Shown: positions 1 to 64,000 of the stretch, piece after piece | Layout: the number at the start of each line of letters is the position of its first letter | Position numbering within the stretch: the first letter of the stretch is position 1 | Source of the DNA: Phyllobates terribilis | Taxonomy: Eukaryota | Reading direction: 5' to 3' | DNA length: 64,000 bases | NCBI RefSeq assembly: GCF_046119375.1 | Contig: NW_027362773.1 | Span: forward strand, 4,402,001-4,466,000 | Position numbers and translations under genes: made by a program | Notes under the pieces: generated by a model | What the model saw: the letters and a program-made list of their open reading frames with translations, nothing else | What the model was told of the DNA's origin: nothing | The model's database searches: none

Positions 1-2211
1 AAAGGCTGAGATATTAAACAGGCACTTTTCATCCATCTTCATCATTGAACCGTCTGTTCCAGGGATCTTTCAACAAGGCAAAAATCAAAGTTCACCACCT
101 GATTTTACTAGTTTAACACAAAAAGAAATACGTCTGCTTTTGAGCAAATTAAACATTGACAAATCCCCTGACCCAGATGGCATTCATCCACGTTTACTGA
201 GGTTGAGCTCTGTAATTGACAGACCGCTGTATCTCATATTCTTAGACTCTCTTGTAACAGAGTTAGTCCCACAGAATTGGAGGATAAATGATGTGGTACC
301 GATATTTAAGAAAGGTAAGAAGGTGGATCCAGGTAACTACCATCCAGTAAGTCTGACGTCGGTAGTATGCTAAGTTTTTGAAAGCGTCCTAAAAGATGAC
401 CTACAGCGTTATATAGCAGAGAATAATATAATAAATGATAGCACGGATTCATGAAAAATAGGTTTTGTATAACCAACATGTTGGGTTTCTATGAGGAGGT
501 AAGTACAAATCTGGATGTTGGTAATGCGGCTGATGTGATTTATCTGGACTTTGCAAAGGCATTTAATACTGTACCACATAACAGCCTTATACTGAATCTA
601 CAGAAGCTAGAACTAGGGGGAACTATATGCAGATGGGTAAGAAATTGGCTAAATGATAGGCAACAAAGAGTCATCCTAAATGATACGTTCTCTAAATTGG
701 ATATAGTCAGCCAGGGCCAGCATCAGCAGCAGGGCAAGTGCCATCAGAAGGGCCCACTTGCCGTCGGGGCCCTGGCCACTCCCCCAGCCTCTGTGCAGGA
801 CCGCCACTGGCACTGTTTAATGATATTCGCTTTACCAGACATCGCAGTGCGCTGTACGGCTGTGTCTGGTAGTAATGACACAGCAGGGGCGACACTGCAC
901 CTTTAATTGTGCTTGTGTCTCCCCTGTCACATCATTAGTAGCAGGCACAGCGCACTGCGCGCAGGAAGCCATGTCTGGTGAAGTGACAGTACTCAAACTG
1001 CACCTGCGGTCCTGCACAGACGCTGGGGGAGCGGCCCAGACCCCGATGGTGAGTGGGCTCCCCTGATGATCCAGGGCCATGTCTGCTTGGCGGGACTCAA
1101 ACTGAGGGCTGGTGAGCAAGGCTTGTTGCCAGCTTCCCCAATCCCCATATTAAAACTATTTATAGTGTGTGTGTGTATGATGTAAATGTCTGTACATGAC
1201 TGTGTATATATATTTGATTGTTTTAAGATGTTTTTAAGAATGTGTTCAAATATGTATGTGTATCTGTGTGTACGTATCTGTATATGTTTGTGTATGTGTG
1301 TGTCTGCATTTTGTATGTGTGCATATCTGAGTACTGTGTGCATGTGTGTGCATGTCTGAGTACTGTGTGCGCGAGCATGTCTGCGTACTGGGTGTGCGCG
1401 CGCATGTCTGCATATGTGAAGGATGAGGGGACAGCCTGGGCCCTGTGTTGTATACCTATATTCTAATGCCGTATCTGTGCGTCACGAATTGTGGTATGTT
1501 TTAAAGGGTCCCACGAAAACCTGGAGCCGCCCCTGTAGTCAGCAGTGGGGTACCGCAGGGATCTGTGCTAGGACCAATTCTTTTTAACCTCTTTACTAAT
1601 GACCTAGTAGATGGGATTGATGGTAAAGTGTCAGTCTTTGCTGATAACACCAAACTATGTAGGATATTAAAATCTGACCTTAACATTGCGATATTGCAGA
1701 ACGATCTGGACAAGATGTCTGAATGGGCAAACACTTGGCAGATGAGGTTTAATGTAGATAAATGTAGAGTAATGCACCTAGGATGGAGTAATCCTATTGC
1801 TGCATATACATTAAATGGGAGTTTACTCAGGACTACAGAACAAGAGAAGGACTTGGGTATTCTGAGTGCTGCTGCTCAGCTTACTTGTAACCAATGTCAA
1901 GCAGCAGCCGCAAAAGCAAACAAGATTTTAGGATCTATAAAAAGGGAGATAAAAATACCATGATCCCAACATACTGTTACCCTTTTATAAATCACTGGTG
2001 AGGCCACATCTGGAATATGGGATCCAGTTTTGGTCTCCACATTTTAAAAAGGATATTCAGAAGTTAATCACTTCAAAGGTGGGCAACTAGACTATTACAA
2101 GGGATGGAAGGCCTCTCATATGATAGGTTGAAAAAGTTCAGCTTGTTTAGCTTAGAAAAATGACGCTTCAGAGGGGATCTCATTTACATGTATAAATATA
2201 TGTGTGGTCAG
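1..2211 (+). mobile_element. Decayed CR1-clade LINE ORF2 (RT region), split by a MITE at 712-1535
   Basis: ORF pieces 140-373 (KSPDPDGIHPRLL, PIFKKG..DPGNYHPVSLTS), 451-700 (YLDFAKAFNTVPH) and 1565-1963 (GPILFNLF..VSVFADNTKL) are typical CR1 RT motifs with stops/frameshifts; VS/SGVPQGSVLGP rejoins across the insertion. Confidence 0.9.
712..1535. mobile_element. Non-autonomous hAT-type element (MITE), 824 bp
   Basis: Perfect 8 bp TSD TAGTCAGC (704-711, 1536-1543); termini CAGGGCCAGC / GCCGCCCCTG; internal imperfect palindrome ~735-1075 and a TG-rich tract ~1160-1400. Confidence 0.85.
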
Positions 2212-4860
2212 TAGTGATGAGCGAGCACTAAATTGCTCGGGTCGAGCAAATTGGAATACTCAGGTGCTCGACCCGAGCAACGAGCCCAATGTAAATCTAT
2301 GGGAAACTCGAGCATTTTTCCGGCGGCTCCCCCCGGCGGTCTGCAGATGGCCTAAAAATTGCCCAAATCGATGGGAACAGTGCTCAAATTACATGGGAAC
2401 AGCATGGGGAAGACCCCTGGAAGCATTTCTGACTCCCAGGTCATTGCTGTCAACAACGTTAGAGTATTAAGCCACTTTTACGGACTCACAATAAAACATA
2501 CAAAAAACAAAATGGATTTTCCTGGGAAATATACTAAGGAACATCCTTTCCAGGGTAATGACTTGTATATAAGGCAAAATAAATAACCAAAACTACTCCT
2601 CCACACCTTGGGCTATGTTCACACGTAGCGTTTTTGATGCGGTTTTTCACTTTTGCATTGCTTTCAACCGTGACAAATGCATTCAATGGGAAATGTCATT
2701 TTGACATTTTACAACCTTATCTGGCCATATGGTGTGTGACACATCATATGAGTGATTCCAACGGCTGAACAATTTTAGGAAAAGCCACACTAAGAATTTA
2801 AAGACACATAGAGCAGGGCCACAGTAATGACAAATTCCTATTAGAAAGGAGAGAGTCTCCCATAGTGTTGGCCTATGCATTGAATGCAAGGGCTGCCAAA
2901 AATTTGGAGGCACTTCAATGCCCCTTGGAAGAGGCGTGGAGAGGAGGGCCTCATAAAAAAATGTTCCCATTAGAAAGGATCAGGACTCCTATACTTGTAA
3001 TGCCCATTCACTAAGTGTATGGGCTGACAAACATTTACCCCTGGGGGGGTATAATTGAACATACTGTATAAAAAAAATTTTTTATGGGCATCATAAACAC
3101 CCTATAAAAAATTATGTGGGTGTTGCATCACTTACCACGGTCACCCTGGTGATATGGTGGTGGAAGATGAGGAGATGGAGGAGGACAAGAGCAAATAGCC
3201 AAAATTAGGAAGCGTATACCCATGTCTGAGTGTGAAAAGGTGCATGGGAATACACCTCACAATAAAAGACACTGGATTTGAGTTTGTTACGCTGCTATCA
3301 TTCAGTGGTGTTGAAAAGTCTGGCCCAATCCAGCCCTTGTTCATTTTTATAAGAGTCAGCCTGTCAGCATTTTCAGTATACAGGCAGATGCGCTTATCAG
3401 TTATAATTCCACCAGCGGCACTAAAAACCCACTCTGATAAAACGCTGGCGGAAGGGCAGGCCAGGACATCCAAGGCATAGAGAGCCAGTTCATTCCACGT
3501 ATCCAGATTGGATACCCAATAATTTTAAGGCACAGAGGAATCACGGAGGACATAGGTATGGTCGGCAAGGTACTCCCTCAGCATCTTCCAAAACTTTGCA
3601 CTCCTTGTGAGAGTAACCCGCGCCTCAGGGCCTGTGCGATGGGAGGGTCTGAGAAAACTCTCCCAGAACTTTTACAGTGTTCCATTGCCTCTGCTGGATT
3701 GGAGTTGTGTCTCTCTCGCCTCTACTCCTTGGTTGTCCAACGAAGTGGGCCCTCTGCCCCCAGCATTTTCAGATGGGAATTTTTTTAATAGTTCCGCAGC
3801 AAGGGCCTTCTGGTACAGCCCCATTTTTGTAGACCTGTCCGCCTCAGGTATAAGAGATATAAAGTTCTCCTTGTAGCGTGGGTCTAGAAGTGTCACCAAC
3901 CAGTAATTACTGTCACCGAAAAGTTTGAGAGCGCAAGGGTCATGGGAAAGGCAGCCTAACATAAACTCAGCCATGCGTGGCAGACAACTAACAGGCAAGA
4001 CTTCCTGTGTCCTCACCAAGAGGATGACTGACCATGCTCTCCTCCTCCTCTCTGGCCAGCTGTGCAGGTAGTACCGTCTATAGTGCATGAAACTAGCTCC
4101 TGTCCTTCCTCCTCTTTCTCATTGTCACCCAATGCACATTGGGATGAGATGAGGCTTGGCTGTGTGTAATCACCCTGTATGGTTCCTTGCTCCATCTTAT
4201 CTTGCTCCGCCTGCAATGCATCCTCTTTGATTGTGAGCAGAGAGCATTTCAGAAGACTGAGAAGCGGGATGGTGACGCTAATTATGGCGTCATCGCCGCT
4301 CAACATCGTGGTGGAGTCCTCAAAGTTTTGGAAGATGGTACATATGTCTGACATCCATGTCCACTCCTGAGGTCTTATGTGTGGAGTCTGAACTGTATAC
4401 CGACGGCCTTGTTGATGCTGGTACTCAACAACTGCCCTCTTCTGCTCACAAATCCTTCCCAACATCTGCAGTGTAGAGTTCCAACGCATGGGGACATCAC
4501 ACACCAGTCTGTCAGGACTCTGAGTATTTTCTATTACCTTTTGGGCATTCCTGCCCTTTTTCAAGATGGCGTCCTTGGTCTCATGTTCCCTTTGTCTTCT
4601 GCTTTATAACTCCCACCCCACCCTCCTGCCAGTGCTTCAGTATTCTGCCTGTGACCAGTTCCTGGTGGCTTCCTGGCTTTCTGCATGCTCCTGCAATCCT
4701 GTGTGATTCTCCAGTCTCCTGCTCACAAGAGATCCTGCTGAATACCCTGATTTCCAGCATTCCTCCTGCCTCTGCTGCTCGTGCTGCTTCCTTTGTGCCT
4801 CTGCTCCGACCTGCATTTGCTGTACACGTAAGCTGGTTTCTGCTCTGTTCCTACATACTA

Positions 4861-6429
4861 CAGTCATGGCCAAAAGTATTGAGAATCAGACAAATAGTAA
4901 TTTTTCCAAAGTTTACTGCTTCATTTTTTGTAATGGCAATTTGCATATACTCCTGAATGTCAAAGAGTGATCAGCTTAACAGCAATTACTGTACTTGCAA
5001 AGTCAATATTTTCCCAGAAAATGAACTTTAACCCCCAAAACACATTTCAACATCATTGCAGTCCTGCCTTAAAAGGAGCAGCTAACATCGTTTTAGTGAT
5101 TAATCCATTAACACAGGTGTGGGTGTTGATGAGGACAGGACTGGCGATCAATCAGTCATGATTAAGTAAGAATGACATCACTGGACACTTTAAAAGGAGG
5201 CTGGTTCTTGGTATCATTGTTTCTCTTCAGTTAACCATGGTTATCTCTAAAGAAACACGTGCAGCCATCATTGCACTGCACAAAAATGGCCTAACAGGGA
5301 AGAGTATCGCAGCTACAAAGATTGCACCTCAGTCAACAATCTATCGCATCATCAAGAACTTCAAGGAGAGAGCTTCCATTGTTGTCAAAAAGGCTCCAGG
5401 GCCCCCAAGAAAGACCAGCAAGCGCCAGGACCGTACCTTAATACTGTTTCAGCTGCGGGATCGGACTACCAGTAGTGCCGAGCTTGCTCAGGAATGGCAG
5501 ACTGGTGTGAGTGCTTCTGCACGCACTGTGAGGCGGAGAGTCTTTGAGCAAGGGCTGGTTTCAAGGAGGGGGCAGCAAAGAAGCCACTTCTCTCCAGAAA
5601 AAACATCAGGGACCGACTGATATTCTGCAAAAGGTACAGGGAGTGGACTGCTGAGGACTGGGGCAAAGTCATTTTCTCTGATGAATCCCCTTTTCGATTG
5701 TTTGGGACATCTGGAAAACAGCTTATTCGGAGAAGAAGAGGTGAGCGCTACCACCAGTCTTGTCTCATGCCAACTGTAAAGCATCCTGAAACCATTCATG
5801 TGTGGGGTTGCTTCTCAGCCAAGGGAATCGGCTCACTCACAGTCTTGCCTAAAAACACAGCCATGAATAAAGAATGGTACCAGAATGTCCTCCAAGAGCA
5901 ACTTCTCCCAACCGTCCAAGAGCAGTTTGGCGCCCAAAAATGCCTTTTCCAGCATGATGGAGCACCTTGCCATAAAGCAAAGGTGATAACAAAATGGCTC
6001 ATGGAACAAAACATAGAGATTTTGGGTCCATGGCCTGGAAACTTCCCAGATCTTAATCCCATTGAGAACTTGTGGTCAATCCTCAAGAGACGGGTGGACA
6101 AACAAAAACCAACAAATTCTGGCAAAATGCGAGCATTGATTATGCAAGAATGGACTGCTATCAGTCAGGATTTGGTCCAAAAGTTGATTGAGAGCATGCC
6201 AGGGAGAATTACAGAGGTCTTGAAGAAGAAGGGGCAGCACTGCAAATATTGACTTGCTGCATTAACTCATTCTAACTGTCAATATAATCTATTGGTACTC
6301 ATAATATGATTGCAATTATATTTCTGTATGTGATATAAACATCAGACAAACACTAATAAAAACCAGAGGCCAGCAGATCATGTGAAAATATAATTTTGGT
6401 GTCATTCTCAAAACTTTTGGCCATGACTG
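4861..6429 (+). mobile_element. Tc1/mariner transposon, DD35E spacing (Traveler-like), frameshifted transposase
   Basis: TA TSD (4859-60, 6430-31); ~26 bp TIR CAGTCATGGCCAAAAGT; ORFs 5237-5620 and 5698-6252 with FSDES, QHDGAPCH, WPGNFPDLNPIENLW; 35 residues counted between the second D and the E. Confidence 0.9.
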
Positions 6430-6515
6430 TATAAATAGAATCAGAGCACAGGTTTGTTCTGGACTTTCTGAGATTTTCTATTCCAGGCCTCCCTGGACAA
6501 TTAAATATATATATA

Positions 6516-8140
6516 CAGTACAGACCAAAAGTTTGGACACACCTCATTTAAAGATTTTTCTGTATTCTCATGACTGAAAATTGTACATTCACACTGAAGG
6601 CATCAAAACTATGAATTAACACATGTGGAATTATATACATAACAAAAAAGTGTGAAACAACTGAAAATATGTTTTATATTCTAGCTTCCTCAAAGTAGCC
6701 ACCTTTTGCTTTGATGACTGCTTTGCACACTCTTGGCATTCTCTTGGTGAGCTTCAAAAGGTAGTCACCAGAAATGGTCTTCCAACAATCTTGAAGGAGT
6801 TCCCAGAGATGCTTAGCACTTGTTTGCCCTTTTGCCTTCACTCTGTGGTCCAGCTTACCCCAAACCATCTCGATTGGGTTCAGGTCTGGTGACTGTGGAG
6901 GCCAGGTCATCTAGTGTAGCACCCCATCACTCTCCTTCTTCGTCAAATAGCCCTTACACAGCCTGGAGGTGTGTTTGGGGTCATTGTCCTGTTGAAAAAT
7001 AAATGATGGTCCAACTAAATGCAAACAGGATGAAATAGTATGCCGCTGCAAGATGCTGTGGTAGCCATGCTGGTTCAGTATGCCTTCAATTTTGAATAAA
7101 TACCCAACAGTGTCACCAGCAAAGCACCCCCACACCATCACACCTCCTCCTGCATGCTTCACGGTGGGAACCAGGCATGTAGAGTCCATCCGTTCACCTT
7201 TTCTGCGTCGCACAAAGACACGGTGGTTGGAACCAAAGATCTCAAATTTGGACTCATCAGACCAAAGCACAGATTTCCACGGGTCTAATGTCCATTCCTT
7301 GTGTTCTTTAGCCCAAACAAGTCTCTTCTGCTTGTTGCCTGTCCTTAGAAGTGGTTTCCTAGCAGCTATTTTACCATGAAGGCCTGCTGCACAAAGTCTC
7401 CTCTTAACAGTTGTTGTAGAGATGTGTCTGCTGCTAGAACTCTGTGTGGCATTGACCTGGTCTCTAACCTGAACTGCTGTTAACCTGCAATTTCTGAGGC
7501 TGGTGACTCGGATAAACTTATCCTCAGAAGCAGAGGTGACTCTTGGTCTTCCTTTCCTGGGGTGGTCCTCATGTGAGCCAGTTTCTTTGTAGCACTTGAT
7601 GGTTTTTGCAACTGCACTTGGGGACACTTTCAAAGTTTGCCCAATTTTTCGGACTGACTGACCTTCATTTCTTAAAGTAATGATGGCCACTCATTTTTCT
7701 TTACTTAGCTGCTTTTTTCTTGCTATAATACAAATTCTAACAGTCTATTCAGTAGGATTATCAGCTGTGTATCCACGAGACTTCTGCACAGCACAACTGA
7801 TGGTCCCAACCCCATTTATAAGGCAAGAAATCCCACTTATTAAACCTGACAGGGCACACCTGTGAAGTGAAAACCATTTCCGGTGACTACCTCTTGAAGC
7901 TCATCAAGAGAATGCCAAGAGTGTGCAAAGCAGTCATCAAAGCAAAAGGTGGCTACTTTTAAGAACCTAGAATATAAGACATATTTTCAGTTGTTTCACA
8001 CTTTTTTGTTAAGTATATAATTCCACATGTGTTAATTCATAGTTTTGATGCCTTCAGTGTGAATGTACAATTTTCAAAGTCATGAAAATACAGAAAAATC
8101 TTAAAATGAGAAGGTGTGTCCAAACTTTTTGTCTGTACTG
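6516..8140 (-). mobile_element. Tc1/mariner transposon, DD38E spacing (Intruder-like), one nonsense codon
   Basis: TIR CAGTACAGACCAAAAGTTTGGACAC with inverted similarity extending ~260 bp and overlapping the ORF end; ORFs 6911-7690 and 6674-6910 are in frame, separated by TAG at 6911-6913; WSDESKF, QQDNDPKH..SPDLNPIEMVW with 38 intervening positions. Confidence 0.9.
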
Positions 8141-8149
8141 TGTATATAT

Positions 8150-9622
8150 CATAGAATCATAGAATGGTAGAGTTGGAAGGGACCTCCTGGGTCATCTGGT
8201 CCAACCCCCTGCTCAAAGCAGGATTCACTAAATCATCTCAGACAGATGTCTGTCCAGCCTCTGTTTGAAGACGTCCATTGAAGGGGAACTCACCACCTCT
8301 CGTGGCAGCCTGTTCCACTCATTAATCACCCTAACTGTCAAAAAGTTTTTTCTAATATCTAATCTGTGTCTCCTCCCATTTAGTTTCATCTCATTGCTTC
8401 TAGTCTTTCCTTGTGAAAATGAGAATAAAGATGATCCTTCTACAATGTGACAGCCCTTGACATATTTGTAGACAGCTATTAAGTCTCCTCTGTCTTCTTT
8501 TTTGCAAGCTAAACATTCCCAAATCCTGCAACCGTTCCTCATAGGACATGGTTTGCAGACCAGTCACCATTCTGGTCGCTCTTCTCTGAACTTGCTCCAG
8601 TTTGTCGATGTCTTTTTTAAAATGTGGTGCCCAAAACTGTACACAGTATTCCAGATGAGGTCTGACCAAAGAGGAGTAAAGACCGATAATGACTTCACGT
8701 GATCTAGACTGTATGCTTCTGTTAATACATCCCAGAATTGTATTTGCCTTTTTTGCTGCTGCATCACACTGTTGACTCATGTTCAGTCTATGATCTATTA
8801 GTATACCTAAGTCTTTTTCACATGTACTGTTGCTTAGCTCTATTCCTCCCATTCTGTATATGCTTTTTTCATTTTTATTGCCCAGATGTAGTACTTTGCA
8901 TTTTTCCCTGTTAAAAAACATTCTGTTGGTTGCTGCCCACTGCTCCAGTTTATTTAGGTCTTTTTGAATCCTCTCTCTCTCTTCTCTAGTATTAGCTATC
9001 CCTCCTAGCTTTGTGTCATCAGCAAATTTAATCAGTTTACCCTCAATTCCTTCATCTAAATCATTGATGAAGATGTTGAACAATACAGGTCCCAGGACAG
9101 AGCCCTGTGGTACCCCACTTGAGACATTCATCCAGCTGGATGTGAAGCCATTTACAACCACCCTTTGAGTCCGATCACTAAGCCAGTTATGAATCCACCT
9201 AACAGTTGCCTGGTCCATTGCATACTTGGTCATTTTTTCAATAAGGATGGTGTGAGATACTTTGTCAAATGCTTTGCTGAAGTCAAGATATACTATATCT
9301 ACAGCATTTCCCTGATCCACCCAGTCAGTGATTCTGTCATAGAAGGAAATTAAGTTAGTCTGACTTGACTTGTTAGTTACAAACCCATGCTGACTCTGGT
9401 TAATCACTTCATTCTTATCCAGGTACTTACATACATGTTGTTTAATAATTTGTTCAAAGATCTTTCCTGGTATAGAAGTCAGACTCACCGGCCTATAGTT
9501 CCCTGGGTCCACCTTCTTCCCCTTTTTGAAGATAGGAACAACATTTGCTCTTCTCCAGTCTTCTGGGACTTCTCTTCTCCAGTCTTCTGGGACTTCTCCT
9601 GTTCTCCAAGAATTTTCAAAGA
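8150..9622 (-). mobile_element. 5'-truncated CR1 LINE (RT domain and 3' end)
   Basis: ORF 8400-9512: DPGNYRPVSLTS, YLDFSKAFD, SGVPQGSVLGP, KFADDTKL; (ATTCTATG)n-type tail at 8150-8165; same family as 26490-29535. Confidence 0.92.
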
Positions 9623-12272
9623 GACATATATATTTTCAAAGAGACATATATATTTATACATATATAGTATATATGGATTTGCTTATATAAATATATACCT
9701 AACTTTGTTTGGACTAAACAAAGACTTTCTTGTGACAAGCATCTTCATGTGTTTATGGACTTAAAGAGTTTTTCTCTGCACTAGTGTTTATTCACAGTGT
9801 GTTAATAATATAGACTTTCCACCTATAAACTGTGTTCTGTCGTGTCTCCACGCAAAAGGGCTCCTGATATATCCATTATAATTGTTACACAGTCTGTGAG
9901 CCGGAAGCTGCAAACGCTGCTGAAACACGGCAAGGGCGGCGGAAGCTGTAGCTGACTTTCTAAAATGGGCACAGGCGGTGTACTTTAACAAGCAGATCCG
10001 GCAGCTCCGGGTAGGATTTGAGAAACCGCTGAACCATGAGGTTATGCACATGGGCTAGGCATGGTACGTGTGTGAGCTCGCCTCGCCTCAGAGCCGCCAC
10101 CAGGTTCCGGCCATTGTCACACATGACCATGCCTGGCTGTAGGTTCAGCGGTGTGAGCCACAGATCTGCCTGCTCTTTCAGAGCTGTCCACAACTCTTCA
10201 GCATTGTGAGGTTTGTCACCTAAGCATATTAGCTTCAGCACAGCCTGTTGGCGCTTGGTCGAGGCAGTGCTGCAGTGCTTCCAGCTTGTGACTGATGTGG
10301 TCATTTCGGAGATGGAGGCTGAAGAGGAGGATGAGGTGCTGGAGCTGTAGACCGTGGGGGCAACCCTGATTGACCTAGGGCCCGCAATCCTTGGCGTCGG
10401 GAGGACGTGTTCCGTCTCAAGGTCCGACTGGGTCCCAGCTTCCACTATGTTAACCCAGTGTGCTGTCAGCGAGATGTACCGTCCCTGCCCGCAAGCACTT
10501 GTCCACGTGTCCGTGGTTAGGTGGACTTCCCGGTAACTGCATTGTTGAGGGCACGGCTATAGTTTTGGTACACATGCTTGTGTAATGCGGGGACGGCACA
10601 CCGGGAGAAATAGTGGCGGCTGGGGACCGAGTACCGAGGGACGGCCGCCGCCATCAGGTTGCGAAATTCTTCCGTCTCCACGAGCCTAAAAGGCAACAAT
10701 TCAAGCGCAAGCTGTCGTGAAATGTGAGAATTTAATAGTGTGTCCTGTAGGGCGTTGGCTGCATATTTGCGCTTGCGTTCCAAGGACTGGGGTATGGACA
10801 ACTGAACGCTGTGCTGGGACAAGGACATGGACGTGCTTCCCGATGCTGCTACTTCAGAGTGCGCGACAGGTGCAGGGCAGGAGGCATCTTCGCATGCCCC
10901 ATGGACAGGGGATTGGCTTGCATGCACAACAGCAGAAGAAGCTATGGTGCCACCTGCAGACACTGTTCCTGGACCCTGGGGTTCGGCCCACAAAGTCGGA
11001 TGCTTTGCTGCCATGTGCCTGATCATGTTGGTGGTGGTCAGGCTGGTCGTTTTGTCACCCCTGCTGATGCTGGCCTGGCAGGTGGTGCAAATGGCCTTTT
11101 TGAGGCTATCGGCAGAGTCTTTAAAAAACAACCAGACTCGCTTTTTCCTGCCTGTTGGGGTGCTCTGCCTCCCTCCCCCTGTGTGCTGCTGTCCTCGCTC
11201 TGCATGTCCTCCTGCCAGGTTGGGTCAGTTACTATATCATCCACCACCTCGTCTTCCACTTCCGCACCCTGGTCCTCCTCCTGACTTTGTGGCAATTGTG
11301 TCTCATCATCGTCCACCTCTTGTAACACTTTACCACCGTCGCCTTCGTGTGACCGTGGCTGCTCAAATATTTGAGCATCGCTACACTCGATCTCCTCTTG
11401 CCCCGCTGCAAGTGGACCGGGCGAGAGGCCTGAATCTATAAATGGAAAAGTGAACAGCTCTTCAGAGTGTCCAAGTGTGGGATCAGTTGTCTCCGGGTAC
11501 TTGGCATGGTGGAAGGAAGGAGGATCAGGGTGAGGAATATGCGGTCCAGACTCACGGCTACTGAGACTTGACCGTGTGAAAGACAGGGTGGTGGTTGTGA
11601 CTAAGTGACTGGAAGCATTTTCCGTTATCCAACCAACAACCTTTTGACACTGCTCTGGGTTCAAAAGTGGTGTGCTGCGGTCCCCTAGAAATTGGGACAG
11701 GAAGGTCAGGCGAGAAGATGTGGGTGTTTGTTATGGCACAATTTCAGCTTGCCCACGGCCTTGTCCTCTGCCTCTACATGCACTATTTCTATCACGTCCA
11801 GTTCCCCGTCCCTTGCCACGTGCCTTGCCCATTTTAAATGGAGGACAGTATCTTCCATGCTCACTACAAATGACTGAGTTTGGAGCGAACTTATATGTGA
11901 TCCATGTGACAGAGAAAACAGTATTAAATACCTGGCCTGTAGGTAAGCAGTTTGAACAGCAAACTGCTGTGAATTGCTTCACTGACACACTGAAAGAAAT
12001 TTTGAATGGAGGCTAGAAATGGCAGTATTTTCTGACAACGTATATGTGATCTGTGTGACGGAGAAAACACAGTTTTAGATAGCTGGATTTCTAGCGCTGT
12101 AATATGGAAAGGACCTGGCTGTATTCTGCAGTGCCAACAAGCAAATGATGCAGAAAAACTGTGTTCTCTGGATTGCTTTTTAATAGTGATGAGCGAGCAT
12201 CCTGGTCACTGCTCGGTACTCGCCCAAACTCTCCCCTTAATTATGTTAGCAGGAGGCCAGATAACATATATA

Positions 12273-13839
12273 CACTGCTCAAAAAAATAAAGGGAACACT
12301 CCAATAACACATCCTAGATCTGAATGAATGAAATATTCTCATTGAATACTTTGTTCTGTACAAAGTTGAATGTGCTGACAACAAAATCACACAAAAATCA
12401 TCAATGGAAATCAAATTTATTAACCAATGGAGGCCTGAATTTGGAGTCACCCCCAAATTAAAGTGTAAAAACACACTACACGCTGATCCAACTTTGATGT
12501 AATGTCCTTAAAACAAGTCAAAATGAGGCTCAGTATTGTGTGCGGCCTCCACGTGCCTGTATGACCTCCCTACAATGCCTGGGCATGCTCCTGATGAGGT
12601 TGCGGATGGTCTCCTGTGGGATCTCCTCCCAGACCTGGACTAAAGCATCCGCCAACTCCTGGACAGTCTGTGGTGTAACGTGACGTTGGTGGATGGAGCG
12701 AGACATGATGTCCCAGATGTGCTCAATCGGATTCAGGTCTGGGGAACGGGCGGGCCAGTCCATAGCTTCAATGCCTTCATCTTGCAGGAACTGCTGACAC
12801 ACTCCAGCCACATGAGGTCTGGCATTGTCCTGCATTAGGAGGAACCTAGGGTCCACCGCACCAGCATATGGTCTCACAAGGGGTCTGAGGATCTCATCTC
12901 GGTACCTAATGGCAGTCAGGCTACCTCTGGCGAGCACATGGAGGGCTGTGCGGCCCTCCAAAGAAATGCCACCCCCACACCATTACTGACCCACTGTCAT
13001 GCTGAAGGATGTTGCAGGCAGCAGATCGCTCTCCACGGCGTCTCCAGACTCTGCCACGTCTGTCACGTGCTCAGTGTGAACCTGCTTTCATCTGTGAAGC
13101 GCACAGGGCACTAGTGGCGACTTTGCCAATCCTGGTGTTCTGTGTCAAATGCCAAGTGTCCTGCACAGTGTTGGGCTGTGAACGCAACCCCCTTCTGTGG
13201 ATGTCGGGCCCTCATACCCACCCTCATGGAGTCGGTTTCTAACTGTTTGTGCAGACACATGCACATTTTTGGCCTGCTAGAGGTCATTTTGCAGGGCTCT
13301 GGCTGTGCTCCTCCTATTTCTCCTTGCACAAAGGCGGAGGTAGCGGTCCTGCTGCTGGGTTGTTGCCCTCCTACGGCCCCCTCCACATCTCCTGGTGTAC
13401 TGGCCTGTCTCCTGGTAGCGCCTCCAGCCTCTGGACACTACGCTGACAGACACAGCAAGCCTTGCCACAGCTCACATTGATGTGCCATCCTGGATGAGCT
13501 GCACTACCTGAGAAACTTCTGTGGGTTGTAGAGTCCGTCTCATGCTACCACGAGTGTGAAAGCACAACCAACATTCTAAAGTGACCAAAACATCAGCCAG
13601 AAAGCATTGGTACTGAGACGTGGTTTGTGGTCCCCACCTGCAGAACCACTCCTTTATTGAGGGTGTCTTGATAATTGCCAATAATTTCCATCTATTGTCT
13701 ATTCCATTTGCACAACAGTATGTGAAATTGATTGTTAATCAGTGTTGCTTCCTAAGTGGACAGTTTGATTTCACAGAAGTTTGATTTACTTGGAGTTATA
13801 TTCTGTTGTTTAAGTGTTCCCTTTATTTTTTGAGCAGTG
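12273..13839 (-). mobile_element. Tc1 transposon, DD34E, frameshifted
   Basis: TA TSD both sides; TIR CACTGCTCAAAAAAATAAAGGGAACAC; ORF 12530-12961 MQDNARPH..WPARSPDLNPIEHIW with 34 residues between D and E; upstream HTH pieces 13111-13681. Confidence 0.92.
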
Positions 13840-14660
13840 TACTTATCATTATTGACTGAATGAATGGAAAAAATGAAACCACATCATTCAGATCCTGATA
13901 CATTATAACTGCAGTAAATGTAGGCGTGATCTGCTCACACGCGTGTGTGATGAAGTTTAAACTAGCAATGCAAAGTGATACTGACATGTGGATAGTGTCA
14001 CTTAGGATGGCTGGCAGCACCAATTCTGTTAGTTGGCGCTGTACAGCTCATTGAATTATATATGATAGGATTAGATACACAGACTGTGTCATACGATAGA
14101 ATTAGATACACGTCTCAGCAAACTACGAGACAGGGACTGGCCTTTGAAGGTACACAGGCCCACTTAGTGATGGATGCGTAATATCTTTGTGCACCTGTAT
14201 CTTACAAGAAGTGAGGTGAGTGTAACACAGCTATATCTATAATATAACCGGGGATGCATGTCTCGGTCTGAAGCCTTTATAGACTGCGCATGCGAAATGC
14301 GCAGTCTGGATCCAGACAGAAGAACGCATGGAGCTGTTACAGGTAAGAGGAGTGTATGCCGCCAGAGATCGCGGTATGCATAGACACTGAACGCATACCG
14401 TGATCTCCGGCGCCATACTTACCTGACCGGGAGGAGCGTTGCCGCGGTGCCTCTCTTTGCCGGAGACCGGGGCAGGAGTGAGGCGTCGGAATCGGTGCAT
14501 GCGCACATTTGCAGTGTGTCTTCAGCAAAATGGCGCCGGACAGCATGGTGCTTCAGTGCCGCACTCCTCCTCCGGCCTCAGGCAGAACAGAACTCAGCAG
14601 CGCTGGAGCACATAGAAAAAAGGTGAGTATAAGTGTTTATTTTTTTGCATGTTTGTACAG

Positions 14661-16050
14661 TGTGAAAGGGATGAGGGGGCCACACATACCAGGATTGTGG
14701 GGTGAGGGGGGACCATGCATACCAGGATTGGGGGGTGAGGGGACCATGCATACCAGGATTGGGGGTGAGGGGATCATGCATACCAGGATTGGGGGGTGAG
14801 GGGTATCACACATGCCAAGATTGGGGGGTGAGGGGACCATGCATACCAGGATGAGGGGACCATGCATACCAGAATTGGGGGTGAGGGGTGCCATGCATAC
14901 CAGAATAGGGATGAGGGGTACCATACATATCAGGATAGGAATGCGGGGTACCATGTATACCAGGATGAGGGATGGGTTGCCATGCATACCAGGATGAGAG
15001 GTATCGTGCATACCAGAATAGGGATGAGGGGTGACATGCATACTAGGATGAGGAATTGGGTGCCATGCAGAACAGGTTTCTGGGATGAGGAGGCCATACA
15101 TACCAGAATTGGGATAAGGGGTGCTATGCATACCAGGATGAGGGTTACCATACATACCAGAATAGGGATGAGGGGTACCATACATACCAAGATAGGGATG
15201 AGGGGTACCATGTAAACCATGATTGGGGATGAGGGGCCCATGCATACCAGGATAGGGATGAGGAGTGCCATGCATATCAGGATTGGGGATGAGGGGTGTC
15301 ATGCATATCAGGATTGGGGATGAGAGAGCCATGCATACCAGGATTGGGGATTAGGGGTACCATGCATACCAGGATTGGGGATGAGGGGTGCCATGCATAT
15401 CAGGATTGGGGATGAGAGAGCCATGCATACCAGGATTGGGGATGAGGGGTGCCATGCATACCAATATAGCGATGAGGAGTGCCATGGTGCCATGCATACC
15501 AGGATTGAGGATGAGGGATACCATAAATACCAGGATAGGGATGAGGGATGGGGTACCATGCATACCAGGATAGGATGAGGAGTACCACACATACCAGGAT
15601 TGGGGATGAGGGGTGCCACGCATACCAGGATTGGTGGTGAGGGGTGCCATGCATACCAGGATTGGGGATGAGGGGTGCCATGCCTTCCAGGATTGAGGTT
15701 GAGGGGTGCCATGCATACCTGGATTGAGGGTGAGGGGTGCCATGCATACCAGGATTGGGGGTGAGGGGTGCCATGCATACCAGGATTGGGGATGAGGGAG
15801 CCATGCATACCAGCATTGGGGATGAGGGTGCCATGCATACCAGGATTGGGGGTGAGGGGTGCCATGCATACCAGGATTGGGGGTGAGGGGTGCCATGCAT
15901 ACCAGGATTGGGGGTGAGGGGTGCCATGCATACCAGGATTGGGGATGAGGGAGCCATGCATACCAGGATTGGGGGGTGAGGGGTGCCACGCATACCAGGA
16001 TTGGGGATGAGGGGTGCCATGCATACCAGGATGAGGGGTGCCATGCATAC
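14661..16050. repeat. G-rich minisatellite, ~31 bp unit, roughly 45 copies
   Basis: Consensus CCATGCATACCAGGATTGGGGATGAGGGGTG repeated with variation; most homogeneous from ~15590 to 16040. Confidence 0.95.
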
Positions 16051-16330
16051 CATAGTGCTGCGGCCTCTACATATAGTTAATGGGCAGGGATGCAAAGAGT
16101 CAGATACCCACTGAACTAATATTGATGACCTATTCTAGAGATAGGCGATTAATTTCAAGTCCTTGATAATCACTTAAAAGGCCTGAGTAATTTAATAAAA
16201 TATAATAATTGAATGCATCTAAACCACACCAGAAAACAAAATATTTTTTATTGTTTTACAAACTAATTAACATGAAAAGCACGACAGTGCAAAGAACAGT
16301 TAGCAATGAAAATGTTTAGTGCAATGAAAA

Positions 16331-16759
16331 CTAAAGCACCACTCCAGTGGTGTTTTCTTTAATTTTACCTCTAGATCGGTCGCAGTAACCTAAGATCCCT
16401 GATCCTAGTCTTATACTCACCAGATGTCATCTTCATCTTTTCTCAGCACCACTCCGGTCGTTCTGCAGAAGTTAGTGACCAGCCGTATTGCTCCACTGTT
16501 TGCTGGGTGAGCCGGAGGTCATTACTCAATGTAAGTCTATGAGAGCCAAAACGAGGTTCCCATAGACTTACACTCAGAGCTTGTGACTGTTCTCTCTGAC
16601 TTACTGTCAGTCAGAAGTTGCGGTCACAAGAGGGCACCGCGGGAACAGAGCGGCACCAGGAAGAGCTGAAGACTGCGCTGGTGAGTATAATACTGGGAAC
16701 TTAGATTAGTAGCATCACTCCAGCGCTGAAATAAAATAAACACTAGAGTAATGTTTTAA
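16331..16759. mobile_element. T2/Kolobok-type MITE (TTAA-flanked)
   Basis: CTAA..TTAA flanks; TIR AGCACCACTCCAG / CTAGAGTAATGTT; internally palindromic. Confidence 0.55.
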
Positions 16760-16968
16760 TGCAGCTTACTAATAGATATAACTGACATGTTAGCTTTATT
16801 CGTTCAATTCAATATCGACAATAACAAAAGTATATACTTTTATCATGTACCATTTTTTTTCTCTACAATTTCTGAGACCCATAACTTTGGGGTTTTTTTT
16901 GGCAGGGGGAGAATGGCGTTGGGAAACTGTAGTTCTCACTGGTGCTTATTTGGGGTACATATCACTTA

Positions 16969-17527
16969 GGGCATGTGCAAATGACATTTTTGGAGGGCAG
17001 ATCCCACAATGGAAACCACTATGAAAAATAGTTAAATGAATAAACATGTGTATTTATATAAAAAATGGCTTACTGTGCACAAGTTCAGGCTTTTGAGCAT
17101 CTTTTAAAAACTTCAGTTTTCTAAAAAAAAAAAACAAAGCGAATAAAAGAAGTGATCGGTCCATTGTGGTCTATTCTACTCGGAAAACACTCTGTACTTT
17201 ACAATGCAAGTCAATGAGAAGGCTCGGAAGACACCGGGACGTCTTTTGTAGTGTTATCGCTTTTGCTTAAAAATGAAAGTAGTTTCCTCATTATTCAGTG
17301 GAGAGGTAAAAAACACAGAAAATGACAGTAAAAAAGATGTAACAAAAACAATGGGAAAACACTTGAAAAAAAAATGAAAGTGGCCAAAACCGTAGGAAAA
17401 ATGGCCAGGAAATGACTGTAAAACTACAAAGAAGATGGTTCAGGAAAAAAAAACACCATGGTTTTTAGCATCTTCTGCTTGAAAAACTTTGGCTGTCTTG
17501 CTTGAGCTTAAAATGTCTCGTGTGCCC
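16969..17527. mobile_element. PIF/Harbinger-type MITE
   Basis: 3 bp TSD TTA (16966-68, 17528-30); termini GGGCA..TGCCC. Confidence 0.6.
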
Positions 17528-17584
17528 TTAAAGTGGTTTTCCATCTTTATTTTTATATAGCGCTAACATATTCCGCAGTGCTTT

Positions 17585-18825
17585 TGTGGCGCCCCTGAGG
17601 GTTCAGTTGCCACAGAGGTAGTGCACTTTCCAGAAGTGTGGTATCCCCTTCTCTCAGGTAAGGAAGGAGTGCTGCCCGGAACCCCAACACCTGCATCCAA
17701 CACTACACTGCTCCAGGCAGGCTGGAGGGGCAACATGCAGAGCGCAGCTGCTGAGCCCTGTCCCTGGCTGGAGTGGGGGGAACCCAGAGGTAGGGGGAAC
17801 CAGTAGTGGGTGTGGGTGGAGGAAGCAGTTTAGGGGAGCACCATAATAGTAGATATATAAGGGGAAGCCATCTTAGGGTGTGAGTTTTGTAGTTGAGAAG
17901 AGAGTGTCAGACAGGGAGCAGAGTCTCTTTAGGAGCTCTGCTCCACAAGTAGGGCCCAGTCCTAGAGGCCCAGGTGGGGAGCAGAGGAGTAGGCTCCGTT
18001 CTAAGAAGGGATCCTAGGGGGTACGGCAGGACGGCACCCGTATGCCCCACATCTGTCAGAAGACAGAGGGATCGTAGGCCGCAAGAAGGGGACCGGCCCC
18101 TGGTCCAGCCGTGTTACTCCAGGTCTCGGCTGGGATAACCGGAGGCTTCTGGCTTCTATAGCCAGTTGCTGAAGCCTCATTCTAATCCCCGTGAGGGTCA
18201 AGCAGGTCCGGGAACTCCGACGAGACAGAAGGGACTTCAGAGCACCCGAGCGGGATTGAGAGTGGGAAGCGCAGGACAGGAGGGAGAAAGACCCAGCGTG
18301 AAGACAGTCTAGTTAGGAACACGAGAAAGTGGGGTTCTGCCAGGTACTCCTGATCTGCCTGAGGAAGTGCTGAACCCCGGCCTGGTGAACGCAGCGCGAC
18401 GTGGGAGGCCGACAACTGTACAGTGCACCAGTGGAACTGTCATAAGAACTGTGAGTAAAGACTCGGATGAATGCACCGCAATGCTTCCGTCCCTTCTTTC
18501 ACCTGCGCCATCTTTCCCTCCCTGCACTACAACGCCCAGCGCACCTTACAAATCCTACACTGCCCTGGAGCTAGCTCTACCTGTGGAGAGCCACACCATC
18601 CCTGCTGCCGTAACACCAGCTCCAGAGGACTGCTCCACAGCGGCGGCTCCCTTTAGCCGTATTCCACAGGTGGCGTCACAAACTTTTCCAAAAACCCCAT
18701 ATAAATAGAAGTTCCCCCTTTTTACTGACCGCCCTGGGTTACGGACCGGGCCAGCCACCGTGATATCCCCCGCCGGCATCCAGAGGCCCGGCTGCCGAGT
18801 ACCCCACGGCCCTGGGGGCGCGTCA
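17585..18825 (+). mobile_element. Solo LTR (1241 bp) related to the LTRs of the cold-shock-domain element
   Basis: Starts TGTGGCGCCCCTGAGG, ends CTGGGGGCGCGTCA; 4 bp flanks CTTT/GTTT; first ~90 and last ~50 nt align by eye with 30155-31365. Confidence 0.85.
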
Positions 18826-19300
18826 GTTTACATATTCCCTGGATTGCTTTTTTTGGAAAAAAAACAAACTGCAGCACTGATGTCACATCACAATGACAGC
18901 GCTGCAACCAATCAAGGAGCTCAGCAGCTATCTGATTGGTTACAGTGCTGTTGATGTGATGTCAGAGATGCAGACAATTATAGACACCAGGCAAAACAGG
19001 AGTTTGTATTTTTTATAACAAAAAGGACGTATCAGACATCAAGAGGATGTGAGCTGCCAGCCCCATGTAAGGAGTACTTACATGAATACATCACCAGAAC
19101 CATCAGTACATGAATACATCACTAGAAGCAAGTTTTGAGTATTTCAGGAGTACAGTGTCCATTTTAGGACATGATCAGATATCAAAGTCAAACAACAGAA
19201 TAATGTCAGTTTGAGTCTAAATACCCTGTCTGAGAACTGACTTTGATATCTGACTTTGACATCTGACTTTTACAACAGATAATAATAATAAAAAATTCCC

Positions 19301-19375
19301 TGTACACTTCTGGGACTAAAACCCAAAGCTCTATGTCTGGAAGCCAGTACACTTACCATTGAGCTATACACTCAG
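19301..19375 (-). promoter_or_regulatory. tRNA-like Pol III type-2 module (outer module, left arm)
   Basis: Reverse strand has A-box TAGCTCAATGG and a degenerate T-arm GGGTTTTAGTCCC; mirror of 20438-20514. Confidence 0.45.
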
Positions 19376-19612
19376 TTGAAAAAACTTAGGCATTCTATTT
19401 GGTTATGTGATTTTTAGTGCAAACCTGTCTGAAACTCATTGGGACTTTCACACAGACTTCAAGCAAGCCAAATTAAAATGATGTGTGAGTTTGATATGTG
19501 TGTCTGGTATCTGATTTTCTTCAAACATCAGAATCACAATGACTTTTAGAAACCCTGAGTATTTTCATGGTTGATACCATAAGGCAAGAAAAGCTGCAAG
19601 TCACTATCACTT

Positions 19613-19699
19613 GACTTTATGGCTGAATGGTAAAGCTTCAGCCTCATAGAGTGGATGTTTGAGGTTCAAATCCCAAGACCATAATAATTTTTTTTTTTT
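19613..19699 (+). promoter_or_regulatory. tRNA-like Pol III type-2 module (inner module, left arm)
   Basis: A-box TGGCTGAATGG 19620-19630, CTCATA loop-like segment, B-box GGTTCAAATCC 19663-19673, oligo-T run 19688-19699. Confidence 0.55.
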
Positions 19700-20125
19700 A
19701 ATTATGCTTAGTTCGCACACAAACTACAGGGATGTTTTACTTTTAATATCTGACATTCTGACTGTCATCCTGACGTGTTAAGAGTTTCAGACACGCTGTC
19801 TATTTGCATGGTAAATTACATAGCCAAAGTAAATTGGGAAGCACTAATTTACTATCTATTTCCAAATGACTGTACGCTTGCATAATTTCTTAGGAAGGGG
19901 TCTAATGATCAAATTTCTTTATTGCAAATTTTTCTTTCCATCCACCCAAGTACTGGCTGCAAACTCCCAATTTACTTTGGCTGTGATTTACCATGCAAAT
20001 AGACAGCGTGTCTGAAACTCTTTCTTACCATGTCAGGATGACAATCAGAATGTCAGATATTAAAAGTAAAACTTCCCTGTAGTTTGTGTGTGAATGAAGC
20101 ATAATTAAAAAAAGAAGAAATATCT

Positions 20126-20200
20126 TCTGGCCCTGGGATTTAAACCCCAAAGCTCCACTCTATGAGGCTGAAGCTTTACCATAGGGTCCAGCCATATTGT
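20126..20200 (-). promoter_or_regulatory. tRNA-like module (inner module, right arm), degenerate
   Basis: Mirror of 19613-19685; B-box GGTTTAAATCC, A-box interrupted by a short insertion. Confidence 0.4.
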
Positions 20201-20437
20201 CAGGTGATAGTGACTGGCAGGTTTTCTTGGCTTATGCGATCAACCATGAAAATATGCATGGTGTCTAAAAGTCACTGTGATTCTGATGTTTAATGAAAGT
20301 CAGATTTCAGACTCGCATATCAAAGTCACACATCATTTGAATTTGGCTTGCTTGAAGTCTGTGTGAAAGTCCCAATGAGTTTCAGACAGGTTTGCACTGA
20401 AAATCACATAGCCAAATAGAATACCTAAGTTTCTTCA

Positions 20438-20524
20438 TCTGAGTGTATAGCTCAATGGTAAATGTACTGACTTCCAGACATAGAATTTTGCGTTCAAGTC
20501 CGAGAAGTGTACAGTTAACTTTTT
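20438..20524 (+). promoter_or_regulatory. tRNA-like Pol III type-2 module (outer module, right arm)
   Basis: A-box TAGCTCAATGG 20448-20458, B-box GTTCAAGTC 20492-20500, T-run at ~20520-20524. Confidence 0.55.
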
Positions 20525-20986
20525 ATTATTATTATTATTATCTGTTGTAAAAGTCAGATGTCGAAGTCACTTATCAAAGTCAGATGTCAAAGTCCCTTAT
20601 CAGAGTCACATATAAGTCAGTTCTCAGACAGGGTATTTAGCCTCAAACTGACATTATTCTGAAGTTTGACTTTGATATCTGATCATGTCCTAAAATCGAC
20701 ACTGTACAGGAGGGTTCGGATTGATTCTGTTCAGTTTCTGCTACAAAAAATAAGTGTGAAAAAACTGTAGGGGAACAAAAGGGCACAAGACCGTCGGGTC
20801 ATTCCCTTTTAGCTGCAAAGGAAAGTAAAAGGAAGGTGCTCACCTGAGTAGGTTGTGTGCAGGTACAACTATGAGCACCTGAAGATATCAGCTGCTGCTG
20901 CCTCATGGCTGGGGGATGATCTCTTCCAGAATAGTTAACAATTTGGACAAAAACACATCAGGCTGCACTGCTGTAATAAAGAATCC

Positions 20987-21548
20987 TTAAAGAAATTGCA
21001 GGTACCTTTTTTAAATTGCCAAATGTATTCCGTATGTGGGCATAAGTATATTTGTAAATACCTTGTGTAGTTGATAATGCCTGTGAGCGGCGCTATCGGT
21101 GGCCGCTCACAGACATCACATGACCCCGCGCTGATGTCACGACAAGTGAGGCGTGACTCAGCGCTGGGGTCCCCGTGATGGCTGCTGGGTTGTGGACAGG
21201 ATTATTTCCCGTGTCACACCCAGCATCTATCACACGCTTTCCCAATGAATGGGGAGAGGGAGAGAGCGTGGTGGATGCCAGGTGTGATGCAGGGGAATAA
21301 CCCTGCCCACAACCCAGCAGCCACCGGTGGAACGCGGAAGAGGGACCCTCGGCTGCAGCTTGGACTTGTCGTGACATCAGCGGATGTCAGCGCCAGCTGC
21401 AGTCGGGGGTCACGTGATGCCTGTGAGCGTCCAGTGGTAGTGCCGCTCACAGGCATTATCTGCAACACAAGGTAATTACAGAGATACTTATGCCCACATG
21501 CTGAATACATTGGGCAACTTAAAAAAAAGTACCGGACAACCCCTTTCA
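20987..21548. mobile_element. Palindromic T2-type MITE
   Basis: TTAA / TTCA flanks; left and right halves are reverse complements (TTGCCAAATGTATTC..GAATACATTGGGCAA); related to 58691-59116. Confidence 0.7.
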
Positions 21549-21830
21549 GACCAAGATGAGTTGAACGTTGTTTAATTTCCACAACACGATTCAATGCTGG
21601 ACTAGCGTCTTTATCAAGTGAAAAAAACAATTTTTTTTTCACTTGAAAATGCAAGTGGAATTAAAAAACATTCAACTTCTCTTGGTCTTCGGGATTGTTT
21701 ATTACAGCAGCCCAGCGTGATATCATGTTTTCGTCCAAATTGGTAAAAAAGGAAGTGTGAACATACCCTAATTTACACTGAGTTTTTGGAGCAGAAACTG
21801 AGCAGAATCTCGTCAAATTCTCCTCATAAT

Positions 21831-22044
21831 TAGTGTTGAGCGAATTTGTTTGGCATTTCATATTCGGGTTCGTGTTCGGGGTTCTGGCTTGTTCGCGCCA
21901 AAAAATCAGCGCCGCCCATGAACATCCCTGAGCGTGGCAAATCAGGGATGTTCACGGGCGGAGCCGTTTTTTTTTGGCGCAAACAAGCCGGAACCCTGAA
22001 CACGAACTTGAATTTGAAATGCAGAACAAATTTGCTCAACACTA
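21831..22044. mobile_element. 214 bp palindromic hAT MITE
   Basis: Perfect 8 bp TSD CTCATAAT (21823-30, 22045-52); termini TAGTGTTGAGCG / TGCTCAACACTA, similar to the hAT ends at 2212 and 35373. Confidence 0.9.
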
Positions 22045-22164
22045 CTCATAATCTCAAAACTTTAAGTTTTGAGGATTTTCAAGTTTCAACATAGCCATGA
22101 AGCACTTTTTGGATTGATAAATGTGTACAAGATCAGAATCTCTGTCAGTACATGAATGGCAGGA

Positions 22165-25100
22165 TCATGCTGTCAGATGTCAGCGTGATCCCACAGCTGT
22201 GATTGTGACCAGCGGTAAAAAGCTTATCGCTGATCATAGACGTCAGCTGATGAAAGTACTACAACTCCCATCAGCCTATGCCTGCTGTCACTAATAACAG
22301 TGAGAGCAGGCGCCGCTGATGGGAGAAGTCATCAGCCAGCGCCTGGGCTCAAATTAAAAAAAAAAGTTTAAATAAATATATTTTGAAATAAAAATAAAAA
22401 ACACAGTTATACACACCTAACACCTAATCCCTGAAGCCCTTGTCCCATGTAAAAAATAAAAAAAACATAATACTCACCTTAACGCCTAATCCCCAAAGCC
22501 CATGTCATCTGTAAAAAGAAAAAATAATTAACCACCATAATACTCACCTATCCGCCATAATCCATACTCTCCCACGAGGTTCCGCATCACTTGTAGAACA
22601 GTCACATCAGCAGATGTGACTGTTCTACCTGGCAGCCGTCTACACACTCCCACAGTGTATAGCGCTGAGCTGCCGTGAGAGAGGTCACAGAAGTTCATAA
22701 GCTGATGAGTCCGGTAATCTCACTTACTGCACTGCCGCTATGTGAGAAAGTTCTCAAGCAACGCTGGTGCCTTAAGTGAGGTCACCAGGGTTCATCAGCT
22801 GATGAACTCCTGTGAACTCTCTCATGGCAGCTCAGCGCTACACACTGCCTGTGTCAGTGTGTAGCTTGCTGTCGTGTAGAGCAGTCAAATAAAGGAATTT
22901 TTACATGTTGTGTCTTTATTTCCAAACTTTTACAATGGGGTTAGTAATGAGGGTGCCTTATAGACTGCCTCCATTACTAACCTAGGCTTCATGTCAGCTG
23001 CCAATACAAGGCTAACATGAACCCCAACCCTATTAACCGACTTGCCACCACACCAGGGCAAGTGGGAAGAGCGAAGCTAAGCACCAGATTTGGTGCATCT
23101 TATTAATGCTCCATTTCTGGGATGGTTGAACTTTCTCATGCAGCGGAGGTGCCATAAGTGAGATGACCGGAGCTCATCATTTATGAATTCCAGTGACCTC
23201 CTGTTATGCGTTTTGCAGAGGAACCCAGCAAGACTTTCACTAACCAGCAAAAGTGCAGCTACAGACGCACTTGGCACAAGCTGCCCAGCTAGGCGAGCCC
23301 TTGAGGGTCGGGAATACTCTTCACCCAGCTCCCAGTAAATGGAAGGGGGACTTTGGCAGAGCCCTTCCTAAGCCTACTGTCGCCAGACACACGTACCTCT
23401 GCAACAACTCCAGAAAGTGAAACCAGAAGAGAAAAGGAGAAAACCCCTGAAAAGATATCAACACTAATGCTAGCAACAACTCTCTGCTGGCTTGCACAGC
23501 AGAATGAACATAATTCCACCACTGCTTAGTGCGAAACAAAGCAGCGTTCTGTGTTGCCTGGCAACCGGGGAAATCAGTGGGAGACACGGCGTTCCACATC
23601 TTCACACATCCTACAACACCAGAACGTGATGCTTCAAAAGATTGAGACTGTCTCCGTACACATGTAGTAGCTCCATCTCCAGGGTCAGGACAATAGTGGC
23701 ACTTGCAACCGGAGTAGAGGACCTGCTCCATTCCCAGGTGGGAGCACAGAACAGCGATTCCTAACACCTCCCTCGAGGCAGCTCAGCGCTATACACTGCA
23801 GGAGCAATTATGCTCCTGTCAGTGTGTAGTCGGCTGCCGGGTAGAACAGTCATACGTGCTGATGTGACTGCTTTAGAAGTGATCCGATCGTCGTGGGACA
23901 GTATGGACTACGACGGATAGATGAGTAATAGAATAGTTAATTAATTTTTCTTTTTTACAGGTGACATGCACCTAGGGGATTAGGTGTTAAGATGAGTATT
24001 AGTGTTTTTTTTCATTTTTCACAGGGGACAAGAGCTTCAGGGATTAGGTGTTAAGTGAGTATAACTGTGTTTTTTATTTTTATTTCAATATGTTTTTATT
24101 TATTTTAACTTTTTTTTAGTTTGAGCACAGGCATCGGCTGATGACTACTCCCATCAGAGACACCTGCTTTTACTTTTATCAATGACAGCAGGTGTAGGCT
24201 GATGGGAGTAATAGTACTCTCATCAACCGACGCCTTTGACGAGCCGTAAGCTTTTTACTGCTGGTCACAGTGACAGCTGCAGGCTCACGCTGACATTTGA
24301 CAGCTGATGAACTCAAGTGACCTTACACCCTGCAGCTCAGTGCTATACACTGCAGGAGCGATGATGCTCCTGCCAGTGTATTGCTGACTGCTGGATAGAG
24401 CAGTCACAGCAGTGACTTCTGATGTGCCTTTTTTTTTAATGATCTGATCACCATGGGACAATCTGGATTATTTCATCACAACGGACAGGTGAGTATTATG
24501 TTTCTTTATTATTTTATTTTTGTAACATGAGACCTGAGCTTCAGTGGATTAGGCGTTAGGTAAATATATTTTTTTTGCGTTAATTAAGAATCTTAAATAA
24601 AGGACTGCGTAATTACCGTATTTCAAATTACTTTAATCTGGGTGTTTGGTGTTTTTTCTTACAATTTTACTATGGGGTTACTAATGGGGGTGTCTTATAG
24701 ACGTCTCTCCATTACTAACCTGGGCTTCATGTCAGCTGCCAATACAAGGCTGACATGAACCCTAACCCCATTACACCACCGGCCACTGTACCAGGGCAAG
24801 TGGGAAGAGTGCAGGCTAAGAGCCAGAATTGGCGCATCTTATGGATGCGCCATTTCTGGGGCTGCTGAGAGCTGATGTTTTTAGCCTCGGAAGGGGGCCG
24901 ATATCCATGGCCCCTTGCTAGGCTATTGATATCAGTCTGCAACTGTCTGCCTAGCCTTTGCTGGTTATTAATTATAGGGGGGCCCCACATCAAATTTTTT
25001 TGGGGTCCCCCATTTTAATGAGAGGAGAAGTAGTCTCATCTGCCGGTGTCTGTTCTCAGTGTAAAAAAAAAGTTAAAATAAAATAAAGAGCACCTTATAT

Positions 25101-26200
25101 TCACCTGTCCGCCATCCTCCCATTGTCCAACGGCGATCGGATCACCTGGCAGCACTCTATACACTGACAGGAGAGTGATCGCTCCCGTCAGTGTAAAGCG
25201 CTGAGTTGCTGGCACTGAGGTCACTGGAGTTCAAACAGCTGAAGATCAGCTGAGAGGTCTGGTGCCCTCACGTCAAGAATTTTCCCACGCAACACTGATG
25301 CAGTAAGTGAGGGTACCGGAGCTGTCAGCTGATCATCAGCTGTTTGAACTCAAGTGACCTCACTCCAGCAGCACAGCGCTATACACTGACAGGAGTGATT
25401 ACTCTCCTGTCAGTGTATACAGTGCTGTCTTCTACAACAGTCACATTAGTGATTGCTGATGTGGCTGCTGTAGAAGTGACCCGGATAGTCATAGGACACT
25501 GTGGATTACGTCATGACGGCGGACAGGTGAGGGATATTGTTGTTTTTTATTTTTGGTTTCTTACAGGAGACGAGAGCTTCAGGGATTAGGCACTAGGTGA
25601 CTATACAGTGTTTTTTATTTTTAAATAGATTATTAAAATCATATGGAATTTTATTTAAATTAAAGACTTTATTCTGGCCGTGTCTTTATTTTAAAAAACT
25701 TACTACGGGGTTAGTAATGGGGGCATTTTATAGATGCCCTCCATTACTAACCTGGGCTTCATGTCAGCTGCCTATAGAAGGCATGAACCCCAACCCTATT
25801 ACCCCACTTGCCACTGCACCACAGCAAGTGGGAAGAGCGGAGGCTAAGCGCCAGATTTGGTGCATTTTCTGGATGCACCAGTTCTGGGGCAGCTGAGGGC
25901 TGATATTATTAGCCTGGGAGGGGGCCAGGATCCATGGCCCCTTCCCTGGCTATTAATATCAGCCCGTAGCTGTCTGTTTAGCCTTTGTTGGTTAGATTTT
26001 ATGGGGGAATCCTATGTCAATTTTTTTCTGGCCCCCCCCCTGTAATCTAGCCAGTAAAGGCTAAACAAATAGCTGTGACTGTTATTAATAGCCAGGGAAC
26101 ATATTTGGCTAATGGCCCCTTCCCCGGCTAGTAATATCAGCCCCCAGTGGTTGGCTTTCCCTCTGCTGGTTATGAAAATGATGCGGGAGCCCACGCCATT
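22165..26200. repeat. Cluster of long inverted-repeat non-autonomous DNA-transposon fragments
   Basis: ~22165-22870 is inverted relative to ~23775-24305; the motif CCCTATTACCCCACTTGCCAC..GGGCAAGTGGGAAGAG recurs at ~23030, 24770, 25795; no coding capacity. Boundaries approximate. Confidence 0.55.
23202..23766. mobile_element. Solo LTR, 565 bp
   Basis: TGTTA..TAACA termini with perfect 5 bp TSD CCTCC (23197-23201, 23767-23771). Confidence 0.75.
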
Positions 26201-26489
26201 ATTTTTTTCATTTTTGGTCTATGTGCCCATGATCCAGACGTAGCAGCACTTTGGACGCAGAATATTTTTGATGCATTCTATTGAATGCTGGTGAATCCAC
26301 ATGTGTTCACTGAACCATGCGAATTTACCACATTCAATACATTCTAGTTGTGAAATTTGTGTTGCGGAGACTAGCGACTCCGCAAGTGAATTTGACATGC
26401 TGCAGTCCTGAAATACGCACCGCATGTCGGTGTCCGCAGATGATCTGCAGCCTCAGTTGCACGCATAGTGGATATGGGATTTCTAGAAT

Positions 26490-29400
26490 GGGGTGCACCT
26501 TTCAAAGACTGGAAAACATATATTTGGAAGTCGCCTTGCTATACTCATCAGGAGAGCTTTAAACTAGAACAATGTGGGAAGGGAAGCAAAAGTCCAGAAA
26601 GAGCTATACAGCTGACAAATACTATTGAGATCTCTGCTATTGGAAGTGGAAAGGAAGAATAAAGACAAAAAAATCTAAATAATAAAAATATGGGAGGAAG
26701 AAAAAACAATCACAAACTAAAATCTTTTTATACAAATGCACAAAGCATGGGCAACAAACAAGGAGAACTGGAACTACTAACGCAGGAAAAGAAATATGAT
26801 GTCATTGGAATCACTGAAACTTGGTGGGATGGTACACATATTCAACTTATTTGCAAGAAACAGACTTGATAAACGAGGAGGAGGTGTCGCATTGTATGTT
26901 AGAAAAGCGTATATCTGCACAGAGATTGAAGCTTTAGAGACTGGGAGTTCTGTGGAAACTGTTTGGGTAAGAATACAAGGAGAGAACAACAGAAAGGACA
27001 CCATTGTAGGCATTTACTACAGGCCACCTGGGCAAGCTGAAGATATGGATGAACTCTTTATGTATCAAATGACCAAGGTCTCCAAAAAAGTGTGGTCATT
27101 GGAGATTTCAACTATCCAGACATTTGTTGTGAATCTCTCTCAAGTAAAACTAACAGGTCAAGCAAATTCTTATCCTCTCTTGCTGTCAACTTTATCTTCC
27201 AAAAGGTAGGGAAGAAAACAAGGGGATCTGCTACTTTGGATTTTATCCTTATAAACAGGGAGGAAATGGTTGAGGAGGTAAGGGTGGCTGGGACCCTAGG
27301 AGGCAGTGATCATGCTATTATAGAATTTGGGTTAACTAGAGGAGGAAGACATGTGAAGACTCAAACTTCAAGGTTAGATTTTAGAAAGGCAGATTTTAAA
27401 CGACTCAGAAAGAGAAGAGGAGGGATCCAATGGCTGGATGTCCTTAAGGACAAAAATGTCCAGGAAAGATGGGAAATTTTTAAAAATGAGATTCTCAAAG
27501 CACAATCGCTAACAATCCCGAAAAGAAGGAAGAATGGGAAACATTTAAGGAAACCATGATGGATGAACACAGAACTTAAACACATGCTAAAAAGAAAGAA
27601 AGAAATGTTTTATCAAATGAAAAGAGGGACGCATATCTAAAGAAGATTATAATGCAGTCTGCAGAACCTGTAGGGCACGTATCAGGTTAGCTAAAGCTGA
27701 CAATGAATTAAGGCTTGCAAGAGATGTGAAAAGCAATAAAAAAGGATTTTGGGGGTATGTCAAAAGTAAAAGAAAAGTCAAAGATGCTATAGGATTTTTA
27801 CAGGATGAAAATGATGAAATGGTAAGAAAGGATGTTGAGAAGGCCGAACTTTTTAATTCCTATTTTGCATCTGCTTTCTCTCAGAAAGAAAATGCAACAT
27901 CAATTGATCTTCACTGTCCTATTAAAGGAATAGAAGAATCCAGGTTATCTGTAAACAGAAAGATTGTGAGGAATATTTAGCAAACATAAATGAGTTCAAG
28001 TCTCCAGGTCCAGATGAATTACACCCCAGAGTACTGAAGGAGATCGTAGAAGAAATTTTAGAACCATTCTCCATAATCTTTGAAAATTCTTGGAGAACAG
28101 GAGAAGTCCCAGAAGACTGGAGAAGAGCAAATGTTGTTCCTATCTTCAAAAAGGGGAAGAAGGTGGACCCAGGGAACTATAGGCCGGTGAGTCTGACTTC
28201 TACACCAGGAAAGATCTTTGAACAAATTATTAAACAACATGTATGTAAGTACCTGGATAAGAATGACGTGATTAAACAGAGTCAGCATGGGTTTGTAACT
28301 AACAAGTCATGTCAGACTAACTTAATTTCCTTCTATGACAGAATCACTGACTGGGTGGATCAGGGAAATGCTGTAGATATAGTATATCTTGACTTCAGCA
28401 AAGCATTTGACAAAGTATCTCACACCATCCTTATTGAAAAAATGACCAAGTATGGAATGGACAAGGTAACTGTTAGGTGGATTCATAACTGGCTTAGTGA
28501 TCGGACTCAAACAATGGCTGTTAATGGCTTCACATCCAGTTGGATGAATGTCTCAAGTGGGGTACCACAGGGCTCCGTCCTGGGACCTGTATTATTCAAC
28601 ATCTTTATCAATGATTTAGGTGAAGGAATTGAGGGTAAACTGATTAAATTTGCTGATGACACAAAGCTAGGAGGGATAGCTAATACTAGAGAAGAGAGAG
28701 AGAGGATTCAAAAAGACCTAAATAAACTGGAGCAGTGGGCAGCAACTAACAGAATGGTTTTTAACAGGGAAAAATGCAAAGTACTACATCTGGGCAAAAA
28801 AAAAAATGAAAAAAGCATATACAAAATTGGAGGAATAGAGCTAAACAATAGTACATGTGAAAAAGACTTATGTATACTAATAGATCATAGACTGAACATG
28901 AGTAAACAGTGTGATGCAGCAGCAAAAAAGGCAAATACAATTCTGGGATGTATTAACAGAAGCATACAGTCTAGATCACGTGAAGTCATTATCGCACTTT
29001 ACTCCTCTTTGATCAGACCTCATCTGGAATACTGTGTCCAGTTTTGGGCACCACATTTTAAAAAAGACATCGACAAACTAAACTGGTGCAAGTTCAGAGA
29101 AGAGCGACCAGAATGGTGACCGGTCTGCAAACCAAGTCCTATGAGGAACGGTTACAGGATTTGGGAATGTTTAGCTTACAAAAAAGAAGACTGAGAGGAG
29201 ACTTAATAGCTGTCTACAAATATCTCAAGGGCTGTCACATTGTAGAAGGATCATCTTTATTCTCATTTGCACAAGGAAAGACTAGAAGCCATGGGATGAA
29301 ACTGAATGGGAGGAGACACAGATTAGATATTAGAAAAAACTTTTTGACAGTTAGGGTGATCAATGAGTGGAGCAGGCTGCCGCAAGAGGTGATAAGTTCC

Positions 29401-29535
29401 CCTTCAATGGACGTCTTCAAACAGAGGTTGGACAGACATCTCTCTGGGATGATTTAGTGAATACTGCTTTGAGCAGGGGGTTGGACCAGATGACCCAGGA
29501 GGTCCCTTCCAACTCTACCATTCTAAGATTCTATG
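26490..29535 (+). mobile_element. CR1 LINE, near-complete ORF2 (endonuclease + RT) with frameshifts
   Basis: Endonuclease motifs (YTNAQSMGNK..GITETWW ~26730-26830; GDFNYP; SDHA in 27092-27559), RT ORF 28163-29119, C-terminal ORF 29086-29457, ATTCTAAGATTCTATGA tail. 5' boundary approximate. Confidence 0.92.
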
Positions 29536-30154
29536 ATCTGACCGCTGCGGGTTTGATGCTGCAGCTTCAAATCCGCAGCGGCTCCCTCCTGATCGTGGGC
29601 ACCTACCCAAACTTTGTTTAGTGATGAACAGGTGTCAATCAGACACCCTCATTACTAAACCTAAGTAAAGTAAAGAGTTAAATAAACACACACACTGAGA
29701 GTAAAACACTTTTTGAAATACAACAGACGCATTATTTAATCATTTAAATTAACCAATATACTCACCCCAGGTCTGACAGTAATCTAAGGGTTAAAGCAAT
29801 GTCCCACTTTATTTTATTCAAATATCTTTATTTAGCTCCAAAAAGCATTCATTGCTGTACAAATATGCATAAAAAGCATCAAAAATGCGATGAAAATCGT
29901 GGCAAAAGCACATTTTTGCCGCAGCGTTTTTTCTGCCAAGAGACACTGAAACTTTGCAGAAATTTCTGCAATCAATTCCTGAACATGTGCACATATCCTA
30001 AGTATACAGCTGTGGGCTGACATTAATAGCCTGGGAAGCTCCATGGGTATTACCCTCTTATCAGGCTGTAAACATCAGGCCCAGCTGTCCACTTTCCCTC
30101 TGCTGGTTAATAAAACTTAGGGGGATCCCAAGCAATTTTTTTCTGAAATGTAAG

Positions 30155-31365
30155 TGTAGCACCCTGAGGACTCGGCTGCTACAGGGGTATTACACCTCAA
30201 CCCAGAGGTGTGGTATTCCACTCCCGGGTAAGGATGGAGTGTGGGACTGAGCTCAGAAAGCTGCATGCACTACATACATCCCATTTCCGGGGGACAGAAC
30301 TACGGTACTCCCACCAGATATATGTGCAGGTACGACAGCGTCTGTCCCTGGCTGGAGTGGGAGGGGGGTGGAACATCCCAGTAGTGTAGGGGCAGATAGG
30401 GGGAGTAGTCTGGGTAAAGCTAGGAGCTCATTGGGTGCTGGTCACCTGAACTCACACATAGAGGGAGTATATATGGTGGGCACCATCTTAGAACAGGGTA
30501 GTCAGTCTGGAGTAGTCAGTGCAGAGCAGAGGAGCTCAGCCAGGAGGGCTGACAGGAGCTGTGGCTCCGGCTGGGCCCAGCTCCAGGGCCAGCCCTGCAG
30601 AGGGAGAGAGGAGAAAGGAAGGCCCAGAGAGGAAAAGAAGAGGGAACCCCAAGATCCCAGAATAAAGACAGAAGGGTGAAGGGTTGGCGGACAAGGGTAC
30701 CGGATCCCAAGCTGGCAGAGGCCAAAGCAAACCTTAGCCAGGAACCGGAGGTCGTGGTCAAGATTTGCCACGACCCTCACCAAATCCACCAGAATGGCAC
30801 ACCGAGCATAGGGTCAGGGAAGCCAGAGAAGGTTCAACCAACAAGAGACCCGAGGGAGCCGGACACAGGTGGATCCCTGGTGGGGACGGCCAGAGAGAGA
30901 GGGTCAGAAGGGAGCTCAGGACCACGCTCCGGAACTGCCTGGGGGTTGGCCGAGTCCAGGACCTGGTGGACGCAGCACGGCTCGGGTGGTCACTCAAGGC
31001 CAGAGTGACCAAAAGAACATCAGTAAGTAAAAACCCTGAACTGCACCTCCCGTCTCTGAGTCTGCTTACTACATCATCACTACCTCCATCATCCACATCT
31101 GCTGCCCTGAGGCCATACCCCTCCCGTTGGGCGTTATACCATCATCGCTGCACCCATATCACCGGCCTCAGCGGACTGTTCTGCAGCGGCGGCTTCAAAG
31201 CCGCACTCAACGGGTGGCGTAGTCGATCAAGTTAACATCTACTGCCATAGACTGCCACTTAGTTTTACACCCTGGGCACGGACCGGGTCACCGCCACAAG
31301 GACTACTACCCCCATCCAGATCTGGCTCCGGGTATCCCCTGAAACATGGCCCAGGGGGCGCGTCA
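30155..31365 (+). repeat. 5' LTR (1211 bp)
   Basis: TGTAGCACC..GCGCGTCA; TATA-like TATATAT ~30468; AATAAA at 30661. Confidence 0.95.
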
Positions 31366-31370
31366 ACTTT

Positions 31371-31388
31371 TGGCGTAGTCGGCAGGAT
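31371..31388 (+). promoter_or_regulatory. Primer-binding site complementary to the tRNA-Ser 3' end
   Basis: TGGCGTAGTCGGCAGGAT is the reverse complement of ATCCTGCCGACTACG-CCA, the 3' end of vertebrate tRNA-Ser(AGA/TGA type) as I recall it; lies 5 nt after the 5' LTR. Confidence 0.9.
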
Positions 31389-31678
31389 AACGTGCCCGCA
31401 ACTACCGGGTACTGCGTGCCTGAAGAAAAGTTCACGTTTACCTCAAAAAGAAGTCTCCCGCCAATTCCGGAGGGTCCCCGCCATCGGACGCGATCACGGG
31501 TCGTTTCCCGCTGGTTGCCCGCCATCTGCAGCTTTTTCCCGCCATCCACGGAGTTTCCCGCCACTGGGAGACGATTCCCGCCATCTGGGAAGATTTCCCG
31601 CCCTGGCAGAGCGGACGCCATTATGGGCGTGCCAGAGGGTGGCAAGAGGCCACCTCCCATCGTGGGCCAGGTCGAAGA

Positions 31679-33331
31679 ATGGCGCCAAAAGCGGAAACCG
31701 CCCCCACCAGCAGAGACTGTAATGCTAGAGATGTCCATCAGCGTGAGGGGACTGCCCCTGGATCTGATAATCACCGAGTTGCCCCGAGACCACCCTCAAT
31801 GTGGGCGGATACAGAACAAAAGAAAGAGGATGGGTGCAGCCTGGAGGAGTCTGGAGAGAGCGCACCCGGAGATGAGAAGTCTGGAGAGGAGTCTGGAGAA
31901 GTCGCACCCGGAGATGGAGGGAGAGTCAGGCAGCACCGACCCTGTGGTCAGGAGCAAGCAACCACCCCACTAGGCCTAGTGGAGATCCTGGCACAGCTTC
32001 CCCAAGACCGGGAGCGTGCACAGACCGCGCTGGAGGGCCTCGCACGGAGGATGGCCCGGGTGCAGCGAGAAACGCTGACGGAGTGGAGCAGAGAGATGGC
32101 CCTGCAAGCTGGAACCCGCCAGCGGAGCACGCCACCCGAGACGAGGAGTCAGACCGCCTCTGAGGATGGTGCAGGAGGAATGAAGGCCGGAGACGACGCC
32201 GAGGAAGGAGCTAACGAGACGGAGGCAGGTAAAGGGGACGTCACTACCCCAAGCCGGGAAACCGCGAGCCTGCCCCAGCTCCCCGTCGCAGAGCCCGAAA
32301 TTCCCCCTGCCGTGCCCGTCGCTGCATCGTCACCGCTCCAGACTAGGCCTCAAGCAGAAGCCGCGGCCGCGACCCCTGTGACGTCATGCGCCTCAACCCT
32401 GAGCGCGGCCAAGACGGAGACGCCACCGGCCTGGTCGCAGGGCCGAGTGCCCCCGGGCGCCGCAGTTCCAACAGCGCCCTCTACCTCCACGGAGCCACCG
32501 GCCTGGTCGCAAGGTCAGGTTCCCCCGGGCGCCGCCGTCTTCACGGTGCCCTTTACCTTTAGGGTGCCCCAAGCCTGGTCGCAAGGCCTGGTAAACCTGG
32601 GCGCCGCTGCCACCACCGCGCCCTCAACATCCAAAGTGCCGCACCTGGGTGAAGACTTGTTTGCCCAGCACACTTGCCCGGACGGGCAGCCCTTTGTGTG
32701 GCCACCGGAGTACTACCAACACCAACTCCAGAAGGAAAGGCCCCTGTGCGAGCCCCTGATTCCGCCTCCGGCGCCTGTCAAGATGACCCCGCTCTCGTTG
32801 GAGGAGGCGCAGTTTGAGTGGGACCCCGCAGGAGGAGACCTCATCGGGTTCACTCAGGAGACCCGGGCGGCCGCAGCTGAGCGTGCAGAGTGCTGCCGCC
32901 AGCAGTTGGAAGTCTTTGAGCGAGAACGGAGAGAGAGACGAGCCCGCGAGGAGCGGCTGCAAATACAAAGTGCAGAACAGAAGAGCCGGACCCGACGGAA
33001 CCCCCGTGCAGCTCATGGTCCCCGTGCCACCGGGACTGTAATTAAATTCCAACTGCAGCACGGTTGGGGTTTCATCCGGGATCACCGCGCCCCCGGCGAC
33101 GTCTTCGTGACCAGAAGAGATGTCGAGTCCCACCTACCGGAGGGACACAGAGGACGTGACCTATACCTGGGTGACGAGGTCACCTTCACCCGGCACCAAT
33201 GTGCCAAAGGACCCTACGCCCTTCATGTACACCGGCTGACGGAGGAAGAGCTGCGGTGTGAGGAGGAGCAAGAGGACCCGGATGGGTCTGAAGCTTACCC
33301 GCGAGAAGGAGCAGGAGGACGCCGTTACTAA
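31679..33331 (+). CDS. 550 aa protein: low-complexity/repeat N-terminus, two predicted helical segments, C-terminal cold-shock domain (aa ~450-520)
   Basis: Uninterrupted ORF with strong Kozak context (AGAATGG). GTVIKFQLQHGWGFIRDHRAPGDVFVTRRD..LYLGDEVTFTRHQCAKGPYALHV follows the CSD pattern (RNP1-like GWGFI, RNP2-like VFV). Confidence 0.85.
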   Translation: MAPKAETAPTSRDCNARDVHQREGTAPGSDNHRVAPRPPSMWADTEQKKEDGCSLEESGESAPGDEKSGEESGEVAPGDGGRVRQHRPCGQEQATTPLGLVEILAQLPQDRERAQTALEGLARRMARVQRETLTEWSREMALQAGTRQRSTPPETRSQTASEDGAGGMKAGDDAEEGANETEAGKGDVTTPSRETASLPQLPVAEPEIPPAVPVAASSPLQTRPQAEAAAATPVTSCASTLSAAKTETPPAWSQGRVPPGAAVPTAPSTSTEPPAWSQGQVPPGAAVFTVPFTFRVPQAWSQGLVNLGAAATTAPSTSKVPHLGEDLFAQHTCPDGQPFVWPPEYYQHQLQKERPLCEPLIPPPAPVKMTPLSLEEAQFEWDPAGGDLIGFTQETRAAAAERAECCRQQLEVFERERRERRAREERLQIQSAEQKSRTRRNPRAAHGPRATGTVIKFQLQHGWGFIRDHRAPGDVFVTRRDVESHLPEGHRGRDLYLGDEVTFTRHQCAKGPYALHVHRLTEEELRCEEEQEDPDGSEAYPREGAGGRRY

Positions 33332-33797
33332 AGTACGGTAAAGAGAACTGTAAAATAGTTACCCGTCGGGGTACAAGAACTGTTAATAGTTAAAATATGT
33401 TCCCCGTTGGGACAAGTGTGAACTGAAACCCGTGTGTCCCCTATCCATTAACAGGCTGAGGACTGTGAACAGCCATTCCCTAATTCCCACTGGTCGAGGA
33501 CTGAGAGCGGCCATCCTCCTTGTACATAGTTGCGCTTCCTAAGGCGCCCCCTACTGGTTTTATAGGAAACTATTGTATTTTCTACAAGAGACTGTCGCAC
33601 TTTTCCCGGTCACAAGTTGCACCGTGGCCGGAGGAACAAGAATATTAACAATGAAAAGTTTATTATAAAAAGTTTTATGCTGCTGATAATATATATATGA
33701 TGTTTTATATGTTTATGATGTTTTGAAAAAAAAAAAAAATTGTATGTTTTTGTATGTTTTTGCTCTTTTACAGCCCGAGGACGTGCTGTGATTTACC

Positions 33798-33806
33798 AGG
33801 GGGGAA
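33798..33806 (+). promoter_or_regulatory. Polypurine tract
   Basis: AGGGGGGAA directly abutting the 3' LTR start TGTAGC at 33807. Confidence 0.85.
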
Positions 33807-35017
33807 TGTAGCACCCTGAGGACTCGGCTGCTACAGGGGTATTACACCTCAACCCAGAGGTGTGGTATTCCACTCCCGGGTAAGGATGGAGTGTGGGACT
33901 GAGCTCAGAAAGCTGCATGCACTACATACATCCCATTTCCGGGGGACAGAACTACGGTACTCCCACCAGATATATGTGCAGGTACGACAGCGTCTGTCCC
34001 TGGCTGGAGTGGGAGGGGGGTGGAACATCCCAGTAGTGTAGGGGCAGATAGGGGGAGTAGTCTGGGTAAAGCTAGGAGCTCATTGGGTGCTGGTCACCTG
34101 AGCTCACACATAGAGGGAGTATATATGGTGGGCACCATCTTAGAACAGGGTAGTCAGTCTGGAGTAGTCAGTGCAGAGCAGAGGAGCTCAGCCAGGAGGG
34201 CTGACAGGAGCTGTGGCTCCGGCTGGGCCCAGCTCCAGGGCCAGCCCTGCAGAGGGAGAGAGGAGAAAGGAAGGCCCAGAGAGGAAAAGAAGAGGGAACC
34301 CCAAGATCCCAGAATAAAGACAGAAGGGTGAAGGGTTGGCGGACAAGGGTACCGGATCCCAAGCTGGCAGAGGCCAAAGCAAACCTTAGCCAGGAACCGG
34401 AGGTCGTGGTCAAGATTTGCCACGACCCTCACCAAATCCACCAGAATGGCACACCGAGCATAGGGTCAGGGAAGCCAGAGAAGGTTCAACCAACAAGAGA
34501 CCCGAGGGAGCCGGACACAGGTGGATCCCTGGTGGGGACGGCCAGAGAGAGAGGGTCAGAAGGGAGCTCAGGACCACGCTCCGGAACTGCCTGGGGGTTG
34601 GCTGAGTCCAGGACCTGGTGGACGCAGCACGGCTCGGGTGGTCACTCAAGGCCAGAGTGACCAAAAGAACATCAGTAAGTAAAAACCCTGAACTGCACCT
34701 CCCGTCTCTGAGTCTGCTTACTACATCATCACTACCTCCATCATCCACATCTGCTGCCCTGAGGCCATACCCCTCCCGTTGGGGGTTATACCATCATCGC
34801 TGCACCCATATCACCGGCCTCAGCGGACTGTTCTGCAGCGGCGGCTTCAAAGCCGCACTCAACGGGTGGCGTAGTCGATCAAGTTAACATCTACTGCCAT
34901 AGACTGCCACTTAGTTTGACACCCTGGGCACGGACCGGGTCACCGCCACAAGGACTACTACCCCCATCCAGATCCGGCTCCGGGTATCCCCTGAAACATG
35001 GCCCAGGGGGCGCGTCA
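33807..35017 (+). repeat. 3' LTR (1211 bp)
   Basis: Same length as the 5' LTR; 5 substitutions found by eye. Confidence 0.95.
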
Positions 35018-35076
35018 TAAGCATTTATTAACAAATTACATATAGCGCAAAGCATATAGCATATATCTCACTCACA

Positions 35077-35179
35077 TATTTCTATCTATTTATCTATCTA
35101 TCTAGCTATCTAGCTATCTATCTATCTATCTATCTATCCATCTGTATATCAATCTATGAATCTATCCAACCATCCAAAC

Positions 35180-35213
<34 letters not shown>

Positions 35214-35290
35214 TTATCCATATATGGATCAATAAATATATATATAGATTAGATAGATATACAGATAAATAGATAGATCTTGATATATGG
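35077..35290. repeat. (ATCT)n/(AGAT)n microsatellite
   Basis: Runs of ctat/atct followed by an inverted gata tract. Confidence 0.9.
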
Positions 35291-36375
35291 ATAGAGATAT
35301 CCATCTTTCCCGCCCACAATTCCCAAGAGTAAGCAGCACTGAACATGGGCTCCTGTGATTTTAGCAACTTATTAGTGATGAGCGAGCACTAAAATGCTCG
35401 GGTACTCATTGTTCGAGTCGAGCAAATTGGAATGCTCGATTGTTCTGTCCGAGTAACAAGCCCAATTTAAGTCTATGGGAAACTCGAGCATTTTTCTGGT
35501 GGATCCCCCCGGCGGTCTGCAGAGTGCCTAAAAATTGCCAAAATCGATGGAAACAGTGCTCAAATGACATGGGAGCAGCATAGGGAAGACCCCTGGAAGC
35601 ATTTCTGACTCCCAGGTCACTGCTGTCAACAACGTCAGAGGTACTACGCCACTTTTACGGACTCACAATAAAACATACAAAAAAGAAACCTAAATGGATT
35701 TTCCTGGGAAATATGTTAAGGAACATCCTTTCCAGGATTATGACTTGTATATAAGACAAAATAAATAACCAAAAATGCTCCTCCACATCTTGGGCTATGT
35801 TCACACGTACCGTTTTTGAGGCATTTTTGCATTGCTTTCAACCAAGACAATTGCATTCAACGGGAAATGTCATTTTAACATTTTACAACCTTATCTGGTC
35901 ATGTGGTGTGTGACATGGGAACAGCATGGGGAAGACCCCTGGGGCTGGAAGCATCTCTTACTCCCAGGGCACTGCCTAAAACTGTGGTCATCTCATCAGA
36001 TGTGATCCTATATTACTGAGGTAAGAATACAGACATTTTTGGCAACATGACAAATCTTAAACTCCATTTAAAATGGGCAAGGTGTGTGTCAAGGGACGGG
36101 GAAGTGGACGTTATGGTGATGGTGATAGTGCACGCAGAGGCCTTGGTCAAGATGAAACTGTGCCTGCTGAGGGAGCACAACAAACACCCATGTCATGTTG
36201 AACTACTTTCCTGTCCCAATTACCTAGGGGGCTGCGGAACACCACTATTGAAGCCAGAGCAGTGTGAAAAGGTTGTTGGTTGGATAGCAGATAATGCTTC
36301 CAGTCACTTTGCCACCACCACCACCACCCTGTGTTCCACATGGTCCAGTCTCAGTAGATGTGAGTCTGAATCACA

Positions 36376-37140
36376 TTTTTATTATTACTTTATCGCCATT
36401 TATTCCATGGCACTTTACATGTGAAAAAGGGGTATACGTTGCAAGAACAATTACAATAATATTTAACAAAAATGTGACAGTGACTGTTACAGGAGAGGAG
36501 AGGACCCTGCCCGCGAGGGCTCAGTCTACAAGGCATGGGTAAGGATACAGTAGGTGAGGATAGAGCTGGTCTTGCAGCAGTATGGTGGAGTGAGGGTTAC
36601 TGCAGGTTGTACGCATGTCGCAAGAGGTGGGTCTTCAGCTTCCTTTTAAACGTTTCAACAGTAGGCGAGGGTCAGCTATGGTGGGGTAGAGAGTTCCAGA
36701 GAAGGGGGGATGCACGGGAGAAATCTTGTATGCGATTGTGGGAAAAGAAGATAAGAGCGATTGTGGGAAGAGGAGATAAGAGGGGAGTAGAGAAGGAGAT
36801 CTTGTGAGGATCAGAGGTTGCATGCAGGGTAGTACCAGGAGACTAGGTCACAGATGTATGGAGGAGACAGGTTGTGGATAGCTTTGCATTCCAAAGTTAG
36901 GGTTTTGAACTGGAGTCTCTGGGTAATGGGGAGCCAGTGAAGGGATTGACAGAGAGGAGAGGCAAGGGAATAGCGAGGGGACAGGTGGATTAGTTGGGGC
37001 AACAGAGTTTAGGATAGATTGGAGGAATGCGAGCGTGTTAGAAGTGAGGCCACAGAGCAGGAAGTTGCAGTCATCGAGAAGGGAGATGATGAGCGCGTGC
37101 ACTAGTGTTTTCGTAGATTTGTGGTTGAGGAATGTGCGGA
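36376..37140 (-). mobile_element. L2 LINE 3' fragment
   Basis: LHWLPITQRLQFKTL and KAIHNLSPPYICDLV (ORFs 36811-37102) plus an L2-type 3' end with TAA repeats. Confidence 0.75.
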
Positions 37141-38876
37141 TCCAGGAATTTTTTTTTACTTGGAGTCGGCCTCTTCCTCACCCTGATCCTCCTTTCTCCC
37201 ACCATTTAAAGTGCCCTGAGACAGCTGATCCCACACTTGGACACTCCAAAGAGCTGTTTTGTAATCTTTCCATTTATAGATTCTGGCCTCTCACTCAGTC
37301 CACTTGGAAGTGGAAAGAGCTTGGATATGTGGTTTGAAGGAGAGATTAGAGTCCAGGGTTACCCCAAGAGCTGTTCACTTTTCTATCAATAAATTTGGGC
37401 CTCTCAACCCACCAGCTTCAAACAGGGCAACAGAAAATCACATGTAGTGATTTGAGGAGTCATGGTTACCCGAAGGTGATGGTGGGAAAGTGCAAATACT
37501 GTCGCAAGAGGTGGATAATGATGACACACAATGGACAGAAAGTCAGGATGAGGACCAGGGTATGGAAGTGGAAAAAGAAGCGGTGGACGATGAGGTCACT
37601 AACCCAATCTGGCTAGGGCAAATGTAGAGCGAGGACAGCAGCACACAGGGGGAGGGAGGTGTAGCACCACAACAGGCAGGAACAAGCAGTTTGGTGACCA
37701 CAGACACAAGGCGGGCAAGAGCTCCCTGGAACACCAACACGACAGAAGTTGCCAGTACAACTGTTGCATGTTCCCGAGTCTGGTTCTTTTTCAAAGACTG
37801 TTTAGATAACCCCAAAAAGGCCATTTGCAACATCTGCCAGGCCAGCATCAGCAAGAGCACCAAAACTACCAGCCTGACCAACACCAGCATGCTCAGGCAC
37901 ATGACAGCAAAGCACCTGACAAGCTGGGCCAAACACCAAGGTCCAGAAGCAGTGTCTGTGGGTGACATCACTGCCTCTATCACTGTTGTGCATGCATGCT
38001 AATCCCCTGTCCATGGCGCATATGAAGATGCCTCCCGCCCTGCACCTGTCATTGCAGACTTGCAACCATCACCGTCCACATCCTTGTCCCTTTGCAGCAT
38101 TCAGTTATCCCTACCACAGTTCTTGGAATGCAAGCGCAAGTATGCAGCCAGCCACCCACCCACAGGCCGCAATACAAAACGGCCACATTTCTGGACTGCT
38201 TGCACTTGAAAGACGGATTTTGGTAAGACCTTACCTGTAAAATCCTTTTCAGCGAAGGAAGGAAGGGAGACACAGATCCATTACTAGTGGGTAGGCGGAG
38301 CCCCACAGGATAGTTCACCTCAGATTTATAAAAAGTGATGACCGACCCCTCCAGCTTAGGCTCCTCCTACTCCCATGTTCCTCAGTTCATACATAAGCTA
38401 AGGAAGAGCAGATAACACCAGCGGAACAACACAACCCCTTCTGAAAAATCAAAAATGCGAGAGAACAGGTTATGCATATAACAGAAAGAACACACAGTCC
38501 CAGGCACTGCTCACTGGACCTGACAACTGCGATGAGCTGGCAATGCTGGAACAGAGCCCTAGCGCGCCGACCCCAGTCCCGATGACTGCCATCAGAGAGG
38601 AGTCGCGCCGCATCTGTAAAAACAATAATGCACTTCTGCCCTGGGAGGGTGCTGTGTCTCCCTTCCTTCCTTCGCTGAAAAGGATTTTACAGGTAAGGTC
38701 TTACCAAAATCCGTCTTTCAGCAGCAGAAGGGAAGGAAGGGAGACAAAGATCCATTACTAGTGGGACGTCCCAAAGCAGTCCAGAACTCAAGGGTGGGAA
38801 ACATTGGCAGAATCGCCAATACCCCAACAACTTAGTCAAGCGCGCAACAAGCGCCGAAACTAGATAAAGAGATAAC

Positions 38877-40157
38877 CTAAACCACCGCCGCCTGCAGGAC
38901 CCTGCGTCCCAAGGCCGCATCGGCGGAAGCACTCACGTCCACTTTATAAAATTTAGTAAAAGTGTGAACGGAGCGCCAGGTAGCCGCCCGGCAGAGCTGC
39001 GCTGCTGAGACCCCCTGATGAAAAGCCCACGACGAACCAACAGCTCTAGTGGAATGAGCTCGAACCTTAACCGGACAAGGCTCGCCCCTGAGCCGGTACG
39101 CTTCCAGGATAGCCGAACGTATCCACCGAGCTATAGTGTCCTTGGAGGCCCGCTGACCACGCCGACGACCAGCAGGAATAACTAAAAGAGAGTCCGACTT
39201 CCGAAACCCTTGCGTGATTGACAGATAGAACTTCAAAGCCCGCACCAAATCCAACGAGTGCAAGGCTCGCTCCTTTGGACTTTTCGGATTCGGACAGAGG
39301 GAGGGCAACATGATGTCCTGATTGACGTGGAAACGCGACACCACTTTAGGCAAAAAATCGCCACGGGTACGAAGCACCACTCGATCCGGGTGGAACTCCA
39401 GAAAAGGGGGCGAGCAAGACAGTCCGGCCAACTCAGAAACCCTTCTCAAGGAGGTGACCGCCACCAGGAAGGCCACCTTCCAAGAAAGTAAGTAAAGCGT
39501 AGTTGAATCCATAGGCTCAAACGGTCCATGATGAAGAGCCTCCAAGACTAGATTGAGCCGCCAAAGAGCCACAAACGCCCTCCAAGGCGGAAACTGACAT
39601 GCAACCCCGCGAAAAAATGAGCGCACATCCCTGCGCGAGGCAATAGCCTTCCGAAAAAGCACAGATAGTGCAGATACCTGACCCCGCAAGGTACCAACTG
39701 CCAGACCCTTGGACAAATCACATTGCAGAAAAGCCAAGAAGTTGGGAATGGAAAAAACCCTCGGGTTCCTTGACGATCCAGAACACGATGAATAGAAGGC
39801 CTCCCAAGTTCTGTGATAAATCCTGGTCGTAGCTGGACCTCTGGCCGCCCGTAAGGTGGCAATGACCTCGGCCAAAAACCCACGACGGGTCAAGATCTCG
39901 GTCTCAACTGCCATGCCGTCAAACGAAGCGACTTCAGGTCCGGATGACGAATGGGCCCTTGGGATAACAGGTCTGGGCGAAGAGGCAGTGGAAACGGAGG
40001 CGCCGCCAGAAGAGACACCAGCGTTGAATACCACGCCCTCCGCGGACAATCCGGCGCCACCAAAATTGCCGGAATCCGTTCGAGTTTGATCCGCCGGATG
40101 ACCAGAGGAAGCAAGGATACCGGCGGAAACAAGTAGATCAGCTCGAACTGGTCCCAC
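38877..40157 (-). CDS. DIRS tyrosine recombinase, 426 aa, apparently intact
   Basis: Catalytic motifs present: SLRRVSEL (R), AHSTR (HxxR), AATW (W), TFTKFY (Y). Confidence 0.88.
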   Translation of the reverse strand: MGPVRADLLVSAGILASSGHPADQTRTDSGNFGGAGLSAEGVVFNAGVSSGGASVSTASSPRPVIPRAHSSSGPEVASFDGMAVETEILTRRGFLAEVIATLRAARGPATTRIYHRTWEAFYSSCSGSSRNPRVFSIPNFLAFLQCDLSKGLAVGTLRGQVSALSVLFRKAIASRRDVRSFFRGVACQFPPWRAFVALWRLNLVLEALHHGPFEPMDSTTLYLLSWKVAFLVAVTSLRRVSELAGLSCSPPFLEFHPDRVVLRTRGDFLPKVVSRFHVNQDIMLPSLCPNPKSPKERALHSLDLVRALKFYLSITQGFRKSDSLLVIPAGRRRGQRASKDTIARWIRSAILEAYRLRGEPCPVKVRAHSTRAVGSSWAFHQGVSAAQLCRAATWRSVHTFTKFYKVDVSASADAALGRRVLQAAVV

Positions 40158-42044
40158 GGAGCCACCAGAGCATCTACCGCCACAGCCTCCGGGTCCCTGT
40201 ACCTGGACATAAACATCGGAATCCTGGCGTTCAGCCTGGATGCCATCAAATCCACCTGGGAGTCCCCCAAAGGGAGCACAGCAGTGTAAAAACTTCCGGA
40301 TGAAGACTCCATTCTCCGAGATCCACCTGCTCGCGACTGAGGAAGTCCGCCGTGATATTCATCACTCCTGGGATGTGAATCTCGGAGATGGCTGGGACCC
40401 TGGACTCGGCCCATACCAGGATCCGAGAGACCTCCATCATGAGTCTGAAACTCCTCGTCCCGCCCTGATGGTTGATATATGCGACCACTGTCGCATTGTC
40501 TGTTTGAATCCGGACCGGCAGACCGCTCAAGGGGATCGTCCTATGTCGGAGGCAGAGAAAAATCGCCCTCAACTCCAGGATGTTGATCGGCAGAGACGAC
40601 TCCTCTGACGACCAGACCCCCTGAACCCAGAGATCGTTCCAACCCCCCCCCCCAGCCAGTCAGGCTGGCATCGGTGGTAATGACCGACCACCGTGGGAGG
40701 AGGAAGGATTTCCCCAGGGATAAAGCCTTAGGACGTAACCACCATCCAAGAGACTCTCGCACCCTGCGGGAGATACCGACACAGCGATCTAGCGAAGCTG
40801 GCGATCGGTCCCAACGGGTCAGAATAAGATTTTGGAGACCCCGGGAATGAAATTGTGCAAAAGGTACCGCTTCCATTGCCGCCACCATCAGACCCAGAAG
40901 GCGCATACACTTCCGAAGGGGCATTGCCATCGCCGAACTCATAACCTGTACATGGTGTCGAAGGTTCGCTTGTTTGTCCGGAGGCAGGGACACCACCGCT
41001 TGGAACGTGTCGAAATGCATCCCCAAGAACAGGATTGACTGCGACGGCTCCAAAGACAACTTCTTCCAATTGACCAGCCACCCGAAAGTCCTCCAGGTGC
41101 TGAAGGGAGAGATCGCGAGCCGTTACCGCCTCCTCCGCTGTGGATGACACAATCAACAGGTCGTCCAGGTAGGAGAGAATCGTAACTCCTTGCTTTCGAA
41201 GGAGCGCCATGAGCGGCGCCAGAATCTTTGTAAAAACCCTGGGCGCCGAGGCCAACCCGAATGGTAGGGCCACAAACTGGTAATGGGCCTGACCTATGGC
41301 GAACCGCAGGAAGAGCTGGTGAGCCCTGCCGATAGGGACATGTAAATAGGCGTCGCGGATGTCGATCGACACCAAAAAATCGTGCTGCGACAGGACCGCC
41401 ACGACGGAGCGAAGAGACTCCATACGGAATTTCCGGGTCCGGACATGCAAATTCAAATCTTTGAGGTCCAGAATAGGGCGAAACTTGTCCTCCTTTTTGG
41501 GAACCACAAAAAGGTTGGAGTAAAACCCCCTTCCCTGGTCCTCCAGCGGAACCGGAATCACCACACCCTGCTGCAGAAGAGAGTCTACCTCCTGCAGCAG
41601 AGCGGCAGCTAGCTTGGGCTCGGACGGCATGCGCGACTGACGAAACCTGTCCGGGGGTCGAGAATGAAACTCTATGAAATAACCTTCCGACATAACCCGC
41701 GTCACCCAGGCGTCCGATACGTGTGATGCCCAAATAGACCCGAATTGTAGAAGACGACCTCCCACCCGAGAGCCCTCGAGAGGGTTCCTGGCGTCAGTCT
41801 GCCTTAGCTGGCTTTTTGTCAACCTCCCGCTTGTCCTGACGGAAATGTTGTTTCCAGGGAGTATGGGATTTCTGGGAGGACTTCTTTCCGGAAGGCGAGG
41901 GACGATCCGATCTCCAAGAAGGCTGACCGAACCGACCCCGGGGCCGAAAGGACCGACGACCACTACCGGTACTTGACCTGCCGGATGTAGTAACCGCTGC
42001 CTTTCGCTGCGGCAAGGCCATATCTTTGGCCTTGGCTTTAGCAA
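39890..42044 (-). pseudogene. DIRS pol (RT, RNase H, methyltransferase-like), at least three frameshifts
   Basis: YSNLFVVPKK, IDIRDAYLH, LPFGLASAPRVF, YLDDLLI; TTDASLTGWG; VDLMASRLN..YLFPP. Frame breaks near 41085, the C11 run at ~40643-40653, and ~40255. Confidence 0.9.
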
Positions 42045-43195
42045 TCAGCTCCGTGAGGTCCGAACCAAACAGCTGACCTCCCTTGTACACCAGACTCAGC
42101 AAACCCTGTTTGGCTACTGCGTCACCGGTCCACTGTTTAAGCCACAGTGCTCTCCTGACAGAGACGGTCGAGGATTGAGCCCTGGACATCACCGCAATAG
42201 TATCCAGCACTGCGTCCCTGCCATATCGGGCCGCTTCTTCCAAGAGCTGGAAGAGCCTTTCCACTTCAGACAGTGGAGTTCCATCTTGCCATGCCGTCCG
42301 CAGCTGATCCAACCATCGCAGTGAAGCCTCACCAGCCCACATGGCCCCCAAGGCCGCTCGGAATCCGTGACCCGCGGCCTCGTAGATGGACTTTGCCGCT
42401 AACTCCGTCCTTCTGTCCAGCGGGTCCTGGAGACTGGCCTTCCCTTTAACAGGAAGCAAAGAGGATTTGCTCAGCTGAGACAATGGCACATCCACTTCAG
42501 GAGAGGGGACCCAATTAGTGATCGTTTCCGTGGAACAGGGATAGAGGGCATCAAACAACCACGCCCCTTGGAAACGTTTATCCGGACACAGGCGTTCTTT
42601 TTCCACCGCCTTGTTAAGTTCCTCGTGCATCGGCAGCGTCGAGCGAGCCCGACGCGACTCCTGATACAGCCGGGCCGATCTGCCAGGGCGCTCCGTCACC
42701 TCTTCAGACAGTTGTAACGCTTTCCGAAAGCGAAGCAGAGCGACCCCGCCGATTCTCTTCATCAGAATCGGAGATCTCACCAGAAGAGTCTGTCGGCGAT
42801 TCTGAAGCCTCCGACGCACTGCGCGGAGGAGACGGCGCCGCCACAAGCCTGTGACGCTTCTTGCTTCTAGACGTCGGTTGAGACTTAGCAGAGACCCAAT
42901 GACCCAGGAGGTCAGACAGACTGTCAATGGAGCGAGAGAGCGCCTCCACCTTAACATCACTGAGACCCCCAACTAGCGTCGAACCTGACGCCGTTGAAGA
43001 CCCCGGCGTATCAGATACGCGTGACCGATCCTGAAGCGGACCGGGAGAGAGGTCCGCGCCCCCTGGTCCCTGATCCGACATGCCCCCACACAGTTGCGAG
43101 CGTCGCGGATAAGGCGGTAATAACCTTACAATGGGTGCAGTAACCAAGGATGTGTGAATTCCACTATCACAGCCTGTTCTTGCACAAAAAATCAC
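41794..43195 (-). pseudogene. DIRS gag-like ORF1 (LAP2alpha-like C-terminal region), frameshifted
   Basis: RRALWLKQWTGD..YKGGQLFGSDL in 41794-42972; Ser-rich linker and broken CxxC motifs in 42704-43195. Confidence 0.7.
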
Positions 43196-45426
43196 GTGGC
43201 ACTGAAGGGTTAAAGCTCCTCCTAGAAGGAGAAAAGCTACCCCAGCGGCCTGCGGAGTAAAAGTTAACCTGACACACTAGAGAGAAGCACCCTCTGATCC
43301 CAGAAGGGTGCACCTCCAGAGAGGGTTAACAGCCTGATGGGCCAGACCCCGTTCAGAAGGGGTTAACGCTACTGATCCACACTACCCTTTTTGTGAGGTG
43401 TGTGTCAGAGCCATCTCAGCATGGGAAGAAGCAGCGCCGTATAAAGCACACCCTGTCAGCTAGAACATAAGGAAAGTGCTCTGCGCTGTAGAAGGAACTT
43501 TCTGCCTAAAAGGCAGGAGAGACTCACCAGCTGGCGTAGAAACTGCTCTTCTCGGTGTGATGAGAGCAGGGAGTAGGAGCCGCAGCACGAGGATGGACGC
43601 TGGCCGGAAGAAGAAGGGGCTGGGGCATCTCCAGCGCGCGCTTTCCCGGCACTTCCTGTCACAAACTGGCAGCAGAGAGACGCTAAGCCACGCCCCCCGC
43701 CGAAAATGAACAGAGCGCGCAAATCCTCCGTCCCCGCTCCCCTGCCCGCTGAGGATCAAGCGCTGCATGCAGAGGAGAAATCCCTCCAAGCAGAAAAAAA
43801 CAGCAGTCACCACAAAAACACATATACAGTGACAGCGGCTGCCGCAGCAGCCGCTGAAAGCACTCCATAAGAGCACTTACCCAGCTGAGTGCCACAGGGA
43901 CCCCCAGGGATGTGTGGCGCCGTGGCCCTTGCTCCCCCCCACGGCGGAGCGCGCAGGGACCCCACAAGAGCGGTGTGCGTCTCCGCCAGGGAGCGCCCTG
44001 TATCCCCCGGGGCCAGCAGAGTTCTGCGGGGACCTCCTTAGGGGGTACGCAGATCCGCCAGGGGAGGGTCAGGGGTCCCAGCAGCGCTGAGACCCCCTGA
44101 GACCTCTAGACCACGGGGGGTCCAGGTCTCCGGATAAAAATAATAAAATCTTCTGAGGAGCTGCAAAGGCAGCGACTATCCTCTGCGACCTCAAATTTAA
44201 AACTGAGGAACATGGGAGTAGGAGGAGCCTAAGCTGGAGGGGTCGGTCGTCACTTTTTATAAATCTGAGGTGAACTATCCTGTGGGGCTCCGCCTACCCA
44301 CTAGTAATGGATCTGTGTCTCCCTTCCTTCCCTTCTGCTGCTGAAATGTTGCCTTTTAGGCTCATGGAGGCGGAAACTTTCCACAACCTCATGGTGGCGG
44401 CGGCCAGGTGTCCATACTCGGTCCGCAGTCGCCACTATTTCTCCCAGTATCGTCTCCGCCTTCCACAAGTGCGAGTCCCAGAAAATTACCACTGCCCTTT
44501 CCAGGGCACTTAAGTGGGAAGGACAGCCTAACCACAAACACGTGGACAAGTGAATGGGGCCAGGGACGGTACATCTCACTGACGCATGTCACAGGGTTAA
44601 TATTGTGCTCGGTTTCCTAGACAACGACCAAATTATGCATGATGGTTTGATCATCCATCTCCCTAGCTTTGTGCTACTTGGAAAGCAAGCGCAAGTATGC
44701 AGCCAACCACCCACCCACAGGCTGCAATACTAATCTGCCACATTTCTGGACTGCTTTCTTGCAATTGAAATGTTGCCTTTTAGGCTCTTGTAGGCGGAAA
44801 CTTTTCACAACCTCATGCCGGGGGCGGCTGGGTGCCCATACTCGGTTCCCAGACGCCACTATTTCTCCCGGTACCGACTTCGCCTTCCACAAGCCTGGGT
44901 CCCAGAAAATGACCCCTGCCCTCCCCAGTGCACTTACTGGGAAGGACCGCCTAACCACAAACACGTGGACAGGTGAATGTGGCCAGGGATGGTACGGAGC
45001 CAGTCCACAGTAAAGAAAAAAAAAAACAGCCATAAAGTGTCCGCGAACCTTCCCACACTCTTTTCTTAGCCAGGGCTGCTTCTCGGCAGGATTGGACGGG
45101 CCCACCGGTGGGCCTTGGCTTCTCCATCAGGAGAGTTCATAGTGCCGAGGTGAGGTAGTGATTATTATAGGGGCCACCATCTCCTTACTTTTCAGCTGGT
45201 ACTTTTCTGTGGGAATCAGCTTAGCTCCAACCAGCTTGGAATATTTCCAGTGGTTTGGTACCCAGTACCAGAAGCGAAACCATCCACAATTTCCTTCTCA
45301 GGAATTTTATTTGGCAGATTGAATGGCTGCCCAAATACATTAGTTTCTCACAAAGGAGCTGAAGATACTGAGTGGCAGTAGGTGCAAGTTTGTCCAGCGT
45401 AATAGTTATCAGAGGGAGAGCAGAGA

Positions 45427-45555
45427 GGGCTGCACAGTGGCTCAGTGATTAGCACTGAAGCCTTGCAGGGCTTGGGTCCAGGGTTCAAATCCCACCAAGG
45501 ACAACATCTGCAAAGATTTTGTATGTTCTCTCCGTGTATGCGTGGGTTTCCCCCT
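45427..45555 (+). mobile_element. tRNA-derived V-SINE-like 5' fragment
   Basis: GGGCTGCACAGTGGCTCAGTG (A-box), GGTTCAAATCC (B-box), then GTATGTTCTCTCCGTGTATGCGTGGGTTTCC, resembling the V-domain. Confidence 0.7.
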
Positions 45556-47139
45556 CAGTAAAAAAGCAGCCACAGAGTGTCCAGTAACCTTCCCACACAC
45601 TTTTTTTAGTCAGGGCTGCTTCTAGGCAGGGTTGGACGGACCCATCAGAGAACCGGAGAATCCTCCGCTGGGCCCTGGCTTCTCCTTCAGGAGAGTTCAT
45701 AGTTCAGAGGTGAGGTCATGATGATGATTGAGGCTACCATCTGCTTAGTTTTCTGTTACTTGGAATGCAACCGCAAGTATGCAGCCAAAAACCACCCGCC
45801 CACAGGCTACAATCCTAAACTGCCACATTTCTGGACGGCTTGCACTTGAAATGTTGCCCTTTAGGCTCATGGAGACGGAAGCTTTCCACAACTTCATGGC
45901 GGAGGCGGCCGGGTGTCCATACTCAGTCCCCAGCCGCCACTATTTCTCCCGGTATCGTCTGCGCCTTCCACAAGAGCGAGTCCCACAACATTACCCGTGC
46001 CCTCCCCAGTGCACTTAAGTGGGAAGGACTGCCTAACCACAAACACATGGACAAGTGAATGTGGCCAGGGACGGTTCATCTCACTGACGCATTCCACTAG
46101 GTTAATATTGTGGAAGCCGGGACCCAATGGGACCCTGGGACAGAACACTTCCTCCCGACGCAGAGGATTGCGGGCCCTGGTAAATCAGGGTTACCCCTAC
46201 ATTCTATAGCTCCTGCACCACCTCCTACTCTTCAGCCTCCATCTCCATCACTTGATTCATTTTTTCAAGACATATTCCAGATTATTTACTTAAACTTCGT
46301 GTGTGGCAATAACAATAAGCAGGACTGTATGCTTAGGCGACAAACCGCACACCGTTGCAGAGTTGTTGAAAGCTGTATCAGAGAACCTGGTGTCAGCTCT
46401 GAAGCTAGGTAAGCTCGCACATGTACAATGCCTGGCCTATGTGCTCAACTTAGTGGTTCTGCAGTTTCTCAAAATTTACACAGATCGACCAGATCTGCTT
46501 GTGAAAGTACGCCGCATGTGTGCCCATTTCAGAAAGTCAGCTACAGCTTCTGCCGCCCTGGCAGGGCTTCAGCAGCGTTTGCAGCTTCCAGCTCACTGAC
46601 TGGTGTGCGATGTGACTACGCATTGGAAATCAACATTGCAGATGTTTGGAATGATTTTAAGCAGCAGAGAGCAGTTGTTGACTACCAGCTTCAACACATC
46701 CATCGGCATTCAAGTCAGCCTCCATACGTAAGAGCTAATGAGTGGGCATGGATATCTGACATCTGTGCCCTCATCCAAAAGTTTGAGGACTCCACCAAGA
46801 TGGTGAGCGGCGATGACGCCATAATTAGTGTCACCATCCTGCTTCTCTGTCTACTGAAACGCTTGCTGCTCACAATTAAAGAGGAGACATTGCAAGCGGA
46901 GCAAGGAACTGTACAGCCCAGCCTCATCTCAGCGTGGATTGGGTGATAATGAGGAGGATGAGGAAGAGAACATAGACAGTCGTACTCTTGGTGAGAACAG
47001 GGAAGTCTTGGCTGTTGGCAGTCTGGCACACAAGGCCGACTTTATGTGACTTTATGTTCCCCTACCTTTACCGTGACTATCGCGTTGTACGCATTTTGGG
47101 CATTACAGAAAACTGGCATTGCACGAGAGAATTCTTGGA

Positions 47140-47690
47140 GACGAAGGTGTGAGGTTCTGATTAAGGAGGATGTCTGTCTTAGATCAGTTGCAGAACGGAG
47201 GGCACAGGAGGGGTGATACACAGAAATGAGGGAAGAGATATAGACCAGTGCAGAACTGTGGACAGCTTGGTGGGTGAGAGAGATGAGTTTGTATTGTATT
47301 CTGTAGTGATTGTTTAACCTAACTCATGCAATGACTGGAACAACGTACTGGCGTCGGTGAAGCGGCTTGATAGAAATACGACCCTGGCTTCTGCATTCAG
47401 AAGGGATTGCAGAGGAGACAGTTTGTTTAGAGGGAGACCAATTAAAAGAGAGTTGCACTAGTGAATAAGAGTGACAGTAAGAGTTTTTGCAGTATCAAAG
47501 GGGAGAAAAGGTCGACTTCTGGAGAAGTTTTTAAGGTGCAGGTGATATGAGCGAGTGAATGATATTCCAAGTTAAATAAAGGAAAGTTGTGTGTCAAATA
47601 TGACTCCAAGATAGCAGGCTTGCCGAGTGGGAGTTATGGCGGCAGCCAATAGAGAAAGCAGAAAAATCCAGCTCACAGATGAAGTCCAAA
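47140..47690 (-). mobile_element. L2 LINE internal fragment
   Basis: Purine-rich reverse-strand L2-like RT sequence interrupting the hAT; judged by eye, boundaries approximate. Confidence 0.45.
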
Positions 47691-47697
47691 AATGTGC

Positions 47698-48550
47698 TGT
47701 TACGGATCCGGGTGGTGGAACCTCTGTGCTGCAGTGCAAGGAGGGACCAGAGGGGCGTAACTAGGTATCAACTCGGATTGACCAAGGTAGCACGGCGGCT
47801 CAATCGACTCCGTGAACCAGGGAAGGACCGAGCAGAGGGACCAGGTGCTACTCTGCACCAGTCCTTGTATGAGAGCAGGTGACTCCCATGGGTCAGAAGG
47901 CAGGGACTGACCGGTATAGAGATGAGCATGGCAGGCAGGCTGATGGGTGATCCGGGAAGACGGACTGGCAGACACCACGGGTAGCTGGCAGGAGCCTCCA
48001 GGTAGGCTGGTAGGCACGGCAGGTGACTGGTACGTTCTCCAGGTAGGCAGGCAAGCCTGGCCCATAGACAGACTGGCGGGTTAGGACCGTAGGCAGACCG
48101 TCGGACTGGAGAGTGTACTTGGCAGGCGGCCACAGGTAGACAGGCTGGCGGACTGGACTGGTAGTGAGGCTGGCGGACTGGACTGGTAGTCAGGCTGGCA
48201 GACTGGACTGGTAGTCAGGCTGGCGGACTGGACTAGTAGTCAGGCTAGCAGTGGGACCTGAGGGCTGAAGCAGAGTTTATAACACAGAGCTACAACCTTG
48301 CACGAGCACCTCCATTTTGGAGGAGGTGCCCTTTATATGAGAGGTCCTCTGGCCATTGGCCGGGGACTCCTTAGGACGGTGCGCGCGGCCCCTTTAAGAG
48401 GGAGGGAGCGCGCGCGTCCTAAGCACAGTGCTCAGGAAGCTGCAGTTGCCGGCAGCAGCAGCAGGAGGGCCGGAGAACGCCGGGCCTGGAGCGCGGCGGT
48501 AAAGGGGATGGCGTCTCTGCCTGTCATGGGGCAGAGACGCCGATGCTACA
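47698..48550 (-). mobile_element. Solo LTR (853 bp) with internal ~25 bp tandem repeats
   Basis: TGTTAC..GCTACA termini; 5 bp flanks TGTGC/AGTGC; GGCGGACTGGACTGGTAGTCAGGCT repeats at ~48135-48250. Confidence 0.65.
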
Positions 48551-49719
48551 AGTGCATTTTATTTTCCATGGTACATGAAGAAAAGATTAAAATTGTGTGT
48601 TCACAAAAAAGAGAATACAGGCAAGCACTGTTTGTCAAGAACTTTTTGGGATGTTGCACCCTGCCCAGGTGCTATCCGTGCTCCAGAAGTGTGGAACTGC
48701 AGGTGGTGATCTGGATTTACTTCTGTGACTTATGGTGGCACAGCCTAAAGGAAATTGCAAAGTCAGGTATAGGTAGGTTAGTAGAGGGAGGAAAACGAAG
48801 GAGTTCATTTTGGAAGGTACTAAGATCAGGCTCTTATTGAAGAACTATAACAAAAAAAATTCCCATCTGACAATGCTGGCGGCAGAGGTCACAATCAGAC
48901 AGTTCATTGGACAACCAAGGAGTACAAGCGAGGAAGACACAAACCAGATGCGGCACAAGCAGGAGAACGCTGTCAAAGGTCTGGGACTGTTTTCTCAGAC
49001 CCTCCCAGCACCTAGGCCCTGATACACGGGGTACTCTGACAAGGAGGGAAAAGTTTTGGAAGATGCAAGCTGGACACGTGGCATAAACTGTCTTTCTACG
49101 CCTTGGAAGTCCTGGCCACTAGCGTTTTGTCAGAGATAGTTTTTAGTGCCGCCGGGGGCATTATAACTGAAAAAAAAAACTGAACGCATCCGCCTGTCAA
49201 GTGAAAATGTTGTCAGGCTGACTCTTATAAAAATGAACAAAGGCTGAATTGGGCCAGACTTCTCAACACCACCAGATGATAGCATCAAACATAAACTCAA
49301 ATCCAGTGGTTATTTTTTGGGGCGTCTATTCCCATGCACCCCTTCACACCCAGACATGGGTATACCCTTCAGGAATTGTTCTATTTTATGTCGCCCTCCT
49401 CCTTCTCCTCATCCTCCACCACCATATCACCAGGGAGACCACGATGCAACACCCTCATAATTTTTTTAAGGGTGTTTCTGATTAGAGAAAAGCAAATATT
49501 TCAATATTCGTTTCGGATTACAATCGCCGTTTTTGCAATATTCGCCAATGTAATTATCGAATATTCGCCGAACATTGCCAAACAAAATTGGATTCAAAGG
49601 GTGCCAAAACCAAAAGTATGCATAACACCTTCAAAAGGGACCAAAAGCTGTCAAAACACATCAATTTAGGGGCAGTCACCAGGAAAGTGTCATCAATTGA
49701 CCCAGACTACAAGTAGTAT

Positions 49720-50240
49720 AATTATTACTATTCATTATTATAGCACCATTTATTCCATTGCGCTTTACACATGAAAAGAAGTCACTGACTGGTACAAGAG
49801 CAGAGAGGACCCTGCCCGTGAGGGCGCAGAAACAGTCTATAAGGGATGGGTGAGGATACAGTAGGTGAGAGTACAGCTGGTCGTGCAGTGGTATGGTAGA
49901 GCGAGGGTTACTGCAGTTTGTAGGCTTGTCGGAAGAGGTGGGTCTTCAGCTTTCTTTTAAAGGTTTTAACAATAGGCGAGAGTCTGATATGTTGGGGTAC
50001 ACAGTTTAAGCGTAGAAGGGATGCACAGGAAAAATCTTTTATGCGATTGAGGGAAGAGGAGAGAAGACGGGAGTAGAGAAGGAGAACTTGTGAGGATCGG
50101 AGGTTGCGTGCTGGTATGTACTGGGAGACTAGGTCACAGATATATGGAGCAGACAGGTTGTGAATGGCTTTGTATGTCATGGTTACGGTTTTGAACTGAA
50201 GTCTCTGGCCAATTGGGAGCCAGTGAAGGGATCATAGATT
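49720..50240 (-). mobile_element. L2 LINE 3' fragment
   Basis: ORF 49908-50180 (YKAIHNLSAPYICDLVS..FKRKLKTHLFRQAY); same family as 36376-37140. Confidence 0.75.
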
Positions 50241-50782
50241 GCAATCTTATAGATTGCTGGAGCCAGTCCACAGTAAAAAAGCAGCCATAGAGTGTCCAGG
50301 AACCTTCCCACACACTTTTATTAGCCAGGGCTGCATCTCGGCAGAGTTGGACGGGCCCACCAGAGAACCAGAGACTCCTCCGGTTGGGTGTGGCTTCTCC
50401 ATCAGGAAAGTTCATGATAGCGCAAACTTTGCAGCTGCTATGGGGCTCTTGAGCGGGGGAGAAAGGTGAGCCCTCAGAATCAAATCCTCTGGTGGGCCCA
50501 ATGTTTTTCAGTCTGAAACTGCTTTTCAGTGGGAGTTATATTTCACCACAGCCATATTTTTTAGCTTGGTCAAAGGACTGGCATAGAGGGAAAAACGTAT
50601 CTACTCCGGCTGTCATTTCTCCATCACCAGGTTCCGCCCATTGTCACACATGACCATGCCTGGCTGTATGTTCAGCGGTGAGAGCCACAGATCAGGCTGC
50701 TGTGTTACAGCCAGGGCCAGCTCCAGGTTTTCGTGGGCCCCTTTAACACATACACGATTCATGATGCACAGATACGATGGTG

Positions 50783-53700
50783 AAAGATGTAGTTACTTAC
50801 CGGTAACAGGATTTCTCAGAGCCCATGACGGCACCACGGAGAGAGGGGATCGACCCTTCAAGGACAGGAAACCTACAGATAAAAAGGGCGGTACTTCTCT
50901 CCTGCATCAGTTGTTTACAGAGCACGAGGGGACCTCCAGCTTAATAACAGAATATTGAACATTATTATGATGCTCATCAGGAACACCATGTGACTATGTA
51001 TGAATAACAAAAAAATAAGTGTGCACACCAACGCGTGAAGGGAGGGAATGTACGGGTGCCGTCATGGGCTCTGAGAAATCCCGTTACCGGTAAGTAACTA
51101 CGTCTTTCTCTTTGCCCCATGACGGCACCGCAGAGAGAATTACAGAGAAATGTAACATTTGGGAGGGACCACTGCTTCCAGAACCCTTCTACCATAAGTA
51201 AAGTCTGAAGAAGAGGCTAGGTCCAGCCGATAATGATTAACCCCTTTACAGCCTGGGACGTATTAGTACACACCAGGCTGTAACCCCCGGTTCAGTGAGG
51301 GCTCCGGCGCTGAGCCCGCACTGAACCAAGGCACATGTCAGTTGATTCTTACAGCTGACATGTGCCCGCAACAGCCGCGGGTGGAATCGCGATCCACCCG
51401 CGGCTGTTAACATGTTAAATGCCGCTGTCAATCTCTGACAGTGGCATTTAACATCGCCACACCGGAAGCACGGCATTAGCCCCGCCCATCGGTGACCCCG
51501 TCACATGATCACGGGTCACCGATGGGTGGTCATAACAACCATGGGTCAGCCGCAGACCCCAGCGGTTGTCATGTAAAGATCGCTATGAGCGCCACCTAGT
51601 GGTCGGCGCTCATAGCACAGATCCATTTCTGCTACATAAAGGTGATCAGCTCATCACTTCTATGTAGCAGAGGCAATCATACAAGTGCTGCTTCTAATAT
51701 CCTATGGAGACTATAGAAGTATGCAAAAAGTGTAGAAAAAATGTTTTTAGAAATATTAAAAAAATATAAAAGTTTAAATCACCCCCCTTTCGCCCCATTC
51801 AAAATAAAATAATAAAAAAAAAAACACATACACATATTTGGTATCGCCACGTTCAGAATCGCCCGATCTATCAATATAAAAAAAATAATAATCCGATCGG
51901 TAAACGGCGTAACGAGAAAAAATTCTAAACGCCAGAATTACGTTTTTTGGTCGCCGCAACATTGCAATAACGGGCGATCAAAACATTGGATCTACCCCAA
52001 AATGGTATCAATAAAAACTTCAGCTCGGCGCGCAAAAAATAAGCACTCACCCGGCCCCAGATCCCAAAAAATGGAGACACTACGGGTCTCGGAAAATGGC
52101 GCCATTTTTTTTTTAGCAAACTTTGGAATTTTTTTTCACCACTTAAATAAAAAAGAACCTATACATGTTTGGTGTCTACAAACTCGTAATGACCTGGAGA
52201 ATAATAATGGCAGGTCAGTTTTATCATTCAGTGAATGTGGTAAAAAAAAAATAAAAAAAAACATCTGTGGTATTTCACTTTTTTGCAATTTCACGGCACT
52301 TTTTTTCCCGTTTTCCCATACACTATATGGTAAAACCAGTAATGTCGTTCAAAAGTACAACTCGTCCCGCAAAAAATAAGCCCTCACACGGCCATATTGA
52401 CTAAAATATAAAAACGCTATGGCTCTGGGAACAAGGGGAGCAAAAAACGAAAATTCAAAAACGGAAAATCCCAGGGTTGCGAAGGGGTTAAAGAATCTAG
52501 AGGGAGATGACCATGTAGCAGCTCTACATATCTGTTCTATCGAAGCCCCAGCTCTTTCCGCCAAGGAGGCTGCCACTGCTCTTGTCTAGTGAGCTTTTAG
52601 ATTCTCCGGGGTGGCTTCCCCACGTGCTGAGTATGACAGGGTGATGGCATCTCTTATCCATCGCGCCAACGTGCCTTTAGAAGTTTCCGCCCCTTTCAAG
52701 GTCCCTGAAAGCACACAAAGAGAGCCCTGTCCTTCCTACACTCCTGCATGAACGCTAGGTACTGAATTAGGCACCTTCTGACATCTAGTGTATGTAAGTC
52801 CCTTTGTCCCTTGTTTTTAGGGTTGAGGCAAAAGGGAGGGTGATCTCCTGAGATCTATGAAAACGTGACGCCACTTTTGGTAGGAAGGCTGGATCTGTTT
52901 TAAGGACAACTCTATCCTCAAGATTTGTGTGAATGGAGGGTCTGCAGATAATGCCTGGATATCACTAACTCTGCGTGCTGACGTGAGAGCTACTAGTAGT
53001 GATGTTTTAAGGGACAGGGTTCTTAGAGATGCGTCAGCCAAGGGCTTGAAGGGTGGTTTGGTTAGAGCTGTGAGGACTAAGTTTAGATCCCAAGGAGGCG
53101 TGATCCGAGAAGGGATAGGTCTAGCCGATGCCCTAACGAACCTAGATATCCCTCTATTCCTAGCAAGGTCTGCTGCGATCTGAAATTTCAGGGTACTCGT
53201 GGCTAGGCCCTTTTCCAACCCCTTCTGCAGAAATTCTAAAATGGCTGACAGTGGAACCCCTCCATCCAGTAGCATAGCTAACGGGGAAGGGCAGAGGGGG
53301 GGGTCGCCCCGGGCCCCGCACTCTGAGGGGGCCCACCCGGAGCTACACTATTGTAACCATGTCCCCCCAGAAGGGTCTATCAAGATGACCTTTGCTCTGT
53401 CCTCCCTGATCTTTTTCAGAACTGCTGGAATCAGAGCAATCAGAGGGAAAGCATAGCCTTGAGGAAAATTCCATGGAATCGTGAAGGCGTCCAACGCTAC
53501 GGGGTTCCCTTTAGGGTCTATTGAGCAGAACTGCTCCACTTTCATGTTCCCACTGTTGGCGAAGAGGTCTATGGTAGGACGTCCCCACATCTCTATGATC
53601 TGACTGAACACTGATTCTTTCAGTTCCCACTCGCCATGTCTCAGCTGGGTTCTGCTCAGGTAGTCTGCCCTGCAAATTTCTAACCCCCTTATGTGTAGGG

Positions 53701-56700
53701 TCAATAGGGACTTCAGATTGCTTTCATCTAACTGAAAGATAGACTCTGTCACTAACATCAGAGGACGGGACCGGGTACCCCCCTGGTGGTTCAGGTATGC
53801 TACTAAAACCCAGTTGTCTGAGAACACCCTTACGTGGTGACGCCGCAAAGTGTCCAGGAATTCCAAAAGGGCGAATTCCACTGCTAGCAGTTCCTTCATG
53901 TTTGAGGATGCTGAACTCAGATCCTTTGTCCAAACTCCCTGTGCTACCTGGTCGTTCAAGTGAGCCCTCCAGCCTCTGGGGCTTACATATGTGGTCAGGA
54001 TCTGATGGACTGAAATCACCCACGGAATACCCCGGGTCAAATTGTCCATCCTCATCCACAATTCTAGAGAAGACGTAGTTTTTGCTGACAAGGTTAGCTG
54101 ACTTTCTAAATGCCCTTTTAGAGAGCGTTCGTCTCCTAGAATCTCCCACTGCAACTGTCTGGTATGTATCTGAGCCCATTGAACGGCCATAAAATAGGCG
54201 GTCAAGGAACCTAGGAGGGACATAGCTTTTCATAGAGACATCGACGGGTCACCCTTTACCCGAGAAGCCTGGGCTATGATCGTTTGCATCTTTCCAGCCG
54301 GAAGGCGAGACATTCTTGATTTTTTGAATCTAGTATGATGCCTAAATATTCCTGTACTTGATTTGGCTCGGTTCTGGATTTTTTAGATTTAAAAGCCAAC
54401 CTAGGCTGATCAAGGAATCCATGACCCTCACTAGTTGGTCCTTGAAATTCTGGAAAGAACTGCCTGCTATCAGAAAATCATCCAGGTACGGGACAATCAG
54501 TACATTTTGTACCAATTATTTTGGTAAATATCCTTGGAGCTATGGCTAGGCTGAATGGGAGAGACGTATACTGGTAGTGCTTGACTACCTCCTTTATAAA
54601 TATTGCTACCCTGAGGAACTTCTGATAATCCTTGTGGATCGTGACTTGGTAGTAAGCGTCCTTTATGTCCAGAACAGTCATGAAACAGTCCTGAAACAGT
54701 ATTTTTACTGACGTCTTTATTGGCTCCATTTTGAAGGTTTGAACCTTCAACAGCTTGTTCAATTTCTTTAGATTTACAATTGTTCTGTAAGTCCCATCCA
54801 GTTTTCTCCTCAGGAACAGAGGGGAGTAGAATCCTTTGCCTTTTTCCAGGGCAGGGACTTCTTGAAGGACTGCTTTCTCTATCAGACCTAGAACCTCCTG
54901 CTCTAAGGCTAGCTGCTCTTCGTTTGAGGAGTCACTATGAAATTTGGACGGGGAAGTGAGTGGAATTGGAATTTCAGCCCTGATTTTATTATGTTTTGGA
55001 TATGCCTTCCCAGGTGGGGAGAAACAAGGATAGCCTTCCCCCCACCCGGGGAAAACCTTCATTGGGCGGGCTTCCTATTATCATCGAGGGGGTCTGCTGA
55101 ACAGGTACCTTTTGGCCTTCCTCCTTTTATCCTCCCACTTATCCTGGTCCCTAGGGGGTTTCCTTAGGATATATTTCTTACTTCGAAAAGATTTCCTATA
55201 GGAATTGTTGGACAGAATAGGGAAGCGTTTTTTATTATCCCCAGCTTTGTCTAGGATATCGTCCATAGTAGGACTGAACAAAAATTGTTCCTCACAGGGA
55301 ATGGAGCATAACTTTGACTTTGTTTGGAGATCTCCCGGCCAACACTTAAGCCAGATGGCCCACCGGGCTGCATTAGAAAAACTTGCTGCCCTGGCTGCTA
55401 ACCTGACCAAGTCAGCGGAAGCCTCTGCCAAGAAGGCAGCGGCTCCTTTCATTAAAGAGATGGAGTCTAAAATATTATCCCTAGAAGTTTTTTCCCTTAG
55501 TTGTGTCTCTAATTGATCCAAGCAGACCATCAGAGACCTAGCTGTACAAGTGGCTGCTACTGCAGAATTTAAACCCCCCCCCCCCCAAGCGGCTTCCCAT
55601 GAACTTTTCGGGAAGGTGTCTGCTTTTTTGTCCATAGGATCTTTCAACACACCCATATCCTCAAAGGGGAGTGAACATTTTTTGGAGGCCTATAGCCACA
55701 TCCAATTTTGGTGCTTTTCCCCTAAAGGAACATACCGGGTCATCAAATGGGTATTTTCTCTTCAGCAATAAAAGGCCTTTTCTTTCTGGTCTTTTCCACT
55801 CCTTTTCAATTAAAGAGTGGACTTTATCATTAAGGGGAAAAGATCTCCTCCTTTTTTGTTCTAGTCCCCCAAACATTATATCCTGGACAGATCTTTTAGG
55901 ATGAAGGTCTACCTGCTCCATAGTTGCCCTCATGAGACCATCTGTTTCCTCTATGGGAAAGCAGCTACGCCCGCTTCTATCTTTGGATGAGGATGACGAA
56001 GAACTGGACAGATCTGAATCCTCATCATTGTCCTCAGAACTACTGGATCCAGAGTCCGGGGACACATATTTGGGTTTCTTCTGTTTTTTTTCCCCCTCCC
56101 TGGAGGGACCTAACGGTATCTTCTACCTGTGACTTTTTAATGGATCTTAATTCTGAAGCAAATTTTGGGGTCTCTTCACATATGATTTGCTCTATACAAG
56201 AGCTACAGAGTCTTTTTTCCCACGTAGTGGGTAACTCTTCTGTGCAAAGCGCACAGGTCCTGTGTTTAGTCTTGCCCGCACTTTTTCTTCCCTAATGAGA
56301 GAAGAGAAAAAAAGGGGACCCAATTATAAGGTGAACTTTCACGAAGATCACTCACCATCCTGACAAAAGTAGAGGTACTGGGTTAGGAGGAGGAACCGCT
56401 TTGGTGGATGGGTTCTCTCTCGGGTTTGATGCCGCGCTGATGTCCTTGCTGTGCTGGGACGATCTACCGCTCCCGCGGTTACCACACTCGTGATGACGGG
56501 AAGGGTCTTCCTGACATCCTGTTTCTATATCCTGCTTCTTCCTTTGCTGCTGCTGCAACTGAGGCTGCGGTGGTGGTGGTGGTGATGACTGGGGATCCAG
56601 AATCTTCACTTCCTGGTGCTCCTGGTCACTCATGACTGATGGGGAGACTGCCAGAGCACTATCAGAAGTGCTTTGTCTGTGCTCTCTGGTCACCTTTATG

Positions 56701-57325
56701 TGTGGTGCTCCCCTTCCCTCATCTGCAGCATTTCCACCGCACACATTTTGTTTCTCTATATGGGGCAATGGTGCCCAGCGAGTTCCCTCCCCTGATCCCG
56801 ACGTACCGGAAGGGGTAGTGCGCATGCGCCGATTGGCCCAGCCAGACATTGCGGCGCGCTGCATCACAGGGAGCGCCACGTCATGGGGCCACGTCATAAG
56901 GCCACGCCCGCGCTTGCGCACTGGAACCTGGAAGTTTCTGCATGCGTTCTTACCGGCGCAACCGTGACTTTCAGCGGGGTGGGACGTGAAAATCCAGTGG
57001 GAAGCTGCATCCTTATGATTTGTCTTCTACTGCCTCTCCCCCGCACACTGTAAAAGCCCCAGCGGTGGCGTTTCAGGACACCGCGCCAGCCGAGGCAGGG
57101 AACCCCCGCTGCTGGAATCAGATTGGCCGGGCCTGGCATCCAACGATGAATTCTTCTGGCACTCATGCCTATTTCTTCTTAAAGGTACGCCGACCATAGG
57201 ATCCCAGTCAAGGACAGAAAACCAACTGATGTGTGAGAGAGGCACCGCCCTTTTTATCTGTAGGTTTCCTGTGCTTGAAGGGCGGATCCCCTCTCTCCGT
57301 GGTGCCGTCATGGGGGAAGGAGAAA
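50783..57325 (-). mobile_element. Full-length but decayed DIRS1-type retrotransposon (DIRS copy 2, different family)
   Basis: ITRs ~50822-50912 / 57224-57313; ICR 51054-51133 with TTT junction (51105-07); AAA at both ends; gag pieces 55081-56921, RT 54478-55062 plus YLDDFLI at ~54470-54490, RH/MTase-like 53348-54223, YR 52349-53275. Confidence 0.92.
51241..52487. mobile_element. piggyBac-type non-autonomous element inserted in the DIRS YR gene
   Basis: TTAA TSD (51237-40, 52488-91); termini CCCCTT..AAGGGG; no ORF. Confidence 0.9.
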
Positions 57326-58690
57326 TATAGGTATACAACACAGGGTCCAGCCTGTCCCTTCATCCTTCACATATGCAGACATGCATGCACACACACAGTA
57401 CGCAGACATGCACACAGTACGCAGACATGCAAGTACACAAAGCATGCAGACATGCACGTACACAGTATGCAGACATGTGCACGCATGCAGACACATTCAC
57501 ACATGCACATGGTACGCAGATATGCGCACAAACAATACATGTACACGCATACACAGATCCGTAAACATACAGACATACTTACATATTTGAACACAAATTA
57601 TTAAAAACACATGGAAAACAGACATAATTATATATACACAGTCATACACACTGACATACACAAACATTTACATCATACATGCACACACACAGACACACAC
57701 ATTAGAAATATACTGTATTTAATATGGGGATTGGGGAAGCTGGCAACAAGCCTCACTGACCTGCCCCCGGTCCTGTCTCCTGTCCAGCTACTCTGCCATG
57801 TGGTTGTGCAGGGCCGCCAGCGTGTCACTGACATGGAGCCCTGGACCATCAGAGGGTCCCACTTGCCGTCGGGGCCCGGGATGCTCCCCCTCATCTGTGC
57901 AGGGCCGCCGGCGGGTCACAGACATGGGGCCCTGGACCATCAGGGGGGCCTGCTCGCCGTTGGGGCTCTAGCCGCTCCCCCAGCATCTGTGCAGGACCTC
58001 CGGCGGTGTTTGATTGCCGGCACTTCAGACATGGCAGCACGCAGTGCGACTCTGTCTGGTAGTAATGACGCGACAGGGGTGACAAACAAGCACAATTAAA
58101 GGCGCCGTGTCATCCCTGCCGTGTCATTACTACCAGACACAGACGCACAGCACACTATCATGTCTGAAGTGCCGGCAATCAAGCAGCGCTGGCGGTCCTG
58201 GCTGTGCAGATACTGGGGAAGCAGCCCAGGCCCCGACAGCGAGGGGGCCCCTCTGATGGTCCAGGCTCTCGGCACTTGCCCGGGTACGCCGGGTGCTGAC
58301 ACCGGCCCTGTATGCATCCTTCGCCATGCCGCTTTGAGATCACCGGATGAAGTTTTTTTTCTCCTTGGAGGATCCATTCAGCTTCAAAGCCAATCAGTAT
58401 CCCAAAAAAAAACACAAAAAATGGATGAAGTCGATTTGTGTGTAAGACTTTGTAATCTTCCAAAGAAGAAAAAGAAAATATGAGAAAAAACGTGGGGATT
58501 GTAACCATGACTTTTGAGATTGCCAGCCCCCTTATCAACATGGACATTCAACGATAGCCCATTATACTGTGTATTACCTCTATATATACACAGCATAAGT
58601 AAGTCCTTCTTCTGGCCCTTTTAAATTATGGAGTAAATTTATCCTTCTAATCTGTGTTAGCCCAAATATTATTGTACAATCACTGGTTTA

Positions 58691-59116
58691 TTAAAAGGGT
58701 TGTCCACTACTATTCAAAATAGCCCAATGTATTTTTATGATGATTACGTCCCGCTGCTGTTTCTGCCTGTGAGCGGCGCTATCGCGGGCCTCTCACAGGA
58801 AGCACGTGACCCCCCCGCTGATGTCAAGTCAAGTGAGGCTCTGGGGTCCCCACGGTGGCTGTTGGGTTCTGGGCGGGCTTACCAGCAGCTACTGTGGAAC
58901 GCAGAAGAGGGACCCCCGGATGCATCCGGAATTATGAAGTGAGATCAGCGGATGTCAGAGCCGGCTGCAGCCGGGGCTCACGTGATGCCTGTGAGCAGCC
59001 AGTGATAGCGCCGCTCACAGGCAGAAACAGCAGAGGAAGGTAATTAGAAAGAAGCTTCTATTCAGCATAAAAAAACACATCGGGCTATTTTGAATAGTAG
59101 TGAACAACCTCTTTAA
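58691..59116. mobile_element. Palindromic T2-type MITE
   Basis: TTAA at both ends; TIR AAGGGTTGTCCACTACTATTCAAAATAGCCC / GGGCTATTTTGAATAGTAGTGAACAACCTCT. Confidence 0.8.
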
Positions 59117-61384
59117 TGGTATATATACTATCAATATTAATTTTATGTCTTATCTGTGAAATTATAGTACTCCATCATGTTGTCTTATTCTGTCCTCTTA
59201 TTGTCACAGTAGTCACTATTGTCCACCATCCATCATGACATCACAGATATTTATATTATGTTTATTAATATATTAATCACTGTTTTAGATTATATGTACG
59301 GTTTCGCGTTCATTTTTCAATTAACACTTTGGGGGGTTTATTCCCTTACATGTATTCACTTATTAATTTATTTATTCAAATATAACTACCTTTCACATCA
59401 TACTCAGCATCAATCATTCCACTCACATTAATATTTCAGCTTTCTCTCATCTTTTAGACATATTAAGATATAAGGGCAGATTTAAATTTTTCCAGATAAA
59501 GATTATGGTGCTATAGTATGGGCATTAGGCATACGTTATAGCGGGCATTATCCTTTCCAGCTTCCTTTTTCAATAGTCAGGTCAGAAGCATACTTCATCC
59601 CAGCGGCTGTAATGGATCAGTCCAGCGGTGGAGTGGGAGCATCGAGGTTCAGTACTCGCGGTCTGAAGTGACTGTCATGTCTCTTCTCCGCCTACTATGA
59701 TGGGAAGTGAGAGCCACTGGGCATGTGACCGCGTCCCTAAGACCTCCTCTGCAATGTGGCCAGCTCAGCAGGCGCATGCGCAGAAGTAATCACATATCGG
59801 TGACATCACATAATTAACATCTTACTATTGGACAATTTGGATATTTAAACTCACACGGCCTCCCCACTCAGACACGCCCCTCGAAGAAGCTGGGCAAAAC
59901 GTGCAAGTTGGGGCAGGACAGTGGAGCCATTTCACCCTTACACAGTGATTTAGTCTATAGGTAAATAGCACTTTGATTATTGCCAGCCCTTGCTAACTTT
60001 GTCAGCTTACAAGCGATGTTACATATCATTACCCGCAATTGCTTTGATTTACTTCCTGCCTAAATGATGTCCCATATAACAAGCATGTGTTTGTCTTATA
60101 CACTTCATATAGGGAAACACCTTTTAGCTGGGCCCTGCTCTTAAAGGAGCAGTATGTCAGAGTTCTATATTCACTTAGAAATATTTATTACTAACAGGGA
60201 TAAGAGATGTTCTCCCCTTAGTATATTTTCTACATAGAGCATTAGCTTGGTCCACATCTTTATTGCACAAGAGCACTTTAGAAATGGTCACTATCTTGTT
60301 TCCAAAATAATAATATTTTTGCTATTTACTCTGCACTATTGGTTAATTCTGGTATATAAAGCATTTTGCTTGGTCCATATCCTTATTTGCATGATAGCAT
60401 TTTGGAGATAGTTATTATCCTACCTCTAAAGGAAGTGTATTTTTGCTACTTATTTGGCATTATTGGATAATTTTGGTATATAGCTAATCCATCAATAAGA
60501 GTTTGGTCTACATTCTTATTGCACTAAAGCACTTTGCAAACAGTGATTATCCTGTTTTCACATGAACACTGCAGATTCACCTCTAATTGAATGAAGCTTG
60601 TTGGCAGGCACTAACCACTTGGCCTAATCTGGTGTATCAAACCAGAGGCAATTTAATTTATTTATTATTCATGATATTCATTACAAAAATGAGACATTTT
60701 TATAAGGCTGAATATTAATTATACGTCACTTGCTATTTATTTATTACACCAAGGATGTATATTTTTGAGCTCCAGTGTTCTTTCTTAGCACCTATTTTCC
60801 TGTTTTATGTGTTTTTAATATTTTGTCAATAAAATGTATATTTTACATCTCAATTATGTGTCACTTCCAGTGGTTAACAGGCCATACCTAGTACCTGGTA
60901 AGTCTTGTTGAATATATATGTTTATTTTGAAGTGCTAAACGTTTTGTAATATAGGATGAATTTTGTCATAGATTTATAAGCTATGTTCCAATTTACAGAC
61001 CAGACTAGTACATGTAAAATAGCAGGTATCACTGCCACTCATCTGCTTTGAGAAGGGCACATGGAGCCAGTCATATCTGCAATTTGTGTAAGTGACTGAC
61101 CTGAGTTTAACAACTGTTGTGTGCACATAATCTAAAGTATGTATGTACAGCATATAAAACCCATATTATTCCATATTTATCAATCTGCAGAGCATTATAA
61201 CACCTTATCAACCCATTAGTGCATAATTATGTATGTGCACGGTACTGTTGGGGTTCCTGTGTTCGAAGGAGGTTCAGGAACTGAGTCCCCTCCACACATG
61301 GTAGATGTTGGCTATATTACATAGCCGGCATTTGTGTCTAACAGGAAGGGTTGGAGCTAAACCTCAGGAATACTGTTCTAAGTG

Positions 61385-62144
61385 GGAATAAAAGAAATTA
61401 AAAAAAGTTTTATGAAAAAAAAAGTACGGTATGTATATATATAATATATTCAAATCGTCACCGCTTTCCCTCATTTAAAAAAGAACCCGATTTCAAATCT
61501 CTGCGTCCATACAAGTCTGGTTTATGAAAGCATAAAATTCAGTTCAACTAATGTGGAAAATTATGTAAGAAGAGCAAAAATCAATATACCAGAAATTTAT
61601 TTTTTCGGTCATCCCACTTCCCATAAAAAATGCTATAAAAAATAAAAATCAAACCATCATACACACCCCCAAATTGGTATCAATAAACCTGGCAGCTCAG
61701 GACACAAAAAAAAATCAAGTCCTCAATCAGCTCTAATGATGGAAAAATAAAAATTGGTCTCGGAAAATGTCAACACAAAACAAAAAAAAAATCTATACAA
61801 GTCTGGTATCACCATAATCGTACTGACCTGGAGAATAATGCTTACAGGTTACTTTACAGCACAAAAGCACTGTAGAAACAAAAGGAAGAGGGAAAAAAAA
61901 CAACAATGGCGGAATTGCAATTTTTTTCAGAATTTCATCCTACTTGGAGTTTTGTTCCCCAAATTTTTTAGTACATCATATAGAAAAATTAATGGTGTCA
62001 TCCAAAACTACAACATATCATGCGAAAAAACAAACCCTCATATGGTTATGTTGACTGTCAAGTAAAAAAGGTATGGTTCTTGGAAGAAAAAATTAAAACA
62101 CAAAAATGAAATGAATTAAAAACGGTGCTTTTTTAAGGTGTTAA
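61385..62144. mobile_element. 3' fragment of a piggyBac-type non-autonomous element related to 51241-52487
   Basis: A-rich blocks resemble 51740-52487 (CGTACTGACCTGGAGAAT, GTCATCCAAAACTACAAC); ends AAGGTGTTAA. Confidence 0.55.
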
Positions 62145-63256
62145 ACCCAAACTGACATTCCACGTACCGCAAAATGAGTCTGACACACCAAAACACACAT
62201 CTCAAATTTAGTATACTAATATCTTTGTTACACCAAATATAGAATCTTAAAGGGGTTTTCCGAGCTCTTGACACATTTCTACAGACATTCTATGTGACTG
62301 AGGATTACCAAATGATCCATATGCAGTCCGTGTGCACCATCAGTGACACATACCGGCGTCTGGGAAAAGCTTTACAGTTAGCGCTGTTCCCAGGCGCCGG
62401 GTGGTGAATCCAACTCGCATCATCATCGCTTCACCTCCCTGCGCTCAGCATGACCAGGCAACACTGATGACAGCACCCATCGTCTGTGAATAGCGCTTAT
62501 TAAATAAAAAAGGGGTCCCCCTCAATTTTACAAACCAGCTGAGGGAAAGCAGACAGCTGGGGGCTGGTGTTATTATTCTGGGAAGGGGCCAATAGCCATA
62601 AAGGTTCCCAGCCTATTAATAACAGCTGACAGCTATTTGCTTTGCCTTTACTGGTTATTAAAAAGGGGGGACCCAAAAAAAAGTAATAAAGACACACACA
62701 CACACACAGAAAAGTCCTCCTTTAATAGGAAAAATAACTACCCGACAATTCCCCTCATTTTACCATTTATTACCATAGAAATCAAAGTTCTACTCACCTG
62801 TCCGCCGTAATTCCATAATAAAGAGGTCCCCTGATGATCCCCAACTCTGCTACGTACAGATGGTGTGGTGAGCAGTGACATCAATAACGTGACCGCTCAC
62901 CATACCAGCCACAATACTGTGAGAGTACCGTAAGAACCTGGATTCAGTGATGAGCGGTGATGTAATTAAGGCTACTGCAGGTCACAGATCCCATGGTAAG
63001 TTCTGTGTGAGCCGGCCTATGAACTGCAGAAAACTGACATCACCATTCGCAGGGTGAGAAATTTGGAATTACGGCGGACAGGTGAGTATTAGAGGAATTG
63101 TCAAGGAGTTATTTTTTCAATTAAAGGACTTTTCTCTGGGTATGTCTTTATTACTTTTGACTACAAGGTTAGTAATGGGGGTGTCTGATAGACACCTTTA
63201 GCTATGGATTTTTTTTAATTATTAATCATTTTGCATTTTGCAGATCAAGAAAAATA

Positions 63257-63528
63257 CAGTCGGTATGGAAAGTATTCAGACCCCTTTAAATTTTTCACTC
63301 TTTGTTTCATTGCAGCCATTTGGTAAATTCTAAAAAGTTCATTTTTTTCTCAGTAAAGTACATTCTGCACCCCATCTTGACTGAAAAAAAACAGAAATGT
63401 AGAAATTTTTGCAAATGTATTAAAAAAGAAAAACTGAAATATCACATGGTCATAAGTATTCAGACCCTTTGCTCAGACACTCATTTAAATCACATGCTGT
63501 CCATTTCCTTGTGATCCTCCTTGAGATG
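63257..63528 (+). mobile_element. Tc1-type 5' terminal fragment, interrupted by an LTR
   Basis: TA then CAGTCGGTATGGAAAGTATTCAGACCCC; the AAGTATTCAGACCC motif repeats at ~63455 (IR-DR type end). Confidence 0.7.
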
Positions 63529-64000
63529 TGTAACATACCTGGCGGCGTCCTTGCATGGTGGTCCATCTCCCACTGTGCAAGAGGGCGCACTTGATCTCCT
63601 GTCCAGAATGTCTCTCTGGCTTCCCTCCATGTTGTCTGTTTGTGTCTGTGTCTGTTTCTGCTGCTTAAGGGCGGCGCCCGATCACTTCCTGCCTTTTGTA
63701 CCTGCTGTGGGTCACACCCCTTGTGCGTCCTCAGCCTATCGCTGTCTGTCACTTGGTATATAGCTCAGCAGCTTCCTTCTATCCCTGCCTGAGCATATGT
63801 GTTCTTTCAGTGTGTGCTTGCACTCTGAATGTGCCAGGTCCCGTCCTGTTTCCCTGTCTGCCTTTCCTGGAGGCTTATTTCCAGGCCTGTCTGAACTTAG
63901 TCCTGTATGTTTCCTGCCTTGCGGTTTCAGCTCCCGTGTCTGAACTGTGTCCTGTATGTCTCCTGCCTTGCGGTGTCAGCTCCCGTGTCTGAACTGTGTC
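63529..64000 (+). mobile_element. LTR start with ~50 bp tandem repeats, running off the window
   Basis: Starts TGTAACATAC inside the Tc1 end; unit CCTGTATGTYTCCTGCCTTGCGGTKTCAGCTCCCGTGTCTGAACTGTGT present twice at 63902-64000. Confidence 0.55.

Follow-up and report, generated by a model that had tools for sequence, protein, structure and literature searches.

What does an LTR element without capsid or polymerase gain from an accessory protein? This question is raised by a 4863-bp element in the window, the 64,000-nt stretch of Phyllobates terribilis DNA that was analysed and within which all coordinates are given. Its two LTRs are 1211 bp each, run from TG to CA and differ by 5 mismatches (99.59% identity). 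The 5′ LTR consists of a family-specific U3 side (30155..31025), which is unlike the LTR of the helper described below except in its terminal bases and holds a TATA-like sequence at 30468 and AATAAA at 30661 as candidate signals, and of a U5 side (31026..31365) common to autonomous Gypsy elements (70-82% in blastn, mixed trees). The 18-nt primer-binding site (PBS, 31371..31388) can pair with the 3′ terminus, CCA included, of the tRNA-Ser that a Ser(TGA) gene in this genome specifies. By sequence comparison, the leader that follows (31389..31622), with short CCCGCCAT-type repeats, is common to the helper, and it is likely the packaging signal. Downstream of the reading frame lie a 3′ untranslated stretch (33332..33797, by sequence inspection), towards the end of which a pyrimidine tract and CAG at 33773 form a candidate splice acceptor, a polypurine tract (PPT, 33798..33806) that is helper-like in sequence and, adjoining it, the 3′ LTR (33807..35017), placed by LTR alignment. 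Flank comparison gave a TAAG target-site duplication (TSD) at 30151..30154, adjoining the 5′ LTR, and at 35018..35021. Apart from the TSDs, which have no strand, all features lie on the plus strand. LTRs, TSD, PBS, PPT and the 2441-bp interior agree in coordinates and sequence with the initial annotation, and the paired LTRs with PBS, PPT and TSD identify the element as an LTR retroelement.

It is not an autonomous Ty3/Gypsy element, because gag and pol (PR-RT-RH-INT), which are present in the helper, are absent. In a six-frame scan of the interior, YxDD/FxDD, D[ST]G[AS] and CCHC motifs were all absent, and Pfam found a cold-shock domain (CSD, 33029..33232) as the sole domain of the long frame, with no gag or CCHC hit (CSD E 3.8e-7, 30.3 bits versus a cut-off of 27). 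Both the lack of RT, protease and CCHC motifs and the presence of a CSD had been read correctly in the initial annotation. The scan also gave one HHCC-like match on the minus strand, which was set down to chance. A coding LTR was looked for as well, and codon periodicity was absent among 10 LTRs, a test that is blurred by indels.

The annotation of one intact 550-aa ORF did not survive comparison with the family. A stop-free stretch of 550 codons is present at 31679-33331, but open family copies begin at an ATG equivalent to 31623 and encode 557-609 aa. Near 31954 the frame of the window copy departs from that of all five open copies compared. Read from the family ORF start (31623..31954), its frame stops at 31973, and the remainder of the family ORF (31955..33331) is out of frame with that start. 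About 90 of the 550 codons are off the family frame, and the frameshift junction occurs once in the whole genome, so that it is private to the window copy. By this comparison the 550-aa protein is a frameshift chimera; the window copy inserted recently, and its ORF is broken. In the N-terminal 60 codons the third-position excess is absent in comparison with old copies (299:265:257), and the first 60-75 codons of the family ORF, where selection at the protein level is not seen, may belong to the cis signal. The remainder encodes, in order, a helical block, a Pro/Ala/Thr-rich disordered region, a long helix, the CSD and an acidic tail. Three 72-bp repeats with PPAWSQG units (repeat family D19) occupy 32422..32637, and the Glu/Arg-rich helix, predicted to span 45 residues, lies N-terminal to the CSD at 32855..32989.

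The family is multi-copy, as the initial annotation supposed, and has at least 22,000 elements of 4.3-5.2 kb. Genome-wide, the CSD motif was matched 22,239 times and PPT-LTR junctions of this type numbered 23,369, against 0 for each in reversed controls; therefore, the element is not a chance pattern. In a sample of elements drawn from the first 5 Mb of a single contig, 4-bp TSDs were perfect in all 30 tested, and median LTR identity was 99.6% in CSD-type elements (n=16) and 99.1% in helpers (n=17). The 20 nearest copies form 7 flank groups, and relatives were found in dendrobatoid frogs only. Four sequencing runs of unsure kind, used as contigs, cover 30/30 bins with many differences and are uninformative on expression, starts and splicing. 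At an estimated 23,000 x 4.8 kb, duplicates included, the family adds about 110 Mb, which surveys of genome growth in frogs would overlook if based on pol.

Among the first 40 PBS sites listed are 19 CSD-type elements and 20 Gypsy elements that have gag-pol but lack a CSD, with 1 site fitting neither type; the copy number of the satellite about equals that of the helper. The helper has the pol order PR-RT-RH-INT, and its gag gives PNMA-like and CCHC hits. One gag-pol element (L101) contains CSD-type sequence as a nested insertion. A Gypsy/Ty3 partner had been postulated in the initial annotation, and a helper with the same PBS and LTR ends was indeed found. For satellites, the available text of PMC9744471 considers PBS, LTR termini, TSD length, activity time, promoter similarity and mobilisation in trans. 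Here the PBS is the same, the LTR termini (TGT..CACCC start, GCG.GTCA-type end) and the 4-bp TSD length are conserved, and activity was simultaneous. Age, U5 and leader are also common to the two kinds, and U3 differs. Identity of the first 600 nt of the LTR to helper LTRs is 0.55-0.59 against a shuffled baseline of 0.55, a measure that short common motifs could escape. About 340 nt of LTR plus the leader are common to both kinds and exchanged between them. U5 trees intermix CSD-type and helper copies and reject a single CSD-type clade (AU p 0.0002; 0.0036 without L067 and L045). Across both PBS classes the AU p against such a clade is 6e-64, and the split there follows the primer. An older wave of both kinds uses a different tRNA-Ser as primer (CSD-type:helper 5:9). 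Four PBS copies continue into further tRNA-Ser sequence, and one of them joins a CSD-type interior. The leader of L043 is helper-like (0.85 vs 0.70), and in the chimera L111 a gag start is joined to a CSD end within CSD-type LTRs. The mixed U5 trees, the common ends, TSD and leader, and the chimera point to co-packaging of CSD-type elements with the Gypsy helper; since U3 differs from that of the helper, co-expression of the two is assumed. Together with the change of primer in step, the mixed trees and the chimera form unusually clear fossil evidence of such co-packaging.

It could be argued that the family arose by deletion from an autonomous family with this ORF beside gag-pol, and that selection acted in that family. 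CSDs adjoin gag-pol in 46 bird ERVs (in the available part of PMC12287698), and sampling could miss a rare master family. However, gag-pol elements with a CSD in their own interior, for which the initial annotation left room, were not found among those sampled (0/20 and 0/9), and 0/16 divergent CSD copies had gag or pol adjoining on the same strand. The CSD lies 1.55-1.91 kb downstream of the PBS in 30 of 35 hits and at 5-7 kb in none, and this short layout is maintained across subfamilies with dS up to ~0.8. We consider an origin by deletion very improbable. Dependence of the satellite on the helper is well supported by sequence. Its own U3 combined with the integrase ends, primer site, U5 and leader of the helper would let satellite RNA enter helper particles and be packaged there. 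The helper RT would copy this RNA, primed by tRNA-Ser, and the helper integrase would insert the copy, while, through template switches, U5 and PBS of the satellite would stay in step with those of the current helper.

The protein is constrained in a way that is far from neutral. Among 12 open copies, whose pairwise values are non-independent, dN/dS was 0.08 for the CSD, 0.09 for the block containing the helix before it, 0.24 for the helical block on the N-terminal side and 0.28 for the whole ORF; the initial annotation had named a value near 1 as one that would count against its reading, and shifted-frame controls gave 1.15 and 1.35. Common CSD variants are distributed over the codon positions as 10:4:45 and singletons over the ORF as 82:87:92. 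By these ratios the CSD and the preceding helix are under strong purifying selection, and they show that a protein with a Y-box-like domain behind a long charged helix was conserved along replicating lineages. Constraint from mere frame maintenance was rejected, as it could not yield a dN/dS of 0.08. In a family of 22,000 copies, the simplest explanation for selection along lineages would be that the RNA encoding the protein benefits from it.

The domain exceeds the Pfam cut-off for PF00313 and is predicted to form a five-strand barrel, and its predicted fold matches the CSDs of CspA and YB-1 (157-aa model, pLDDT 72.8). The full-length model (mean pLDDT 40, pTM 0.19) is good for rough secondary structure only. 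Profile scores were 39.7 bits for YBX, 35.2 for CspA, 24.9 for Lin28 and 23.4 for CARHSP1, a margin of ~4.5 bits over the next group, and the alignment of the CSD to YBX spans the long loop with a gap of a single residue. Most of 150 profile matches were set aside: multi-CSD proteins were scored by repeat number, and two matches were traced to dinoflagellate sets. An origin from a Y-box protein is likely but not proven, because bacterial Csp ranked slightly above Y-box proteins in single-sequence and fold searches. YBX1/YBX2, the best profile match, also have a Pro/Ala-rich region N-terminal to the CSD, whereas the frog CSD lies near the C-terminus behind a long helix and is only ~33% identical. 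In 39 distinct CSDs of the elements, the equivalents of F74, D83, F85 and K118 are conserved in 37-39 (F74 38/39, F85 37/39), that of E121 is fixed as Tyr, and those of W65 and H87 occur in none. Two of the four Y-box binding-surface residues W65/F74/F85/H87, both of them base-stacking, are therefore replaced. W65 and H87 belong to the YB-1 binding surface according to the accessible text of PMC7498358, and their replacement suggests that RNA binding by the element CSD may be weak or different.

The initial annotation considered the CSD as a replacement for nucleocapsid. This finds no support in the helper Gag, which has a CCHC knuckle of its own, or in the CSD protein itself, for which sequence comparison found no similarity to helper Gag and the predicted model no capsid-like fold. 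Modelling helper Gag together with the part that comprises helix and CSD gave a score of 0.00, which is not evidence either way. The protein might instead act on DNA, by annealing or protecting single-stranded reverse-transcription intermediates or by binding its own U3 to drive transcription. The YB-1 CSD binds ssDNA via the same surface (same part of PMC7498358), U3 is family-specific with its first 300 nt 79-92% invariant (10 copies), and the protein tail is acidic. Action on DNA is nevertheless improbable in our view: a CSD protein without capsid or Gag similarity has no evident route into the particle, and the helper supplies a CCHC nucleocapsid of its own.

Most of the CSD is missing in 4 of 18 sampled copies, and three CSD-removing deletions are common to 31, 158 and 130 sites. 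CSD-less variants at many sites indicate that the protein is not a strict requirement in cis. The deletion breakpoints carry short repeats, so that the same deletion may alternatively have arisen repeatedly, and some deletion sites stem from segmental or tandem duplication. The reading to which we give an even chance is that a non-autonomous LTR retrotransposon parasitises the co-resident Ty3/Gypsy element and that its RNA-binding accessory favours its own RNA without being obligatory. The CSD protein would bind single-stranded RNA, probably with a preference for the RNA encoding it, and might stabilise, store or route this RNA in germ cells. Such handling would improve competition for helper Gag/Pol, as an advantage rather than a necessity. 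YB-1 supports production of HIV, MLV and MMTV via RNA, in the portion available of PMC6040738.

With the same helper dependence, the protein could act in trans on the host, in the manner of the host-directed cargo that the initial annotation also considered, and in germ cells oppose either RNA silencing or masking of the Y-box type. It would then aid any element RNA in the cell, including that of the helper; satellite and helper would stand in a partly mutualistic relation, in which CSD-less copies cheat. Deletion variants without the CSD at 31-158 sites, a ratio to the helper near 1:1 across two waves (19:20; 5:9) and fixed binding-face changes that fit an altered target are consistent with this, and Gypsy elements are highly expressed in the ova of another poison frog (PMC6278860, accessible text). 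However, a product common to 22,000 copies should permit coding mutants to spread, yet dN/dS is 0.08 and the window frameshift is private and has not spread. We regard action on the host as possible but doubtful. A wider scenario, which we put forward as speculation, is that a dendrobatoid satellite lineage acquired a domain of the Y-box type, remodelled the binding face of this domain and employs it to oppose germline RNA control, to its own benefit and that of its helper. The lineage would have followed the helper through the primer-tRNA change by taking over U5 and PBS. Helper and satellite would be comparable to a virus accompanied by its satellite, and would account for ~1% of a 10 Gb genome.

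Literature searches, with subscription papers and repeat libraries outside their scope, gave no account of this family, and the available text of PMC6278860, PMC10886601 and PMC12822217 does not mention 'cold shock'. LTR elements that are non-autonomous have usually lost their genes or retained gag, whereas this satellite, which would favour its own RNA, carries an unrelated RNA-binding gene of host type that is strongly selected. LARDs have LTRs, PBS and PPT, lack mobility proteins and are moved in trans, and the frog element resembles both TRIMs and LARDs in these respects. TRIMs are under 1 kb by the definition in the accessible part of PMC10886601, unlike the frog element with 4.3-5.2 kb and a selected protein. 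The elements 1A11, Xretpos(L) and lambda-olt 2-1 are similar in being pol-less frog elements with a single ORF. CCHC knuckles are a feature of the 1A11/Xretpos type. The available text of PMC4585706 describes all three as Xenopus laevis LTR elements without pol and with one ORF; in 1A11 the ORF specifies a 71 kDa protein that is Gag-like, the internal copies number 20-50, the element is thought immobile, and a helper is not named there. By this description the P. terribilis family is set apart by an ORF that is not Gag-like, >22,000 copies, young insertions and an identified helper.

The wheat elements RLG_Sabrina and RLG_WHAM represent high-copy, pol-less Gypsy satellites linked to the helper RLG_Wilma by LTR termini, PBS and age (PMC9744471, text as available), and the frog satellite is like them in copy number, lack of pol and this kind of tie. 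As described there, the wheat pair has little beyond termini, a short motif and PBS in common, whereas the frog pair has and exchanges the LTR segment and leader given above, and the gene of the frog element encodes a host-type RNA-binding domain. A host-type CSD within an LTR element is also found in bird ERVs, where it was captured repeatedly (46 ERVs, classed by RT; accessible part of PMC12287698). In those ERVs the CSD is an extra, whereas in the frog satellite it is the sole recognisable domain of a pol-less element, and purifying selection on it was measured. Taken together with the bird ERVs, the frog family suggests by analogy that capture of a CSD is a recurring retroelement adaptation.

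The CSD-type family, whose members lack pol and encode a cold-shock domain (CSD), is well supported as a real protein-coding, non-autonomous LTR retrotransposon bearing a gene other than gag. The window copy (30155-35017) has two 1211-bp LTRs with TG..CA ends and 5 mismatches between them, TAAG on either side, an 18-nt PBS (31371-31388) and a purine tract (33798-33806), in agreement with the initial annotation. The 3' end of a tRNA-Ser(TGA) gene in the P. terribilis genome is the pairing partner of the PBS; tRNA-Ser(AGA) has an identical 3' end. As had also been noted, RT, protease and CCHC motifs were not found in a motif search of the interior, and the CSD (33029-33232) is its sole Pfam match. 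The 550-aa ORF previously read as intact is broken. The window copy shifts frame near 31954 relative to all five open copies compared, so about 90 of the 550 codons are off the family frame, and the frame-shift junction occurs once genome-wide.

The ORF is open in many relatives. Of the 39 other copies nearest to this one, 20 were fetched, and the layout of all 20 is that of the window copy, with no additional kilobases for pol. Their flanks sort them into 7 groups, from which it follows that many arose by segmental duplication; many of the copies L011-L030 lie within satellite arrays or duplicated segments, and one has three LTRs (L020) and another a tandem extension (L021). A single frame runs from the ATG equivalent to 31623 through the CSD in 13/20 (5/7 flank groups), giving 557-571 aa except in one flank group, where an in-frame deletion leaves 393 aa. 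The genome contains 63,569 LTR-end-plus-PBS junctions (control, 0), and the first 40 listed, taken in order, comprised 19 CSD-type elements, 20 of gag-pol type and one of neither. Eight of the 18 CSD-type copies scored in this sample are open from start through CSD (558-609 aa). The CSD codon motif (22,239 occurrences) and the PPT-LTR junction of the family (23,369; both exact matches, duplicates counted) show a multi-copy family rather than the single-copy element that would have counted against the initial annotation.

Pairwise dN/dS among 12 open natural ORFs was far under 1, the outcome that the initial annotation had looked for: 0.08 for the CSD, 0.09 for the helix block, 0.24 for the N-proximal helical block, 0.45 for the Pro/Ala-rich region, 0.68 for the first 75 codons and 0.28 for the whole ORF, with shifted frames at 1.15 and 1.35. 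Shared variants favour third positions (10:4:45 by codon position in the CSD) whereas singletons over the ORF do not (82:87:92), and selection therefore acted during lineage replication, not after insertion. No frame preference was seen in the first 60-75 codons, which are probably constrained as nucleic acid. Three deletions that remove the CSD were found at 31, 158 and 130 sites and argue against a strict cis role of the protein; either such variants multiply with no protein of their own, or the deletions arise repeatedly at short repeats.

The gag-pol partner with the same LTR ends and tRNA-Ser PBS, predicted initially, was found in the 20 gag-pol elements. These helpers are Ty3/Gypsy: in two elements searched with Pfam, Gag is PNMA-like and carries a CCHC knuckle, and the domains of pol run protease, RT, RNase H, integrase. 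Helper LTRs are about 970-1045 bp and interiors mostly 5.8-6.0 kb. Perfect 4-bp TSDs flank 15/15 CSD-type and 15/15 helper elements, scored in the 30 of the 40 whose ends were clear, and median LTR-pair identities of 99.6% and 99.1% show that both are young. Both kinds have in common the LTR's final 340 nt, the PBS and a leader stretch of about 200 nt; over the LTR's first 600 nt, identity is at the shuffled baseline. No similarity was found between the CSD protein and helper Gag. In CSD-type elements and helpers alike, a pyrimidine tract plus AG that resembles a splice acceptor lies about 25-35 nt above the PPT (33757-33773 in the window copy; L035 and L062 are examples among helpers).

A CSD match was absent from the helpers (0/20), and pol and CSD together in one element's own interior were found in 0/20, 0/9 and 0/16 sampled elements. 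Relatives with this ORF beside gag-pol, which the initial annotation had held would count against it, were thus not seen, and among the sampled elements the CSD-type is not a deletion derivative of the gag-pol family. A rare master family carrying both pol and CSD, as a hidden autonomous parent, is very improbable on these counts; moreover, 30/35 CSD matches on contig C1, over its first 16 Mb, sit 1.55-1.91 kb below a PBS. Two others lie at 8.3 and 12.0 kb, at the locus of L045, one of the 19 CSD-type elements, with another RT element inserted within, and three have no PBS within 15 kb. Conversely nested, L101 is an old gag-pol element with a CSD-type element inside.

Helper and satellite have exchanged sequence. 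A tree built from the LTR's final 300 bases rejects a single clade of CSD-type copies (AU p 0.0002), and still does so without L067 and L045 (AU p 0.0036). L043 combines a U3 that is 89% like the window copy's with a leader that resembles helpers (0.85) more than the window copy (0.70). Sixteen CSD copies, picked because they resemble proteins from other frogs, are older and, wherever the primer site is readable, have a different PBS that matches a tRNA-Ser(CGA) gene (L117). This junction type occurs 3,471 times; 14 from the first 15 listed comprise 9 gag-pol relatives and 5 CSD-type elements. Across 20 hand-chosen rows (9 young, 11 old; L102, L108 and L110 left out), a joint U5 tree splits mainly by primer type, with 8 alternations between helper and satellite (AU p 6e-64). 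A chimera, L111, joins a gag start to a CSD end inside CSD-type LTRs, and its interior includes 540 nt with no match to either. In retroviruses, template switching between co-packaged RNAs gives such exchange, and by analogy the same process would be expected to produce it here. PBS copies in L113, L115, L116 and L118 extend into further tRNA-Ser bases, through the T-loop; they are fossils of read-through on the primer, and they raise pattern counts of tRNA genes.

Structure modelling of a related copy's final 157 residues predicts a helix of 45 residues and a barrel of five strands, which matches CspA and YB-1. Profile ranking placed YBX1/2 first (39.7 bits), then CspA (35.2) and Lin28 (24.9), though bacterial Csp ranked marginally above YBX in fold searches and in searches with a single sequence. 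With residue roles taken from the accessible text on YB-1 (PMC7498358), 39 distinct CSDs retain the equivalents of F74, D83, F85 and K118; that of Y72 is mostly Trp, W65 always Lys, H87 never His and E121 always Tyr. The predicted binding surface is retained yet altered. Helix-plus-CSD relatives occur in gene models of Phyllobates terribilis, Ranitomeya variabilis, R. imitator and Anomaloglossus baeobatrachus and were not found in those outside dendrobatoid frogs, which is weak evidence of absence because gene sets mask repeats. Four models (P0151-P0154) fuse the CSD block to R3HCC1, transposase-like, MIF4G or astacin protease proteins and are either annotation artefacts or exonisation.

We propose that CSD-type RNA would be transcribed from the element's own U3. 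Its packaging, priming with tRNA-Ser and integration by helper proteins are strongly implied and very probable. There is an even chance that the CSD protein binds single-stranded RNA, prefers the message that encodes it and helps that message to survive or to reach helper Gag in germ cells. An action in trans against germline silencing appears rather unlikely, and a DNA-side role more doubtful still. The suggestion that the CSD replaces nucleocapsid is unlikely to hold, because the helper has its own CCHC nucleocapsid and the CSD protein lacks a capsid on which to travel.

The window also holds other repeats. A DIRS-like element (38877-43276, minus strand) has a LAP2alpha-type gag, an RT and other long ORFs; among these ORFs, one resembles a tyrosine recombinase by eye, without a Pfam match. 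A second, decayed piece apparently occupies 52800-56100. CR1-like LINE copies at 26781-29457 (plus strand; RT confirmed) and 8148-9635 (minus strand) are mutually inverted and 95-97% alike. Tc1/mariner transposase pieces lie at 5162-6252 (DDE_3 confirmed), 6911-7690 (bracketed by inverted ends, 6575-6782 and 7869-8076) and 12530-12982. A minisatellite with a 30-31 bp unit spans 14646-16067, and a TATC-type microsatellite (35057-35268) is immediately right of the window copy.

No account of the CSD-type family was found in the literature, a search that stood apart from repeat libraries. In wheat, Gypsy elements that form pairs of helper and satellite have been described (available text of PMC9744471), and CSD capture is described in 46 bird ERVs (available text of PMC12287698). 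Pol-less, single-ORF LTR elements exist in Xenopus; of these, 1A11 resembles the CSD-type family in lacking pol and having one ORF, but according to the accessible part of its description that ORF is Gag-like and the copies are few (PMC4585706).
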